From IMG/VR virus record IMGVR_UViG_3300045988_037140, positions 11,143-75,142 of that record: 64,000 nt of DNA; one strand, written 5' to 3'. The translations under genes and the position numbers were made by a program. The notes under the pieces are model-generated. The model was not told where the DNA came from, did no database searches, and saw only the letters and a list, made by a program, of their open reading frames with translations. Below, one piece after another: positions 1 through 64,000 of the stretch (position 1 is its first letter; every line of letters begins with the position of its first letter). The stretch is from a virus.

Positions 1-75
1 ATGGAATCGAAGTTGATGAATACCCGATCCCAGAAAAGAAGAAGCCAAAAAGGAAATTTGATTTCTAATAAAAAA

Positions 76-104
76 TATTGTATAATATTTATAGAAACTG
101 AGAG
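76..104 (+). promoter_or_regulatory. phage consensus promoter (TATAAT at 81-86 followed by ATTTATAGAAA box)
   Basis: First of about 20 copies of the motif TGnTATAATATTTATAGAAAGTTAAGAAAGGA seen across the window. Confidence 0.5.
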
Positions 105-280
105 AAATGGTTGCCACACACTTAACTCTTAAAAATAAGGTATGCGTGGTGAGGTTAACGGAAGGTGTTGCAAGGTCTATTAAAGACTTAACCGAGAGAG
201 AAAAACCCCTTTTGCTGAAGAGCAAAACAAATATACTGAGTCTTGAATGTTGGCAACTTGAACGAGAGACTCGTAAATAT

Positions 281-356
281 TGTCCTGTAGCTCAGCTGGC
301 AGAGCACGCGACTGTTAATCGTGGGGTCGAGGGTTCGAACCCCTCCGGGACAGCCA
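281..356 (+). tRNA. tRNA-Asn (GTT)
   Basis: Cloverleaf by hand. Acceptor tgtcctg/cgggaca; D-arm gctc-agctggca-gagc; anticodon loop ctGTTaa; T-arm gaggg-ttcgaac-ccctc; encoded CCA. Confidence 0.8.
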
Positions 357-407
357 AAGTCGATGTTTGAAGGAATCGTCGCGACTTTAACCCTAAACCT
401 TCAGTAT

Positions 408-490
408 GCGGGATTGGCGGAATGGTAGACGCGCTAGACTTAGGATCTAGTGTCTATGGCGTAAGGGTTCGAGTCCCTTATCCCGTACCA
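408..490 (+). tRNA. tRNA-Leu (TAG), type II
   Basis: Acceptor gcgggat/atcccgt; anticodon stem ctaga/tctag; loop ctTAGga; long variable arm; T-arm aaggg-ttcgagt-ccctt; CCA. Confidence 0.8.
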
Positions 491-628
491 ATGAGGCGTT
501 AACATGGATTTTGATTGGTAAACTACCACCGGCATCCAATGCGCGGCAATGCCAAGCAGCGAAGATATGTGGCTTAGTGGACAACGCCTGTCTAAATATA
601 AGAAAGCAAAGTAACCAATCGTGAATAT

Positions 629-715
629 GCGGCTATGTTGAAATCGGTAGACAAGCAAGCTTGAGGTGCTTGTGATCGAAAGGTCGTGTGAGTTCAAATC
701 TCACTAGCCGCACCA
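629..715 (+). tRNA. tRNA-Leu (GAG), type II
   Basis: Acceptor gcggcta/tagccgc; anticodon stem caagc/gcttg; loop ttGAGgt; long variable arm; T-arm gtgag-ttcaaat-ctcac; CCA. Confidence 0.75.
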
Positions 716-906
716 ATGAGTCTAATCCGCTCAAGTCATAAGGATTGGTGTCAACCGCTCACCTTACGCAGGTTGCCGATTGTGGGTGCAAGTTTGGAAA
801 CCCTCCCTGTGTCCACGGGATCTGGATAGTCTTTTGTTGTTTTATTACTTAAATAAAATTAACCGGTATAGCTTACCGTTAGAGGAGTGACTCTCCTTAA
901 GTATTT

Positions 907-983
907 GGTCTCGTAGTTCAGAAGAGTAGAACGCTAGCCTGTCACGCTAGAGGTCACGGGTTCAAGTCCCGTCGGGATCGCCA
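907..983 (+). tRNA. tRNA-Asp (GTC)
   Basis: Acceptor ggtctcg/cgggatc; D-stem gttc/gaac; anticodon stem ctagc/gctag; loop ctGTCac; T-arm acggg-ttcaagt-cccgt; CCA. Confidence 0.75.
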
Positions 984-1204
984 ATAAGAGAATATTGAAA
1001 CGGTTCAGGTCTTATCGGCCGTCTAGGCAGGCGAGGTAGAGTGAGGTAAGTTGCGGTGGAAATCCCTTGAATTAGCGTAAAAAAACCTACGCCTGAAATT
1101 CTGGAAGTGGAATTTTGCGAAGTCGGAGTAGCGTAAGCGTGTGGCTGAAATATGACCACCCGCCTAGACTTTAGTATTCTCTTTATTTGAAAAATAATAA
1201 ATAT

Positions 1205-1232
1205 TATGATATAATATTTATAGAAAGTAAGA
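1205..1232 (+). promoter_or_regulatory. phage consensus promoter (TGATATAAT + ATTTATAGAAAGTAAGAAAG)
   Basis: Motif copy; the transcript would begin at or into the AAGAC-clamped ncRNA module A. Confidence 0.5.
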
Positions 1233-1325
1233 AAGACACAGTACAGCAAGTTTTTTAATGGGATAATTCTTTTCTCGCCACGAAAATGATAACTGGTTCG
1301 AGTCCAGTGCAAAAACCTGTGTCTT
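1233..1325 (+). ncRNA. AAGAC-clamped tRNA-like ncRNA module A
   Basis: A 9-bp terminal clamp aagacacag/ctgtgtctt encloses a D-region (tacagcaa...), a hairpin ttttc-tcgccac-gaaaa, a T-arm actgg-ttcgagt-ccagt and an A/U acceptor-like pairing (tttttt/aaaaa). No CCA. It lies immediately after a promoter. Confidence 0.35.
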
Positions 1326-1334
1326 GCTGAATAT

Positions 1335-1425
1335 TGCCCCGTGGTGTAATGGTTAGCACGGCGGTCTCTAAAACCGTATCCCTCTGAAGGAGTAAGTCTG
1401 GGTTCGAACCCCAGCGGGGCTGCCA
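1335..1425 (+). tRNA. amber-suppressor tRNA (anticodon CUA, reads UAG), type II-like with Gln-like determinants
   Basis: Anticodon stem gcggt/accgt with a 7-nt loop ctCTAaa (U33, A37). T-arm ctggg-ttcgaac-cccag; acceptor tgccccg/cggggct with a U1-U72 mismatch; discriminator G73; CCA. The variable arm is 20 nt (ctct-gaa-ggag hairpin); D-arm gtgt-aatggtta-gcac. Confidence 0.7.
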
Positions 1426-1547
1426 GCAACACCTCCTGACATTTTTCGAGCGTTGTCGTTAACTAGAACTCGACCTCAGTGGTTTAATGTACGAGGTACT
1501 GGTAAGTGATGGTACTACCACTCTTCACTTTTCTCTATATATCTTAT

Positions 1548-1623
1548 GGGGCCTTAGCTCATCTGGGAGAGCGCCTGCCTTGCAAGCAGGAGGTGGCGGG
1601 TTCAAGTCCCGCAGGTTCCACCA
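1548..1623 (+). tRNA. tRNA-Ala (TGC)
   Basis: Acceptor ggggcct/aggttcc with the G3-U70 Ala identity pair; anticodon loop ctTGCaa; T-arm ggcgg-gttcaag-tcccgc; CCA. Confidence 0.85.
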
Positions 1624-1801
1624 AAGAGAAGTTTTTTTGGTTCTTCTCGGTTATATTAAATTAGTGATTATATTTGTTAAAAACCAGTTTAGGTTTGGTT
1701 TGATTACCCTTTTCTTTCCCCCTTATATAACGAAACGAAAACGGTAATGGTGCGTGACGCCGCGTTCCCTGAATAGCTTCGCAAGAAGAAGTGCGAGTTA
1801 T

Positions 1802-1878
1802 GGTCCCATCTACTAACTGGTCTAGGTAATCAGCCTCTCAAGCTGAAAATGTGAGTTCGAGTCTCGCTGGGATCACCA
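1802..1878 (+). tRNA. tRNA-Glu (CTC), atypical D-arm
   Basis: Acceptor ggtccca/tgggatc; anticodon stem tcagc/gctga; loop ctCTCaa; T-arm gtgag-ttcgagt-ctcgc; CCA. The D-arm is irregular. Confidence 0.5.
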
Positions 1879-1953
1879 CCTTACTTTTATCGCTTTTAGT
1901 AAGGAATCGAGACATTATTGCCCCAATAGACGGCTTTGTAGTCTATTTAATAT

Positions 1954-2028
1954 GCTCCCATGGACAAGTGGTTAAGTCCCCGCCCTTTCACGGCGGTGTC
2001 GTCAGTTCGATCCTGACTGGGAGTACCA
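1954..2028 (+). tRNA. tRNA-Glu (TTC)
   Basis: Acceptor gctccca/tgggagt; anticodon stem ccgcc/ggcgg; loop ctTTCac; T-arm gtcag-ttcgatc-ctgac; CCA. Confidence 0.75.
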
Positions 2029-2070
2029 TTAACAATAGGAAATATACATAGATGAAAAGGAGAAGATATT

Positions 2071-2307
2071 ATGAAGCAGGTTCACGGTACTTTCGATTCT
2101 TTTAAGACTCTGGGTGCGGCAATGGGCTTTAAGGCTCCTAAGGTCAAGGAGAAGGAGCATAAGTGCCCCAATTGCGGTGGCGTGATGGAGCGAGCTGGCG
2201 ACTCCAATGTTTTTGTTTGTCCTTTCAATAAGCTGGAAGAGCGTGACCTGAAGGGTAAGCCGGTGCAGGTGTTTAGCAAGTGCGGTAAGTTTGTTATCGC
2301 TGATTAA
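2071..2307 (+). CDS. small zinc-ribbon protein (CPNCGG...CPFN...C)
   Basis: 78-aa ORF with RBS aaaggagaag; Cys4 pattern; embedded in the tRNA array. Confidence 0.45.
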   Translation: MKQVHGTFDSFKTLGAAMGFKAPKVKEKEHKCPNCGGVMERAGDSNVFVCPFNKLEERDLKGKPVQVFSKCGKFVIAD

Positions 2308-2344
2308 CATATTGACCTGAGTAAGTCGGTAAACTGCTCTTTAT

Positions 2345-2420
2345 ATCGCGGTAGCTCAGTTGGTAGAGCGGCAGGTTGAAGCCCTGCGCGTCGCTGGTTC
2401 AAGCCCAGCCCGCGGTGCCA
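2345..2420 (+). tRNA. tRNA-Phe (GAA)
   Basis: Acceptor atcgcgg/ccgcggt; D-arm gctc-agttggtaga-gagc; anticodon loop ttGAAgc; T-arm gctgg-ttcaagc-ccagc; CCA. Confidence 0.85.
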
Positions 2421-2495
2421 TTGCGGTGGTGGAGCAACGGTAGCTCACTAGCCTCATAAGCTAGAGACGACGTTCGAATCGTCCGACCGCAACCA
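2421..2495 (+). tRNA. tRNA-Met/Ile2/fMet family (CAT), irregular acceptor
   Basis: D-arm gagc-aacggta-gctc; anticodon stem ctagc/gctag; loop ctCATaa; T-loop ttcgaat. The acceptor pairing needs one mismatch or an offset. Confidence 0.55.
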
Positions 2496-2517
2496 TAGGC
2501 ATAAAGCCATTATGGGT

Positions 2518-2634
2518 AAGACGCACACAGCAAATTTTTTCTTTTGAAAAATATTTTAGCTCATTGGTAGAGCATCAAACTGTTAATTTGACTGTAGCTG
2601 GTTCAAATCCGGCAAATAATTTTCTTTGCGTCTT
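2518..2634 (+). ncRNA. AAGAC-clamped module F enclosing an AT-rich tRNA-like (Asn GTT-like) element
   Basis: Clamp aagacgca/tgcgtctt with an acagcaaa box just after the 5' strand. It encloses the cloverleaf at 2550-2621. Confidence 0.4.
2550..2621 (+). tRNA. tRNA-like Asn (GTT) with an all-A/U acceptor stem (A2-A71 mismatch), no CCA
   Basis: D-arm gctc-attggta-gagc; anticodon stem tcaaa/tttga; loop ctGTTaa; T-arm gctgg-ttcaaat-ccggc; acceptor aatattt/aaataat. Confidence 0.45.
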
Positions 2635-2743
2635 GTAAAATTAAATAAGGAGGTTATTTTCTATGTTCCAAGACATTGATGACATGATCTTTGCTGATGT
2701 AGAACCCACGATTAGTGAGAAGTAAACATCATGTCCTTTATAT

Positions 2744-2835
2744 GTCGGGTTGGCTGAGTGGCTTAAAGCAGCAGTTTGCTAAACTGTCGACCGTGGAAAC
2801 GCGGTCCGAAGGTTCGAATCCTTCACCCGACGCCA
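2744..2835 (+). tRNA. tRNA-Ser (GCT), type II
   Basis: Acceptor gtcgggt/acccgac; anticodon loop ttGCTaa; long variable arm; T-arm cgaag-gttcgaa-tcctt; CCA. Confidence 0.8.
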
Positions 2836-3138
2836 GGGAAATGAGGAATAAACTCCGTAGAACAAAGAGTAAGTCTTTAGGATATGCTGTGCCTGCACAG
2901 AAATCTATTAGTGGTACTGATGCCTAAGTACACGGTGCGGAGGCCACCAAGAGGAAATAGCTGACGTGAAAAGCGTCTTGTCTTGCTGACATGACAATAA
3001 ACTTTGAACGGGTCGCTTAATGCGGGATTCGTGCCTGCGGGTGTAAAGTCAGAAAAGTAGGGGTATGCAGTTTGAAATCTGCAGGAGTAGCTATCGGTGA
3101 ATCCCCACCTCCACCGTCCCTTAAAATTCAAATAATAT

Positions 3139-3214
3139 GCTGGCATAGCTCAGTTGGTAGAGCTACTGATTTGTAATCAGTGGGTTGGGAGTTCGAGTCT
3201 CTCTGTCAGCTCCA
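3139..3214 (+). tRNA. tRNA-Thr (TGT)
   Basis: Acceptor gctggca/tgtcagc; anticodon stem actga/tcagt; loop ttTGTaa; T-arm gggag-ttcgagt-ctctc; CCA. Confidence 0.8.
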
Positions 3215-3345
3215 TAGGCTTAGGAAGTAGCCTACAACTTCCACAAGGCGTGAAATCGCTCTAGCGACGAAACGGATATTACCAATTGGTAGTAGCACGG
3301 TATCTAATGATGCCCTATATCGGTGCTGTGCACCGATATAGATAT

Positions 3346-3422
3346 GTCCCTTTAGCTTAGTTGGACAAAGCGTGCGGCTACGAACCGCAAGACCGGGAGT
3401 TCGAGTCTCTCAAGGGATGCCA
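3346..3422 (+). tRNA. tRNA-Arg (ACG)
   Basis: Acceptor gtccctt/aagggat; D-stem gctt/aagc; anticodon stem tgcgg/ccgca; loop ctACGaa; T-arm gggag-ttcgagt-ctctc; CCA. Confidence 0.8.
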
Positions 3423-3423
3423 T

Positions 3424-3500
3424 GTGGCTGTAGCTCAGTTGGTTAGAGCACTTGATTGTGGCTCAAGTTGTCGTGGATTCGAATTCCACCAGTCACCCCA
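3424..3500 (+). tRNA. tRNA-His (GTG), no encoded G-1
   Basis: Acceptor gtggctg/cagtcac; anticodon stem cttga/tcaag; loop ttGTGgc; discriminator C73; CCA. The nucleotide at position -1 is T, not G. Confidence 0.8.
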
Positions 3501-3566
3501 CGAGACCCAAACAGCAATTTTCAATCATATGTTTTTGGTACATACAAGATGAAAGGGGTCTAGAAA

Positions 3567-3718
3567 TGAATAAGAAGATTTACAAGCAAGCTATGAAGAA
3601 AACTGGCGATGAACTACAAGAGTGGCTTCAGTTCAAGCATCGAGGATCTTCTGTGCAAGCTAAGAAGGGAAAAGGTTCCTATTCCCGCAAACAAAAGCAT
3701 AAAGATAGGGAGTGTTGA
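3567..3718 (+). CDS. hypothetical small basic protein
   Basis: ATG with RBS gaaagggg; 50 aa; Lys-rich. Confidence 0.4.
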
Positions 3719-3720
3719 GT

Positions 3721-4035
3721 ATGTCTCGTTCTTATCGAAAACAGCCTGTTTGGAAAGATCATAATCGGGGTATGAAAGCGATGGCCAATCGAAAAGTGCG
3801 GCGGGCGCTTAACCGAGATGCTAATTTTGAGTTACCCAATTCTCTCTATAAAAGATACTTTTGTCAATATGACATTTGTGACTATTGTTTTCTTGTTTCT
3901 CGTAGCTTTGAGCAGTTTTATCAAAGTCGTATTAGAAACTGGAAAGAGCGTAGATATTATTGGTTCTGGAAAGATCAGCCATATCCTACGAGAAAAGAAG
4001 TTTACAAGGATTGGCTTAATTATCGTGGTAAATAA
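3721..4035 (+). CDS. hypothetical protein
   Basis: ATG after RBS ggag; 104 aa; no recognisable motif. Confidence 0.4.
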   Translation: MSRSYRKQPVWKDHNRGMKAMANRKVRRALNRDANFELPNSLYKRYFCQYDICDYCFLVSRSFEQFYQSRIRNWKERRYYWFWKDQPYPTRKEVYKDWLNYRGK

Positions 4036-4112
4036 GCGGCTATCGCCTAATGGATATGGCAACAGCCTTCTAAGCTGTCACAATCTGAGTTCGAATCTCA
4101 GTAGCCGTACCA
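4036..4112 (+). tRNA. tRNA-Arg (TCT)
   Basis: Acceptor gcggcta/tagccgt; anticodon stem acagc/gctgt; loop ctTCTaa; T-arm ctgag-ttcgaat-ctcag; CCA. Confidence 0.8.
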
Positions 4113-4116
4113 ATAT

Positions 4117-4462
4117 GGGGGTATAAAGGTTTCGACGGGGCATTGAGAAGTTAGAACACACGGGTAGGCGACCTCCTTACGGCGCAACAAACAATTAACT
4201 GACAACAATTATTTTGATTCTCACATGGCAGCTTGAGCTTTTGCTCGCTGACCATTAACTGTATACCTCTGGTTTCTTTGTTTTCCTTCTAAAAATAAAG
4301 TGGTGGATGCGTTGTACTTATAACCGGTACGGCCCTATAGTTTAGTTAGTTTGTTCTTGACTTGTGGCTCTATTCAAAAGCTATAAATAAGGACTATCGT
4401 GTAAGAATGTTCTGATTAAGTAGATGTTTCGGACACGGGTTCGACTCCCGTTACCTCCACCA
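4117..4462 (+). ncRNA. ssrA: tmRNA (SsrA), phage-encoded
   Basis: 5' end gggggtataaaggtttcgacgggg and 3' end tttcggacacgggttcgactcccgttacctccacca match the canonical tmRNA ends (GGGG...GGUUUCGACGGGG ... UUCGGACGCGGGUUCAACUCCCG...CUCCACCA). The acceptor gggggta/tacctcc pairs. Candidate tag ORF: ...DNNYFDSHMAA followed by TGA. Confidence 0.75.
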
Positions 4463-4467
4463 AACTT

Positions 4468-4544
4468 GTCCGCTTAGCTCAGCTGGCTAGAGCAACCGAC
4501 TCTTAATCGGTGGGTCCAGAGTTCGAATCTCTGAGTGGGCACCA
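4468..4544 (+). tRNA. tRNA-Lys (CTT)
   Basis: Acceptor gtccgct/agtgggc; anticodon stem accga/tcggt; loop ctCTTaa; T-arm cagag-ttcgaat-ctctg; CCA. Confidence 0.8.
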
Positions 4545-4548
4545 ATAT

Positions 4549-4638
4549 GCGGGGATGGCCGAGTGGTTGATGGCGCCAGTCTAGAAAACTGGAGGCCCAG
4601 CAATGGGTCCGGGAGTTCGAATCTCTCTCCCCGCGCCA
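4549..4638 (+). tRNA. tRNA-Ser with anticodon AGA (A34), type II
   Basis: Ser-like D-arm gcc-gagtggttgat-ggc; anticodon stem ccagt/actgg; loop ctAGAaa; long variable arm; T-arm gggag-ttcgaat-ctctc; acceptor gcgggga/tccccgc; G73; CCA. Confidence 0.6.
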
Positions 4639-4642
4639 GTAT

Positions 4643-4719
4643 AGTTTGGTAGCTCAGTTGGTTAGAGCACTCGATTGATAATCGAGAGGTCGTGAGTTCA
4701 AGTCTCACCCAGACTACCA
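4643..4719 (+). tRNA. tRNA-Ile (GAT)
   Basis: Acceptor agtttgg/ccagact; anticodon stem ctcga/tcgag; loop ttGATaa; T-arm gtgag-ttcaagt-ctcac; CCA. Confidence 0.8.
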
Positions 4720-4781
4720 TTTGGAGATATTTCTTTAATTTAATTATCTTTTTCTTTATAAGTATTGAGGAAGGTGATAAA

Positions 4782-5642
4782 ATGAAGATTTATAATCCAA
4801 TTAACTATTCCTATATCACTGTTGTAGAAATTCCAAAGACAGAGATTTCAAAGTTCGATATGGCGCTATGTCAACAGCCTCGTTAGACTTTGAAAGCCTA
4901 CTATGATAGTTGCGCTGTTAAGCCTTCTATCGTTTCCAATGGTGGTTTCTTCAGCATGACTGATGGTTCAACAGCCTTTAACTATACCGATGAAGGTATA
5001 ATCATTAGTTCTAATTCTCTTTACAAAGAAGGATTTGGAACTGTCAATGGAGAGTTAAAGTACGGTGTAATTGGTCAAGAGAAGTTTGAGGACTTCGTAA
5101 GTGGCTATCCAGTCTTAATTAAGGCGGGCGCCGCAGTTCCTATTACTATTGCTTCCGAGATTAACTACAAGGCTAGAAGAACTATTCTAGCTTATAATAA
5201 AGAAAATATCTTTATTGTAGCTATTGAATCTCCGGGCATGAACTTCTCACAAATGCAATCTTTCTTGCGGACTCTCAAGGTTGACTACGCTATTAACCTT
5301 GATGGAGGCGGAAGTACCAAGATATTGCATGATGGCAAGTGTATCACAAAGGCGCTTGCTAATCGTCCTGTTGATAATATAATGGCTGTTTATCTAAAGC
5401 CAAAAGTTATTTACAGAGTATAGCTTGGTGCATTTAGCAAGAAAGCTAATGCAGATGCATTTTTAGCTAAAATCAAGGCTCTTCCTGATACTATCAATGC
5501 AGGATATAAGAATGCTTATGTTCGCAAGGTTGGTAGTTATTGGAAGGTTCAAATTGGTGCGTTCTCTGTGAAAGCTAACGCAACACGAGTTGTAAATGAT
5601 CTAAAGAGTAAGGGCTATAATGCCTTCATTACGACAACTTGA
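4782..5642 (+). CDS. phosphodiester-glycosidase-like (NAGPA/DUF2233-type, ...INLDGGGS...) protein with a C-terminal SPOR domain; two in-frame TAG codons
   Basis: ATG at 4782 with RBS gaggaaggtga. In-frame TAGs at 4884 and 5421 join the ORF-track pieces 4692-4886 and 4890-5423 to a C-terminal extension ending at TGA 5640-5642. The extension contains two SPOR-type repeats, RV*LGAFS and KVQIGAFS. Confidence 0.55.
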
Positions 5643-5657
5643 TTTTCTAAAAATATT

Positions 5658-5685
5658 TTGTTATAATATTTATAGAAGATAAGAG
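5658..5685 (+). promoter_or_regulatory. phage consensus promoter
   Basis: tgttataat + atttatagaagataagag motif immediately upstream of ncRNA module B. Confidence 0.5.
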
Positions 5686-5791
5686 AAGACGCTTGCCGCA
5701 ACCACTACTATTGTAATAGTCAAAAGGTTAAGACATTTCTCTACAAAAGAAACAATTTGGGTTCGATTCCCAATTACACAAAAGGCGTCTT
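5686..5791 (+). ncRNA. AAGAC-clamped tRNA-like ncRNA module B
   Basis: Clamp aagacgc/gcgtctt. Interior: hairpin tttct-ctacaaa-agaaa (anticodon-arm-like), T-arm ttggg-ttcgatt-cccaa, and a 5-bp A/U acceptor-like pairing tgtaa/ttaca. No CCA. Confidence 0.35.
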
Positions 5792-5833
5792 GTTATGGTC
5801 AGCCCGTAAGACCTTAAATGGCGGGACACCTAT

Positions 5834-5909
5834 CCGGGTGTAGCGCAGTTGGTAGCGCGCCTGATTTGGGTTCAGGAGGCCCAGAGTTCGAATCTCTGCA
5901 CTCGGACCA
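5834..5909 (+). tRNA. tRNA-Pro (TGG)
   Basis: Acceptor ccgggtg/cactcgg; D-arm gcgc-agttggta-gcgc; anticodon loop ttTGGgt; T-arm cagag-ttcgaat-ctctg; CCA. Confidence 0.85.
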
Positions 5910-5947
5910 ATCCCCATTTGGTGGGGACTATGTATCACTCCTTTCCT

Positions 5948-6100
5948 ATGTTATATAAAGACCTATACAGCAAATCTTTCTTTACTAATAGAAGAAGATA
6001 TAATGATTAGCAAGTCATTGCTGCCAGACGTCGAGATAGCTCTTTAGAACGAAGACAGGCGAGAGCTATGGAGTCATAAGTCTAAGTTTTCGTGGGTCTT
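5948..6100 (+). ncRNA. AAGAC-clamped ncRNA module E (no obvious T-arm)
   Basis: 5' aagacctatacagcaaa shares the acagcaa box with modules A, D and F. The 3' end gggtctt pairs with the 5' end. The interior has stems but no TPsiC-like loop. Confidence 0.25.
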
Positions 6101-6103
6101 GAA

Positions 6104-6150
6104 ATGTTATAATATTTTTGTTATAATATTTATAGAAAGTTAAGAAAGGA
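6104..6150 (+). promoter_or_regulatory. tandem phage consensus promoters (two TGTTATAAT boxes) + leader/RBS
   Basis: tgttataat(6106), tgttataat(6118), atttatagaaagttaagaaaggaag, then ATG at 6161. Confidence 0.5.
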
Positions 6151-6160
6151 AGTAAATGGT

Positions 6161-6346
6161 ATGAAGAAAATTGATATGGGTTGCTACTACTTTTCCGACA
6201 AGGGTTTGGTTCGTACAGTTGCCAGAGCAACAGATATGGAGACGAAGAAGTCGATGATTATGTTCGTTAACATTGAATCTGGCGGGTGTGCAAGTCAGCC
6301 TCTTTTAATTTCTGAGGAGAAGTTTGCGGCGACTTACATCAGGTAA
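6161..6346 (+). CDS. hypothetical protein
   Basis: 61-aa ORF directly behind the promoter and leader. Confidence 0.4.
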   Translation: MKKIDMGCYYFSDKGLVRTVARATDMETKKSMIMFVNIESGGCASQPLLISEEKFAATYIR

Positions 6347-6353
6347 GTCGTAT

Positions 6354-6430
6354 GCGGGATTAGCTCAGCAGGTTAGAGCATTTGCCTTACAAGCAAGGGG
6401 TCACAGGTTCGAGTCCTGTATCCCGTACCA
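6354..6430 (+). tRNA. tRNA-Val (TAC)
   Basis: Acceptor gcgggat/atcccgt; anticodon stem tttgc/gcaag; loop ctTACaa; T-arm acagg-ttcgagt-cctgt; CCA. Confidence 0.85.
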
Positions 6431-6702
6431 GCGTTGGGAGCGCTACAGTGGTCACACACAAAAACTGCCTTAGAACAAATAAACAAAAGCTAAGGTGAGG
6501 AATTTAACCGCCTAAATGAAGGGTTATGATTTAGAATAAGACGCTAGCCAGCAATTTTATTTTCTATAAAGAAAGTTTATACAGAGGATTGTGAAGAATC
6601 ATCTATGATCGCCGTTTGGCTAGTTCTCCTGGGGTAAGAGAGAGTTAATTGACAGAAGAGCGAATGTAAATTGATTAAAACTCTTTAGCGTCTTGATTAT
6701 TT

Positions 6703-6778
6703 AGCGGTGTTGCGAAGTGGTTAACGCGCATGGCTTTGACCCATGTATTCGAAGGTTCGAACCCTTCCACCGCTGCCA
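6703..6778 (+). tRNA. tRNA-Gln (TTG)
   Basis: Acceptor agcggtg/caccgct (A1-U72, G73); anticodon stem catgg/ccatg; loop ctTTGac; T-arm gaagg-ttcgaac-ccttc; CCA. Confidence 0.8.
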
Positions 6779-14766: not shown

Positions 14767-14901
14767 AAGACCTTAACAGCAATAAAAATGGACTGTAAAT
14801 CCGTCGCTTATGCTACGCAGGTTCGAATCCTGCCCTCCCCACCACTATATGGCGGAGGTAGGGAAGTGGTTAAACCCAACGGAACCGAAAAGAAAAGGTC
14901 T
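14767..14901 (+). ncRNA. AAGAC-clamped ncRNA module C with a circularly permuted tRNA(Tyr-like) domain, immediately upstream of the Ro60-like vWA gene
   Basis: Clamp aagacctt/aaggtct. Interior order: anticodon-like loop ctGTAaa + tccgt; variable arm; T-arm gcagg-ttcgaat-cctgc; acceptor 3' strand cctcccc; A-CCA; loop ctatat; acceptor 5' strand gcggagg; U8-A9; D-arm ggg-aagtggttaaa-ccc; then acgga, which pairs back to tccgt. Confidence 0.45.
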
Positions 14902-14958
14902 AGAATTTAATCTCCCTTGTCCAAGGGAGTAACTAAAAATCAAAAGGAGATTGATACG

Positions 14959-16449
14959 ATGAATACTTTTATGAACGCTATGAAGCAAGATACCAACTTT
15001 ACCTTGACTGAGAATGGCGCAGTTACCCATAAGTCCACTCTGAATGGTCTTATGGATTTGTTCGCGCTCGGCGGAGCATACCGCACTCGTTCTGATGCAG
15101 ATTGTATCACTTTGTTCAAGGCGGCCTTTGACGAGGATGAAGCTCATGCTTTAAAGTGCCTGTTCTATCTGCGTGATGTGCGCGGCGGCCAGGGTGAGCG
15201 TCGTTTCTTCCGCGTTGTGACCAACTGGCTTGCTTCTCACGAGACTGAAGCCATGCGTCGTAATCTCCAGTTTGTGCCTGAGTACGGTCGCTGGGACGAC
15301 CTGTATATCTTCGTTGGCACTCCTCTGGAGAAGGACGCTTTCAATTTGATGCGCCATCAGCTGGCTTTGGATGTCTCTTGCAAGACTCCTTCTCTGCTCG
15401 CTAAGTGGCTGAAGTCTGAGAATACCAGCTCTAAGGAATCTCGCCATCTGGCGGTGATTACTCGCAATCATTTTGGCATGACCGCAAAACAGTACCGCAA
15501 GACTCTCTCTACTCTGCGTGAGCGTATCCGCATCGTTGAGCGCCTCATGTCTGAGAATCGGTGGGACGAGATTGAGTTTGACAAGATTCCTTCTCGTGCC
15601 GGCGTAATTTATCGCAATGCGTTTGCTCGCCGCGATATGATTAAGGCTAAGTATGAGGCTTTCGCTAAGGATACTGAGACTAAGGTTAATGCCAGTGCTC
15701 TCTATCCTCACGACATTGCACATCGTGCCTTTGAAGCCAATCGTAAGGGATTGGGCGATCCTGATCGTCTGATGCTTCAGAAGTATTGGGAGAACCTTCC
15801 TAACTACTACGGTGATAATATCGAGAATGGCATTGCTGTTGTCGATGTTTCTGGCTCTATGACCGGTGTTCCTATGGAGGCTGCGGTCTCTATGGGTGCG
15901 TATATCGCAGATAAGGCGCACGGTCCTTTTGCCAACCACTTCATTACCTTCTCTGGTCATCCTGAGCTGGTGAAGTTCGAGGGGGCAGACATTACCGATA
16001 AGTTGTGCCGTTGCATTGGTGCAGATTGGGGTATGAACACTAATATCGAAGCTGTCTTCGATATGCTGCTCAACACCGCGATGAAGCAAAGTGTAAAGCC
16101 TGAGGATATGCCTACTCGCGTCTACATCTTCTCTGATATGGAGTTTGACAAGTGTGTTACCAGTAACTCTACTGATCGGGGTGGCTGGGGGTATGGTATG
16201 CACAGCGATGCCATCCAGACTCTCTTTGAGGCTATGAAGGCTAAGTGGGCACGCTACGGTTACAAGATGCCTAGCTGCATCTTCTGGAACCTGAACGCCC
16301 GCAATAACAACATTCCCGCAATCGGTGACGGCTTTAGCTATGTAAGTGGTTTTAGCCCTGTTATGATTCAGCAGATTCTCAGCGGCAAGGACGGACTCGA
16401 TCTGATTCTTGAGAAGCTGGACAGCGAGCGTTATGCTCAGATTCACTAA
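14959..16449 (+). CDS. vWA-domain protein with Ro60/TROVE-like architecture (helical N-terminal part + C-terminal vWA MIDAS DVSGSM)
   Basis: ATG 14959 after aaaaggaga. MIDAS motif IAVVDVSGSMTG, later FSGHP and FSDMEFD. The N-terminal ~300 aa look helical. The following genes are an AAA+ MoxR ATPase and an unknown protein. Confidence 0.5.
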   Translation: MNTFMNAMKQDTNFTLTENGAVTHKSTLNGLMDLFALGGAYRTRSDADCITLFKAAFDEDEAHALKCLFYLRDVRGGQGERRFFRVVTNWLASHETEAMRRNLQFVPEYGRWDDLYIFVGTPLEKDAFNLMRHQLALDVSCKTPSLLAKWLKSENTSSKESRHLAVITRNHFGMTAKQYRKTLSTLRERIRIVERLMSENRWDEIEFDKIPSRAGVIYRNAFARRDMIKAKYEAFAKDTETKVNASALYPHDIAHRAFEANRKGLGDPDRLMLQKYWENLPNYYGDNIENGIAVVDVSGSMTGVPMEAAVSMGAYIADKAHGPFANHFITFSGHPELVKFEGADITDKLCRCIGADWGMNTNIEAVFDMLLNTAMKQSVKPEDMPTRVYIFSDMEFDKCVTSNSTDRGGWGYGMHSDAIQTLFEAMKAKWARYGYKMPSCIFWNLNARNNNIPAIGDGFSYVSGFSPVMIQQILSGKDGLDLILEKLDSERYAQIH

Positions 16450-16454
16450 ACCCT

Positions 16455-16500
16455 CTCAAACGGGGAAATGGCAAGAAAATTGCCATTTCCCCGTCTTTTC
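16455..16500 (+). terminator. rho-independent terminator
   Basis: ggggaaatggcaa-gaaaa-ttgccatttcccc followed by gtcttttc. Confidence 0.5.
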
Positions 16501-16521
16501 TATTTATTGAAAAATAATTTA

Positions 16522-16560
16522 ATTTATGATATAATAAATATATAAGGTAAGGAAAGGAAG
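16522..16560 (+). promoter_or_regulatory. phage consensus promoter + leader
   Basis: tttatgatataataaatatataaggtaaggaaaggaag. Confidence 0.45.
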
Positions 16561-16568
16561 TTACATAG

Positions 16569-17465
16569 ATGCTATATCCATATCCAGCTGGAATGCCATT
16601 CCCAAGTTTGTTTACGTCTTCATTTGAACCGCCAGCGCAATCTGCTTCTGATTATTCTCTATATCGAGAAGATTTTGGTAGCATTTACAGTTTACTGAAT
16701 ACTATCAATAACCGTGAAAACAATAGCTTCATGCGTAACGAAGATTCGTCTCAGGAACGTGGAAATGAAGAGTGGAGTGGTACATCTTCTTATGAAGAAG
16801 CTCAATCTCTCTTGATTCATGGCTATGAAGATCCGGTTAAAAATATCAAGAGCAGCTTAGCTAAAAATAAGAAACTGACAAGTAAAATCTACAATTCAAT
16901 TCCTAAGCCCATAGTCCAAAATAGAGTGGTAGGATTTGTTCCAAATGTACCCAATGCTCTTAAAGGACTGCCGGAATCTATGATTACACTGGAAAAACTC
17001 CATAAGAAGAGAAAGACCATCTCTATTATCTATGCTACAGGCGGTAGCTGTGGCGTAGAAAGTGATGTTCTGGCATCTGCGGGTGCGGCGCTTGTATCCG
17101 CCATCAACCTCATTGAGTTGTCCGGTGTGCAAACTGAATTGTCGGTTGGTTTTATGCCTACGAAAGAAACTAAGCAGATTATTTTTCCAACTGTGAAGAT
17201 TAAAGGCTATGGCGAACGCTTTAACTTGCAGAAAATCTGCTTTCCGATGATTCATCCTGCGATGTTTAGACGAATTGGTTTTAAGTACCTTGAAACTTGT
17301 CCTGGTATGGTAGAAAATTTTTCTCATGGGTATGGCCGTCCGCCTGAGCTTGAAGTTTTGAAGACTCTTATCAAGGATAAAAATACCTATGTGATTAACC
17401 GTGCGTGGATTACTGAACATGAAAATGATATTGAAGAAATTCTTAAATATATGGAGGTCTGCTGA
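16569..17465 (+). CDS. hypothetical protein (partner of the vWA / MoxR pair)
   Basis: 298 aa; no motif recognised; lies between the vWA and MoxR genes in the same transcription unit. Confidence 0.4.
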   Translation: MLYPYPAGMPFPSLFTSSFEPPAQSASDYSLYREDFGSIYSLLNTINNRENNSFMRNEDSSQERGNEEWSGTSSYEEAQSLLIHGYEDPVKNIKSSLAKNKKLTSKIYNSIPKPIVQNRVVGFVPNVPNALKGLPESMITLEKLHKKRKTISIIYATGGSCGVESDVLASAGAALVSAINLIELSGVQTELSVGFMPTKETKQIIFPTVKIKGYGERFNLQKICFPMIHPAMFRRIGFKYLETCPGMVENFSHGYGRPPELEVLKTLIKDKNTYVINRAWITEHENDIEEILKYMEVC

Positions 17466-17466
17466 T

Positions 17467-18426
17467 ATGAATAGAGATAAGATGCTCGAAGCGATGATGA
17501 AGGCGGTGACTGATGCGGTCGTCGACGTGAATGTGGAAGAAATTCTGGCGAAAGTGTATCCTCAGATTGATGAGAAAATTCACGAGACTTATGGTTTCCT
17601 GCCGGAGGTTCATGAAGTGCGGACGCCGACTGCAACCCATAAGATCTGTGGCACTACGCATGAGAAGTTTGACGAGGTTCTCAATATTGTCAATCTGGAT
17701 ATCCCCGTTTATCTGACTGGCAAAGCGGGCACCGGCAAGAACGTCATTTGTCAGCAGGTTGCGGAAGCTCTGGGTCTGGATTTTTACTTCACCAACGCCG
17801 TTACGCAGGAGTACAAGCTGACTGGCTTCATTGATGCCAACGGTAATTATCAGGAAACCCAGTTTTATAAAGCTTTTACGAAGGGTGGTCTGTTCTTCTT
17901 GGACGAGATGGACGCATCTATCCCTGAGACTCTGATTATTTTGAACGCGGCCATCGCGAATAGATACTTCGATTTCCCCAACGGCAAAGTTAGTGCGAAC
18001 CCTAACTTTAGAGTCATCGCTGCTGGTAATACGGTTGGTACCGGTGCAGATAATAACTACACTGGTCGCTATTGCTTGGATAGAGCAAGTCTTGACCGTT
18101 TTGCTATGGTGAATATCGACTACTCTGAAAAGATTGAGATGGCTATGGCAGATAATAACAAGAATCTGGTATCTTTCTGCCATCGTTTCAGAGAGATTAC
18201 CGATAAGGCTGGCATCGAGTGTCTGTTCTCCTATCGTACTATTGATAGAATTGCGAAACTCGAAACGGTAATCAGCAATCTGTCCGAGGTTCTGTCTATC
18301 TCGCTGCTTAAGGGCATGGACGAGGATACCTTGTCTATTCTTAAGAACGAATTGTCTGAAGCTAAGGATATGACAAATAACAAGTATGCGAAAGCTATTA
18401 TCAATGGTAATAGCTGGGATTTTTAA
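17467..18426 (+). CDS. MoxR-like AAA+ ATPase (AAA_5: GKAGTGKN, FLDEMDA)
   Basis: ATG 17467 after ggaggt. Walker A LTGKAGTGKNVI, Walker B LFFLDEMD, sensor AAGNTVG. Confidence 0.65.
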   Translation: MNRDKMLEAMMKAVTDAVVDVNVEEILAKVYPQIDEKIHETYGFLPEVHEVRTPTATHKICGTTHEKFDEVLNIVNLDIPVYLTGKAGTGKNVICQQVAEALGLDFYFTNAVTQEYKLTGFIDANGNYQETQFYKAFTKGGLFFLDEMDASIPETLIILNAAIANRYFDFPNGKVSANPNFRVIAAGNTVGTGADNNYTGRYCLDRASLDRFAMVNIDYSEKIEMAMADNNKNLVSFCHRFREITDKAGIECLFSYRTIDRIAKLETVISNLSEVLSISLLKGMDEDTLSILKNELSEAKDMTNNKYAKAIINGNSWDF

Positions 18427-18438
18427 GGAGGTAAACCA

Positions 18439-18645
18439 ATGATGATGGAAGGTTGGCTTTGCCCTCGGTGTCATAAAGTAAATGCGCCTTGGGTGTCACA
18501 ATGTTCCTGTGAAGATTTTTGGCGTGACAAGATTACTTGCAATCCATGTACTACAGGAGCGTATCCGAGAGACAACTGGTCTGTTACTACAGCTACTAAC
18601 GCTGATGTGAACAGCGATTCTACGAAAGCTGTACCCTCGGTATAA
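18439..18645 (+). CDS. small zinc-ribbon protein (CPRCH...CSC...CNPC)
   Basis: RBS aaggaggtaaacca; 68 aa. Confidence 0.45.
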   Translation: MMMEGWLCPRCHKVNAPWVSQCSCEDFWRDKITCNPCTTGAYPRDNWSVTTATNADVNSDSTKAVPSV

Positions 18646-18649
18646 GAAT

Positions 18650-18690
18650 AAGGGGAGCTATCTATATAGCTCCCCTTTATTTTTTTGAAA
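18650..18690 (+). terminator. rho-independent terminator
   Basis: aaggggagctat-ctat-atagctcccctt followed by tatttttttt. Confidence 0.55.
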
Positions 18691-18691
18691 A

Positions 18692-18730
18692 ATTATAATA
18701 TAATATATATAGAAAGTTAAGAAAGAGGGT
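18692..18730 (+). promoter_or_regulatory. phage consensus promoter + leader
   Basis: aattataatataatatatatagaaagttaagaaagaggg. Confidence 0.45.
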
Positions 18731-18739
18731 TTGTGATAA

Positions 18740-19318
18740 ATGTTTGTTATTCTGTGGATTAAAGAAAATAAATATTATGCTTATGCCAAGGAAAATCATT
18801 GGACTGATAATATTTACGCGGCTGGTAAGTTCAATACCTTAGAGGCGGCTCAGAAGTATGCAAAGAATAGTCTAAAAGATAAACTGCAGGAATTGCAGTA
18901 TCTTACTCTTGATGGCAAGAAAGCAAGCGAAGACCCCATTCCTACTTTAACAAAAGAAGAAGCAGAAGCCGCTTATGAAGAACTGCGGCAGGCTGTAGAA
19001 ATCTTCGGTAAAGCTGCTGAAAAGATTCCGGCTATCACAAAATATTATGCTACTATACAATCTGAGCAGGATAGGCTGCAAGAAGATTTGCTCCATAAGT
19101 TTGAGTTTACCTCTCCTGGAAATATCATTTTCGTCAAACTGGGACGTATGCTTAAGGCTTGCCGAATCAAGAGAAGAGAGGCTAAAGATCGTCTTGGTTA
19201 TATGATTGCTATTGGCAATGCCAAGGGAAAGGATATTCTTAACGCACATAACAATCATAATCACCTGATTGAGACTCGCAACTATAATCCGCGAGTTATG
19301 CCTGAACTGTTTAACTAA
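18740..19318 (+). CDS. hypothetical protein
   Basis: 192 aa. Confidence 0.4.
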   Translation: MFVILWIKENKYYAYAKENHWTDNIYAAGKFNTLEAAQKYAKNSLKDKLQELQYLTLDGKKASEDPIPTLTKEEAEAAYEELRQAVEIFGKAAEKIPAITKYYATIQSEQDRLQEDLLHKFEFTSPGNIIFVKLGRMLKACRIKRREAKDRLGYMIAIGNAKGKDILNAHNNHNHLIETRNYNPRVMPELFN

Positions 19319-19333
19319 GAAAGAAGGTATACG

Positions 19334-19645
19334 ATGAAACTGTGGATTGATGATCTGCGGCCGGCTCCGAGCGAATATATCTGGGTTAAAAGTGTAAAAG
19401 CCGCTAAAACTGCGATCTGGCAGTATGAACATAACATGATAGATGATAATATCTTGATTGACCTTGACCATGATGCTGGTGACTATGCGTCTGAAGGTGG
19501 GGACTATATTAAGTTACTCGATTGGCTAGAAGCTAAAAACATTGTAGACACAGGATATAGCTTTCATCTCCATAGTATGAATCCTGTCGGCGTTCAGAAT
19601 ATGAGAGCAATCATTGAGAAGAATGGATGGGAGGAAATTAGATAA
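19334..19645 (+). CDS. hypothetical protein
   Basis: 103 aa; RBS gaaggta. Confidence 0.4.
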   Translation: MKLWIDDLRPAPSEYIWVKSVKAAKTAIWQYEHNMIDDNILIDLDHDAGDYASEGGDYIKLLDWLEAKNIVDTGYSFHLHSMNPVGVQNMRAIIEKNGWEEIR

Positions 19646-19821
19646 TGGTCAAAACTTGGGTACAATTATATGACAGATTGGGACGACAACCATTATCTAA
19701 AACGAAAGAATCCCGTATCGTCCTCAAGAATGAGGATGGAACTTTCACACCTTTAATGCTTGTATTTGATAGCAACGGAGCAAATTGGTGGCTTGAGAAA
19801 AGAAAGGAAGGAAAAGATTAA
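19645..19821 (+). CDS. hypothetical small protein
   Basis: taATG overlap coupling; 58 aa; not in the ORF track (<60 aa). Confidence 0.3.
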   Translation: MVKTWVQLYDRLGRQPLSKTKESRIVLKNEDGTFTPLMLVFDSNGANWWLEKRKEGKD

Positions 19822-20052
19822 ATGGGTAAGTTTTCAGAACTCGATCTAAAATGGTATGAAGAGGAAGATTTGGAAGACCTCGAAGCCGAATATCCGGGTC
19901 TTTTCGATAAATCAAGAGAAGAACTAGACAAGTTTGCAACCCAGCTATACTGGAAAGCGCAGAATCTAATCGAGGAAGCAAATAGCCTTGAGAGTAAGGC
20001 TGATGTTATTCGAACCTATCTGGGTGCGACAGAAAGAGAGGAAGTGTTGTAA
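19822..20052 (+). CDS. hypothetical acidic protein
   Basis: 76 aa. Confidence 0.35.
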   Translation: MGKFSELDLKWYEEEDLEDLEAEYPGLFDKSREELDKFATQLYWKAQNLIEEANSLESKADVIRTYLGATEREEVL

Positions 20053-20054
20053 TA

Positions 20055-20357
20055 ATGGGAAAAATTACTCGTCATAGCAAAGAGCGCATTGTTCAGAGGA
20101 CTGAGGGATGTGAGAGTTTCGCAGAAGCTAAGAAGTTAGCTAAGCAAGCTAAGCGATCTGGTGCAACTATAAATCAGTTTCAGAAGTTCCCTAAGTTCTT
20201 CTCGTATCTTCAGAACAAGAGAAACCAGACTAATACCTGTTCTATTAGAGTTTATCGAGGCAACATTTATATCTGGCGTGGCAAAGATACATTGATTACC
20301 GCGCATCCTATCCCCGAAAGATATATTAAAGAAATGGAGGCTATTGGCGATGACTGA
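20055..20357 (+). CDS. hypothetical protein
   Basis: 100 aa. Confidence 0.35.
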   Translation: MGKITRHSKERIVQRTEGCESFAEAKKLAKQAKRSGATINQFQKFPKFFSYLQNKRNQTNTCSIRVYRGNIYIWRGKDTLITAHPIPERYIKEMEAIGDD

Positions 20358-21147
20358 TGTTATGAGTAGAGTCCATGACCATCTCGATGAAAGTTTGCAG
20401 AGGTTTGACGAATCAAGAATCGTCGGTATCTTCTTGCAAGGCTCTCAGAACTATGGTCTTGAAACTCCTAAGAGCGATGTTGATACGAAGCTGATTGTTA
20501 CTCCTACTTTTGATGAAGTGGTTCTTAACAAGAAGCCTATCAGCACCACTCATGTAAGAGCAAACAACGAGCATACCGATCTGAAGGATATTCGATTGAT
20601 GCTCGCCACCTTCCGCAAACAGAATCTCAACTTCATTGAAATTCTCTTTACCCCTTATGCTTGGGTAAACCCTCTTTTTGAAAGTGAATGGGGTCGTCTG
20701 ACTGCGGCGCGCGAGCAGATTGCTCACTACTCTCCATATGGCGCAGTTAAGACCATGAAGGGTATCGCTATGGAGAAATATCATGCTATGGAGCATGAAT
20801 ATCCTAGCAAATTGGAAGTACTAGCCGAGTATGGCTACGATCCAAAACAGCTCCATCATCTCCTGCGGGTTCAGGAGTATATCCATAGATACATCAGCGG
20901 TGAATCCTATGAAGCGTGCCTGCATCCTAAGCGTCCTGAGTTTCTTGTAGCTGTTAAACAGGGGTATTTTAACCTTGAGCAGGCCCGCACTTCCGCGGAT
21001 GCGGCTATTGCTGACGTAATTGAAACTGCGGACGCCTTCTGTGAAAAAGTTGGTAAGACTTTCGATACCGCAGTTGATGAACTGCTTGATGATGTGCAGT
21101 ATAATATCGTAAAAAGTGCATTGAAAGGAGAGATTCTAAGTGATTAA
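20344..21147 (+). CDS. pol-beta-superfamily nucleotidyltransferase (GS-x12-DVD motif)
   Basis: GIFLQGSQNYGLETPKSDVDTKLIVTP is the classic minimal NTase signature. A helical C-terminal domain follows. Confidence 0.5.
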   Translation: MAMTDVMSRVHDHLDESLQRFDESRIVGIFLQGSQNYGLETPKSDVDTKLIVTPTFDEVVLNKKPISTTHVRANNEHTDLKDIRLMLATFRKQNLNFIEILFTPYAWVNPLFESEWGRLTAAREQIAHYSPYGAVKTMKGIAMEKYHAMEHEYPSKLEVLAEYGYDPKQLHHLLRVQEYIHRYISGESYEACLHPKRPEFLVAVKQGYFNLEQARTSADAAIADVIETADAFCEKVGKTFDTAVDELLDDVQYNIVKSALKGEILSD

Positions 21148-21934
21148 GAACTGGCTCGTTACAGGAGATACTCATGGTCAAGTCCTTGAGAGACTTAGTC
21201 ACATTGGGTACCCTCCTGATGAAACTGCGTTGATTATCCTTGGTGATATGGGTCTTAATTTCTATCTAAATAAGACCGACCAGAAGAACAAGAGGAATGT
21301 CAATGCAACCGGATTCCGCATTTATGCAGTTCGTGGCAACCATGAAGAGCGTCCAGAAAACCTTTTCATGGAGCAGATGTATGACGAAGATATTGATGGC
21401 GGAGTATATTATGAGCCAGAGTTTCCGAATATCAGATACCTCTTTGATGGAGAGAGTTATAACATTCATGGCTACTCTGTCCTTGTTATCGGCGGAGCGT
21501 ATTCCGTAGATAAGTGGTATCGACTTAGAGATCGTCCAGAAGATACAGATAGTTGGACTGGCTGGTTCAAGGATGAACAGCTAACCAAAAAGGAAATGGA
21601 TGAAATTGGCGCATGGGTTGAGGGTAAGCGTTATGATTTTGTCCTAACCCATACTTGTCCCATTTCTTGGGAGCCAAGAGATTTGTTTCTCTCTGGTCTT
21701 GACCAATCCAAAGTAGATAAAAGTATGGAACTTTGGCTTGAGGATATCAAGAGTAAAGTTGATTGGGAGGTATGGCTCTGCGGCCACTACCATGACGATC
21801 GGTTAATCCGGCCCGGCGCAGAAATGTACTTCCACGACATTGAATCTCTTGATACAATTTGGGAGCGTTGGCAAGATCCTGAGAGCCTTGACTGGTGGTT
21901 GAAGAAGGATCCAAACTACTATATGGGTAGATAA
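21140..21934 (+). CDS. metallophosphoesterase (calcineurin-like: GDTHG, GDMG, GNHE)
   Basis: Motifs I-III of the MPE fold. Confidence 0.65.
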   Translation: MIKNWLVTGDTHGQVLERLSHIGYPPDETALIILGDMGLNFYLNKTDQKNKRNVNATGFRIYAVRGNHEERPENLFMEQMYDEDIDGGVYYEPEFPNIRYLFDGESYNIHGYSVLVIGGAYSVDKWYRLRDRPEDTDSWTGWFKDEQLTKKEMDEIGAWVEGKRYDFVLTHTCPISWEPRDLFLSGLDQSKVDKSMELWLEDIKSKVDWEVWLCGHYHDDRLIRPGAEMYFHDIESLDTIWERWQDPESLDWWLKKDPNYYMGR

Positions 21935-21942
21935 AAAAATAA

Positions 21943-21975
21943 AGGGTCGAAGTATTTAATACTTCGACCCTTTTA
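21943..21975. terminator. bidirectional terminator
   Basis: aaagggtcgaagtat-ttaa-atacttcgaccctttt; lies between convergent + and - genes. Confidence 0.6.
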
Positions 21976-21976
21976 A

Positions 21977-22234
21977 TTAAAAGTCATGCCACTCAAGTTT
22001 CTGCGGACTTCCAGTTCCGCCGATCTTTTGATAGCCATTTGCTGTGGTATATTGCAAGATGGCATCTTCTACAAAGTAGATCTTGCCTTCTTCACCAACT
22101 TCAGGAAGCTCAGAACGCTGTGTTACTTCAATGCTTCCACCATTTTTAATCTGTTCCTTAACCCATTCTTTGAGTTTTGTATCATAGTGAGATAAAAGGT
22201 TAAGGTCAATAAGGTTTTCTAATGCGACTGCCAT
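21977..22234 (-). CDS. hypothetical protein (minus-strand island)
   Basis: 85 aa; RBS aaggag on the minus strand; one of only two convincing minus-strand genes. Confidence 0.45.
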   Translation of the reverse strand: MAVALENLIDLNLLSHYDTKLKEWVKEQIKNGGSIEVTQRSELPEVGEEGKIYFVEDAILQYTTANGYQKIGGTGSPQKLEWHDF

Positions 22235-22247
22235 TAGGAATCACTCC

Positions 22248-22517
22248 TTAACCAAATAGTTTATCAATGTCTGCAATGTCGGCTAAGCTGCCTTCAACGA
22301 CAACTGTCCCACCGCCTCCGCCGCCACTTGACTTTTGTTTAATCCATTGACCCTGGTTGTTCAATCTATAAGTGCTAGAAGTTGCGACAACCTCGCAAGT
22401 GCTGCCAGGGGTAAAGTGGGTAGGAAGGGTGGCAATTTCGTCTTCGGTATCAACTAGTAGACGAACTAGATAGGGAGTGATTTTCTCCCCACTCATCATC
22501 TGAGAATACATAGACAA
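22248..22517 (-). CDS. hypothetical protein with a Gly6 run (minus-strand island)
   Basis: 89 aa; RBS aaagggg. Confidence 0.4.
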   Translation of the reverse strand: MSMYSQMMSGEKITPYLVRLLVDTEDEIATLPTHFTPGSTCEVVATSSTYRLNNQGQWIKQKSSGGGGGGTVVVEGSLADIADIDKLFG

Positions 22518-22607
22518 TCTGCCCCTTTCATTATTTTCTCTATTGTTATCTAAAAAATGATAATGAGTGTATATCAGCTTTTGGCCAAAATAAATACCTA
22601 TTTGAAA

Positions 22608-22656
22608 AATGTTATAAAATATATTATAATATATATAGAAAGTTAAGGAAGAAAGA
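22608..22656 (+). promoter_or_regulatory. phage consensus promoter + leader
   Basis: tgttataaaatatattataatatatatagaaagttaaggaag. Confidence 0.45.
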
Positions 22657-22657
22657 A

Positions 22658-23062
22658 GTGATAACCATTCGTATCTGGCATCAAAAACTTATTCCCTATC
22701 TTGACCGTCAGCGTCTCTTAGGTCAGCATCGAGAATGTGCGGCTCTGAGAGGAAAAGGCTGGGGCAAGAAACACGCAACTGTAGACTATGCTTTTACACA
22801 TGACCCTGCCTTGCTTGTCGCTTATCATTATCTGATTATGGACGAGATGGAGAAGCGTGGTTACCATCCAGATAAGATTTGGAAGAATCCGAACTGGCGA
22901 GGAAGTACATTGGGCGAAGATACATGGATTTCTGATTCTAAGTATGAAGAGATTTATGAATCTGCCAAGCAGGGTAATATGATTTATCCTGAACATGATG
23001 ATGCTTATTTGCAGGAGTGTATCAATATCCTGCACGAAAAAGGTATCGACATTACGATGTAA
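22658..23062 (+). CDS. pyrimidine-dimer DNA glycosylase (T4 endonuclease V / DenV-like)
   Basis: GTG start. IRIWHQKLIPYLDRQRLLGQHRECAAL...AYHYLIMDEMEKRGY parallels T4 DenV [20 protein letters not shown]. Confidence 0.5.
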   Translation: MITIRIWHQKLIPYLDRQRLLGQHRECAALRGKGWGKKHATVDYAFTHDPALLVAYHYLIMDEMEKRGYHPDKIWKNPNWRGSTLGEDTWISDSKYEEIYESAKQGNMIYPEHDDAYLQECINILHEKGIDITM

Positions 23063-23081
23063 CAAGAGAGGAGATAGCTAT

Positions 23082-23252
23082 ATGATGCCCTATGTTTGTG
23101 ATGGAACTATCGTAAGAGTGAGAGACGGCCGCACCGGTAAAGTCATCTGCGTTGATAGAAACACCAAGATTGCAGTAGTCTATACTGGTAAGGCATCTAT
23201 CTCTACAAAGATTGAAAATCTTGAGGTCATTTCCTACAAGGAGGTTCAGTAA
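23082..23252 (+). CDS. hypothetical small protein
   Basis: RBS gaggag; 57 aa. Confidence 0.35.
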   Translation: MMPYVCDGTIVRVRDGRTGKVICVDRNTKIAVVYTGKASISTKIENLEVISYKEVQ

Positions 23253-23253
23253 A

Positions 23254-23547
23254 ATGCCCGGAAGAGTAAGAGTTCATCGACCCTCTCCAGAAAAAGAGGG
23301 AGAGTATAAGATGCGTATTCTTAGCATCTTAAATGAGTCTGAGGAAGCTATGACGATTGATGAAATCAAGAGTCAGGATATGATTCTCCAGCCATTAACA
23401 TCTCAAAAGATGGCAAGACTTATCGGCAATCTGATTGAAATGGGACTTGTGCGGAAGGGCAAGTCTAAGAGCCTCGGACGCATGGTTTATAAGGCTGTAG
23501 CAGTCATGATTAGTCAAGGCTATGACGTGAATGAAGAGGAGGAGTAA
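23254..23547 (+). CDS. winged-helix-like small protein
   Basis: RBS aaggagg; 97 aa. Confidence 0.35.
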   Translation: MPGRVRVHRPSPEKEGEYKMRILSILNESEEAMTIDEIKSQDMILQPLTSQKMARLIGNLIEMGLVRKGKSKSLGRMVYKAVAVMISQGYDVNEEEE

Positions 23548-23550
23548 GAT

Positions 23551-33430: not shown

Positions 33431-33664
33431 GTGGTTTTATTGGTAAATATTTTAATTGGAGTTCTCCTTATCACAGTAGGTGCCACCTTACTCAATAGTA
33501 TTAGTGAAATTATAAGTGCTATTACAGAACTTATTAAAGCTAATATAAATGAAAGGATTGTTCGTCACAATGTTACGATTAATAAACTTAGTGAAGGAGA
33601 AACTCAATCTAGTGCAATCGGATTTGCCACTACATACGAAGAGGAAGATGAACATGAACTATGA
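33431..33664 (+). CDS. small membrane protein
   Basis: GTG start; 77 aa. Confidence 0.3.
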   Translation: MVLLVNILIGVLLITVGATLLNSISEIISAITELIKANINERIVRHNVTINKLSEGETQSSAIGFATTYEEEDEHEL

Positions 33665-34922
33665 TGTACGGTTTCCAACAGATAGATACTTCTACGATAC
33701 TTGCTCCCTTTTGTTGGCCGGAGAAAGTCTATTTGAGCAGGACAAGAAGCCCTTCTTAGTTTCCTCAATTACATTAAAAGAATTAGAGAGAATTAAGACG
33801 GCTTCAAATAAGGATGCTGACATCAAGTATTCAGCTCGTCTATTGCTTCATTTGTTTGAAGAATATCCAGATAAGTATGAAGTAATCCCGCACAAAGTAG
33901 ACAATGAGTCCGTAATTAAAGAAGCGGGTTTCGATGTTACTGATGATACTCGCATCTTGTCTGATGCCATTGCGTGCGACAAAGAAAAAGATATTGTCTT
34001 TGTAACTAACGATTTAAGTCTAAAGCATATCGCTAACTGCTTCTTTGGTAATGGAATGATTGAGAGCGTTCCAGAAGAAGTAGACGATTATACTGGTTAT
34101 ATTGAAGTTACTTATAGCGACGAAGCTCTAGCAGAGTTTTATCAGAACCCGAACGATAATTCCTTTAACCTATTACCAGGACAGTATCTTATCCTGAAAA
34201 ATAGCAATGGAGAGATTGTTGATTTGCGGGTTTGGACAGGCGAAGAGTTCAGATACCTTTCTTCTAAGACCATTAACTCTAAGTGGTTTGGTAAGATTTC
34301 TCCATACTCTGGAGATATTTATCAGAAGATGCTATTTGATAGTTTGCGTAATAACAAGCTAACTCTTGTTAAAGGTCCAGCTGGTAGCGGTAAGACTTTC
34401 GTTTCTCTGGCTTACTTAATGGCAAAAATGGAAGCCCATGAACTAGATAAAATTATTATCTTCTGCAATACTGTTGCTACTGCTAACTCTGCTCGTCTCG
34501 GATATTATCCGGGAACAAAAGATGAAAAGCTACTTGACTCTCAGATTGGTAACTTACTAAGTAGTAAGTTTGGTGGTCGAGAGGAAGTTGAGAGACTGAT
34601 CGCAGAAGGTAAATTAGTTTTACTACCATTCTCTGATATTCGTGGTTATGATACTTCTGGTATGAACGCAGGTATCTATATTTCTGAAGCTCAGAACCTT
34701 GACCGCACACTAATGAAACTCGCTCTACAGCGTGTTGGTGAAGATTGTATTTGTATTATTGATGGTGATGAAAAAACTCAAGTTGATGACATTCACTTCT
34801 CTGGTGCAAATAACGGTATGCGGAGGGTATCAAAAGTATTCAGAGGTAAGAATATTTATGGAGAGGTAACTCTTAAGAATATCTATCGTAGTGAGATTGC
34901 GTCTATCGCTGATAAAATTTAA
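33648..34922 (+). CDS. PIN-domain + PhoH-like ATPase (PhoH2-type, GPAGSGKT)
   Basis: ATG 33648. N-terminal PIN-like acidic residues; Walker A LVKGPAGSGKTFV; PhoH core. Confidence 0.6.
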   Translation: MNMNYDVRFPTDRYFYDTCSLLLAGESLFEQDKKPFLVSSITLKELERIKTASNKDADIKYSARLLLHLFEEYPDKYEVIPHKVDNESVIKEAGFDVTDDTRILSDAIACDKEKDIVFVTNDLSLKHIANCFFGNGMIESVPEEVDDYTGYIEVTYSDEALAEFYQNPNDNSFNLLPGQYLILKNSNGEIVDLRVWTGEEFRYLSSKTINSKWFGKISPYSGDIYQKMLFDSLRNNKLTLVKGPAGSGKTFVSLAYLMAKMEAHELDKIIIFCNTVATANSARLGYYPGTKDEKLLDSQIGNLLSSKFGGREEVERLIAEGKLVLLPFSDIRGYDTSGMNAGIYISEAQNLDRTLMKLALQRVGEDCICIIDGDEKTQVDDIHFSGANNGMRRVSKVFRGKNIYGEVTLKNIYRSEIASIADKI

Positions 34923-34960
34923 TAATAAGGTCGAGGGAGAAATCCCTCGACCTATTTTTA
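34923..34960 (+). terminator. rho-independent terminator
   Basis: ggtcgaggga-gaaa-tccctcgacc followed by tattttta. Confidence 0.55.
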
Positions 34961-34983
34961 TACCCTAATTGGAGGTGAGGTCA

Positions 34984-36390
34984 TTGGCGGATAATGCTCA
35001 AGTTATTTGGGATTATCTCAAATCAAAAGGATTAAGTAACTGCGGCGCCGCAGGTCTAATGGGGAATCTATTCGCGGAAAGTGGACTTATTCCAACTAAC
35101 TTATAGAACTCATATGAGAGCAAGTTAGGAATGAACGATGCCTCGTATACTGCGGCTGTTGATAATGGCTCCTATACCAATTTCACGCATGATTCTGCTG
35201 GATATGGTTTAGCTCAATGGACATATTGGAGCCGCAAGCAAGGTCTGTTTTAGCTGTGCAAAAGTCGAGGAAAGTCTATTGGTGACTTGAACACTCAACT
35301 AGATTTTTTATATCAGGAACTAACTACAAGTTATTCCTAGCTATTAAAAATCTTGAAGACTACCTCATCTGTTGAAGAAGCATCTAATTTAGTGGTCACT
35401 CAATTTGAAAGACCGGTAGATCAAAGCTTTGATGCACTAAAACAACGTGCTTTATATAGTCAACGTTACTTCAATACTTATTCAACGCAAAAGGAGGAAA
35501 TGGCTAAGATGAAATATTCAAACGCCAATCAACCATTGGTTTGCATGATGACCAATAGTACCTGTTATAAGCAAACCCGTAAAATGGATATTAAAGGTGT
35601 ACTCTGGCATAGTACAGGCGCCAATAATAAAACTATTAAACGTTATGTCCAACCATCTGAGAATGATAAAAATTATCAATCTCTGATTGCTAAAATTGGT
35701 AAAAATACCAGTAGAACCGATTGGAATCATAGCTCGTAGCAAGCAGGCGTAAACGCTTGGATTGGTGCTCTTGCAGATGGAAGCGTAGCCGCGGTACAAA
35801 CGTTGCCTTGGAATTATAGACCTTGGGGCTGCGGCTCAGGCCCTAAAGGTAGTTGTAATACTGGATGGATTCAATTTGAAATTTGCGAAGACAATCTAAG
35901 TGACCCCAACTACTTCGCTAAAGTCTACAAAGAGGCTTGCGAATTGACCGCCTACTTATGTAAGACATATAATATCAATCCAAATGGTTCTGTAAATGTA
36001 AATGGCGTAATAGTCCCAACTATTCTTTGCCATCAGGATAGTTATCAGCTTGGTCTTGGCAGTAATCATGCCGATGTATACCACTGGTTCAAGAAATATG
36101 GCAAAGATATGGCAACTGTCCGCAAAGATGTTGCTGCTTTAATGCAGTCTAAAGTTATCGAGGAGGATGATGAAGACATGACTCAAGAGAAATTCAACGA
36201 AATGATGAATGTATATTTAAGCCAGCTTGCTGCACAACCAGTTACTTGGGAACAAGATGCAATGACTTGGGCACAAGCTAATGGCTTAATCAATGGCAAT
36301 GAAAAGGGCCAATTAATGCCAAAGCGTTTTATGACTCGTGGTGAATTTGCAGCCGTTCTAAAACGTTATGCTGAAAAGAGTGGTCAATAA
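34984..36390 (+). CDS. modular endolysin: phage-lysozyme2-type N-terminal domain (GAAGLMGNLFAESG) + central domain + C-terminal SLH cell-wall-binding domain; four in-frame TAG codons
   Basis: TTG start 8 nt after ggagg. In-frame TAGs at 35104, 35251, 35338 and 35737 join the ORF-track pieces 35353-35739 and 35803-36390 in one frame. C-terminal WAQANGLINGNEKGQLMPKRFMTRGEFAAVLKRY is an S-layer-homology motif. Confidence 0.65.
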
Positions 36391-36716
36391 TGACTCGTCA
36401 AACAAGAGGGAAAAGAAGACACAACTAGAAGAGAGAATTTTCTAAACAACTTATTTGCGATATTCGCTCTTTATTGTGGATTGTAACTATCTCTGGTATT
36501 GCTCTTGCTTTCTATTGCGTACATCTCGGTTATTTAGGCACTCTTCCATGGATTAGTGCATTAGTAGGATTGCCATGGTCTGCGCATGGTATTGTTTGCT
36601 CTTTTTACTTAAACATGAGTAAATCCGATCACCGCAAGGGTGGGATTACTTATGATTTAGCTATGTGTGAGAAACAATAGCAGCAAGTAGTCGAGGATGA
36701 AGCAACCATTTAATAT
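36390..36716 (+). CDS. holin (two TM helices) with a possible N-terminal KR-rich extension read through TAG (antiholin-like dual start?)
   Basis: ORF-track core 36474-36680 (two TM). ATG 36390 overlaps the lysin TAA and is in the same frame through TAG 36426. The TAG at 36678 extends the C-terminus by QQVVEDEATI to TAA 36714-36716. Confidence 0.5.
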
Positions 36717-36718
36717 TA

Positions 36719-36762
36719 AAGGCTTAGTAGACTTAATAGTCTACTAAGCCTTTTCTTATTTT
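36719..36762 (+). terminator. rho-independent terminator
   Basis: ggcttagtagact-taat-agtctactaagcc followed by ttttctt. Confidence 0.55.
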
Positions 36763-36853
36763 AAGCTTGATTTTTCATAAAATATATGGTATTATATATT
36801 CAGAAATAAAAAAGGAGAACTTAAAAATAAATGAAGTATTTGAGGTATAGCGA

Positions 36854-37357
36854 ATGATAGTGATATATACAGACGGCTCAACCTTAAAAAATGGCGCGAA
36901 AGATGCAAAAGGTGGTTTTGGAGTTGTAGTTTGTGAAGCTGAACCACACCAAGACCCGTCAACCTATAAAGTTGTCGCGGCGTATTCTGAACGCGCAGAT
37001 GGCACCACAAACAATAGAATGGAAATGTCCGCAATCTTGTGGGCATTAACCCATTATGGCGCGAAAGACGGTGACTTCTTCATTCCTATTGTTTATAGTG
37101 ATTCTATGTATTGCGTAAATAGCTTCACTAATTGGATTAAGAATTGGAAGGCAAATGGCTGGGTTCGTGCCGGTAATAAACCCTTAGAGAATAAGGACTT
37201 AATTCTCGAATATGATAGATTAACCACTAAAGAAGGATTACAGGTTGATTTAAGATATGTAAAAGGGCATAATGGAACGCTGTTTAATGAGCTTGCTGAT
37301 CAGTTAGCAACAGGCAAGATTACAGAACAGCAAGTATTAGATATGTATGGAGGTTAA
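36854..37357 (+). CDS. rnhA: ribonuclease H (RNase HI)
   Basis: IYTDGS...GGFG, MEM.A...AL, YSDS.Y, W..W..W, GH.G...NE.AD.LA motifs. Confidence 0.7.
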   Translation: MIVIYTDGSTLKNGAKDAKGGFGVVVCEAEPHQDPSTYKVVAAYSERADGTTNNRMEMSAILWALTHYGAKDGDFFIPIVYSDSMYCVNSFTNWIKNWKANGWVRAGNKPLENKDLILEYDRLTTKEGLQVDLRYVKGHNGTLFNELADQLATGKITEQQVLDMYGG

Positions 37358-37359
37358 AT

Positions 37360-39258
37360 ATGGGAAAACTATATGACGAGAAATCAATCGAGTCACTTTC
37401 TCCATTAGAGTTTACAAGACTGCGGCCTGGCGTTTACGTCGGTAGCACTGAGTATTCTACTCAGCTATTGATTGAGATTGTATCTAACGCGGTCGATGAA
37501 TTTAAAGCAGGTCATGGTAATAAGATTATTGTTACCATTAAGAATGATAATACGATTATCGTAGAAGATAACGGTCAGGGATTTATTCCTAATGCTAAGC
37601 GCGACGATGGTAAGACTGTACTTGAAGCATCCTTTAGTGTGCTGAATACTTCTGGTAAGTATTCTGACGATGGCGTTTATGAGGGTACTGCTCTCGGTCT
37701 GAATGGTATCGGTAGTAAGCTGACGACTTATCTATCTCATTGGCTTGAGGTAATTACTCATCGAAATGGTAGATATGAGCATATCTGGTTCAAGGAGGGT
37801 GTCTTTGACAAGCGAGACGTCGGTGTATGGGCTAATAAGGATCATCCTTCTGGTACTTTAGTCCAGTGGCAACCTAATGAAGAGTTCTTCACGCATCCAG
37901 AAGTAGATATGCCAGTTATTATCAATCTTTTCAAGGTAATTGCGTGCCTGTGTCCCGGTTTGACTATCGAGTTGAATAGAGAGGGACAACCGCAGGTTAT
38001 CTTCGCTTCTAAGAATGGTCTTATGGACTTAGTAGATGAAGCAGTTAAAGGTAAGGAAATCTTGAAGAACCGCTTAAACTTCAATTTTTCTGATGGCAAG
38101 AACAAGTTGGATTTAGTTCTGACCTATACAAATGCTTATTCTGCGACCATTGTTCCTTATGTAAATACCGGTCTTACAGATTCAGGTCCGCATATTACGC
38201 AAATTAAGACCATCCTCACAAGAGAAATGAATAAGTTCTTCCGTGAAAAAGGGTGGCTAAAAGATAAGGATGAAAACCTTACTGGTGAGGACTGCCAGGA
38301 AGGTATGTATATTGCCTTCAATGTGACCGCTCCAGGCGTCGCGTATGATGCTCAGACCAAGAGTAGAGTTGTTAAGTTGGATATGAAACCTTTTACCGCG
38401 GCGATCGCTGAGGAACTCCAGTATTGGTTTGCCGCAAACGAGAAAGATATTAAGGGAATCGCAGATAAGGCGCTTAATGCTCGTAAAGCTAGAGAAGCTG
38501 CTCGTAAGGCAAGAGACGCGGCTCGTGGAGTAAAAGCGAAAAAGGAAACTGGTCTTAAGGCGAAAATGCAAATCAGTAACAAGTTTATTGATTGCACGAA
38601 TAAGAATCCTAAAAATCGTAACCTTCTTCTTGTAGAGGGCTTGTCAGCAGGTGCATCTGCGGTGGAGGCCCGCAACCCCAAGACTGACTGCATCTATATG
38701 TTGCGAGGAAAGATTGTTTCTCCGCTGAAAACTGCGGTAGATAAGATTCTTGCGAATCAAGAGATGTCAGATATTGTACGTGTAATTGGCGCTGGATTTG
38801 ATTCTTCTTTTGATGTCAACAAGATGAATTTTGACAAGATTGTCATTACTTCCGATGCAGATAGTGATGGCGCAGACATTGAGCTTCTGCTTATTACTTT
38901 CTTCTATACTTATATGCGGCCTCTTGTGGAAGCTGGTAAGCTATACAGGGCTGTAACTCCATTGTATATTATTCGTCAAAAGGGAAAAGAGTATTACTGT
39001 TATTCTGAAGATGAATTAACAGAGTGGAAGAATAGTCATAGCGGCTCGTATGATTTACTGCGTGCTAAGGGCCTTGGCGAGTTGAATCCTGAAGATTTGC
39101 AGAAGGTCTGCTTTATGAATGAGAGATATAAGCGTATTTCTATCTCTGACGCAGAGAAAACCACAGAATTACTCAATATTCTAATGGGTAGCGCGGTTGA
39201 ACCTCGTAAACAGTATATCTACGACAATGCTAACGAACTCGGTTTCAATTTTGAGTAA
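37360..39258 (+). CDS. type II DNA topoisomerase, ATPase/Toprim subunit (GyrB/ParE; T4 gp39-like)
   Basis: GHKL ATPase N-terminus, Toprim (LLVEGLSAG), DxD motif. Confidence 0.7.
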   Translation: MGKLYDEKSIESLSPLEFTRLRPGVYVGSTEYSTQLLIEIVSNAVDEFKAGHGNKIIVTIKNDNTIIVEDNGQGFIPNAKRDDGKTVLEASFSVLNTSGKYSDDGVYEGTALGLNGIGSKLTTYLSHWLEVITHRNGRYEHIWFKEGVFDKRDVGVWANKDHPSGTLVQWQPNEEFFTHPEVDMPVIINLFKVIACLCPGLTIELNREGQPQVIFASKNGLMDLVDEAVKGKEILKNRLNFNFSDGKNKLDLVLTYTNAYSATIVPYVNTGLTDSGPHITQIKTILTREMNKFFREKGWLKDKDENLTGEDCQEGMYIAFNVTAPGVAYDAQTKSRVVKLDMKPFTAAIAEELQYWFAANEKDIKGIADKALNARKAREAARKARDAARGVKAKKETGLKAKMQISNKFIDCTNKNPKNRNLLLVEGLSAGASAVEARNPKTDCIYMLRGKIVSPLKTAVDKILANQEMSDIVRVIGAGFDSSFDVNKMNFDKIVITSDADSDGADIELLLITFFYTYMRPLVEAGKLYRAVTPLYIIRQKGKEYYCYSEDELTEWKNSHSGSYDLLRAKGLGELNPEDLQKVCFMNERYKRISISDAEKTTELLNILMGSAVEPRKQYIYDNANELGFNFE

Positions 39259-39272
39259 TAAGGAGTGATTTT

Positions 39273-41636
39273 ATGAGTTTAATTACAGAAGTTGATATTC
39301 TTGATGAAGCTAAAGATAACTTTCTAACTTATGCAGAAGAAGTTCTAACCGATCGTGCGATTCCTGCCGCGGAAGATGGTCTCCTTAGCGCTCAGCGAAA
39401 GATTCTTTGGACTATGGAAAGTTATCTAAAGATGGATAACAAGAGCAAGACTAAAAAGTGTAATGCCATTATTGGCTCTACTCTGGCAACCTCTTACTTC
39501 CATGGCGATATTGCCTGCTATGGTGTTCTGCGGAAGATGGCGCAGGAGTTCCTCATGCGCTATCCTCTTGTTACTGGCCAAGGACAGTTGGGCACGCAGG
39601 AAAATAACGATATGTTCTCGTCTTCCCGTTATACTGAGGCTAAGCCTTCTAAGTTTACCGATTTGATGATGAATGACTTTAGTAAGAATGTTGTTCCTAC
39701 TAAAGAGACTTATAATGGTGAGTTCCAAGAGCCTGTCATTCTTCCCTCACTATTCCCTAACGCAATCTGTAACGGTCGTCAGGCAATCGGCATTTCTATG
39801 GCGCATAACTCCGCTCCGCATAATCTGACAGAGGTATGTAATGCTGCTATTGCTTTGATTGAGAAGGGTGACCTGACTATTGATGAAGTCTTGTCTTATA
39901 TCCCCGGTCCAGATTTCCCTCTCGGTGGTACAGTTCTTAACATTAAGGATGTGCGGACAGCTTTTGCATCCGGTAAGTCTAATATTTCTCTGAAAATTCA
40001 GGGTGATTATGAGATTGATGGACAGGATATCGTCTTCACTAGTATTCCTTATCGTACCTACCGCAATAAGATTAAGGAGCAGATTGAGAAGAATATTGAT
40101 GTTCTAAGTGAGCTGATTGATGACTTTGATGATGAGTCTAATATCGGTCAGAACAAGTTGGTATTCCATGTAAAAGATGGAGTGTCTGTATCTAAGGCAT
40201 TGAATAAGTTATTCTTGCTGACAGATTTACAGTCTACTTTATCCTATAACATGAATTATATTGTCAATGGTACTCCAAAACTGTGCTCTATGGTTGACTT
40301 GCTTCACGCTTATGTTGACCATCAAGAGGAAGTTCTTGTCAACGCCACGACTTTTGATAAAGAGAAAGCTGAAGCAAGAGCACATATCCTTGAGGGTCTG
40401 ATTGCCGCAGTTGATAAGATTGATGAAGTAATTGCATTGATTAAACAATCTGCGGGACGTGCTGATGCGAGAATCAAGCTAATGGATTTCCTCTCTGTTG
40501 ACGAAGTGCAAGCAAACGCAATCCTCGATATGAAGCTCGGCAAATTAACTCGTATTGATAAAGAAGAATTAGTCAATGAGTTAAAAGAAAAGAAAGAGTT
40601 TATTGCTAAGTGTATTGAAATCTTAACTAATAAGGAAGTAAGAAATAAAGTTTTAATCTCTAAGATTACTCAGTTAAGAGACACTTATGGCGATGCTCGT
40701 AGAACTAAGTTGCTTAATACAGACATTCCTAAGCAAGAGAAAGAAGTAGTCGTTGTTGAGCCGAAAGATTGCGTAGTTGTAGTGACTAAAAAGAATACTA
40801 TTAAGCGTATTGATGCTAAGAACTTCAAAGCTCAAAAGCGTAATACTACTGGTGTTAAAACCGGTGATATTGTTCTCTTCTCGCAAAAAACTAATACACA
40901 AGATACCTTGATGGTATTCTCCTCTAAGGGCAAGATGTATCGTGTATTAGTGGATAATATTCCAGAAGGTACAAATGCGTCTAACGGAACGCCTATCTCC
41001 ACTCTAATTGAGTTTGAGAATGGCGAGAAACCTATGGCATTTACAACAATGACCAGAGATACTGACAAGAAGTTTATCTTCTTTGCCACAAAGAATGGTA
41101 CTATCAAGAAGGTTCCCCTTGATGAATATGATAAGATGAAGCGTACTGGTATTATCGCTATCAGTTTTAAAGATGGTGATGAACTTGCAGATGTTACATT
41201 TATCAATCAAGAGCAGATGTTATTGGTAACAAAGAATGGCATGGCTATTCGATTTGGAACCGCGGAAATGCCTATCTCTTCGCGCACAGCGCAAGGTGTT
41301 AAGGGCATGAAACTAAATGATGGCGACAGTGTAATCGCGGCATTGCCGATCGTGGATCCCGCAGATTATCTCGCTATTGTTTCCAAAAATGGCTTAGGTA
41401 AGAAAATGCAGATTGATGAACTTACTTTGCAGAATCGTGGAGGCAAGGGATTACTCTGCTATAAGGGAGAAATCGCCGGAGCGGAGATTATCAAAGAAAG
41501 TGATAATCTCCTTATCAATGGCGACAAGTCTTCTATTGTTATTAGCGGTAAAGATATTCCCACTCTTGGGCGAGTTTCCATGGGCAATATCATGCTGAAG
41601 AACAACGAACAAGTGATTTCTATTACGCAAGTATAA
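39273..41636 (+). CDS. type II DNA topoisomerase, cleavage subunit (GyrA/ParC; T4 gp52-like)
   Basis: QRKILW..., active-site Tyr context SSRYTEAK; 787 aa. Confidence 0.7.
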   Translation: MSLITEVDILDEAKDNFLTYAEEVLTDRAIPAAEDGLLSAQRKILWTMESYLKMDNKSKTKKCNAIIGSTLATSYFHGDIACYGVLRKMAQEFLMRYPLVTGQGQLGTQENNDMFSSSRYTEAKPSKFTDLMMNDFSKNVVPTKETYNGEFQEPVILPSLFPNAICNGRQAIGISMAHNSAPHNLTEVCNAAIALIEKGDLTIDEVLSYIPGPDFPLGGTVLNIKDVRTAFASGKSNISLKIQGDYEIDGQDIVFTSIPYRTYRNKIKEQIEKNIDVLSELIDDFDDESNIGQNKLVFHVKDGVSVSKALNKLFLLTDLQSTLSYNMNYIVNGTPKLCSMVDLLHAYVDHQEEVLVNATTFDKEKAEARAHILEGLIAAVDKIDEVIALIKQSAGRADARIKLMDFLSVDEVQANAILDMKLGKLTRIDKEELVNELKEKKEFIAKCIEILTNKEVRNKVLISKITQLRDTYGDARRTKLLNTDIPKQEKEVVVVEPKDCVVVVTKKNTIKRIDAKNFKAQKRNTTGVKTGDIVLFSQKTNTQDTLMVFSSKGKMYRVLVDNIPEGTNASNGTPISTLIEFENGEKPMAFTTMTRDTDKKFIFFATKNGTIKKVPLDEYDKMKRTGIIAISFKDGDELADVTFINQEQMLLVTKNGMAIRFGTAEMPISSRTAQGVKGMKLNDGDSVIAALPIVDPADYLAIVSKNGLGKKMQIDELTLQNRGGKGLLCYKGEIAGAEIIKESDNLLINGDKSSIVISGKDIPTLGRVSMGNIMLKNNEQVISITQV

Positions 41637-41687
41637 GAGAAAGAATGGGTATACCCATTCTTTCTCTTAGTTGACTTTTCTTTTTAA

Positions 41688-41722
41688 TTATTATAATATA
41701 TTTATATAAGAAGAAAGGATTT
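41688..41722 (+). promoter_or_regulatory. phage consensus promoter + leader
   Basis: aattattataatatatttatataagaagaaagga. Confidence 0.4.
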
Positions 41723-41731
41723 AATTATTAT

Positions 41732-41965
41732 ATGAGTGCATTTTTAGTTGGACTAATTACTGTAGTAGCATTTGTATTGCGTGAGATAGTAAGAATTGGA
41801 TGTATAGCTTTAAGTATAAGTATTGTTATGCAACTTATAAACCTTCCCGACGAGGAAAAATCCGCCCAATGGTCTAGGATATTTTGGATAGAATTTACCA
41901 TAAGTTCTATTTGTACTCTTGGCATTTTTGCTTGTGCCGGTTTAATGTCACTGCTCGCGGGATAA
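41732..41965 (+). CDS. small membrane protein
   Basis: 77 aa; 2-3 TM. Confidence 0.4.
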   Translation: MSAFLVGLITVVAFVLREIVRIGCIALSISIVMQLINLPDEEKSAQWSRIFWIEFTISSICTLGIFACAGLMSLLAG

Positions 41966-41979
41966 GGAGTTTGCAATAA

Positions 41980-43191
41980 ATGAGTTTTGATAAAAGTAAG
42001 ATACATGAGTTGTATCCTGAAGCAGAAAACTTAATGATTGAGCCAATGCTTATTTGGAAGTTGCCTGCGGGAAAGGAATCTATGCTCTCTGAAGTATGTT
42101 CTAATGGGGAATATTTCCTTGAGGAGAAAATTGATGGAGCATTTTATCAGTTTGTAAAAACTGAAAACCATTCTTATCTTTTTGGTCGCACAGTAAGTAA
42201 ACTATCTGGTATCCTTACAGAAAAAAGTGACAATGTACCTCACTTAAAAGAGGCATTGAACTGTCTTCCCGCAGGAACAATTCTCATTGGAGAAATTTAT
42301 GTTCCCGGTGGTACATCGAAAGATACTGTAAGTATTATGGGATGTTTACCTGCTCTTGCTATCAAGAGACAAGAGAAGGAACCAATCCATTATTATGTGC
42401 ATGATATTATTGCATATGATACAGTCAATCTTATTGACTCACCTGCGGATTTGCGCTATAAAATTCTTGCGGCAATCTGGAAGAAACATGATCTCAACCA
42501 GTATAGTTTCTTAAGACTTGCCACTCGCGTCGATGAAGATATGGAGGCTGAAATCTCTCGTATCTTAAAATCTGGCGGCGAAGGCGCGGTCTTAAAGAAG
42601 AAAGATTATCCATATACTCCCGGTAAAAGACCTGCATGGTCTACAATCAAAGTTAAACAGATGGATTCTATTGATTTAATTTGCACTGGATTTTGTGATG
42701 CTACAAAGGAGTATACCGGTAAAGAGTTGGCCTCTTGGGAATATTGGGAAGAGACAGAACCCTCATTCTATGATTGCTTTGAGGAAGATCATTGCTTTGG
42801 CGGATGGTGTAATCCTCGCTTGGTTGAGGGTAATCTATATGCGAAGTATCTCAATAATCCTCCAGTTAATGGTTTTAGCTGGTTGGATGAAACGGATAGA
42901 TTTTATACTCCTGTAACTAAACCTTATTTTCTTGGCTGGAAAACCGCAATTAGGATTGGTGCGTACAATGATAAGGGTGAACTTGTTGACTTAGGTACAG
43001 TTAGCTCTGGATTAACTGATGATAACAAAAGAGAAATGACTGAGAATCCCGATTTGTGGCTTGGTCATGTTGTAGCTCTTGATTGTATGCAAATTGATAA
43101 GAAAGAGCATACTTTGCGACATCCTGTCTTCAAGTGTAAAAGAGACGACAAGGATGCAAAAGATTGCGTAATATCAGAAATTTTTTGTTGA
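41980..43191 (+). CDS. ATP-dependent DNA ligase (motif I EEKIDGAF)
   Basis: KxDG adenylation motif plus downstream ligase motifs (ILIGEIYV..., GEGAVLKK). Confidence 0.65.
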   Translation: MSFDKSKIHELYPEAENLMIEPMLIWKLPAGKESMLSEVCSNGEYFLEEKIDGAFYQFVKTENHSYLFGRTVSKLSGILTEKSDNVPHLKEALNCLPAGTILIGEIYVPGGTSKDTVSIMGCLPALAIKRQEKEPIHYYVHDIIAYDTVNLIDSPADLRYKILAAIWKKHDLNQYSFLRLATRVDEDMEAEISRILKSGGEGAVLKKKDYPYTPGKRPAWSTIKVKQMDSIDLICTGFCDATKEYTGKELASWEYWEETEPSFYDCFEEDHCFGGWCNPRLVEGNLYAKYLNNPPVNGFSWLDETDRFYTPVTKPYFLGWKTAIRIGAYNDKGELVDLGTVSSGLTDDNKREMTENPDLWLGHVVALDCMQIDKKEHTLRHPVFKCKRDDKDAKDCVISEIFC

Positions 43192-43250
43192 CTTAAAAAA
43201 TATTTTCTGATATAATATATATGTAATTCAGAAAAGCAATAGTAAAAGGA
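43188..43250 (+). promoter_or_regulatory. sigma70-type promoter TTGACT-17-TGATATAAT + leader
   Basis: ttgact at 43188 and tgatataat at 43208 with a 17-nt spacer; followed by atatatgtaattcag leader. Confidence 0.55.
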
Positions 43251-43258
43251 CAGATTGT

Positions 43259-43459
43259 ATGACCCGTAAACAGATGAAGCGGTTCGCAGATGAAATCTAT
43301 AAATGCGAACTTATTCACCAAGATGAAAATTCCTCAAAAGAGGAAAAAGCCCACGCAGAAGACCGAATTATGCAGTTAACTAACTAGATTATGGCTCTTC
43401 CCGATGGGATAAATGCTTTACTGGAAATTGATGCTTTAATTGCATCGAGAATTAAATAA
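43259..43459 (+). CDS. hypothetical small protein with one in-frame TAG (or two short ORFs)
   Basis: ATG 43259; TAG 43385 in frame; continues to TAA 43457-43459. Confidence 0.3.
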
Positions 43460-43483
43460 TACATTTTAGAGGAGATTAGTACA

Positions 43484-43747
43484 ATGGCTATGAAGGAAAA
43501 TACTCGTAAGGTTTTTGATTATCTAAAGGACAATACTGACAAGGATCTAACTGCCGCTGATGTGGCTGAAGCTCTTGGTCTTGAGAAGCGCCAGGTTGAT
43601 GGTATTTTTACCTCTGCTCTGCAGCGCAAGGACTATGGTGTGCGTGAGCCCGCTGAGGTTGAGCTTGCCGATGGCTCCCATCAGAAAGTTAAGTATCTTC
43701 GCTTGACTGACAAGGGCTTGGCTTTCGATCCTGACGCCCAGGAGTAA
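43484..43747 (+). CDS. hypothetical protein
   Basis: 87 aa; RBS ggagattagtacaATG; a terminator follows. Confidence 0.4.
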   Translation: MAMKENTRKVFDYLKDNTDKDLTAADVAEALGLEKRQVDGIFTSALQRKDYGVREPAEVELADGSHQKVKYLRLTDKGLAFDPDAQE

Positions 43748-43751
43748 TAAA

Positions 43752-43790
43752 TTAGATCGGTAAGAGGATTATGCCTCTTACCGATTTCTT
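43752..43790 (+). terminator. rho-independent terminator
   Basis: atcggtaagagg-attatg-cctcttaccgat followed by ttctttt. Confidence 0.55.
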
Positions 43791-43796
43791 TTACTT

Positions 43797-44714
43797 ATGA
43801 TTTATTATATATTATCAGGCTTGGTTATTCTTGCGTTAATAGGATATGTTTTATATCTCCGCAATAATCGGCTTTAGGTAGTATTGATAAATAAAGAAAG
43901 ACAAGAAGAAAATAAGCGTATTGAACAAGATATTGCATTGAAATAGAGAGAATTAGCAAAAGTAAAAGAAGATATTGTATCACATAATGAAATTGTCAAT
44001 TCTTTAAACGATACTGCGAATAAATTGCGGGAAAGCGCTGAATAGCGAGCGAAAGAGAGCGCTAAGGCTCAATTTGAAAAGAAAAGTAAAGAGCTTGATG
44101 AAACATATCAAGCTAAAGAAAAATATCATTTAGCAGAACTTCAGCAGATAACTAATCAAATTTCACATTAGCAAGATAAACTCCATGAATTAGAAGCTAA
44201 ATAGTTATCTTATATCTAGGCTCAATAGCGCCAAGAAGCGATTGCCGCAGATTAGGACTATTATCGTCTTGCTATTGATGAATTTAGTTTGAATGATATT
44301 ACTCTATTGCGTGATTTGCAAATTCACTTTGTGAAAAAGGAAATCATTGATAAAGTAATATGGGAGACCTATTATCGTCCTGCGTATGATATTCTTATGA
44401 CCCATCTATTTGCCACTAATAAAGGTAAAGTATGCGGTATCTATAAGATTACCGATCTAACAACTGGTTAGGCTTATATTGGTTAGTCTGTTGATATTAA
44501 AGAGCGTTTTAGACAGCACATTAAAACCTCTTTAGCATACGGACCTGCGACTAATAAGTTATATTAGGCGATGCAAAAATCTGGTCAATATAATTTTATA
44601 TTTGAGGTTTTGGAAGAAGTGCCTAGAGATTAGTTAAATGAACGAGAGACTTATTGGATTGAGTTCTATAAGACTAAAGAGCTAGGTATGAATGGAACTC
44701 GTGGAGGTTCATAA
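43797..44714 (+). CDS. GIY-YIG endonuclease domain fused to an N-terminal TM + coiled-coil (i-spanin-like) region; about 13 in-frame TAG codons
   Basis: ATG 43797. N-terminus MIYYILSGLVILALIGYVLYL (TM), then a Q/E/K-rich coiled coil. C-terminus GIYKITDLTTG*AYIG*SVDIKERFRQH...WIEFYKT = GIY-YIG. TAGs fall at conserved-motif positions. Ends at TAA 44712-44714. The ORF track shows only the fragment 44289-44471. Confidence 0.55.
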
Positions 44715-45025
44715 TGTTTAAAGTGATTGCGAGTCGTGGCGCAGGCAAGACAACTAGCTTAATGCGCTATGCAAATGATTTAGCATATAAATATCCTGAT
44801 AAGATGGTGCTCTTTGTTACTCAACATCCTCAACTGATGGTTAAAAAGTTCTTAGAGTTAACAAAAGAGCGTAGTCTACCGCAGAATTTAGGATTTATTA
44901 GCTATGGATATTTTCTAACAAAAGCGAGAGGTATGAAATGTATTGCTGTTATTGATGAACTAGATAGCTGGCTCGATCAATTTAACATTGTAGGATACAC
45001 AAATACTGTGGGAGACGATAACTGA
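44714..45025 (+). CDS. small P-loop protein (SRGAGKTT)
   Basis: 103 aa; Walker A. Confidence 0.4.
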   Translation: MFKVIASRGAGKTTSLMRYANDLAYKYPDKMVLFVTQHPQLMVKKFLELTKERSLPQNLGFISYGYFLTKARGMKCIAVIDELDSWLDQFNIVGYTNTVGDDN

Positions 45026-45877
45026 ATGAATAAAGCAGATAATTATATGGTTGAAACAATCAACCTTATTCTTGATAATGGATATAAGGATATTAACCCA
45101 AGACCGCATTACGCCGATGGCACTCCCGCGCATACTCTCTCTGTGAATCATAACTTCCGCACTTATGATTTATCCAAAGGAGAATTTCCTATTTGTACCC
45201 TGCGACCAATGGCTTGGAAAACTGGTATTAAGGAAATCTTCACTATTTATCAAAAGCCCACAAATGAAATTGCTAAGATGGAAGAAATGGGAGTTAATTG
45301 GTGGGGTGACTGGGATATTGGCGATGGCACGATTGGTCAACGTTATGGAGCAACAGTAAGTCGATATGATTTAATCAATAATTTGATTAAGGATATTGAA
45401 AATGACCCATATGGTCGCCGCAAGGTGGTTTCTTTATGGCAGGAAGCTGATCTTCGTGAAACTGCGGGATTGGCCCCTTGTGCGTTTCTAACCATCTGGA
45501 ATGTTCGTGGAGAATATCTTGATATGATGCTGGTTCAACGTAGCGGCGATATGCTTACCGCTTCTGGTCCCGGTGGTATCAATGAAATTCAGTATGCAGC
45601 GCTCTTGATGATGATTGCTCGTCATACTGGTTATAAACCTGGAGTATTTAGTCATGTAGTGGCTAATGAACAGATTTATGACCGTCATATGGATGCTGCA
45701 CATGAAATGATTTCAAGATTTTTCAATAGTATGTTCTTTGGCGATGATGCTTGCAAGAATCCTGTATTGCATCTAAATCCTGAGAAAACTAATTTCTATG
45801 ACATGACCATTGATGATTTTACGATAGAGAATTACTCTCCCATGAAACCGCAGTTAAAGTTGGAGTTGGGCATATGA
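45026..45877 (+). CDS. thyA: thymidylate synthase family (ThyA / dCMP hydroxymethylase-like)
   Basis: LAPCAFLTIWNVRGEYLDMMLVQRSGDMLTASGPGGINEIQYAALLMMIA parallels ThyA LPPCH.F.QF.V..G.LSCQLYQRS.D...G.PFNIASYALL. Confidence 0.6.
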   Translation: MNKADNYMVETINLILDNGYKDINPRPHYADGTPAHTLSVNHNFRTYDLSKGEFPICTLRPMAWKTGIKEIFTIYQKPTNEIAKMEEMGVNWWGDWDIGDGTIGQRYGATVSRYDLINNLIKDIENDPYGRRKVVSLWQEADLRETAGLAPCAFLTIWNVRGEYLDMMLVQRSGDMLTASGPGGINEIQYAALLMMIARHTGYKPGVFSHVVANEQIYDRHMDAAHEMISRFFNSMFFGDDACKNPVLHLNPEKTNFYDMTIDDFTIENYSPMKPQLKLELGI

Positions 45878-46392
45878 TTTCTGCTATTGTTGCGGTAGAC
45901 GAGAATTGGGGGATTGGCTATCAAGGTCAACTATTAGAACATATCCCAGCTGATCTAAAACATTTTAAAGAGCTGACCCAATATAATGTTGTAGTAATGG
46001 GGCGTAATACTTGGGAGAGTCTCCCTAAAAAGGATTCTCTACCAAGGCTTCCAGACCGTATCAATATTATTGTTTCTAACTCAATGGTTTCAAATGGGGT
46101 GATTTCTATTCTTGGAAATCTAACTGTTGCAATGCCATTAGAGGGAACTCTTGATTACATTAAGGCTTGTGATATGGATATTTTTGTTATTGGTGGAGGA
46201 CAGATTTACAATGCTCTTCTCCCCTATTGCGATAGAGTTTATGTAACAAAAATCTATGCAAGTCATGATAATATTGATACCTTTTTTCCTAATCTCGATG
46301 AATCAAAAGAATGGAATGCTATTGAGGAAGACTCAATGGCCTCATATAACGACATCAAATATCAATTTTGGCGGTATGATAGGGTCAGTTGA
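45874..46392 (+). CDS. folA: dihydrofolate reductase
   Basis: MISAIVAVDENWGIG... NVVVMGRNTWESLP... VIGGGQIY. Confidence 0.7.
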   Translation: MISAIVAVDENWGIGYQGQLLEHIPADLKHFKELTQYNVVVMGRNTWESLPKKDSLPRLPDRINIIVSNSMVSNGVISILGNLTVAMPLEGTLDYIKACDMDIFVIGGGQIYNALLPYCDRVYVTKIYASHDNIDTFFPNLDESKEWNAIEEDSMASYNDIKYQFWRYDRVS

Positions 46393-46399
46393 TTTTTCT

Positions 46400-46440
46400 T
46401 TAATTTTATGTTATTATATATGTATAAAAGGTAAGGAAAT
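46400..46440 (+). promoter_or_regulatory. phage consensus promoter + leader
   Basis: ttatgttattatatatgtataaaaggtaaggaaatgg. Confidence 0.4.
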
Positions 46441-46447
46441 GGATTAA

Positions 46448-46828
46448 ATGAATAATAAGTACAAAGCATTTACTGATTACTTCGATTGGCTAGTGCAGAA
46501 TTGCAAGGAGCCAGTTGTACTTCCCGATGAAGTACAAGATGTCTATAATCTCCTCCTTGCGCAGCAAGGTATGGAGAAACCTATGTTCACAGAAAGTGGA
46601 CTTTCAATCCTTGAGTATTTACAAACTTGTGATGCTACAAGTGTGAAAGCAAAAGATATTGCGGCTGGAATGGTTATTTCATCTCGCAAGGTATCTGGAG
46701 CTATTCGTAAACTCGTATCTGATGGGTTTGTAGATAAATATGGCCAGAATCCTGTCATTTATAGCTTGACGGAAAAGGGCAAAAATTTTGATATTAACGC
46801 TTATAAGGAGAATTTGAACAATGAGTAA
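46448..46828 (+). CDS. hypothetical (winged-helix-like) protein
   Basis: 126 aa. Confidence 0.35.
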   Translation: MNNKYKAFTDYFDWLVQNCKEPVVLPDEVQDVYNLLLAQQGMEKPMFTESGLSILEYLQTCDATSVKAKDIAAGMVISSRKVSGAIRKLVSDGFVDKYGQNPVIYSLTEKGKNFDINAYKENLNNE

Positions 46829-47777
46829 GAAAATGAAGAATGAATCCCATGTCGAAGGTTATGTTTACGAGCACAAGCTGGAAATGAAGGAGAGCGGTCC
46901 TAACTCTAAGAATCCCGGTACTGAGTTTATTAGTGGTACTCTTAGCGTGGCAACTGATGACGAGATGCTCAATGTTGTGCAAGTGCATTTCACTTATGTA
47001 ACTGCGGTGACCGCTAAGGGCAAGCCTAATAACACCTTTAATGTTCTGCAATCTATCATTGATGGCAAGATTGGTTCTGTAATGGAACACGGCAAAGAGA
47101 ACGCAGGTAAGGTCCGTATTGATACTGCCATTGGTCTAAATGAGTGGTATGATAAGGATGGTAATCTGGTGTCTGTCCGTCGTAACGAGGGAGGTTTCGT
47201 ACATCAGGTACAGGAACTGTGCGAGCCTAAGAGTCGTGCAACTTTCAACACTGATATGGTGATTACTAATGTCCGTCGTGTTGAGGCCGATGAAGAGAAG
47301 GAAACTCCCGAAAAGGTAATTGTTAAGGGTTGCGTGTTTGACTTCCGCAATGCTCTGCTCCCTGTTGAGTTTAGTGTTTATGAGCCATACGCTCCCGCAA
47401 AAGCTCTCGATTATTTCGAAAATCTCGGCGCTTCCTCTAGTTCTCCTGTCTTCACCAGAGTTCAGGGTATTCAGGTATCCAAAACTATTGTACGCAAGAC
47501 CGAGGAAGAGAGTGCATTTGGTGAAGCTGTTGTAAAGGAAACTCGTACTTCTCAGCGTGACTTTGTGATTAACTGGGCACAGCCTGAGACTTATGAGTGG
47601 GATAGCGAAGATACTTTGTTGGCTTCTGAACTGGGTGAGATGATGACCGCTCGTGAGGTTCATCTTGCTGAGATTAAGAAGCGTCAGGACGAGTATCAGG
47701 CTTCTCGTGGTAACGCGGCTGCGGCCGGTGCTTCTAAAGCAACTGCGGCTCCTGCAAAGGGCGACTACAACTTCTAA
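46821..47777 (+). CDS. putative ssDNA-binding protein
   Basis: Lies in the replication module; Ala/Gly-rich tail ending ...AKGDYNF (SSB-like amphipathic C-terminus). Weak call. Confidence 0.3.
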   Translation: MSKKMKNESHVEGYVYEHKLEMKESGPNSKNPGTEFISGTLSVATDDEMLNVVQVHFTYVTAVTAKGKPNNTFNVLQSIIDGKIGSVMEHGKENAGKVRIDTAIGLNEWYDKDGNLVSVRRNEGGFVHQVQELCEPKSRATFNTDMVITNVRRVEADEEKETPEKVIVKGCVFDFRNALLPVEFSVYEPYAPAKALDYFENLGASSSSPVFTRVQGIQVSKTIVRKTEEESAFGEAVVKETRTSQRDFVINWAQPETYEWDSEDTLLASELGEMMTAREVHLAEIKKRQDEYQASRGNAAAAGASKATAAPAKGDYNF

Positions 47778-47812
47778 TTAAATAAGGGGTAGTTATCTAC
47801 CCCTTTCATTTC
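47778..47812 (+). terminator. rho-independent terminator
   Basis: aaggggtagtt-atc-taccccttt. Confidence 0.5.
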
Positions 47813-47850
47813 CTCATTATAAATAAAATAATTAAAGGAGAAAGATAATT

Positions 47851-48825
47851 ATGAGTTTGCTTGACCTTAAACCACATGAAGTATCAAGAGATTTAAGAGG
47901 ATATTCAGTTTTATTCTATGGCACTCCTAAGTCTGGTAAGACTACGATTGCCAGTAAATTTCCCGGCGCGCTTCTTCTCGCTTTTGAGAAAGGTTATAAC
48001 GCGTTGCCTGGTGTATATGCCCAGCCTATCAATAGCTGGGGCGAATTTAAGAAGCTCTTTACAGAGCTGAAAACTCCAGAAGTACAGGAAAAGTTCCAGA
48101 CCATTGTTATTGACACCGCAGATATTGCTTATAGCTATTGCGAGAAGTATGTCTGCAATCGTGAAGGTGTTGATACCATCGCGGATCTACCCTATGGTAA
48201 GGGTTATTCCATGGTTGGTACCGAATTCGACGAGGCGATCCGCAAGATTCTTCAGTTGAATTATGGTCTGATTTTGATTTCTCACTCTACTGACAAGGTG
48301 TTTAAGGACGAAGAAGGTAATGAGTATAACCAAATCGTTCCTACTCTTGATAAGAGAGGTCGTCTGATTTGCGAGAGAACTTGCGACATCATCGGTTATT
48401 CTACTTCCGTAAATACTGACGAGGGCGTTCAGACTCGTCTCTTTATGAGAGGCACTCCTCGTTATGTAGCTGGTTCTCGTTTCAAGTATATCCCGAACTC
48501 TATTGAGTTTACCTATGATAACTTAGTAAATGCAATTGCGGAAGCTATCGACAAGCAGGCAGAAGAGACTGGTGGTAAGTTTATTTCTAATGAAGCTACT
48601 CAGGTAGTTACAGAAGATGTAACTTATGATTTTGATCGACTAAATGCTCGTTTCCAAGAATTGGTTGGCGAATTGATGTCTGCTAATCAGTCTAATGCCG
48701 GTAAGATTACCGCTATTGTTGATAAGTATCTTGGTAGGGGAAAGAAAGTCGGAGAATGTACTCCTGAGCAAGCTGAACAAATCGATCTTATTGTTCATGA
48801 CTTGGAGCTTCTAATTAAGGGCTAA
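47851..48825 (+). CDS. Sak4-like RecA-fold ATPase (AAA_24; GTPKSGKTT)
   Basis: Walker A VLFYGTPKSGKTTIA; Walker B VIDTAD. Confidence 0.55.
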   Translation: MSLLDLKPHEVSRDLRGYSVLFYGTPKSGKTTIASKFPGALLLAFEKGYNALPGVYAQPINSWGEFKKLFTELKTPEVQEKFQTIVIDTADIAYSYCEKYVCNREGVDTIADLPYGKGYSMVGTEFDEAIRKILQLNYGLILISHSTDKVFKDEEGNEYNQIVPTLDKRGRLICERTCDIIGYSTSVNTDEGVQTRLFMRGTPRYVAGSRFKYIPNSIEFTYDNLVNAIAEAIDKQAEETGGKFISNEATQVVTEDVTYDFDRLNARFQELVGELMSANQSNAGKITAIVDKYLGRGKKVGECTPEQAEQIDLIVHDLELLIKG

Positions 48826-48872
48826 GATTAAAGGAGAGTATTCTTGTATGGATACTCTCCTTTTGATTTTTT
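48826..48872 (+). terminator. rho-independent terminator
   Basis: aaggagagtattc-ttgt-atggatactctcctttt followed by gatttttt. Confidence 0.55.
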
Positions 48873-48874
48873 AT

Positions 48875-48915
48875 TATAATTATGGTATAATAGTTATAGA
48901 AAATGTAAAGAAAGG
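48875..48915 (+). promoter_or_regulatory. phage consensus promoter + leader
   Basis: ttataattatggtataatagttatagaaaatgtaaagaaaggag. Confidence 0.45.
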
Positions 48916-48921
48916 AGCGTA

Positions 48922-49458
48922 ATGATTATGGCAAAACATATGGTGAAGTGCTTGTACTGCGGCCAGATGTTTGATGCTAATACCGAGCCTTTCGTAAAAC
49001 CAAACGCAAGACGATATGCTCATGTAGCTTGTGCGAGGACCGAAGAAGAAAATCAAACTCAAGAAGAAAAAGACAAGCGTGAATTAGAAGAATATATCAA
49101 GGAATTATTTGGAGTTAGCACTATTCCAGTCAAAATTAGGAAACAAATGGATATCTTTAGAAAAGAAAAAAATTATAGCTATTCTGGAATGAGAAAAACG
49201 CTAAAATTTTTCTTTGAAGTTAAGGGTAATCCGATCGAAAAAGCTAACGGTGGTATCGGTATTATTCCTTGGGTATATGATAAAGCATTTGACTATTGGA
49301 GAGCTTTATGGGAAGCTCAAGAGCGCAATAAGGGAGTAGAAATTCAGAAGTATAATTTGCCTGTGCGGGAGATTCACATTGTTCCTCCTAAGAGAGAGCC
49401 AATGAAGCATACGCGGCAATTATTTACATTCTTAGACGAAGGAGAGGAAGATACATGA
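48922..49458 (+). CDS. hypothetical protein with an N-terminal zinc finger (CLYCG...HVAC)
   Basis: 178 aa. Confidence 0.4.
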   Translation: MIMAKHMVKCLYCGQMFDANTEPFVKPNARRYAHVACARTEEENQTQEEKDKRELEEYIKELFGVSTIPVKIRKQMDIFRKEKNYSYSGMRKTLKFFFEVKGNPIEKANGGIGIIPWVYDKAFDYWRALWEAQERNKGVEIQKYNLPVREIHIVPPKREPMKHTRQLFTFLDEGEEDT

Positions 49459-50996
49459 ATAGTAGTTATGTTGATACTGCTGCTATCACACAGATTATCG
49501 GTTGTGTCTTCAATAATGCCGCGATTCTCGATGACACAGACAAGTATATGATCCACGAAGAGGACTTCGTAGAAGATTTCCACAAGATTGTATTCGGTAG
49601 TATGTATAATATTCATCTGACAGGTAGTCAGGTTAATATCGACGCTATTATTGACTATCTAGCCAATAGACCTAAATTTGATGCAATCTTTAAGAAGAAT
49701 AAAGGTGTTGAGTATCTGTTAGAAGCTTCTCAAAATGCTCGACAAGACACTTTTAACTACTACTATGGTAGATTGAAAAAGTTCACTTTGTTAAGAGCTT
49801 ATGATAGCTATGGAGTGGATGTAAGTGGATTGTATGACGCAGATAATCTTCTTGATACTAAGAAGCGTCAGCAACAAGAGGATTGGTTAGATGCAACTTC
49901 ACTAATTGATATTGCAAATACGATTGATACCAAGATTGATGAAATCAAGAGTAAGTATATTGAAGATGATTTAGGTCTTGGGTATCAAGCGGGTGATGGT
50001 ATCATGGAGTTAATCGAAGACCTTGAGAAGCATCCAGAGGTCGGTATTCCTCTCTATGGACCGCTTATCAATACGGTAACAAGAGGAGCAAGATTGCGGA
50101 AATATTACTTGCGGTCCGCAGCTACTGGTATCGGTAAAACGAGAAGTATGATCGCGGATGCCTGCAATTTTGCGTGTAATCGTATCTACCATGAACAGTT
50201 TGGTTGGATTAAGAATGGCGCGTCTCAACCAACACTCTTTATTGCCACAGAGCAAGATAAAGGTGAAGTTCAAACAATGATGTTGGCTTTTCTTTCTTGC
50301 GTAAATGAGGAGCATATTCTTAACGGTCAGTATCTTGAGGGAGAACGCGAGCGAGTCGTAGAGGCGGCGAAGATTATTAAAGATAGTCCTATCTGGATTG
50401 AGGAATTACCAGATTTCTCTTTGCAAGATGTTGAGAATAAGATTAAGAAGAATATTCGAGAACATGATGTTAAGTATATCTTATTCGACTATATTCAGAC
50501 CTCTTTGAAAATCTTGGAGGAAATTACCAAGAAGACAGGCGGTATCCGCTTGAGAGAGGATAATATCTTGTTTATGCTTTCCGCAAGACTGAAAGATTTG
50601 GCAAATAAATATGGTATTTTTATCATGTCAGCAACTCAGCTGAATGGTGATTATAAAGATAGCGAAACTCCTGACCAGAACTTACTACGTGGTGCTAAGA
50701 GTATTGCCGACCGAGCTGACGTAGGTATGATTTTGCTAGGTGTTTCAGAAGAAGACTTAGCAAAGTTAGAACCAATTCTTGAAGCAAACCCCAATCTTCA
50801 AAGACCGAACATTAAACTCTCTGTCTATAAGAACAGACGAGGCTCTTATAAGGGCGTTTTCTTGTGGTGTACCGCGGATTTAGGTACTTGTCGTATTCAT
50901 CCTCAGTTTTGTACCACTTGGCATCATGAAATGGTTGGTATTGAAGATATTAAGGTTATTGTAGATGATGGACCCAGTGCATGGGATAATAATTAA
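49455..50996 (+). CDS. dnaB: replicative DNA helicase (DnaB family)
   Basis: N-terminal primase-interaction region, Walker A AATGIGKT, H4 motif SATQLNGDYK, C-terminal RecA-fold. Confidence 0.7.
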   Translation: MNSSYVDTAAITQIIGCVFNNAAILDDTDKYMIHEEDFVEDFHKIVFGSMYNIHLTGSQVNIDAIIDYLANRPKFDAIFKKNKGVEYLLEASQNARQDTFNYYYGRLKKFTLLRAYDSYGVDVSGLYDADNLLDTKKRQQQEDWLDATSLIDIANTIDTKIDEIKSKYIEDDLGLGYQAGDGIMELIEDLEKHPEVGIPLYGPLINTVTRGARLRKYYLRSAATGIGKTRSMIADACNFACNRIYHEQFGWIKNGASQPTLFIATEQDKGEVQTMMLAFLSCVNEEHILNGQYLEGERERVVEAAKIIKDSPIWIEELPDFSLQDVENKIKKNIREHDVKYILFDYIQTSLKILEEITKKTGGIRLREDNILFMLSARLKDLANKYGIFIMSATQLNGDYKDSETPDQNLLRGAKSIADRADVGMILLGVSEEDLAKLEPILEANPNLQRPNIKLSVYKNRRGSYKGVFLWCTADLGTCRIHPQFCTTWHHEMVGIEDIKVIVDDGPSAWDNN

Positions 50997-51008
50997 GGAG
51001 AAGATAAT

Positions 51009-51182
51009 ATGAAGAACTCTAAGGCTATTGATTATCAGATTACTAAGAAGCAGTTTGATGGTATTCTTTCTACTCGTAAGGATGATGAAGCAAAGAAGAA
51101 CCCTTATCAGTATGTAATGGGGATTATCAATGAGAGTTATGGTCTGCGTGGTACGGTAACTCATCTCGTTATTATTGAGTAA
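51009..51182 (+). CDS. hypothetical small protein
   Basis: RBS aaggagaagataat; 57 aa; not in the ORF track. Confidence 0.3.
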   Translation: MKNSKAIDYQITKKQFDGILSTRKDDEAKKNPYQYVMGIINESYGLRGTVTHLVIIE

Positions 51183-52285
51183 TGTCTCGTTATTATGATA
51201 AAGACGAGCTAAAGGAGAAACTAGAACTAGAGTAGATTTATGACTTGGTAGAAGCTTGGGGAGGCGAGCCTGAGTACACAGATGGAGGGCTTATCTCCCA
51301 AACCATTTGTCACAATTTACCTGGCGAAGGTTCCCGCAAGCTTTATTATTACACTAATACTCGATTGTTTAGATGCTATACTGGCTGTATTGATCCTACT
51401 TTTGATATCTTTGACCTATGTATCAAGGTAATGAAAAATCAAAAGCAACTGAAATGGGAAATGTACGATGCTATGGATTATATAGCATCGTACTTTGGTT
51501 TTGATGGTATCGAAAAACAAGAGGAACAATCGGAGTTAAAAGACTGGGACATATTTAAGAAACACAATCTGCGGCTTCCAGAAAAGAAACCTATGGTTCA
51601 ACTAAAAGAATATGATCCAGTTATTCTTACTCGCTTTGTTTATCCTCGAATTTCTCGTTGGGAGCGAGAAGGAATTAGTGATGAAGTAAGTAAGAAAAAT
51701 CTTATTGGCTACTATCCTGGCGGCGAGCAAATCACAATTCCGCATTTTGATATTGATAATCGTTTGATTGGTATTAGAGGTCGTTCTTTAGCGGCAGATG
51801 AAGCTGAAAGATATGGTAAATATAGACCTCTATTGATTGGTAAGCAATTATACAATCATCCATTAAGTATGAATCTGTATAACTTAAACAATAGCAAAGA
51901 TAATATCGCTAAAATCCACGCGGCGATTATTTTTGAGAGCGAAAAGTCTTGTTTGATGTATCAATCATACTATGGGCATGAGAATGATATTTCTGTCGCT
52001 ATTTGCGGAAGTAGCTTATCGAGCTATCAGGTTGATTTGTTGAAACAAGTTGGCGCGAGAGAAATTGTGATTGCTCTTGATAGGCAGTTCCAAGAAATTA
52101 GCGATGATGAGTTTAAGCGATTAAAAGCTAAACTTATTCATTTTTATAATAAATATAATAACTCTATAAGAGTAACAGCTATATTCGATAAAGCTATGAT
52201 TTCACCTTATAAAGCTAGCCCTATTGACCAAGGGCCGCAAGTTTTTGAGAAGTTATTAGCCGAACGAATTATTCCAAAAGGTTAA
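51182..52285 (+). CDS. DNA primase (CHC2 zinc finger + Toprim; DnaG/T7-primase-like)
   Basis: CHNLPGEGSRKLYYY...FRCYTGC zinc-binding domain and Toprim EIVIALDRQ. ATG 51182 is in frame through TAG 51233 and adds ...ELE*IYDLVEAWGG, which aligns with the DnaG N-terminus. The alternative start is TTG 51245. Confidence 0.6.
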
Positions 52286-52296
52286 GGAGGTAAATC

Positions 52297-54006
52297 ATGG
52301 ATTATTAGCTGATTAAGCCTATTCATGACGGTTACTCCGCTATTGAACAGGTGTTGACAAATAGAGGAATTAAATTTGAAGATATTGACCATTATCTTAA
52401 TGTATCAGAATCAGATAATTTATCGCCCCTTTTACTCAAAAATATTGAGAGTGCAGCTAAGATGATTTTTAATCAACTTAGTAAAGATAGTTTTCATATT
52501 CATGTGCAAGTGGATAGCGACTGCGATGGATACACTTCAGCAGCTTTGTTATTGAATTATATCCATGCTGTATTCCCATCTGCTATATCGCATATTTCAT
52601 ATAGTTTCCACGATGGCAAGATTCATGGTATTAACCCTGAGTTGATTCCACCAGAGACAACATTAGTCATTGCTCCAGATTCAAGCTCTAATGACTATGA
52701 TATTCACAAAGCTCTTCATGATAAGGGTATTGAAGTTCTTGTATTGGATCACCACTAGGCTGAGAGAATTTCAGAATATGCTTGTATTGTGAATAATCAA
52801 CTTTGTGATTATCCTACTAAATCGCTTTCCGGTGTTGGTGTAGTTTATAAGCTATGTCAGTTTATTGATTCTCTGCTTCCCGCAGATCAACAGAAAGCGG
52901 ATCAATTCTTGGATATAGTAGCTATTGGCTTAGTTGGAGATATGATGGATTTAAGAGATTTTGAAACACACTATCTAGTTCAGACTGGATTAAATCAAAT
53001 TCAAAATCCATTTATCAAAGGTATGGCAGAAAAGAATCATTACCAGTTAGGCGATCACCCTACTCCTATCGGGGTGGCTTTCTATATTGTACCACTTATT
53101 AACTCAATTACAAGAGTTGGAACGATGACTGAAAAGACTTTATTATTTGAGTCGATGCTTAACTGGAAAGCCTTTGATTTAGTTCCTTCAACTAAGAGAG
53201 GATGCTCTGGTCAGCAAGAGACAAGATTGGAACAAAGTTTGCGGACTTGCACTAATGTCAAGAATCGGCAAACGAGAAATCAGGATGCCGCGGTTGAACA
53301 GGTTAAAGCAATCATCGAGGATAATAAACTTCTCGATCATAAGATTTTGTTAATTAAATTAGAACACCCTTCTTTTGATAGAGGTATCACTGGTTTAATT
53401 GCTAACAAACTTATGGCAGAATACCAGCGTCCTGTGGCACTGTTAGTGGAAGTAGAAGAAGATGGGAAAATCGCTTGGAGCGGTTCGGCACGTGGATATG
53501 AGAAATCTAAACTAAATGATTTCAGAGGCTTTTGTCGAGATAGCGGTTTAGTTTATCTTGCTGAAGGTCATCCTAATGCATTTGGTTTCGGTATCTTAGA
53601 CGAGAATTTTGATGCCTTTCTCGAATATGCCGATAATGCACTCAAGGATATAGAATTTTCACCAAGTTATAAAGTGGATTTTATTCATTCTGTAAACAAC
53701 TTTAATCCTAAAGAAATTCTTGAACTAGGTAACATGAAAAATCTTTGGGGTCAAAATGTTGATGAACCACTTATCGCGGTGGAAAATGTTGCAGTAACAA
53801 AAGACATGATTACACTCATGGCAAGAGATAGGAACCCCACGTTGAAGATCCAATTACCCAACGGAGTTACTTGCATCAAGTTTAAATCAAGCGAAGAGGA
53901 GCTGGATAGTTTGTTCAGCGAAAACGGTTGCGTGACTATTAATCTTGTGGGTAAGGCCGAAGTAAATAAATACTTCAATACTGTAACACCACAACTTATT
54001 ATTTAG
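52297..54006 (+). CDS. DHH-family phosphoesterase (RecJ-like exonuclease / DHH-DHHA1) with two in-frame TAG codons
   Basis: Strong RBS aaggaggtaaatc + ATG 52297. TAGs at 52306 and 52756 (right after the DHH motif VLVLDHH*AER). ORF-track pieces 52351-52758 and 52789-54006 share one frame. DSDCDGYTSAA is DHH motif I. Confidence 0.6.
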
Positions 54007-54082
54007 AATTATGAGATTATAAATCGTCAGGAATATTATTTTTAATGATTGCGCGACCTCTTACTAAAGGAGGAACAATCAA

Positions 54083-54847
54083 ATGAGTCGTTTTATTAAA
54101 GTTATCACAAGTTTAATCATTATATTGTCTTTATGCGGATGTAGCTATGGCCTAGCGGTCACTACTCAAGCCTATTCCGTGCCGTATAACGAAACTGTTA
54201 GTTATACTCTTGATGATATGGATACATTGGTTGAGCTTATTGCGGAACAAATCTCGAATATGAACGCCGCACATCAAATGGCTGAAGCTGCTAGATAGCT
54301 AGGCTATAGTGAAGACCATGACGTCATTGTATTAGCAAAACAAGAACACGCTGATGCAAATGCTTTGAGAATGAAATATCAAAGCATATATGATCAACTC
54401 ATGGAACATTGGCATCAAAAGGAAGAAGAGTACCCAACAGCTACTTATATATGGACCTACTTCAAAGATCTGGGCTACAGTAACCAAGTTTGCGCTGGCA
54501 TTCTTGGTAATATAATGGCTGAAACTGGAGGTAACACATTAGACATTCAAGCCACGATTTCTGGTAACGGATATTATGGTATATGTCAATGGAATAAAGC
54601 CTACTCAAATGTATGGGGAGCCTCGTTAGAAGAGCAATGCGACTATCTGCGAGATACTATTGAGTACGAGTTCGATACATTCGGTTATGTTTATAAGAGA
54701 CATTTTGATTACAATAGTTTCTTGAATTTAACCGACATTAAGAGCGCTGCTCTAGCATTTGCTAAATGCTATGAGAGATGCGGTTCTGGGAGCTATTATA
54801 CGCGACAGCAAAATGCTATTGCTGCATATAATTACTTCATAAGTTAA
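54083..54847 (+). CDS. lipoprotein with a phage-lysozyme2-type peptidoglycan-hydrolase domain; one in-frame TAG
   Basis: Signal peptide + lipobox LSLCGC. TAG 54296 joins ORF-track pieces 54083-54298 and 54365-54847 in one frame. VCAGILGNIMAETGGN is paralogous to the endolysin N-terminal domain. Confidence 0.55.
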
Positions 54848-54935
54848 AATAAAGAATCGACGAACTGGCCGGAACCTAGACGGCCGTTCGCCGAAACTAA
54901 AATAGGGTTTACTATTTTTGGAAAGGAAAAGTGGT

Positions 54936-55145
54936 ATGAATATTTTATATGTAGATATGACTAGTATGAATGTTTCAGAAGTAGCTTCGCTGCATGAACA
55001 ACTCTCCTATAAGCTAAATGGAGATTTAATTACACTACCGATGAATACTAGACTGCTCTATGACGTGAGATTGGAAGATTTGTATGATTTAAAAGCTAAA
55101 GTAGATGCAGCGATTAAGGAGAAGGAAAATGGAACTAACACGTAA
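54936..55145 (+). CDS. hypothetical protein
   Basis: ATG after ggaaaggaaaag. Confidence 0.35.
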   Translation: MNILYVDMTSMNVSEVASLHEQLSYKLNGDLITLPMNTRLLYDVRLEDLYDLKAKVDAAIKEKENGTNT

Positions 55146-56289
55146 ACAAGAGGAAGGATTGAGAATCGCAGTAGAGCGATATCACCAAAATGAACCCTAT
55201 ACCGTGATTGCTGGATACGCTGGTACTGGTAAATCAACACTTATTAAATTCATTATTTCTGCTCTAGATATCAACCCTGAACGAGTGGCCTATATTGCTT
55301 ATACTGGCAAAGCCGCACAGGTGCTAAGAAATAAAGGTTGTCCAACTGCGATGACTGCGCACCGACTGCTCTATAAATCCTTACAGCGAGCTGATGGCAC
55401 CTTCATTCATATTCCAAGAGAGTCACTCAACTCTGATTGCGACATTGTCGTGGTAGATGAGGTATCTATGCTGCCAAAACAGATGTGGGAGCTATTACTA
55501 TCGCATAATGTTTATGTAATTGCTTGCGGCGACCCAGGTCAGTTACCTCCTATTGGCGAGGAGAATGGTATCCTCGATCATCCGCATATCTTCCTTGACG
55601 AAATTATGCGGCAGGCCGCAGAAAGCGAAATTATCCGCCTGTCCGCAGATATTCGAGCTGGTAAGATCATCAAACCTTACAAGGGTTCTGAAATCAACGT
55701 AGTTCGACAGAGAGACCTTTGTGATGGTATGTTCACATGGGCGGATCAAATCCTCTGTGGCAAGAATATCACTCGTCATACTATGAATACTTATTATCGT
55801 AATATGCGATATGGCGAAAATATTCCTGCTCCTATTGTTGGAGATAAGGTTATTTGTCTTAAGAATAACTGGGATAAGATTACTGCCACAGGTGATGCTC
55901 TTGTTAATGGAACCATCGGCACAATCGAAGAGATTGCTACTTACCCTAATCCATGGCTTAATCCCATGTGCATCATTGATTTCGCACCAGAGACCATTGA
56001 TGAAACCGATCCTCGTGATCAGGTATTCCATGAACTCTTGATGGACTATAAGCTTATCACCACAAAAGAAGCAACTGTAAACAAGGAAAACTTCCGAATG
56101 TTTCCTAAGCAGTTGCGACCAGAGCAATTTGATTATGGTTACTGCATTACCGTTCATAAGAGTCAAGGTAGTGAGTATGATAAAGTATTAGTGCTTGAAG
56201 AGGTGCTTAAAAGAGCAGACCATGCAAGATGGCTATACACGGCTGTAACAAGGGCTTCGCAGAAATTAACCTTGGTACTAAAAGATTGA
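55129..56289 (+). CDS. SF1 DNA helicase (Dda/RecD-like)
   Basis: GYAGTGKST, DEVSM, GDPGQLPP, TVHKSQGSE, TAVTRA motifs. Confidence 0.7.
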   Translation: MELTRKQEEGLRIAVERYHQNEPYTVIAGYAGTGKSTLIKFIISALDINPERVAYIAYTGKAAQVLRNKGCPTAMTAHRLLYKSLQRADGTFIHIPRESLNSDCDIVVVDEVSMLPKQMWELLLSHNVYVIACGDPGQLPPIGEENGILDHPHIFLDEIMRQAAESEIIRLSADIRAGKIIKPYKGSEINVVRQRDLCDGMFTWADQILCGKNITRHTMNTYYRNMRYGENIPAPIVGDKVICLKNNWDKITATGDALVNGTIGTIEEIATYPNPWLNPMCIIDFAPETIDETDPRDQVFHELLMDYKLITTKEATVNKENFRMFPKQLRPEQFDYGYCITVHKSQGSEYDKVLVLEEVLKRADHARWLYTAVTRASQKLTLVLKD

Positions 56290-56304
56290 TAACTTGCTTT
56301 TTGT

Positions 56305-56345
56305 ATTTAATTATGCTATAATGTTTATATAAAAGGTAAAGGAGA
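56305..56345 (+). promoter_or_regulatory. phage consensus promoter + leader
   Basis: ttatgctataatgtttatataaaaggtaaaggagac. Confidence 0.45.
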
Positions 56346-56351
56346 CAGTTT

Positions 56352-59300
56352 ATGAGTTATTTCAACAATCATGCTCATACAGAATACAGCAATCTCCGTC
56401 TTCTCGACTGTATAAATCACCCGGAAGAGTTGATTGACAAAGCTATCGAGCTTGGATTGACAGGAATCGCAATCACAGACCACGAGTCGTTGAGTGCCCA
56501 TATGAGAGTCAACAAGTATGCAAAAAAGCTTCAGGAAACTCATCCTGAGTTTACCGTGGCATTGGGCAACGAAATTTATCTGACCGATACGCGAGAAATG
56601 GGCCAGAAGTATTATCACTTTATTCTTCTCGCAAAGAATGAACATGGCTATAGAGGTCTGAAAGAATTATCCTCTATTGCATGGACGAACGGTTATTATG
56701 ACCGTCGAATGGAAAGAGTGCCTCTCCTCAAATCTGAACTCAAAGAGGTTATGCAGAGATTTAAGGGAGATATTATTGGCACAACCGCTTGTATCGGTGG
56801 AGAATTGGGACAATCCATTCTAAATCTTGATGCTTGCGAAAAAGCTAACGATGAAAATAATGCGCATCGTTACCATGAGCAGATTATCGACTTTATGGAG
56901 TTCGGTATTGATGTCTTTGGTAAAGATGATTTTTATATAGAGTGTGCGCCAGCAGACAATCAAGAGCAGATTATTGCGAACAAGAGAATGCTTAGCATCG
57001 CTAAAGCATTTGATGTAAAGATGTGTGTTGGCACAGATGCTCACTATCTCACTAAGGAAGATAGATATGTGCATAAATCATATCTTAATTCCAAATGTGG
57101 AGAAAGAGAAGTTGATTCATTTTATGAGTTTACTTATCTTATGTCTGAGCAAGAGGCAACAGATTTACTTTTGTCTAGCTACGACTTAAATACAATTTAT
57201 TGGATCTACGACAATTCCAATGAAATCAAGGATAAGATTGAGTTTTACTCTCTTGAGAAGCATCAGTCTATTCCAGAAGTAGAAGTAACTCATTATGATA
57301 AGTATGATTGGTCACGAGTTCCAGAAGATATGATGGATACTTTCCGTGACGACTATAAGGTACTCACTTCTTTGATTGAATCCGATAATGAGCAAGAGAA
57401 ATATTGGATTCAAGAGTGTATCATTGCGATGCAAGAGAAAGGTCTTATCCACAAGAAAGAGTATTGGGAAAGACTTGAAGAAGAAGCAAGAGTAAAGAGA
57501 GTTATCGGTGAAAAGTTGCAGACTTGTATGTTTGCATATCCTAATACATTGAAACACTATGTAGATTTGTTCTGGGATTGCGGCAGTACAGTTGGCGCAG
57601 GTCGTGGTTCTGCGTGTGCAGCTTTGAATCATTATCTCCTTGGTATTACTCAGCTTGACCCTATCGAATGGGATTTACCATTCTGGCGTTATATTAACGA
57701 TGAACGTGTTGAGTTAGGTGATATCGATCTTGACTTAGCACCGTCTAAAATTCAGAAGATTTTCGCCGAAATCCGCAAGGAAAGAGGAGAACTTGGTCTT
57801 ATTCAGGTTTGCACTTTCGGCACAGAAGGTACAAAATCTGCAATCTTGACTGCGTGTAGAGGTTATCGTTCTGAGGAGTATCCAGATGGTATTGATGTTG
57901 ATGAAGCACAATATTTGAGTTCTTTGATTCCTCAAGAGCGTGGTTTCTTGTGGCCTATTGAAGATGTTGTCAATGGCAATCAAGAGAAAGGCAGAAAGCC
58001 TGTTAAAGCATTTGTAACTGCGGTTTCGCAGTATGATGGACTCTTAGACATCATTGTTCGTATTCAAGGTATGGTGAATAAGAGAAGTAGTCACGCATCT
58101 GGTGTTATTCTCTTTGATGAAAATATCTATGATTCTGCCGCAGTCATGCGTACCCCAAAGGGCGCATTGATTACCCAGTGGGATCTACATGACCAGGAAG
58201 CCGCAGGCTCTGTGAAATATGACTTCCTGTTAACAAGCGTACAGGATATTATCATTCAGACTATTGAGCTTCTTCAAGCTGATGGAGTTATTGAGAAAGA
58301 CTTAACTCTTAGAGAGGTTTATAATAAATATCTACATCCATCTGTTCTTCCGCAGGATGATGAAGCTATGTGGACTGCTCTGGCAAATGGTGATGTAATT
58401 GGTTGCTTCCAGTTCGATAGTGCAGTTGGTGCACAAGCGGCCAAGAAAATCCGTCCGCATAATCCTCTCGAAATGGCGGACGCAAATGGTCTAATGCGTC
58501 TTATGGCTTCTGAGCCGGGCGCAGAAACTCCGATGGAAAAGTATGTCAGATATAAGAATAATATTTCTTTGTGGTATCAAGAGATGGATAATAATGGTCT
58601 GACGAAACAAGAGCAAAAGACTTTGGAGCCTTACTTCTTATCATCTTATGGTGTACCTCCTTCTCAGGAGCAGTTAATGAAGATGCTGCGGGACCCCGAT
58701 ATTTGCAACTTTAGTCTGGCTGAAGCAAACGCCGCAAGAAAGATTGTTGGTAAGAAGCAGATGAATAAGATTCCAGAACTTCACCAAAAGGTTTTGGATA
58801 CTGCAAAGTCAGAGACATTGGGTAAATATGTCTGGAAGTTTGGCCTCGGCCCGCAGATGGGTTATTCATTCTCTGTAATCCATGCTCTTGCTTATAGCTT
58901 TGTTGGTATGCAAACTCTTTATCTCGCCACTCATTTCAATCCCGTGTATTGGAATACTGCGTACCTAATCGTTAATAGCGGGGCTATTGATGAAGATGAA
59001 GGCGAGCAATCTGACTATACAAAGTTAGCAAAGGCTATTGGTGAAATTCGTAACAAGGGTATTAAGGTATCTCTTGTTGATATTAACCATTCTGCACTTG
59101 GATTTAAGCCCGACGCAGAGAACAATCAAATCTTGTTTGGTCTAAAGGGTTTAACTAATGTCAACAATGATTTGATTAAAGAGATTATTGCAAATCGTCC
59201 ATATGTATCTATGGTTGATTTTTATTATAGAGTAACGCCTAATAAGCAAGCTATGATTGCTCTTATTAAGGGCGGTGCTTTTGATCAGTTCTGCGATCGT

Positions 59301-60248
59301 AAAGAAGCTATGGTACAATATTTGTGGATGACCTGCGACAGAAAAAAGCGTTTAACTCTACAGAATATGCCGGGTCTTATTCGCTATGGTCTTCTGCCTG
59401 AAAATACAGAAGAACAAGTTCTTGCACGTCGGATCTATGAGTTCAATCGGTATCTAAAAGCAGAATGTAAGTACGATGGGACTTATTATAAGTTGGATGA
59501 ACGAGCGGTTGACTTCATCTATGAACTTAGTACGCAAGTCGGTGGCATCGAGGAGAATATCGTGAATGAGAATGATATGTTCTTATTCAATGTTAAAGAT
59601 TGGGATAACTTCTATCAGAAGGAAATGGATATATTTAGAGATTGGATTAAAGAGAATAAAGATAGTATTCTTGATGAACTGAATACTCGAATCTTCATGC
59701 AAGATTGGGAAAAATATGCTAAAGGAAATATCTCCTCTTGGGAAATGGAAGTCCTGTGCTTTTATTACCATGACCATGAATTGAGCGATGTAAATACTCA
59801 GAAGTATGGTTTAGTAGACTTCTTCTCTCTACCTGAAGAGCCAATTATTGAAAAGACTTTCAAGAAAGGCGCATCTATTATTCCAATCTATAAGCTCAAT
59901 AGAATTTGCGGAACTTGTATTGCAAAAAATAAGACTAAGAGCGTTGTATATCTACTCACAACAACAGGTGTAGTATCTGTTAAGTTCAGACAGGAGTATT
60001 TCGCTTTGTTCGATAAGCAGACCTTCCGCAAGAATAGTGATGGAACTAAAACCGTCATTGAGAAGTCTTGGTTCAACCGTGGCACTATGATTATGGTGCA
60101 AGGTATCCGCAGAGGCGATGAATTTGTAACTAAGAAGTATGCAAGTTCTAATGGTCACCAGTTATATCATATTGATGAAGTGACTGCTGATGGTTCTCTT
60201 GTTTTAAGAAGTGAGAGAGCAACTGGGGAGGAAGAAGAAGATGAATAA
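56352..60248 (+). CDS. DNA polymerase III alpha subunit (DnaE/PolC family; PHP domain)
   Basis: N-terminal PHP HAHTEYSNLRLLD...ITDHE; polymerase core; 1298 aa. Confidence 0.75.
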   Translation: MSYFNNHAHTEYSNLRLLDCINHPEELIDKAIELGLTGIAITDHESLSAHMRVNKYAKKLQETHPEFTVALGNEIYLTDTREMGQKYYHFILLAKNEHGYRGLKELSSIAWTNGYYDRRMERVPLLKSELKEVMQRFKGDIIGTTACIGGELGQSILNLDACEKANDENNAHRYHEQIIDFMEFGIDVFGKDDFYIECAPADNQEQIIANKRMLSIAKAFDVKMCVGTDAHYLTKEDRYVHKSYLNSKCGEREVDSFYEFTYLMSEQEATDLLLSSYDLNTIYWIYDNSNEIKDKIEFYSLEKHQSIPEVEVTHYDKYDWSRVPEDMMDTFRDDYKVLTSLIESDNEQEKYWIQECIIAMQEKGLIHKKEYWERLEEEARVKRVIGEKLQTCMFAYPNTLKHYVDLFWDCGSTVGAGRGSACAALNHYLLGITQLDPIEWDLPFWRYINDERVELGDIDLDLAPSKIQKIFAEIRKERGELGLIQVCTFGTEGTKSAILTACRGYRSEEYPDGIDVDEAQYLSSLIPQERGFLWPIEDVVNGNQEKGRKPVKAFVTAVSQYDGLLDIIVRIQGMVNKRSSHASGVILFDENIYDSAAVMRTPKGALITQWDLHDQEAAGSVKYDFLLTSVQDIIIQTIELLQADGVIEKDLTLREVYNKYLHPSVLPQDDEAMWTALANGDVIGCFQFDSAVGAQAAKKIRPHNPLEMADANGLMRLMASEPGAETPMEKYVRYKNNISLWYQEMDNNGLTKQEQKTLEPYFLSSYGVPPSQEQLMKMLRDPDICNFSLAEANAARKIVGKKQMNKIPELHQKVLDTAKSETLGKYVWKFGLGPQMGYSFSVIHALAYSFVGMQTLYLATHFNPVYWNTAYLIVNSGAIDEDEGEQSDYTKLAKAIGEIRNKGIKVSLVDINHSALGFKPDAENNQILFGLKGLTNVNNDLIKEIIANRPYVSMVDFYYRVTPNKQAMIALIKGGAFDQFCDRKEAMVQYLWMTCDRKKRLTLQNMPGLIRYGLLPENTEEQVLARRIYEFNRYLKAECKYDGTYYKLDERAVDFIYELSTQVGGIEENIVNENDMFLFNVKDWDNFYQKEMDIFRDWIKENKDSILDELNTRIFMQDWEKYAKGNISSWEMEVLCFYYHDHELSDVNTQKYGLVDFFSLPEEPIIEKTFKKGASIIPIYKLNRICGTCIAKNKTKSVVYLLTTTGVVSVKFRQEYFALFDKQTFRKNSDGTKTVIEKSWFNRGTMIMVQGIRRGDEFVTKKYASSNGHQLYHIDEVTADGSLVLRSERATGEEEEDE

Positions 60249-60795
60249 AGTCAAAGTCATCGCTTTGTTTGGTAAAGCTGGGAGCGGGAAGGATACAATC
60301 CTTCGCGCTCTCGTTAAAGTAGATCCTGATAAATTTAATGAGATTGTGAGCTGTACTACTCGTCCTCCTCGCGAAGGAGAACAAGAGGGAGTAAACTATC
60401 ACTTCTTGACAATTGATCAATTCACAGAGAAAGTCCTTAATGGCGATATGCTAGAAGCAACTGAATTTAATGATTGGCATTATGGAACTGCTTTATCTAG
60501 TTTATTAAAAGATAAAATCAATGTGGGCGTCTTTAACCCTCAAGGTATTAGATGTCTTATGGAAGATAAACTCGTAGACTTAACTGCCTATTATGTGCAG
60601 ACTAGCGATAAAGAACGTCTAATCAGGCAGTTGAATAGAGAAGAGAATCCTGATATTAAGGAGATTATTAGACGATTCTCGACAGATGAACAAGATTTTG
60701 AAGATTTAGAGGATATTGATTATCAAGTAATTAAAAATCAAGATGCAGGCGATTTACTTCGTGCTGTCGATCTTATAACTGGGCAATTTTGTTAA
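60241..60795 (+). CDS. guanylate-kinase-like (d)NMP kinase
   Basis: ATG 60241 after ggaggaagaagaag. P-loop FGKAGSGKDT and TTRPPREGE motif. Confidence 0.55.
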   Translation: MNKVKVIALFGKAGSGKDTILRALVKVDPDKFNEIVSCTTRPPREGEQEGVNYHFLTIDQFTEKVLNGDMLEATEFNDWHYGTALSSLLKDKINVGVFNPQGIRCLMEDKLVDLTAYYVQTSDKERLIRQLNREENPDIKEIIRRFSTDEQDFEDLEDIDYQVIKNQDAGDLLRAVDLITGQFC

Positions 60796-60860
60796 ATTTG
60801 CTTATCAAAAACACCAGATATAGTATCCGTTCATAAAAATAATACAAGGGAGTGTTTTGA

Positions 60861-63101
60861 TTGCTACAAGTGAAAAAGAGAAATGGTATCCTTGTACCAT
60901 TTGATAAGCAAAGAATCGTTAATGCCATCAATAAGGCTTTTATCGAAGTTGATGGTACTTTATATGAAGAAGATACAGCAAATGATATTGCTGATGAAAT
61001 TAAGTATAGTGTAAAAACCGCAGATAAAATTATCTCTGTTGAGGAAATTCAAGACATGGTTGAAGACTTCCTCATGCGGTCTGAGCGCAAGGACGTGGCT
61101 AAAACCTACATTCGTTATCGCTATAAGCGAGAAGTTGCGCGCTCCGGTAGAGACGATTTTATTAAGGCTTTCTCTGAGAAGATTAACGGTACAGCCATTG
61201 AGAATTAGAACGCTAATGTCGATGAAATGTCATTCGGCGGTCGAGTTGGCGCAGGTTCTGACTTGCAAATGAAGAGATACGCTCTAGATTACTGCGTCTC
61301 TGATATGGCTCGCCGCAATCACGAGAACAATGAAATTTATATCCATGATCTATCTGCATATGCAGTTGGTATGCACAACTGTCTTTCTATTCCTTTTGAT
61401 GATCTACTTGCAAAAGGCTTCAATACTAGACAGACTGACGTGCGGCCCGCAGGTTCTGTGAATACTGCTTTCCAATTAGTTGCTGTTATTTTCCAGCTTC
61501 AATCCTTACAGCAGTTTGGTGGAGTAAGTGCTACTCATCTTGACTGGACTATGGTTCCTTATGTAAGAAAAAGTTTTAGAAAACACTATATTGAAGGTTT
61601 AAAGTATATTGAGAATATCTCCGATAAAGAGCTTTTTGACCATATCCCAGATACTGCTGGAATTGAAGATAATGAATATATGATTTATGATAAAGCATAT
61701 CAATATGCTCTTGATATGACTGTTAAAGAAGTACATCAAGCTGTAGAAGGTATGTATCATAATCTTAATACTCTCCAGTCTCGCTCTGGTAATCAATTAC
61801 CTTTTACTTCTATCAACTATGGTACTTGTACGTTGCCAGAAGGTAGAATGGTCACGAAAGCATTGCTTGATGTTTCTATTGAGGGACTTGGTAGATTACA
61901 TAAGACTTCTATCTTCCCATGTGGTATCTTCCAGTGCATGAAAGGCGTCAATCAAAAGCCCGGTGATCCAAACTATGATCTGTTTAGACTGGCTCTAAGA
62001 TCTACTGCAACTAGACTTTATCCCAACTATGCTAATGTTGATTGGTCTGGTAATGCGGGATATGACATCAATGACCCCAAGACCTATTTCTCTACTATGG
62101 GCTGCCGCACCGCAAATGGCTGGGATATCAACGGTATGGGTCAAACAAAAGATGGTCGTGGTAATATTTGCCCCGTAACTATTATCATGCCTACTTTAGC
62201 TATGGAGTGTAAGATTAACTTTGATGCAGATGTAAAAGGCCATTATTCTTTTAATGATAGACAAATTTTAATTGACAGATTCCTTTATAAACTTGACCAG
62301 AAGATCCATGAAGCAAAAGATATGCTGATTGAACGCTTTGATTATATCTGCTCTCAACCCGCGGCATCCGCTAAATTCATGTATGAGAACGGCTTAATGG
62401 CAGGATATGATGGTAAGACTACTCGTAGTGCTCTTAGACATGGTACTCTTGCTGTTGGTCAGATCGGTCTAGCTGAGACTCTGCAAATCCTTATCGGTCA
62501 AGACCATACTACTCCAGAAGGTATGGAACTAGCGAAACGAATTGAACAGCTCTTCAAGGATAGATGTGCAGAGTTTAAAGAACAGTATAAGTTAAACTTT
62601 GGTGTATATTATACACCTGCTGAGAATCTTTGCTATACCGCTATGACAAAATTCAAAGAGAAGTATGGAGAGATTCCTAATGTGAGTGACAGAGATTACT
62701 TTACTAACTCTATTCATGTTCCAGTCTGGAAAGAAATGTCTCCGTTCGATAAGATTGATATTGAAAGCCAGTTAACTGGGTATTCTTCTGCTGGTTGCAT
62801 CACTTATGTCGAACTTGATAGCGGTGTCAAAAATAACATTGATGCTTTGGAAACTCTAGTGCATTATGCTATGGAACATGACATTCCTTACTTTGCTATC
62901 AATGTTCCTAATGATACTTGTCTTGAATGTGGTTTCATGGACGAATTTAATGATCACTGCCCTGTTTGTGGAAGCCATCATATCCAGCAGCTTAGACGAG
63001 TGACTGGTTATCTAACTGGTAACTATACGACTGCATTTAATGCAGGTAAAATTGCAGAAACAAATGATAGAGTAAAACACGCTGGTCGATTGGAGGAATG
63101 A
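60861..63101 (+). CDS. nrdD: anaerobic ribonucleoside-triphosphate reductase NrdD (ATP-cone + catalytic + glycyl-radical domain); one in-frame TAG
   Basis: ORF-track pieces 60861-61208 (ATP cone, VKKRNGILVPFDKQRIVNAINKA) and 61227-63101 (catalytic domain, C-terminal CLECG...CPVCG zinc ribbon, RVTGYLTG glycyl radical) share one frame through TAG 61206-61208. Confidence 0.7.
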
Positions 63102-63104
63102 CCT

Positions 63105-63599
63105 ATTCGTTACGCAGGAATTATTTATAATGACTTTTCTTCAGCGCCGGGTGTGTGCCTATCATTCTTTACTCAGGGGTGCCCCTTCCATTGTGAGGGG
63201 TGCCACAACCCTGAGACTTGGGATTTTGATGGCGGAAGAGAGTTTACACAAGATACTTTGCAATCAATCATTACTGGATTGCAAGCTAATGGGATACATA
63301 GAAATCTATGTGTCATGGGTGGAGAACCTTTATGCCAGAATAACTCATTCCTTACTCGCTTGATTGTAACAACAGTAAAGAAAGAGCTACCGGATACTAA
63401 AATCTACATTTGGACAGGTAATAAATATGAAGAACTTCTTCATTCTTCTGATACCAATATGCGGGAAATCCTTAAGACTGCGGATGTCTTGATTGATGGC
63501 CCTTATATTCAAGCTGAACGAGATATTACCTTGCCTATGCGCGGTAGCCGCAATCAGCGCATTATTAACTTACGCGAGGTTTACCATGAAAAAGCGTGA
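63105..63599 (+). CDS. nrdG: anaerobic RNR activating enzyme NrdG (radical SAM CPFHCEGC); probable AUU start
   Basis: Homology to NrdG (IIYNDFSSAPG vs T4 RIYPCDFVNGPG) extends upstream of the ORF-track start 63153 into a frame with no ATG/GTG/TTG. ATT 63105 lies 8 nt after GGAGG. Confidence 0.55.
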   Translation: MRYAGIIYNDFSSAPGVCLSFFTQGCPFHCEGCHNPETWDFDGGREFTQDTLQSIITGLQANGIHRNLCVMGGEPLCQNNSFLTRLIVTTVKKELPDTKIYIWTGNKYEELLHSSDTNMREILKTADVLIDGPYIQAERDITLPMRGSRNQRIINLREVYHEKA

Positions 63600-64000
63600 A
63601 TTGATTAAAAAGGGAATTACTCTTATGAATGATAAGATTTAGGCTGGAGTAGAATCTAGTCTAAATCGAATTGTTCAACAAGTTATTGCATATAGCAATG
63701 CTTTAGAAGAATCAAAGACTCTATTAGATAAAACTCAACAATTATTCTACGATTCTCTCACTTAGACTTATAGCATTACTTCAAATGAATTAAAATAGAT
63801 TTATTCTAGAACGAAAGATTTTGAAGTTAGCGATATATTATCTCTCACCTACAATAAAGACAATAAAACTTTAAATGAAAGAATCGCTGACCACTGGTAT
63901 AAAGCAGCATCATATGCAGATAAACAAGCAATGCGGGTATATTTAATTGACAAATATGATAGGTTGCTAAGAAATGAAACCTAGATTATTAAAAATACAG
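63586..64000 (+). CDS. hypothetical protein (partial, runs off the window) with at least four in-frame TAG codons
   Basis: ATG 63586 overlaps the nrdG end. TAGs at 63640 and three more downstream; no TAA or TGA before the window end. Confidence 0.4.

Follow-up and report, generated by a model that had tools for sequence, protein, structure and literature searches.

A circularly permuted tyrosine tRNA as a member of an ACAGCAA-framed RNA family beside Ro60-like DUF2828 genes of phages

Ro60-Y RNA particles are known from animals, some bacteria and a few phages with true TROVE proteins. An earlier note on the window considered here, a stretch of 64,000 nucleotides of viral DNA, proposed a further case, namely a Ro60-like RNP in which a vWA protein is provided with its own Y-RNA-like ligand, encoded immediately upstream. 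This raises the question of what the RNA between the tRNA-Cys gene and the vWA gene is, and whether it may belong to such a particle. The first part has a plain answer: positions 14767-14901 are confirmed to hold a complete tyrosine tRNA in circularly permuted order, a conserved small RNA referred to here as type-1 RNA (Table 1). The proposed particle also finds support, from covariation, from the coupling of related RNAs to DUF2828 genes and from the literature on YrlA as a permuted tRNA, and from these we infer binding.

Table 1. Features of the window, with positions counted from its first nucleotide
Feature	Position	Strand	Basis
Frame RNA, T arm as sole tRNA part	1233-1325	+	
Frame around complete tRNA-Asn (2549-2622)	2517-2635	+	
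Short frame RNA, 6-bp closing helix, ACAGCAA	3503-3561	+	
Frame RNA without recognisable tRNA part	5958-6100	+	
Frame RNA, motif variant CCAGCAA, 10-bp closing helix	6538-6694	+	
YrlA-like type-2 frame RNA; the closing helix is followed by ACAGCAA, a hairpin, the T arm, a closed acceptor-like stem-loop, UA, the D arm and a tail rich in A	7831-7938	+	
Predicted sigma-70-type promoter, TTGCAA-17-TATAAT with TG, for tRNA-Leu, tRNA-Cys, type-1 RNA and DUF2828	14145-14173	+	consensus scan only
tRNA-Leu(CAA) and tRNA-Cys(GCA)	14484-14765	+	ARAGORN, Rfam
Type-1 frame RNA: ncRNA resembling a class II tRNA-Tyr(GUA) in circular permutation, set in an ACAGCAA frame	14767-14901	+	sequence, ARAGORN on re-joined form, model R1, covariation
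Closing (frame) helix, 5' strand AGACCUU (partner 14895-14901)	14768-14774	+	
ACAGCAA, unpaired, directly 3' of the closing helix 5' strand	14776-14782	+	alignment of 23 distinct copies
Ex-anticodon loop CUGUAAA	14793-14799	+	alignments
Anticodon-stem 3' strand UCCGU (long-range partner ACGGA, 14879-14883; alternative local partner AUGGA, 14788-14792)	14800-14804	+	
Variable arm, 12 nt	14805-14816	+	sequence
T arm GCAGG-UUCGAAU-CCUGC	14817-14833	+	covariation
Closed acceptor stem-loop: CCUCCCC, A73, CCA, loop CUAUAUG, GCGGAGG	14834-14858	+	
D arm GGG-AAGUGGUUAAA-CCC	14861-14877	+	covariation
Anticodon-stem 5' strand ACGGA, which repeats tRNA positions 27-31 and closes the cloverleaf	14879-14883	+	
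Closing helix 3' strand AAGGUCU, A-rich tail ACCGAAAAGAA just before	14895-14901	+	sequence, covariation
DUF2828 + DUF7788 (vWA, MIDAS DxSxS) protein, 496 aa	14959-16449	+	Pfam
Predicted intrinsic terminator, 15-bp stem and U tract, right after the DUF2828 stop	16460-16494	+	
Predicted new promoter behind the terminator	16507-16535	+	
DUF7192	16569-17465	+	Pfam, PHROGs
AAA_5/MoxR-like ATPase	17467-18426	+	Pfam, PHROGs
RNA/tRNA-repair gene island, downstream	19334-28794	+	Pfam
cREC_REC	19334-19645	+	Pfam
RlaP nucleotidyltransferase	20344-21147	+	Pfam
Metallophos, three genes	21140-21934, 25857-26600, 26594-27325	+	Pfam
RNA ligase PF09414	23551-24819	+	Pfam
Thg1-like	27823-28794	+	Pfam

The elements of a permuted cloverleaf that the earlier note had described at 14767-14901 are each present in the sequence at their places and are backed by covariation. 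Read from the 5' end, the T arm is followed by an acceptor stem closed after the encoded ACCA and then by the D arm, and the anticodon stem arises by long-range pairing; the whole is enclosed by an outer helix of 7 bp. The acceptor consists of a 3' strand (14834-14840), the A-CCA (14841-14844) and a 5' strand (14852-14858) followed by UA, and its closing loop, given earlier as 6 nt, is one of 7 nt. Because a C:C mismatch stands at tRNA position 2:71, only six of the seven acceptor pairs form. When the ACGGA strand is joined in silico to CUGUAAA, ARAGORN reports a tRNA-Tyr(gta) of 84-86 nt in three lineages; the permuted gene as encoded is detected by neither ARAGORN nor Rfam. By folding energy, the RNA has two isoenergetic conformers, one with the local anticodon hairpin of AUGGA and UCCGU, which is the minimum free energy fold, and one with the long-range stem (-37.5 versus -37.2 kcal/mol).

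Comparison among phages distinguishes these two conformers. The alignment of type-1 RNAs holds 28 copies, 23 of them distinct, from IMG/VR and MAG contigs; 94.5% of its cells are paired, both-side changes occur at 10 pairs among the distinct copies, the covariation score was reached by none of 500 shuffles, and in slid registers, used as a control, the paired fraction falls to 34-56%. Compensatory changes are present in all five helices of the 23 distinct copies. The long-range anticodon stem is 100% paired and changed on both sides at three of its five pairs, ACGGA being replaced in other lineages by GUGGA or ACGGG, matched by UCCAC and CCCGU, whereas the local hairpin shows zero both-side changes and three broken cells; the long-range stem is therefore favoured. 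The T arm (100% paired, three of five pairs changed on both sides), the D arm (100% paired, middle pair G-C/C-G) and the frame helix (90.5% paired in the 23 distinct copies, one pair C-G/U-A) behave in the same manner. Position 2:71 is a C:C, C:U or U:C mismatch in 19 of the 23 distinct copies and G-C in the other four, and ACAGCAA is invariant in all 23.

The type-1 RNA is kept in 27 viral and 2 MAG contigs of diverged phages, and its tRNA body is nearly invariant although the DUF2828 proteins of the carriers are only 55% identical. In the anticodon-type loop, GUAAA is invariant across the aligned lineages and position 33 is U or A. Its distance from the DUF2828 gene is 3 kb in some relatives (L027, L035, L042) and 40-46 kb in the contigs of L077, L079 and L080, whose proteins are about 55% identical; the adjacency seen in the window is thus lineage-specific. 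In L010-L012, at 88-90% protein identity, no type-1 RNA was found in the 4 kb upstream of the gene, and a natural variant, L008, has lost the 5' half of the RNA and retained the gene.

In the window, the DUF2828 gene starts 58 nt downstream of the type-1 RNA on the same strand, and the two tRNAs, the RNA and the gene form one predicted operon. The upstream tRNA-Cys ends 1 nt before the type-1 RNA, and therefore tRNA-Cys 3' processing would define the 5' end of the RNA. The MoxR AAA+ ATPase encoded behind it had been taken for the usual vWA partner, a view that the comparison does not bear out: the DUF7192 and AAA_5/MoxR-like genes make up a separate predicted transcription unit, occur only in the closest relatives and are missing in L009 at 96% protein identity. 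Genes of the repair island are also found on contigs with an identical DUF2828 protein. Upstream tRNAs on the same strand accompany the gene in 67 of 73 related loci, and the window itself has a conventional tRNA-Tyr at 8108-8193.

The adjacent protein had been described as a Ro60-like vWA protein. Its MIDAS motif is intact (VDVSGSM, with invariant D296, S298 and S300; the likewise invariant T361 and D393 are assigned to the MIDAS by position only), and its predicted structure, a helical-repeat N-terminal domain with a C-terminal vWA domain, is most similar to Ro60 structures. This model is of only moderate quality (pLDDT 74.5, pTM 0.57, with low-confidence segments; TM to Ro60 0.34-0.51), so that a closed ring with a central cavity can be proposed for the protein only tentatively. 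At the sequence level the likeness is not borne out: only PF11443 and PF25043 are matched in Pfam even at E<=10, with neither TROVE (PF05731) nor vWA_Ro60 (PF25045) among the matches at that threshold, both of which are found in McGee gp233 as a positive control; PDB sequence searches were negative, and hhalign against a true phage TROVE protein gave a probability of 11%. The protein thus appears Ro60-like by predicted fold and is not TROVE by sequence. With Ro60/Rsr proteins, such as those of the Thermus phage phiLo (PDB 9KOP/9L5Y) and gp233 of cluster C1 mycobacteriophages, it shares the helical N-terminal part, the C-terminal vWA domain with a MIDAS, the phage origin and the neighbourhood of small structured RNAs; it differs in its matched domains, in the TM values above and in the motif of the linked RNAs. 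For one phage Ro60 of the TROVE type, binding of two stem-bulge RNAs and recruitment of PNPase are described (PMC12135203).

The type-1 RNA does not stand alone. If a frame is defined by a covarying closing helix of 6-10 bp, an unpaired (A/G)CAGCAA at 0-2 nt from the 5' strand of this helix and a 3' side rich in A, all of which the type-1 RNA possesses, the window holds seven frames, every one inside the tRNA array, and the remaining 49 kb holds none. The closing helix AAGAC.../...GUCUU is common to six further RNAs of the window. Against model R1, the type-1 RNA scores 168.8 bits and the type-2 RNA 37 bits; the order of T arm, closed acceptor-like stem and D arm was also parsed in the latter and in 11 other RNAs. 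In 80 related loci, 135 frames lie on the gene strand versus 15 on the opposite one, 126 being upstream and 9 downstream of the gene, and an upstream frame is present in at least 59 of 73 related loci. Several frames are found per genome, about 60% of them lacking a recognisable tRNA part. The type-1 RNA is one member of a large, previously undescribed RNA family characterised by a closing stem and ACAGCAA.

This coupling extends to distant phages. In 10 loci (126 kb) whose DUF2828 proteins are 36-42% identical, frames share the strand of the gene beside which they lie, and the phages concerned infect at least seven very different hosts; ACAGCAA is present in the frames of eight of these phages. 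The hosts are Mycobacterium, Bacillus, Listeria, Enterococcus, Fusobacterium, Salmonella, Campylobacter and Ralstonia; a Staphylococcus phage has a variant of the motif. Three frames lie in the 369-nt gap after gene 55 of Faith1, and the single frame of Fnu1 ends 38 nt ahead of the gene, both in loci in which an Rfam scan shows no tRNA nearby; Bacillus phage 2S-4 and Felix O1 have four frames each, Listeria phage AG20 three, Campylobacter phage F360 and Enterococcus phage Porthos two each, Ralstonia phage RSP15 one, and Staphylococcus phage Alsa_3 two with the variant ACAGCYAA in a region without annotated tRNA. Over the 10 loci, 24 frames lie on the gene strand versus one on the opposite strand (shuffles, mean 1.4, maximum 4), and the heptamer occurs 33 versus 5 times (7.5 expected). 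In a few controls, namely the examined tRNA clusters of T4 and T5, which presumably lack DUF2828, and the region of the TROVE-type phage McGee, frames were absent. DUF2828 is found in 704 phage records. The presence of these RNAs beside the gene across hosts suggests a widespread phage RNA-protein particle.

How these RNAs relate to known ones is best considered for YrlA, to whose architecture the type-1 RNA had been assigned and whose published members are said to look like tRNAs in circular permutation, the acceptor being closed by a loop (bioRxiv 10.1101/312249). The likeness is considerable. In YrlA (RF02553), as in type-1 RNA, the 5' and 3' ends form a terminal stem, the 5' side of which bears a conserved motif, either single-stranded or bulged; as in both type-1 and type-2 RNAs, a T arm, a closed acceptor-like stem-loop and a D arm follow, and the ends exit through the anticodon-stem position. 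YrlA genes, like those of frame RNAs, lie near a Ro60-type HEAT+vWA gene on the same strand, often by tRNAs and RNA-repair genes. The differences are also significant. The YrlA motif is GNCGAAN0-1G (PMC4201824), in contrast to ACAGCAA, and motifs of the former type adjoin the TROVE gene of McGee; the partner of YrlA is TROVE, encoded within about 4 kb on the same strand, whereas the neighbour of the type-1 RNA is DUF2828/DUF7788. The type-1 RNA retains features that YrlA lacks, namely the sequence of the anticodon loop, an anticodon stem of 5 bp, a long variable arm and the encoded ACCA, and frame RNAs are many per genome and mostly without a tRNA-like domain. The Rfam search suggested in the earlier note gave no YrlA match on 14560-14980 at E<=10. 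For six frames with the T arm/acceptor/D arm order, YrlA was the best Rfam match, at 24-38 bits (24.4-37.9), below the gathering score of 69; five matched over the full length of the model, including the type-2 RNA (24.4 bits), and that of L084 over model positions 23-88. The YrlA region of McGee itself scores only 36.1 bits. By the Rfam model and the GNCGAA motif, the type-1 RNA is not a YrlA member; the order of its arms is that of YrlA. What is new here is the ACAGCAA-frame family, YrlA/Ro60 particles with TROVE proteins being already known.

Other stable phage RNAs offer a parallel. T4 species 1 and 2 (rnaC, rnaD) and, among others, T5 RNA1, RNA2, RNAI and RNAIII are RNAs of unassigned function and, like the frame RNAs, small stable RNAs among phage tRNA genes; some are annotated as tRNA-like with a T arm and, according to annotation, are presumably freed by tRNA processing, but they lack the ACAGCAA frame. 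To our knowledge, no Ro-like partner of these RNAs has been described. Another parallel is provided by gp130 of the Felix O1-like phage Bas63, a Ro60-like protein encoded directly upstream of a tRNA stretch that counters the Ppl defence (PhageMaP preprint 10.1101/2024.10.10.617714). Its authors suspect that some of the 'tRNAs' are Y RNAs, which were not identified there (10.1101/2024.10.10.617714). Felix O1 gp42, of which Bas63 gp130 is presumably the ortholog, is a DUF2828 protein, and its four ACAGCAA frames lie in the tRNA stretch beside it.

Overall, the type-1 RNA is probably a Y-RNA-like subunit of a candidate DUF2828 particle linked to tRNA repair or anti-defence, genomic coupling being the ground for supposing that the two bind. 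The RNA would comprise two modules: a putative protein-binding frame, made of the 7-10 bp helix of the RNA ends, the single-stranded ACAGCAA and the A-rich 3' side, and a cargo domain, which at 14767-14901 is an entire class II tRNA-Tyr in circular permutation, most likely derived from a tandem tRNA-Tyr pair, as proposed for YrlA. Transcribed from the promoter near 14150 together with tRNA-Leu, tRNA-Cys and the DUF2828 mRNA, it would be released by tRNA-processing enzymes, fold into an L-shaped tRNA mimic and be bound through ACAGCAA by the Ro60-like protein. The particle may then act in the manner of Ro60-Y RNA, with the RNA gating the putative ring protein or tethering it to tRNA-recognising enzymes or damaged tRNAs, in a setting of a tRNA array, RNA ligase, RlaP, cREC, phosphoesterases and Thg1-like enzyme that is probably one of counter-defence. 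In M. smegmatis, the 7-bp acceptor of YrlA is a substrate of RNase P, and the RNA acquires CCA (PMC4201824; 10.1101/312249); by analogy, RNase P could possibly open the 7-bp acceptor at G1, and trimming expose the encoded CCA, giving a two-piece RNA.

An unlikely alternative is that frames are cassettes for the processing, stability or insulation of polycistronic transcripts of tRNA arrays, with stems cut or protected by host RNases; they would lie near DUF2828 only since this gene tends to end tRNA arrays, and the permuted tRNA-Tyr would be a cassette with tRNA parts captured by recombination. The confinement of the window's frames to the tRNA array, the frame around a whole tRNA-Asn, the same-strand tRNAs upstream in most loci, the large share and number of frames without a tRNA-like part, and frames that abut tRNAs (1 nt after tRNA-Cys, 7 nt before tRNA-Gln) would all be accommodated, but not the frames of Faith1, Fnu1 and Alsa_3 in regions devoid of recognised tRNAs, nor the T4 and T5 tRNA clusters devoid of frames. 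Furthermore, the single-stranded heptamer is invariant in phages of Actinobacteria, Firmicutes, Fusobacteria and Proteobacteria, whose RNase sets differ, which points to a phage-encoded reader and against cassettes.

It is quite improbable that the type-1 RNA acts alone, as a decoy or sponge that imitates tRNA-Tyr and is directed at tRNA-targeting defence nucleases of the host or at tRNA-binding enzymes (TyrRS, modification enzymes), with DUF2828 as a mere neighbour. Against a decoy stand the ACAGCAA frame, common to RNAs that lack a tRNA part and accompany the DUF2828 gene, the open anticodon loop of the covariation-supported fold and the lack of conservation at position 33; several features speak for it. 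The identity elements of bacterial TyrRS are A73, G34-U35 and the long variable arm, and all are kept, G34-U35 within the invariant GUAAA, as is the encoded CCA; the tRNA body is nearly invariant across carriers, the RNA may lie 40 kb from the gene, and the many tRNAs and repair genes of the phage fit a tRNA-centred arms race.

Very improbable is a genuine permuted gene for tRNA-Tyr of the kind found in Cyanidioschyzon merolae. Its frame would be excised and the phage RNA ligase would join the ends to form a circle, in which RNase P and 3' trimming would open the acceptor and so yield a decoding tRNA-Tyr. Such a possibility is raised in the YrlA literature (10.1101/312249). The re-joined sequence is indeed a full tRNA-Tyr with encoded CCA, and genes for an RNA ligase, phosphoesterases and a Thg1-like enzyme lie 4.4-14 kb downstream. 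As in the permuted genes of C. merolae and some archaea, the 3' half precedes the 5' half, the acceptor is closed by a short linker that follows CCA, the termini pair beyond the anticodon region and a tandem-duplication origin is likely. However, by inspection the leader/trailer junction is a 7-bp helix flanked by single strands of 25 nt and 11 nt, unlike the bulge-helix-bulge of those genes, and we know of no splicing endonuclease in bacteria. Features of a decoder are also wanting: two of three lineages (the L027-type and L082-type) have A in place of U33, and 2:71 is persistently mismatched. The same genome has a conventional tRNA-Tyr, and the frame is also found around RNAs incapable of becoming tRNAs. 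Finally, a functionless, decaying remnant of a tandem tRNA-Tyr duplication would explain the layout (one tRNA represented by its 3' part and the following one by its 5' part, positions 27-31 occurring twice) and the recombination between T arm/CCA segments seen in L008, but is scarcely credible for an RNA whose helices, the long-range one included, are all maintained by compensatory changes, which is conserved in 27 viral and 2 MAG contigs of diverged phages and which carries a conserved frame and ACAGCAA.

The reading as a Y-RNA-like subunit of a DUF2828 particle has several consequences. DUF2828 would be a second, much more widespread phage family with a candidate cognate RNA family and an invariant motif of its own; its records extend to phages of the Felix O1 type and to relatives of the model phages of Listeria, Staphylococcus, Campylobacter and mycobacteria. 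Frame RNAs would account for unannotated gaps and 'pseudo-tRNAs' beside DUF2828 genes, and they are testable candidate ligands for Bas63 gp130, the reported counter-defence protein. In addition, the type-1 RNA would represent an almost intact intermediate on the route by which Y-like RNAs are proposed to have arisen from dimeric tRNAs. A more speculative extension, itself doubtful, takes the ACAGCAA frame as a modular handle for Ro-like DUF2828 proteins with interchangeable tRNA-derived cargo, of which the permuted tRNA-Tyr would be the extreme case: an RNase P-opened, CCA-exposed, two-piece and possibly tyrosine-chargeable mimic on the ring, the particle serving as decoy, sensor or repair platform over tRNA cleavage. 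If true, this would explain why a Felix O1-type homolog counters a host defence system. In a bolder version, the phage RNA ligase might re-join the type-1 RNA into a working tRNA-Tyr, which would make it the first permuted tRNA gene in a bacterial virus. Several of the carrier phages are culturable, and these predictions are thus directly checkable. The carrier of the type-1 RNA in the window is a gut phage.

The RNA at 14767-14901 (+), called here the type-1 RNA, is a circularly permuted class II tRNA-Tyr(GUA)-like RNA. Its 5' part consists of the closing strand AGACCUU, A-ACAGCAA, an A-rich spacer, AUGGA, CUGUAAA and UCCGU; the middle part comprises a 12-nt variable arm, the T arm GCAGG-UUCGAAU-CCUGC, CCUCCCC-A-CCA, a loop of 7 nt (not 6, as an earlier note on this DNA had it), GCGGAGG and UA; and the 3' part contains the D arm GGG-AAGUGGUUAAA-CCC, A, ACGGA, ACCGAAAAGAA and the closing strand AAGGUCU. 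On inspection of the sequence, these permuted tRNA elements are otherwise present as the earlier note listed them, and its reading of them as a complete cloverleaf whose ends leave through the anticodon-stem position holds: joining ACGGA to CUGUAAA in silico yields 84 nt that ARAGORN calls tRNA-Tyr(gta), as is also the case for two diverged lineages, and the helices covary. The sole flaw of the re-joined tRNA is a C:C mismatch at 2:71. As encoded, the type-1 RNA is invisible to ARAGORN and to Rfam at gathering and E-value thresholds. Weak Rfam matches (tmRNA_permuted, plastid UTR and CRISPR-DR53) were rejected, as they reflect just the T arm/CCA or, for CRISPR-DR53, the downstream hairpin region at 14908-14952.

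Searches with nhmmer, a covariance model of the type-1 RNA (R1) and a sequence pattern recovered 28 copies, 23 of them distinct, from two MAG contigs and from IMG/VR contigs 44-201 kb long. In the alignment of the 23 distinct copies, 94.5% of pair cells hold standard pairs, ten pairs have both-side changes, and the covariation score was reached by none of 500 shuffles; sliding the partners by 1-3 columns lowers pairing to 34-56%. Pairing is complete (100%), and both-side changes occur, in each of the T stem, the D stem and the long-range anticodon stem; the compensations in the last are UCCGU/ACGGA to UCCAC/GUGGA and to CCCGU/ACGGG. The minimum free energy fold has instead a local hairpin, AUGGA/UCCGU, that is isoenergetic with the closed cloverleaf. 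Because the long-range stem covaries, while the local hairpin lacks both-side changes and is disrupted in two lineages, comparative evidence argues that the permuted closure is the selected fold, although switching between the two may occur. Also rejected was an AGCA/UGCU pairing in the same fold, between the 5' region and the variable arm, since UGCU becomes UGGU, uncompensated, in the L082 lineage (one of the compared loci). The copies barely vary in the T and D loops, in the GUAAA left from the anticodon loop, or in ACCA, which one copy has as ATCA; U and A both occur at position 33.

The window also encodes an ordinary tRNA-Tyr (8108-8193), whose anticodon arm is like that of the type-1 RNA and whose acceptor is like that of copies of the L042/L082 type. 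These resemblances point to a putative descent of the type-1 RNA from this tRNA. In the permuted RNA, tRNA position 2:71 (14839 and 14853 in the window; columns 77/91 of the alignment) is mismatched as C:C, C:U or U:C in 19 of the 23 distinct copies, and one-side changes never restore the pair; the L082 lineage has G-C. The mismatch could be a selected anti-determinant.

Weaker R1 matches led to RNAs having just the outer part of the type-1 RNA in common, namely a closing helix that varies and covaries in sequence, an unpaired (A/G)CAGCAA right after its 5' strand, and an A-rich stretch ahead of its 3' strand. Seven such ACAGCAA frames occur in the window (Table), all within the tRNA array, the other 49 kb having none. 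Because one encloses a whole tRNA-Asn, the frame can surround a functional tRNA and not just pieces of tRNAs. Among 80 related loci, 135 frames lie on the strand of the adjacent DUF2828 gene versus 15 on the opposite strand, and 126 lie upstream versus 9 downstream of it. A T arm or an anticodon-like hairpin is present in about 40% of 139 distinct frames, the others having neither; a census of the anticodon-like hairpins gave no clear preference beyond the GUA contributed by type-1 copies and was set aside. One subclass is built as T arm, closed acceptor-like stem-loop, UA/UG and D arm (T-AS-D), and is the sole thing in these regions matched by the Rfam YrlA model; its matches span most or all of that model and score 24-38 bits, short of the gathering score of 69. 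As a control, the region adjoining gp233 (TROVE+vWA_Ro60) of mycobacteriophage McGee scores 36 bits, and has GNCGAA-type motifs in place of ACAGCAA frames. A pairing of CAGCAA with sequence past the 3' strand, forced by alignment to the YrlA model, was discounted as an artefact, since its topology does not allow the closing helix.

Table. Coordinates of predicted features in the window, and frames near DUF2828 genes of distant phages
Genome	Feature	Position	Strand	Remarks
Window	frame RNA	1233-1325	+	T arm only
Window	frame RNA	2517-2635	+	encloses complete tRNA-Asn (2549-2622)
Window	frame RNA	3503-3561	+	short frame
Window	frame RNA	5958-6100	+	without recognisable tRNA part
Window	frame RNA	6538-6694	+	motif variant CCAGCAA
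Window	frame RNA	7831-7938	+	YrlA-like (T-AS-D)
Window	frame RNA	14768-14901	+	permuted tRNA-Tyr
Window	predicted promoter	14145-14173		consensus scan
Window	predicted strong terminator	16460-16494		directly after DUF2828 stop; consensus scan
Window	predicted new promoter	16507-16535		consensus scan
Window	RNA/tRNA-repair genes	19334-28794	+	cREC_REC, RlaP nucleotidyltransferase, three metallophosphoesterases, PF09414 RNA ligase, Thg1-like 3'-5' polymerase
Mycobacterium phage Faith1	three frames	369-nt gap after gene 55; 41991-42040, 42052-42173 and 42186-42247 of the record	same as gene	one T-AS-D; locus without tRNA
Bacillus phage 2S-4	four frames	last about 25 nt before gene	same as gene	distance read from printed sequence
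Fusobacterium phage Fnu1	one frame	end 38 nt before gene	same as gene	no tRNA
Salmonella phage Felix O1	four frames	tRNA stretch after gp42 (DUF2828)	same as gene
Listeria phage AG20	three frames	<=340 nt upstream	same as gene
Campylobacter phage F360	two frames	<=175 nt upstream	same as gene
Enterococcus phage Porthos	two frames	<=620 nt upstream	same as gene
Ralstonia phage RSP15	one frame	about 940 nt downstream	same as gene
Staphylococcus phage Alsa_3	two frames	after gene	same as gene	with ACAGCCAA / ACAGCUAA
Vibrio phage nt-1	doubtful

The surroundings of the DUF2828 gene were compared in ten GenBank phages, their proteins sharing 30-42% identity with that of the window; same-strand frames lie beside the gene in all of them but Vibrio phage nt-1, where they are doubtful. 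Over these 126 kb, 24 frames lie on the gene strand versus 1 on the opposite strand, compared with 1.4 on average, and never more than 4, in block shuffles; 33 heptamers lie on the gene strand versus 5 on the opposite strand, with 7.5 expected. No ACAGCAA frame was found in the T4 tRNA cluster, the T5 tRNA cluster or the McGee region; DUF2828 is not known from the T4 and T5 genomes. As judged from these counts, the frames track the DUF2828 gene across distant phages, and this conserved gene-RNA pairing is the main new result, extending what the earlier note had proposed for a single locus. Records of Felix O1-type phages label the region following the DUF2828 gene variously as 'tRNA-Pseudo-GTA', 'tRNA-OTHER' or 'putative tRNA pseudogene', and small 'hypothetical protein' ORFs are called across frame or Y-RNA regions (e.g., McGee genes 231 and 232 over the YrlA match); in all these cases, ncRNAs have likely been misannotated. 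The classic stable RNAs of unknown function of T5 (30284-33949) and T4 (70908-71171) are without the frame, and several of them (T5 RNA1 and RNA2; T4 rnaC) have T arms. They may be a separate class of tRNA-derived phage RNAs.

The gene itself (14959-16449, +) encodes a 496-aa protein with DUF2828 (PF11443) and DUF7788 (PF25043), assigned to PHROG 850 'RNA-binding protein'. The earlier note regarded it as a Ro60-like vWA protein. No TROVE signal was detected in its sequence by Pfam at E<=10, PDB phmmer or PDB profile searches, and hhalign against the McGee TROVE protein gave a probability of 11%. The best nine Foldseek matches of its AlphaFold model (pLDDT 74.5) are all Ro60/TROVE chains, and the MIDAS DxSxS motif is invariant. 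Because Foldseek ranks Ro60 first and the MIDAS is kept, while a sequence-level TROVE signal is absent, the modelled structure argues that the protein is Ro60-like by fold and not a member of the TROVE family; the earlier reading is supported for fold and MIDAS, with the caveat that TROVE membership does not show in the sequence.

In Ro60-Y RNA particles, the RNA binds the ring protein through its terminal stem, which has a bulged motif, and tethers an effector, for example PNPase, through another module (PMC4201824; PMC12135203); YrlA is located in the rtcBA repair operon (10.1101/312249). By analogy, the frame RNAs would be co-transcribed with the tRNAs and freed by tRNA processing, the frame helix and ACAGCAA would bind the DUF2828 protein, and the cargo domain, here a full L-shaped tRNA-Tyr mimic, might recruit or compete for tRNA-recognising factors in repair or counter-defence. 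A preprint describes Bas63 gp130, of a Felix O1-like phage, as a Ro60-like protein that counters the Ppl defence system and is encoded directly upstream of the tRNA stretch, and speculates that some 'tRNAs' there are Y RNAs (10.1101/2024.10.10.617714). We infer that gp130 corresponds to Felix O1 gp42. With its 7-bp acceptor, A73 and encoded CCA, the type-1 RNA might also be cut by RNase P and take on a CCA-ended form in two pieces, following the precedent of M. smegmatis YrlA (PMC4201824).

The main rival explanation is that the frames are processing cassettes of tRNA transcripts; however, frames flank the DUF2828 gene where tRNAs are absent, and the T4 and T5 arrays have none. The type-1 RNA might also be a stand-alone decoy, which is possible. 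That it is a true permuted tRNA gene is unlikely, given A33 in two lineages, the mismatched 2:71, the lack of a bulge-helix-bulge, the normal tRNA-Tyr in the same phage, and the presence of the same frame on RNAs other than tRNAs. The covariation contradicts a dead relic.

The type-1 RNA adjoins the DUF2828 gene in the closest relatives only; it lies 3 kb upstream in three compared loci (L027, L035 and L042) and 40-46 kb away in three phages with about 55%-identical proteins. Same-strand tRNA arrays lie upstream in 67 of 73 loci. L008 has lost tRNA-Cys and the 5' part of the type-1 RNA, the deletion running from the T arm/CCA of tRNA-Leu to the equivalent segment of the RNA. At L008 3818-3945 (= L081 4300-4427), the 3' part of a normal tRNA-Leu(CAA) is joined at ACCA to the permuted RNA's 5'-half portion. 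This junction suggests that T arm/CCA segments recombined; a chimeric assembly is the other possibility. Genes for DUF7192 and an AAA_5 ATPase follow the DUF2828 gene in the closest relatives only. Because of the promoters and terminator predicted by consensus scans (Table), tRNA-Leu, tRNA-Cys, the type-1 RNA and DUF2828 would form one unit, with the AAA+ gene apart. The MoxR AAA+ ATPase, earlier taken to be the vWA partner, was thus set aside, being absent beyond the closest relatives and in its own predicted transcription unit. Between the type-1 RNA and the start codon (14908-14952, +) lies an 8-bp hairpin, CUCCCUUG/CAAGGGAG (14912-14929), and AAUCUCC (14908-14914) can instead pair with GGAGAUU (14946-14952), a stretch that includes the GGAG of the ribosome-binding site; translation of the DUF2828 gene might be switched in this way. 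A pyrimidine-dimer glycosylase gene lies amid the repair set, and ligase or phosphoesterase genes are annotated near the DUF2828 gene in AG20, Fnu1, Faith1 and RSP15 too.

A Ro-type protein with a Y-like RNA is an already known kind of system. New are DUF2828 as the protein family, ACAGCAA as the RNA motif, and several frame RNAs with modular cargo, one cargo being a permuted tRNA that is complete with its CCA. No family of Rfam 15 covers the frames, and the searchable papers on DUF2828, permuted tRNA in phages and Ro-like proteins do not describe them. The dimeric-tRNA model of how YrlA arose predicts an intermediate (10.1101/312249), and the type-1 RNA resembles it.

GenBank megablast found no phage close at the DNA level, the sole matches being 40-56 nt stretches within mycobacteriophage genes annotated 'Ro-like RNA binding protein'; identical DUF2828 proteins occur on 140-150 kb metagenomic contigs. 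A genome-collection scan placed the type-1 RNA on only two contigs, both labelled Clostridium sp. MAGs; most R1 matches there were false positives, namely tandem tRNA pairs of Saccharibacteria MAGs (34-42 bits). The strong GGAG ribosome site and TGnTATAAT promoters of the window fit a Firmicutes host. Its first 15 kb contain 32 tRNAs and a tmRNA, all on the + strand (ARAGORN, with Rfam agreeing). The tmRNA (4117-4462, +; 100 bits; tag DNNYFDSHMAA) directly neighbours tRNA-Arg and tRNA-Lys. Stop-codon or frameshift suppression by the phage is suggested by two tRNAs, one with a CUA anticodon (1335-1425, +; ARAGORN 'Pyl', i.e., amber suppressor type) and one whose anticodon loop has 8 nt (8450-8523, +; uaaa). 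Rfam, but not ARAGORN, finds a tRNA at 7017-7137 (+; 46.5 bits, full model, 121 nt span) with normal acceptor, D arm and T arm, in which a CGUGU/ACACG stem holds about 50 nt where a 7-nt anticodon loop is expected; it could be an intron-containing tRNA or another tRNA-like RNA. The array region also encodes a 372-aa protein with nSTAND3 (PF20720) and AAA domains, at about 8549-9667 (+), as located from L112 3591-4709.

Follow-up and report, generated by a model that had tools for sequence, protein, structure and literature searches.

A lysis cassette carrying in-frame TAG codons

The window, which is the whole 64,000-nucleotide stretch of viral DNA analyzed here, contains an endolysin gene directly followed by a small gene for a membrane protein, referred to below as the holin-like gene (Table 1). 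The start of the endolysin gene was assigned from its Shine-Dalgarno sequence and from the N-termini of related proteins (MSNEQIIW and MTNAQIIW). The product carries Phage_lysozyme2, Amidase_2, and SLH domains, and the SLH domain suggests a Firmicutes-type host. Phages carrying this cassette with lysozyme and amidase domains are gut phages of about 146 kb. At the place of the hairpin upstream of the endolysin, a hairpin of different sequence was found in three related loci (L004, L008, and L011).

Table 1. Coordinates of the lysis cassette and of other features of the window.
Feature	Position	Strand	Description
Amber suppressor tRNA	1335..1425	+	Anticodon CUA; ARAGORN prediction; 91 nt; Rfam tRNA model, 54.5 bits
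SPOR-domain protein	4782..5642		TAG at the conserved Q of a repeat
Intrinsic-terminator-like hairpin	34928..34953	+	11 bp, 7 GC, T-run; between the phoH-like gene and the endolysin ribosome-binding site
Endolysin	34984..36390	+	468 codons; TTG start at 34984 after GGAGGTG; TAA 36388-36390
Endolysin in-frame TAGs	35104, 35251, 35338, 35737	+	
Holin-like gene	36390..36713	+	107 codons; single ATG start; TAA stop 36711-36713
ATG start of holin-like gene	36390..36392	+	One-base overlap with the endolysin TAA (TAATG)
First in-frame TAG	36426..36428	+	Codon 13; in the variable basic N-terminus, three codons 5' of the conserved EFSK motif
Code-11 ORF	36474..36680		68 codons; stops at the second in-frame TAG
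TTG	36474..36476	+	First codon of the code-11 ORF; codon of the invariant Leu29 of the family
Second in-frame TAG	36678..36680	+	Codon 97; inside the Gln run CAA TAG CAG CAA
Intrinsic terminator	36718..36753	+	16-bp stem, then T-run; closes the lysis cassette

The ATG of the holin-like gene touches or overlaps the endolysin stop in all nine loci compared (9/9), and it is preceded by, at best, a weak Shine-Dalgarno sequence. A previous reading made from the letters alone (hereafter the sequence-only reading) had pointed out both the overlap of this ATG with the endolysin TAA and an in-frame TAG between the ATG and the membrane core, and direct reading of the frame bore both observations out. 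The frame runs from ATG 36390 through MTRQTRGKRRHN-TAG(36426-36428)-KREFSKQLICDIRSL to TTG 36474, which is 28 codons from the ATG. Neither the interval from the in-frame TGA upstream to ATG 36390 nor that from the first TAG to TTG 36474 contains another ATG, GTG, or TTG. At the 3' end, the second TAG and the terminal TAA were likewise as the sequence-only reading had described, and its 12-codon extension was corrected to ten sense codons (QQVVEDEATI), the figure of 12 having counted both stops.

The holin-like gene is the only ORF between the endolysin and the intrinsic terminator in the window. The stem of this terminator is followed by the T-run TCTTATTTTA, and an equivalent hairpin lies 3' of the holin-like gene in L001, L004, L007, L008, and L011-L013. 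Eight related loci of other metagenomes retain the same frame, an ATG positioned at the stop of the endolysin, and an ...I-TAA end with its hairpin, which shows that the architecture of the gene is more than chance.

TAG as a sense codon

The first 15 kb of the window hold 32 tRNA genes and a tmRNA gene, and the tRNA genes include the one with the CUA anticodon. Eight IMG/VR contigs with lengths of 82-148 kb carry a nearly identical tRNA (with a single base changed in one of them), and in most of these contigs it is located between tRNA-Asp and tRNA-Ala. Alignment and folding identified G73, a U1-U72 mismatch, a 4-bp D stem, and a 20-nt variable arm. Each code-11 ORF of 100 aa or more that terminates at TAG (8/8) is a piece of a longer in-frame ORF, and homology of RecJ, NrdD, and the endolysin to known families runs on across TAG. 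The Pfam and PHROG matches of the endolysin cross its TAGs, all four of which lie within the span of its Pfam domains, and the alignment of the holin-like family spans both TAGs of that gene. The continuation of the eight ORFs is consistent with TAG not serving as a terminator and falls short of proof for every gene. No HDV-like or theta ribozyme was detected near the suppressor tRNA at E <= 1, and no release-factor or tRNA-synthetase gene was found among the scanned subset of window ORFs.

The amino acid inserted at TAG is most likely glutamine, as in genetic code 15. Of 20 aligned sites with a TAG in relatives, 9 have Gln in the window, and codon 20 of the holin-like gene is CAA in the window and TAG in L013 and L011. 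In the SPOR-domain protein, a TAG stands at the conserved Q of a repeat (YRV-TAG-LGAFS versus WKVQIGAFS in the same protein). The TAG sites of the window itself correspond to varied residues (S, R, V, and Q) in relatives. G73, the U1-U72 mismatch, and the class-I-type D arm fit a tRNA of glutamine identity, while the 20-nt variable arm is atypical, and because of this oddly long arm the assignment is likely but short of proof. Serine was also considered, given the long variable arm and G73, and was judged less likely than Gln on account of a class-I-like D arm, a weak 1-72 pair, and alignments that favor Q.

The positions of TAG in the holin-like gene were then compared among relatives. In the window and in L001-L003, whose proteins are ~95% identical and come from other metagenomes, TAG occupies codons 13 and 97. 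In L013 (90%) it is found at codons 13 and 20, the latter inside EFSK-TAG-LICDIR, and in L011 (~80%) at codon 20 and in the poly-Q tract. The frame at the position of the first TAG is open in relatives, with TCT at position 13 in L011 and Leu in P0011, the deposited protein of another close variant. Among the related recoded phages, L012 has four TAGs in the C-terminal poly-Q, L007 and L008 have one each in the tail, and L004 has none in this gene and one in its endolysin; the gene is also free of TAG in L010, an unrelated 45-kb contig. The poly-Q tract around the second TAG is written with CAA, CAG, or TAG in relatives, and the conserved ...TI-TAA end lies beyond it. Judged from the aligned codons, this is a pattern of interchange with CAA/CAG or other sense codons and not that of a fixed separator between antiholin and holin. 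Nonsense mutations and assembly errors were rejected as the source of the TAGs, given that independent metagenomes show the same TAGs and that the suppressor tRNA is itself conserved.

Extent and identity of the holin-like protein

A homologue search returned 189 relatives, and most of the 120 that were listed are 90-128 aa in length. A motif located upstream of the supposed TTG start, [FY]S[KQR]..-DIR, is present in its strict form in 114 of these 120 and as a close variant in five; the single listed relative without it is P0054, a 68-aa JGI protein from a standard-code gene call. In an alignment of 48 homologues, S18, D24, R26, and L28 were invariant and K19, L21, and I25 were at least 90% conserved, all of them before codon 29. 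Even among 64 representatives with identity as low as 23%, chosen from a family that forms 260 clusters at 50% identity, S18 was still at least 90% conserved. The stretch from the first TAG to TTG 36474 (EFSKQLICDIRSL) contains invariant family residues. Given the conservation of these seven positions, codons 16-28 are part of the core and are not an optional extension.

Of the 28 codons upstream of the TTG, one part is conserved core and the other is basic and variable. The latter is confined to codons 2-15 and ranges from 2 to 27 residues across the family; the 16 residues before the FSK motif have a net charge of +6 when TAG is counted as Gln. The sequence-only reading had named, as findings that would speak against it, homologues lacking any N-terminal extension together with a lack of conservation of the 28 codons, and neither was seen in that form. 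On the other side of the second TAG, the C-terminal Ile is at least 90% conserved in the 48-sequence alignment and the tail end ...D/E-x-T/P-I is conserved in the family. As conserved residues flank both the TTG and the second TAG, the true product is the 107-residue protein running from ATG 36390 to TAA 36713, and the 68-codon TTG-to-TAG ORF is an artefact of standard-code translation.

Hydropathy analysis supported in part the two-transmembrane core described in the sequence-only reading. The hydrophobicity is clear for TM1 (about residues 27-47) and only moderate for TM2 (about residues 52-75). An AlphaFold model built on P0001, which is 96% identical to the window protein with TAG as Q, showed a helical hairpin (H12-46 and H49-79) plus a C-terminal helix, with pLDDT of 86-92 over residues 21-70. 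Residues 12-46 form one helix that runs into TM1, and codons 16-28 lie in this helix. The protein is basic at its N-terminal end and charged at its C-terminal end. Its small size, its transmembrane helices (TM2 only moderately hydrophobic), its charged C-terminus, and its position adjoining the endolysin with a start-stop overlap all fit a holin. Members of the family were found directly 3' of three endolysin types on three phage backbones, namely the lysozyme+amidase of the phages of about 146 kb, a CHAP endolysin in the 45-kb contig L010, and a PGRP amidase in the 40-kb Dulem virus 33.

Pfam and PHROG scans gave no match for the window protein and no holin family for 48 close and 64 distant family members; the best profile link was that of distant members to phrog_17876, whose function is without annotation. 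Foldseek comparison of the AlphaFold model with BFVD gave no match at E <= 0.001. Searches of deposited phages by blastn and tblastn returned only one unannotated fragment and Dulem virus 33, where the match is a hypothetical protein beside the PGRP gene, and a search of INPHARED with the gyrase region found no related deposited phage. The protein is a putative holin on the basis of its position and architecture. We place a probability of roughly 0.78 on the reading that 36390-36713 is one ordinary gene, that both of its TAGs are sense codons, most likely for Gln, and that it encodes a putative holin.

Two other readings of the gene product were weighed against this one. The sequence-only reading had proposed a recoding-dependent dual start, in which decoding of UAG yields a long basic antiholin from ATG 36390, and low suppression yields a short holin that begins at TTG 36474. 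ATG 36390 and the basic N-terminus do exist, the antiholins lambda S107 and S21-71 are known for additional positive charge at the N-terminus, and a second Met just before the FSK motif is found in a few distant homologues (P0027, P0032, P0049, P0050, and P0053). However, no Shine-Dalgarno-like sequence precedes the TTG (TGCGATATTCGCTCTTTA-TTG), L008 has TTA and L010 has CTA at the matching codon, and the TTG product would lose the four invariant and three nearly invariant residues. Some relatives have TAG within the core motif and others in the C-terminal tail alone, which is a misfit for a start separator, and the sole database protein beginning at Leu29, the equivalent of TTG 36474, is the standard-code gene call P0054. 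Two in-frame starts that each keep the whole membrane core were not found in the gene, ATG 36390 being the sole start, and the basic N-terminus belongs to the one isoform that this start gives. The dual start was not supported, and we regard it as extremely improbable. Rather unlikely, at clearly better odds, is that the protein is not a holin and is instead another membrane protein of the lysis cassette (an antiholin or regulator) or an unrelated membrane protein. The moderate hydrophobicity of TM2 and the lack of a match to curated holin families would agree with this, as would the presence of other small ORFs nearby in the small phages L010 and L014, one of which, just downstream in L010, begins with hydrophobic codons. 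Against it stand the constant adjacency and start-stop coupling with three endolysin types and the fact that no second ORF lies between endolysin and terminator in the window. Holin families in general are very diverse, many of them being without a Pfam model.

As a single-start putative holin, the window protein resembles lambda S107/S105 and phage 21 S21-71/S21-68 in being a small membrane protein that adjoins the endolysin and has a basic N-terminus, and it shares with class II holins (S21) a two-TM topology with both ends probably inside the cell. It has no sequence homology with the lambda and S21 pairs. Unlike those dual-start pairs, it has one usable start, and the proposed second start removes conserved residues; the isoforms differ by two or three residues in the lambda and S21 pairs, whereas here the difference would be 28 codons across a stop.

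TAG enrichment and a possible role in the timing of lysis

The lysis genes form a TAG-rich island among TAG-poor adjacent genes on the same strand. Across seven related loci, TAG accounts for 48 of the 194 Gln-type codons of the lysis genes (25%) and for 12/30 (40%) in the holin-like gene alone, compared with 1/238 (0.4%) in the flanking PhoH, RNase H, PTH2, GyrB, and GyrA genes (Fisher P value, 1.6e-17; the loci are related, so that this value overstates their independence). In the window alone, the counts were 6/38 for the lysis genes and 0/56 for the flanking genes (Fisher P value = 0.003). The replication genes for DnaB, Pol III alpha, helicases, GyrB, GyrA, ligase, and ThyA are free of TAG.

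The sequence-only reading had also suggested that lysis timing is coupled to the abundance of the suppressor tRNA. The tRNA-CUA and the TAG-rich lysis genes support a dependence of lysis-gene expression on suppressor tRNA, and the idea itself has been published before. Early in infection, a host release factor would terminate translation at TAG, provided that the host uses the standard code, as we infer; the endolysin would then stop at codon 41 and the holin at codon 13. Because the Shine-Dalgarno sequence of the holin-like gene is weak and its ATG overlaps the endolysin stop (TAATG), translational coupling is probable, and holin translation would probably rely on ribosomes that have finished the endolysin. 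To be made in full, the holin would therefore require as many as six TAGs to be suppressed, the four of the endolysin and its own two, and because of this number the output of lysis protein would be a steep function of suppressor activity. Lysis could in this way be held back until the code switch.

The same TAGs could also be without a regulatory role, having drifted neutrally with CAA/CAG in genes whose transcription begins only once suppression is in place, and the apparent timing role could be a by-product of late expression and not a selected gate. This is possible because TAG positions drift, differing among close relatives and falling mostly in variable or poly-Q segments, and because the holin-like gene of L004 is without TAG even though its endolysin has one. 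Some genes that are not late (RecJ, NrdD, and a kinase) contain TAG as well, and the two terminators that bracket the cassette mean that transcription could supply the timing. The very strong contrast with adjacent same-strand genes (25% versus 0.4%, and 40% for the holin-like gene) argues in the other direction, as does the same lysis-gene bias in independent recoded lineages, as described by Borges et al. (bioRxiv 10.1101/2021.08.26.457843). On balance we consider drift without a role a real possibility, yet distinctly the less probable one. Far less weight was given to C-terminal isoforms, in which partial read-through at TAG 36678 yields a 96-residue form without the acidic tail and a 107-residue form whose ratio tunes triggering. 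Tail TAGs do recur in L007, L008, L011, and L012, the tail end is conserved, and the C-terminal cytoplasmic domain of lambda S modulates timing. Nevertheless, partial suppression is without support, the tail TAGs stand at differing places, and poly-Q tracts are rich in Gln codons, so that TAG is expected there under code 15; this proposal is doubtful at best. A combined scheme is scarcely more credible and remains speculative. In it, the six TAGs would act as a multi-amber timer set by tRNA-CUA, with a switch-like output scaling as about the sixth power of suppression efficiency, together with a 96/107-residue holin/modulator pair.

A dependence of lysis on suppression has a classical counterpart in lambda Sam7, an amber mutant of the holin gene. 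There, too, the amber codon lets lysis proceed only where an amber suppressor tRNA is present. The cassette described here differs in that the ambers are natural, several in number, and also present in the endolysin, and in that the phage supplies the suppressor.

Closer parallels are found among recoded gut phages. According to Borges et al. (bioRxiv 10.1101/2021.08.26.457843), lysis genes are preferentially recoded in crAss-like and Agate phages, and recoding was proposed to block premature lysis. With the code-15/code-4 gut phages covered there (crAss-like, Agate, and Jade), the phage of the window shares a phage-borne suppressor tRNA, the concentration of recoded stops in lysis genes with adjacent replication genes in the standard code, and a large genome in which lysis modules are dispersed among others. 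The biased families differ, being amidase and spanin in crAss-like phages and a TM-domain protein in Agate, while here the biased family is an unannotated FSK-motif hairpin protein. In crAss-like phages, the reading of TAG as Gln was confirmed by proteomics (PMC9523058). The phAss-1/Phassvirus group (PMC10607447), with genomes of ~133-136 kb and TAG recoded to Gln, is similar in genome size, in the occurrence of TAG in many ORFs, and in carrying tRNA-CUA genes; Clostridia hosts were predicted for that group, as compared with the Firmicutes-type host suggested here by the SLH domain. No nucleotide similarity of the lysis or gyrase region to any deposited phage of INPHARED was detected, so that these resemblances do not establish relatedness.

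For annotation, these results mean that standard-code gene callers shorten the holin-like gene to 68 codons, as in the JGI protein P0054, and split the endolysin or call it short, and that reading TAG as Gln restores both genes. The cassette represents one more lineage with TAG-rich lysis genes among TAG-free replication genes, in which a holin-like gene is probably coupled to the endolysin, and it lends support to the published proposal that recoding of stop codons protects against premature lysis. The link between suppressor tRNA and lysis is not new, and the cassette adds modestly to it as a clean example. Beyond this phage, the holin-like gene defines an unannotated and widespread candidate holin family of 260 clusters at 50% identity, recognizable by its N-terminal FSK motif and its C-terminal Ile.

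Glutamine codons and the tRNA genes

Genes of the window fall into two classes by glutamine codon usage. CAG was strongly favoured in TAG-free genes (examples at 31256-32752 and 23551-24819), with CAA/CAG counts of 0/33 in the Band_7 gene and 0/12 in the RNA ligase gene; CAA was favoured over CAG in TAG-bearing genes, with counts of 22/5, 13/2 and 12/1 (examples at 34984-36390, 51182-52285 and 54083-54847).

In the tRNA-CUA, a 20-nt variable arm with the stem-loop CUCU-GAA-GGAG is joined to a body that is class-I-like in having G73, a mismatched U1-U72 and a D stem of 4 bp. This tRNA is near-identical across eight IMG/VR contigs of 82-148 kb (L015-L022), one of which differs by a single base. 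The four-base-anticodon tRNA was also kept in related contigs, including L017 and L019.

The product of the TAG-rich ORF combines the nuclease domain with a TM segment at its N-terminus and a middle region, rich in Gln, Glu and Lys, that is possibly a coiled-coil. TAG accounts for 12 of its 26 Gln-type codons, the highest density within the window. In this it resembles the strongly recoded homing endonuclease of Agate phages, as described by Borges et al. (bioRxiv 10.1101/2021.08.26.457843).

Features located in the window
Feature	Position	Strand	Remark
tRNA-CUA	1335-1425
tmRNA	4117-4462		Tag peptide DNNYFDSHMAA
tRNA, anticodon taaa	8450-8523		8-nt loop; ARAGORN call
Strong terminator hairpin	34928-34953		Upstream of lysis cassette
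Strong terminator hairpin	36718-36753		Downstream of lysis cassette
Promoter-like element	36767-36795	+	TTGATT-17-TATTAT with TG; directly 3' of holin terminator
TAG-rich ORF	43797-44714	+	GIY-YIG nuclease domain
Second Phage_lysozyme2 protein	54083-54847	+

Expression of the lysis cassette

The stretch from the upstream hairpin to the endolysin Shine-Dalgarno sequence, about 17 nt, is too short to hold a sigma-70-type promoter. A hairpin of other sequence was also observed at the equivalent site in three related recoded phage loci (L004, L008 and L011). Together with the bracketing of the cassette by two hairpins, this suggests expression via terminator read-through or antitermination. The promoter-like element beyond the holin gene probably drives the RNase H/gyrase operon; the AGCTTGATTTT motif was found again 3' of the terminator in all large-phage relatives.

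TTG 34984, which follows GGAGGTG at a distance of seven bases, is the probable start codon of the endolysin; the resulting N-terminus, MADNAQVIW, resembles MSNEQIIW and MTNAQIIW of relatives. Public gene calls on near-identical contigs use a later ATG (window 35059; 443 aa), and the lysozyme domain is partly missing from them. The second Phage_lysozyme2 gene, with one TAG and a lipoprotein-type signal (...LSLCGC...), lies amid replication genes, distant from the lysis cassette.

The holin-like family

The family comprises 260 clusters at 50% identity, without annotation. Characteristic of it are a basic stretch plus the FSK motif at the N-terminus, LPW...GLPW.AHG in TM2, KSDH-x-x-GGIT after TM2, and a C-terminus ending ...P/T-x-I. 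The window's protein has no second Met before the FSK motif. Five homologues (P0027, P0032, P0049, P0050 and P0053) carry one immediately before the motif, behind a basic leader, as in MHGKRIKKPK-M-AFSK; in the phages concerned, this arrangement may represent a true dual-start motif.

Follow-up and report, generated by a model that had tools for sequence, protein, structure and literature searches.

A TAG-rich gene in the replication module of large phages encodes a GIY-YIG nuclease with a predicted membrane anchor

The locus and its reading frame

The window analysed here, a stretch of 64,000 nucleotides of a viral genome (IMG/VR record IMGVR_UViG_3300045988_037140, positions 11,143 to 75,142), carries on its plus strand a gene of 305 codons, called the nuclease gene below, whose product comprises an N-terminal hydrophobic segment, a long helical region, a two-helix module, and a C-terminal GIY-YIG domain (Table 1). 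The gene is a single open reading frame saturated with UAG codons, as the earlier note had described; its translation contains no internal TAA or TGA, and the in-frame TAG codons number 12 and not "about 13", as had been counted. At this composition, 305 codons free of TAA and TGA would arise by chance with P = 2.5e-9. Homologues spanning the full length have 303-305 aa and are 54-99% identical to the nuclease gene product, and dN/dS, calculated with TAG read as glutamine, is 0.05-0.16, with purifying selection in both halves of the gene and across the TAG codons. A chance open reading frame or a pseudogene was considered and is ruled out by this conservation, by the dN/dS values, and by the absence of TAA and TGA.

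At the TAG columns of the alignment, the residues specified by sense codons in relatives are Q, E, and K. The TAG at codon 230 falls on the invariant glutamine column of the YIGQS motif, where every relative without a TAG exhibits a sense glutamine codon, and TAG is therefore read as glutamine. As the suppressor tRNA encoded in the window has a long extra arm, a serine, leucine, or tyrosine reading was also considered; it is ruled out by the alignment of TAG with sense glutamine codons at YIGQS and at other columns. This tRNA, with anticodon CUA, is presumed to be the decoder of the TAG codons of the nuclease gene. All genes of the window stop at TAA or TGA and none at TAG. The window thus exhibits the features of code 15 (TAG to Gln): TAG at glutamine positions, a suppressor tRNA, and TAG unused as a stop.

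The nuclease gene lies immediately downstream of a small winged-helix-like gene, from which it is separated by an intrinsic-terminator-like hairpin. An equivalent hairpin with differing (covarying) stems is present at the same place in nearly all the relatives examined, including those with a TAG-free gene. No Shine-Dalgarno sequence was found between the hairpin and the ATG of the nuclease gene, and it is mostly absent in the relatives as well.

Table 1. Features of the nuclease gene locus and the suppressor tRNA, in window positions.
Feature	Position	Strand	Remarks
Suppressor tRNA, anticodon CUA	1335-1425	+	91 nt, long extra arm; ARAGORN; Rfam tRNA 54.5 bits; fold
Winged-helix-like protein, 87 aa	43484-43747	+	Pfam match just above cut-off
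GC-rich hairpin, intrinsic-terminator-like	43754-43787	+	14 pairs + T-run; ends 10 nt 5' of ATG
Nuclease gene	43797-44714	+	305 codons with TAG = Gln; ATG 43797; TAA 44712-44714
N-terminal transmembrane anchor, residues 2-21	43800-43859	+	IYYILSGLVILALIGYVLYL; predicted N-out/C-in
E/Q/K-rich alpha-helical stalk, residues 22-151	43860-44249	+	Length and sequence vary across the family
In-frame TAG codons (12), span	43875-44633	+	Codons 27, 50, 83, 125, 136, 141, 144, 153, 225, 230, 257, 279
First bases of the TAG codons	43875, 43944, 44043, 44169, 44202, 44217, 44226, 44253, 44469, 44484, 44565, 44631	+	
Conserved two-helix adaptor, residues 152-204	44250-44408	+	DYYRL...DITLLR...IDKVIWETYY; many invariant columns
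GIY-YIG catalytic domain, residues 213-300	44433-44696	+	Pfam PF01541, TIGR01453, Foldseek
GGAGG Shine-Dalgarno and ATG of next gene	44703-44716	+	Within last codons (TRGGS) and stop of the nuclease gene
Next gene, P-loop protein, 103 aa	44714-45025	+	P-loop match; own strong Shine-Dalgarno

Domain architecture and conservation

A hydrophobic 19-mer is present at the N-terminus of 97% of 136 family representatives. Basic residues follow it in all 136, with an average of 3.7 K/R after the anchor and 0.09 before it. According to the positive-inside rule, this bias predicts an N-out/C-in anchor with the nuclease at the cytoplasmic side. In the AlphaFold2 model, residues 2-151 form one continuous helix (block pLDDT 63-93), the stalk part of which weakly resembles the N-termini of ATP synthase b and PRK12705. 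The transmembrane segment of the earlier note is thus retained and a long helical stalk is shown, but its coiled coil is only plausible, since heptad periodicity, assessed by a simple test over residues 25-150, did not reach significance (p = 0.13). The stalk is followed by the adaptor, whose two helices (162-175 and 181-204) are modelled with a pLDDT of about 90.

The C-terminal domain matches Pfam GIY-YIG (PF01541) over residues 213-293 (E 4.9e-8) and TIGR01453 with 69 bits for a cut-off of 56. Both the GIY (G214-I215-Y216) and the YIG (Y227-I228-G229) motifs are present and the catalytic set is intact (Y216, Y227, R237, H241, E284, and N299). In 93 diverse members, no variation occurs at G214, I215, Y216, Y227, G229, R237, or E284, and at least 90% keep H241 and N299. 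The catalytic Arg, His, Glu, and Asn correspond to R27, H31, E75, and N90 of I-TevI. The top Foldseek match of the AlphaFold2 model is the I-TevI catalytic domain (1ln0, and also 1mk0), with TM 0.76-0.78, probability 1.00, and an rmsd of 2.6-3.1 A, and the model exhibits the alpha/beta catalytic fold. The proposal of a genuine GIY-YIG nuclease joined to a membrane anchor and a helical region therefore agrees with PF01541, TIGR01453, and the structural model. The nuclease had been placed at residues 150-305; its identity stands, but the Pfam match places its start near 213, and residues 152-204 constitute a separate module.

The family comprises at least 748 clusters at 50% identity (E <= 1e-30). 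As an unbiased test of presence, 45 related loci were located through the neighbouring gene yorF, and the same single open reading frame, with its whole architecture, was found in the same slot in 45/45. The anchor-to-nuclease architecture is kept in relatives down to 26% identity and the synteny is held to about 30% identity. The module has an SPbeta-like order, gyrB-gyrA-ligase-wHTH-nuclease gene-thy-yorF-yorG-yorH-dnaB-primase-recJ, and of 18 diverse loci that were mapped, 17 have the winged-helix gene next to the nuclease gene, among them that of phAss-1, where the order of the two is swapped. Judging from these sequence comparisons, the nuclease gene is a real, vertically inherited, fixed core gene, which is not mobile and does not result from a recent fusion.

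The carriers, phages of 100-200 kb that come from metagenomes of the gut and elsewhere, form a large clade, with hosts that are probably Clostridia. This host assignment is a weak one: in a scan of bacterial genomes, matches occurred only in phage-sized contigs binned into Clostridia MAGs. In a tblastn search of 50,697 phage records, phAss-1 was the sole record matching more than the nuclease domain; its homologue is split in the deposited record into two "hypothetical protein" fragments on account of its TAG codons. A text search of the phAss-1 paper (PMC10607447) found no mention of GIY-YIG, and a search of the literature on transmembrane, coiled-coil GIY-YIG proteins of phages returned nothing specific to this family.

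TAG load and possible roles of the nuclease

The nuclease gene contains 0.039 TAG per codon, compared with 0.0016 in the 53 other open reading frames of at least 100 aa in the window (Poisson P = 2e-13), and TAG accounts for 46% of its glutamine codons compared with 4% elsewhere in the window (binomial P = 1e-10). It is thus the gene with the highest UAG density in the window, as the earlier note had stated. In 22 of 27 related loci, it also ranks first within +-10 kb, in lineages ranging from 95% to about 33% identity. In recoded relatives, it carries 6-25 in-frame TAG codons at 10-40 times the density of its neighbours, while the intron-type GIY-YIG homing genes of the same genomes carry 0-2 each; relatives with no TAG in the nuclease gene still retain the gene. 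The top rank at 22 of 27 loci and the retention of the gene in TAG-free relatives provide comparative support for the proposal that its translation depends on the supply of suppressor tRNA. Genome-wide, the nuclease gene is not the TAG-densest: in a ranking for the window's own lineage that covers about 83 kb of about 148 kb, the RuvC-like resolvase of a close relative exceeds it (0.057 TAG per codon), and a serine recombinase is TAG-dense too (0.034).

A recently characterised protein offers a possible parallel. SNIPE/PD-lambda-1, a DUF4041-T5orf172 protein from an E. coli prophage, is a GIY-YIG nuclease bound to the membrane; it cleaves phage DNA that is being injected, leaves DNA already present in the cell intact, and is toxic when untethered (Saxton et al., Nature 2026, PMC13190303). 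The best explanation of our observations, to which we give an even chance, is that the nuclease gene encodes a bitopic, membrane-tethered GIY-YIG nuclease which is gated by its TAG codons and made late, and whose likeliest target is the DNA of superinfecting phages. A short N-out anchor would carry a rigid cytoplasmic stalk of ~130 residues, with the adaptor and an I-TevI-type endonuclease at its tip, and the nuclease domain would have a recent common ancestor with those of the intron-borne homing endonucleases in these genomes. Expression would be kept low and late by three layers, i.e. the upstream intrinsic terminator, the lack of a ribosome-binding site, and, in recoded lineages, the in-frame TAG codons. 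With 12 TAG codons, the full-length yield would scale with (per-codon suppression efficiency)^12, so that no nuclease would be expected until decoding is dominated by the phage tRNA-Gln(CUA). Prior to the code switch, merely harmless N-terminal fragments would be made, and the four of the 12 TAG codons that fall within the catalytic domain would prevent any internally initiated nuclease. The nuclease is thus probably produced solely after the phage has switched the genetic code of the cell. By analogy with SNIPE, the tether would keep the enzyme off bulk intracellular DNA and point it at DNA lying against the inner membrane surface, of which the genome of a superinfecting phage, as it is injected, would be the likeliest candidate. 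Of this picture, the open reading frame, its domains and intact active site, the conservation, synteny, and purifying selection, the excess of TAG, and the conserved terminator are established, whereas the topology, any oligomeric state, the late timing, the DNA that is cut, and the role in exclusion are inferred.

Several observations argue against this explanation. Genes for exclusion tend to be accessory and variable, but the nuclease gene is a core gene within the replication module, and late production would be an odd timing for exclusion. Neither DUF4041 nor T5orf172 is detected, and the heptad test is not significant. The richness in TAG may furthermore just mark a class of late-expressed genes. 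It is in fact quite possible, if on balance unlikely, that the TAG load is unselected. The gene would then belong to a late class insulated by the terminator, CAG to TAG changes would be neutral once the suppressor is present, and an AT-rich, Gln-rich helix would gather TAG codons. Since the terminator and the missing Shine-Dalgarno sequence also occur in relatives with a TAG-free gene, this insulation predates the TAG load. The TAG sites turn over rapidly and are poorly conserved, being scattered across 123 alignment columns, the nuclease gene has the lowest GC among the genes measured, and TAG-bearing genes prefer CAA whereas TAG-free genes prefer CAG. In phAss-1, the homologue is only 7th of 116 open reading frames in the TAG ranking, and its TAG/Gln fraction (0.33) is similar to those of the late and structural genes (0.29-0.75). 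In the lineage of the window, on the other hand, tail-fibre-like genes reach only 0.010-0.016 TAG per codon versus 0.039-0.043 for the nuclease gene, and the TAG/Gln fraction is 0.13 in the endolysin and 0.29 in the holin-like gene versus 0.46 in the nuclease gene. A neutral accumulation also fits poorly with the independent recurrence of the first rank in lineages as distant as 33% identity and with the enrichment of DNA-cutting or DNA-rearranging enzymes among the densest genes.

A different function for the same tethered nuclease is unlikely but merits consideration: the enzyme could serve the phage's own DNA metabolism at a membrane site of replication or packaging, where it would trim or debranch intermediates or degrade host DNA late, the stalk and the anchor having an organising role as p16.7 does for phi29. 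The fixed core slot in the replication module, always beside a small wHTH protein, and the universal presence of the gene, as for an essential function, are consistent with this role, and late, low expression would suit a nuclease that is harmful to replicating DNA if made early. However, a close relative already possesses a RuvC-like resolvase, so that there is no gap for a debranching enzyme to fill, and a role as Holliday-junction resolvase was down-weighted after this gene turned up. We know of no structure-specific activity of a GIY-YIG domain of the homing endonuclease type; moreover, the membrane tether is left unexplained and homology to p16.7 was not found.

The tethered nuclease acting on superinfecting DNA can also be taken further, into a tentative and rather improbable proposal: a clade-wide core nuclease resembling SNIPE, built independently from the catalytic domain of a homing endonuclease and directed against the DNA of competitors injecting into a cell that is already infected, in which the UAG codons act as an ultrasensitive timer and recoding as an interlock on DNA cutters. 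If this were true, recoding would be a dedicated safety interlock for DNA-cutting enzymes, beyond lysis and structural genes, and the interlocked set would consist of the nuclease, the equally UAG-dense RuvC-like resolvase, and the serine recombinase.

It is improbable that the gene represents a selfish GIY-YIG homing endonuclease of the free-standing kind, bearing an odd N-terminal extension and kept silent, as such genes often are. Its catalytic domain belongs with the group I intron endonucleases (TIGR01453) and shares 35-55% identity with homing genes, intron-borne or free-standing, of the same genomes, its neighbourhood is one of nucleotide metabolism, its expression appears strongly repressed, and a comparison with one related locus (L016) reveals an intragenic recombination mosaic, with dS of 0.06 in the N-terminal half and 1.57 in the C-terminal half. 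Nevertheless, it occupies one position in all the yorF-anchored loci with the low dN/dS given above, its domains stand in reverse order, a membrane anchor is present, and it is TAG-rich, whereas true homing genes are TAG-poor. No NUMOD, IENR1-type, or HTH DNA-binding match was obtained with Pfam in the nuclease protein, and its N-terminal region is not the standard DNA-binding extension of a homing endonuclease.

It is very improbable that the open reading frame acts mainly in cis, as a suppression-sensing attenuator of the downstream thyA-dhfr, instead of or besides encoding a protein, with ribosome release at the codon-27 TAG uncoupling translation from transcription. This first TAG does directly follow the anchor and recurs at the same alignment column in 7 of 24 members, and the gene sits between the terminator and tightly spaced downstream genes, the next start overlapping its stop. 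Yet purifying selection acts strongly on the protein right up to its C-terminus, the downstream gene is preceded by a strong Shine-Dalgarno sequence of its own, the downstream genes are TAG-free and of early type, and the layout is unchanged in relatives with a TAG-free gene.

The earlier note had proposed an i-spanin-like or lysis-accessory protein with a homing endonuclease inserted in-frame. I-spanins have a type II topology, N-in, with the C-terminal domain outside the membrane, which is the opposite of the topology predicted here from the K/R bias of all 136 representatives. Despite an anchor and helix that are superficially Rz-like, TAG codons in the lysis genes of the window as well, and a weak match of residues 4-95 to PHROG 739 (Rz-like spanin; E = 0.006), the sole spanin signal, this reading is largely refuted and hardly credible, as the lysis cassette lies elsewhere and an o-spanin partner is absent. 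The endolysin and holin-like genes are located at 34969-36713, 7 kb from the nuclease gene, whose neighbours encode the wHTH and P-loop proteins. Insertion is further contradicted by the presence of the full architecture at every yorF-anchored locus and in relatives down to 26% identity; comparison of more than 100 loci in related phages revealed no N-terminal half alone, no version split into two genes, and no TAA or TGA between the halves. The endolysin carries an SLH domain, which, together with the Clostridia MAG bins, weakly suggests hosts in which spanins are not expected.

The first nuclease to be characterised that is anchored in the membrane and attacks DNA as it enters was SNIPE, in 2026. 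If the tethered nuclease indeed acts on incoming DNA, its family would add a second version of the SNIPE design, with a different nuclease subtype and encoded by phages; it is widespread yet unannotated, phAss-1 being the one deposited genome that carries it. The nuclease gene also provides a clean natural test of stop-codon recoding as expression control, as a single heavily recoded gene in a TAG-free operon whose contrast is kept over deep divergence, with TAG-poor homing endonucleases of the same fold as internal controls. It would, moreover, be a ready-made reporter of the timing and completeness of the code switch in infection.

Comparison with known systems

To our knowledge, SNIPE is the sole characterised membrane-anchored GIY-YIG nuclease, and it is the closest characterised analogue of the protein described here. 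It exhibits an N-out anchor, an elongated cytoplasmic region, and a C-terminal nuclease (PMC13190303). The predicted features of the present protein are similar: one N-terminal anchor that leaves only a tiny N-terminus outside and the body of the protein in the cytoplasm, an extended helical region, and, just before a C-terminal nuclease of the GIY-YIG superfamily, an adaptor; conservation likewise decreases from the nuclease to the adaptor and the N-terminus. Both are borne by phage genomes, a prophage in the case of SNIPE, and both lie beside replication genes. In contrast, SNIPE has 500 aa, a globular DUF4041 domain, and a T5orf172/MUG113-type nuclease, whereas the present protein has 305 aa, a two-helix adaptor, and an I-TevI-type PF01541 domain. 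SNIPE is also a constitutive accessory defence gene of a proteobacterial prophage, whereas the nuclease gene is a core gene, tightly repressed and TAG-loaded, of large phages probably infecting Clostridia.

SNIPE homologues carry PF10544, PF13455, and PF13250. In 93 members of the present family, DUF4041 (PF13250) was undetected by Pfam at E <= 1, its globular core being also missing from the AlphaFold2 model, and no T5orf172 nuclease (PF10544/PF13455) was found, the family carrying PF01541 only. As both domains are absent, membership of the SNIPE family is not supported; likewise, the PD-Lambda-1 model is not among the PADLOC matches listed. With the SNIPE sequence, located from a merged 72-nt primer sequence, a family-versus-family hhalign comparison gave a marginal alignment of the stalk/adaptor junction with the start of DUF4041 (Prob 56%, E 1.2e-4, 76 columns); the adaptor region alone aligns, and hhalign with a single sequence was negative.

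With regard to defence systems, the single-gene system Uzume (UzuA) also has its GIY-YIG domain, which is of this subtype, at the C-terminal end, and 80 of 93 members match its model PDLC03973 (best E 1.6e-10). This match is confined to the nuclease domain (profile 182-276 of 278), with no N-terminal similarity detected. I-TevI and the phage GIY-YIG homing endonucleases (TIGR01453; Seg proteins) share a homologous catalytic sequence, the fold, and all the catalytic residues, and the translation of I-TevI is reportedly also delayed to late infection. However, homing endonucleases begin with the catalytic domain, after which come a linker and a domain that binds DNA, and are sporadic and mobile, whereas the present nuclease is membrane-anchored, bears its catalytic domain at the C-terminal end, and is fixed at the 45 loci. 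The homing genes residing in the same genomes accordingly exhibit the opposite domain order, with GIY at residues 3-9, and presence/absence polymorphism.

The combination of an N-out anchor, a long cytoplasmic helix, and a functional head is also found in phi29 p16.7, RNase Y, and ATP synthase subunit b, but the resemblance stops at the composition of the helix, with no further homology, and the heads differ, being, respectively, a DNA-binding domain, a KH-HD RNase, and an F1-binding domain. Finally, as in the TAG to Gln (code 15) gut phages (Borges et al. 2021/2022; phAss-1, PMC10607447), in-frame TAG is read as glutamine, a suppressor tRNA is encoded, TAG is concentrated in some genes, and lysis genes are recoded. 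Unlike in the recoding of late and lysis genes in these phages, the heavily recoded gene here is a nuclease gene inside an otherwise TAG-free replication operon.

Reading frame and predicted product of the nuclease gene

At the base composition of the nuclease gene, a 305-codon frame free of TAA and TGA has a chance of 2.5e-9, and its two other frames exhibit 15 and 40 such stops. The TAG-rich ORF described in the earlier note is real, although it contains 12 TAG codons instead of about 13. An alignment of 24 family members from their DNA shows that TAG is decoded as Gln: wherever a member lacks TAG in the invariant YIGQS motif, it has a sense Gln codon there. Q, E and K are the residues that most often stand opposite TAG in the alignment. 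TAG is likewise Gln in the "code 15" phage phAss-1. Among the plausible genes of the window, none ends in TAG. The window holds 31 tRNA genes plus a tmRNA (33 genes in the ARAGORN list), including one tRNA with anticodon CUA. This sole CUA tRNA is unusual for a Gln-type tRNA in its length and extra arm (see table), and in phAss-1 a long Sup-CTA tRNA (88 nt) likewise adjoins a short one. A cluster of tRNA/RNA-repair-type genes suggests that the phage looks after its tRNA pool itself. It comprises a PHROG 850 "RNA-binding protein" (possibly RtcB-like), a nucleotidyltransferase, an RNA ligase and a Thg1-like tRNA-His guanylyltransferase.

Positions of features in the window, in the nuclease-gene protein (residues) and in related loci (L handles; L001 is phAss-1)
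Feature	Position	Strand	Description
tRNA array	281-14765	+	31 tRNA genes with tmRNA
CUA-anticodon tRNA	1335-1425	+	91 nt, extra arm about 17 nt
tmRNA	4117-4462		phage-borne; Rfam 100 bits
Cys tRNA	5709-5782		called with anticodon ACA
Odd tRNA	8450-8523		called with 4-base anticodon
tRNA/RNA-repair-type cluster	14917-16449, 20344-21147, 23551-24819, 27823-28794	+	all TAG-free
TAG-free example gene	31256-32752		33 CAG, 0 CAA; GC 0.51
Endolysin	34969-36390	+	Phage_lysozyme2, Amidase_2, S-layer-homology (SLH) domain; 22 CAA, 5 CAG
Lysis cassette	34969-36713
Hairpin	43754-43787		GC-rich, 14 pairs, then T-run; 10 nt before nuclease-gene ATG
Nuclease gene	43797-44714	+	305 codons, 12 in-frame TAG, zero TAA/TGA, stop TAA
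Anchor	residues 2-21		uncharged, hydrophobic
Stalk	residues 2-151		single continuous helix, anchor included; AlphaFold2 model, mean pLDDT 82.9
Two short helices	residues 152-204		highly conserved
GIY-YIG domain	residues 213-300		Pfam PF01541; TIGR01453 "group I intron endonuclease"
P-loop protein	44714-45025	+	103 aa, minimal; Walker A GAGKTT, Walker B VIDELD
Second secreted lysozyme-like protein	54083-54847
phAss-1 homologue	L001 4434-5414; OQ749652.1 63005-63985	- (OQ749652.1)	single 326-codon ORF, 8 TAG
RuvC-like resolvase	L111 12409-12888	+	9 TAG in 159 codons (0.057)
Small serine recombinase	L111 16901-17515	-	7 TAG in 204 codons
Two TAG-rich ORFs	L136 5774-7919	-	10 and 6 TAG; contig IMGVR_UViG_3300045988_054378, just past the window's right end
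Truncated nuclease gene	L215 3393-5219		256 aa, ends inside nuclease domain; positions include the GIY-YIG ORF that follows

The GIY-YIG nuclease reported in the earlier note is present, but it starts at residue 213 and not 150. The domain scores 69 bits with TIGR01453 (cut-off 56), and its predicted structure superposes on the I-TevI catalytic domain (TM 0.76-0.78). All of 93 members, at identities down to 27%, share G214, I215, Y216, Y227, G229, R237 and E284, and at least 90% of them keep H241 and N299, so the enzyme is expected to be active. The long stalk helix is shown in the structural model, and we infer that it mediates dimerisation; a coiled coil, as claimed previously, is undemonstrated, the simple test for heptad periodicity being non-significant (p = 0.13). 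The anchor forms the extreme N-terminus in 136 full-length representatives, with a mean of 3.7 K/R in the 15 residues after it and 0.09 before, a bias found in 136/136. The positive-inside rule thus predicts a cytoplasmic stalk and nuclease.

An i-spanin has a type II topology, with the N-terminus inside and the C-terminal domain outside the membrane. The i-spanin-like reading of the N-terminus was rejected, as the predicted topology is the opposite and the lysis cassette is not adjacent. The neighbours of the nuclease gene, an 87-aa winged-helix-like (wHTH) protein and the P-loop protein, exhibit no lipoprotein family match, and the only spanin signal is a weak one to PHROG 739 (E = 0.006). 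The SLH domain of the endolysin is a hint that the host has cell-wall polymers to which SLH domains bind. Together with the binning of phage-sized contigs with Eubacterium, Oscillospiraceae, Lachnospiraceae and Clostridia MAGs, this points weakly to Clostridia hosts.

Conservation and genomic setting

A word-indexed search recovered hundreds of full-length homologues (303-305 aa, 54-99% identical) on contigs of 90-210 kb, and an exhaustive profile search 748 clusters (50% identity) at E <= 1e-30, mostly covering the entire profile. The same architecture is found in IMG/VR loci down to 26% identity. The gene order gyrB-gyrA-ligase-(66 aa)-wHTH(87 aa)-[nuclease gene]-(small)-thyA or thyX-TrmB-like-YorF-AAA_24-YorH-DnaB-primase-RecJ is kept and constitutes an SPbeta-like replication module. 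As these loci had been found via the nuclease gene itself, the test was repeated on loci found via yorF, counting only those with enough upstream sequence (n=45). All 45 have the nuclease gene 1.1-3.1 kb upstream of yorF; with this single slot, a mobile element was rejected. In 43/45 it forms one ORF (302-361 aa) that carries an anchor at its N-terminus and GIY at residues 211-262; the copy in L195 is longer (611 aa) and that in L215 is truncated. Given this full architecture, and as no stalk-only homologue occurs among the relatives and yorF-found loci examined, the proposed insertion of a homing endonuclease into a spanin or lysis gene does not hold. With TAG read as Gln, dN/dS is 0.05-0.16 against four relatives, with signal in both halves. 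The gene is a conserved core gene, neither a fusion nor a mobile element. The deposited phAss-1 record breaks the homologue into two "hypothetical protein" CDS, WIC39637.1 and WIC39636.1, separated by a gap.

The gene is an internal recombination mosaic. Compared with the related locus L016, its N-terminal half hardly differs (dS 0.06), whereas its C-terminal half is saturated (dS 1.57); with L019 it shares almost the same C-terminal protein sequence despite a dS of approximately 2.9. Classical GIY-YIG homing genes of the same genomes have their GIY at residues 3-9 and are extended at the C-terminus. They split gyrB, dnaB or recJ, probably as part of group I introns, or directly precede yorF in some genomes only (L034, L037, L051, L057, L065 and the yorF-found L188, L190, L195). 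As their catalytic domains share 35-55% identity with that of the nuclease gene, its nuclease head was probably exchanged with, or recruited from, this pool. In L215, a second GIY-YIG ORF (302 aa, GIY at residue 17) comes after the truncated nuclease gene, where a homing endonuclease or an intron may have invaded that gene.

The ATG of the nuclease gene is preceded by a hairpin, and no Shine-Dalgarno (SD) is present in the sequence before it; most relatives examined also lack an SD. Nearly all of them exhibit an equivalent hairpin in the same place with other, and therefore covarying, stem sequences. The gene would thus be insulated from the upstream wHTH gene, and as relatives without TAG in the gene also have the hairpin, this insulation appears to predate the TAG load. 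Downstream, the P-loop gene, detected in only 3/18 diverse loci mapped, overlaps the stop of the nuclease gene with its start codon, and its ribosome-binding site (GGAGG) falls within the conserved C-terminal TRGGS codons.

Distribution of TAG codons

The nuclease gene carries 12 of the 37 TAG codons in the window's 54 ORFs of at least 100 aa. As stated in the earlier note, it is the most UAG-dense gene of the window, with 0.039 TAG per codon versus 0.0016 in the remaining ORFs (P = 2e-13); TAG represents 46% of its Gln codons versus 4% elsewhere (P = 1e-10). The gene ranks first within +-10 kb in 22/27 related loci (0.014-0.075 versus 0.0004-0.006), is retained in relatives without TAG in it, and its TAG positions turn over among the 24 aligned members. 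Homing genes of the same recoded genomes carry 0-2 TAG each, so the load is specific to the nuclease gene and not general to GIY-YIG genes.

Genome-wide, this load is not unique. Other carriers in the window are the endolysin (4), a holin-like gene (2), RecJ (3) and a few more. In phAss-1 the homologue is 7th of 116 ORFs, below, among others, a 3150-codon ORF with 110 TAG, and in a close relative of the window the RuvC-like resolvase (L111) is denser than the nuclease gene. Several enzymes that cut or rearrange DNA, the small serine recombinase among them, rank with the most strongly recoded genes; tail-fibre-like genes of that relative reach only 0.010-0.016 TAG per codon. The TAG-rich ORFs of L136 resemble, by eye only, a reverse transcriptase and an Avd protein. 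Two codon-usage classes are observed across the window: TAG-free genes strongly use CAG for Gln, whereas TAG-bearing genes prefer CAA and have lower GC.

Proposed role and comparison with SNIPE

We propose that the product would be a cytoplasm-facing endonuclease held at the membrane by its stalk, which the phage would make only late and in small amounts. The gene would be gated by the terminator, the missing SD and, in recoded lineages, a TAG run needing near-complete suppression, while four TAGs inside the catalytic domain would bar shorter products with activity. DNA entering through the membrane would be the most likely substrate, i.e. superinfection exclusion. A rival to be taken seriously, given the core status of the gene and its place in the replication module, is that the nuclease serves the phage's own membrane-associated DNA metabolism. 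The TAG number, for its part, may be selected or may just follow from a late expression class.

The closest known system is SNIPE (PD-lambda-1) of E. coli, which exhibits an N-out anchor, an elongated cytoplasmic body with DUF4041 and a C-terminal GIY-YIG nuclease, and which is membrane-located and cuts phage DNA during injection (PMC13190303). SNIPE is toxic once its anchor is lost; it leaves a phage genome already in the cell unharmed (PMC13190303). The SNIPE gene, recovered via primer sequences in the supplement of PMC13190303, sits in a lambdoid prophage, adjoining ren, P and O. The nuclease-gene protein is predicted to share the design of N-out anchor, elongated cytoplasmic part and C-terminal GIY-YIG nuclease. 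In contrast, the PF10544, PF13455 and PF13250 domains of the SNIPE family are matched by 0/93 members of the nuclease-gene family, and no PD-Lambda-1 model is among the PADLOC matches listed for it. Aligning the two families with hhalign yields only Prob 56%, E 1.2e-4, across the stalk end and the start of the adaptor/DUF4041. SNIPE membership was rejected because two defining features tested were absent. The catalytic domain, the recoding phenomenon and, with one characterised precedent, the membrane-tethered nuclease design are already known. What is new is the combination of membrane tether, GIY-YIG nuclease and TAG recoding, the standing of the gene as a widespread yet unannotated core gene of phages, the kept contrast between a TAG-loaded nuclease and a TAG-free operon, and the built-in control that TAG-poor homing endonucleases offer.
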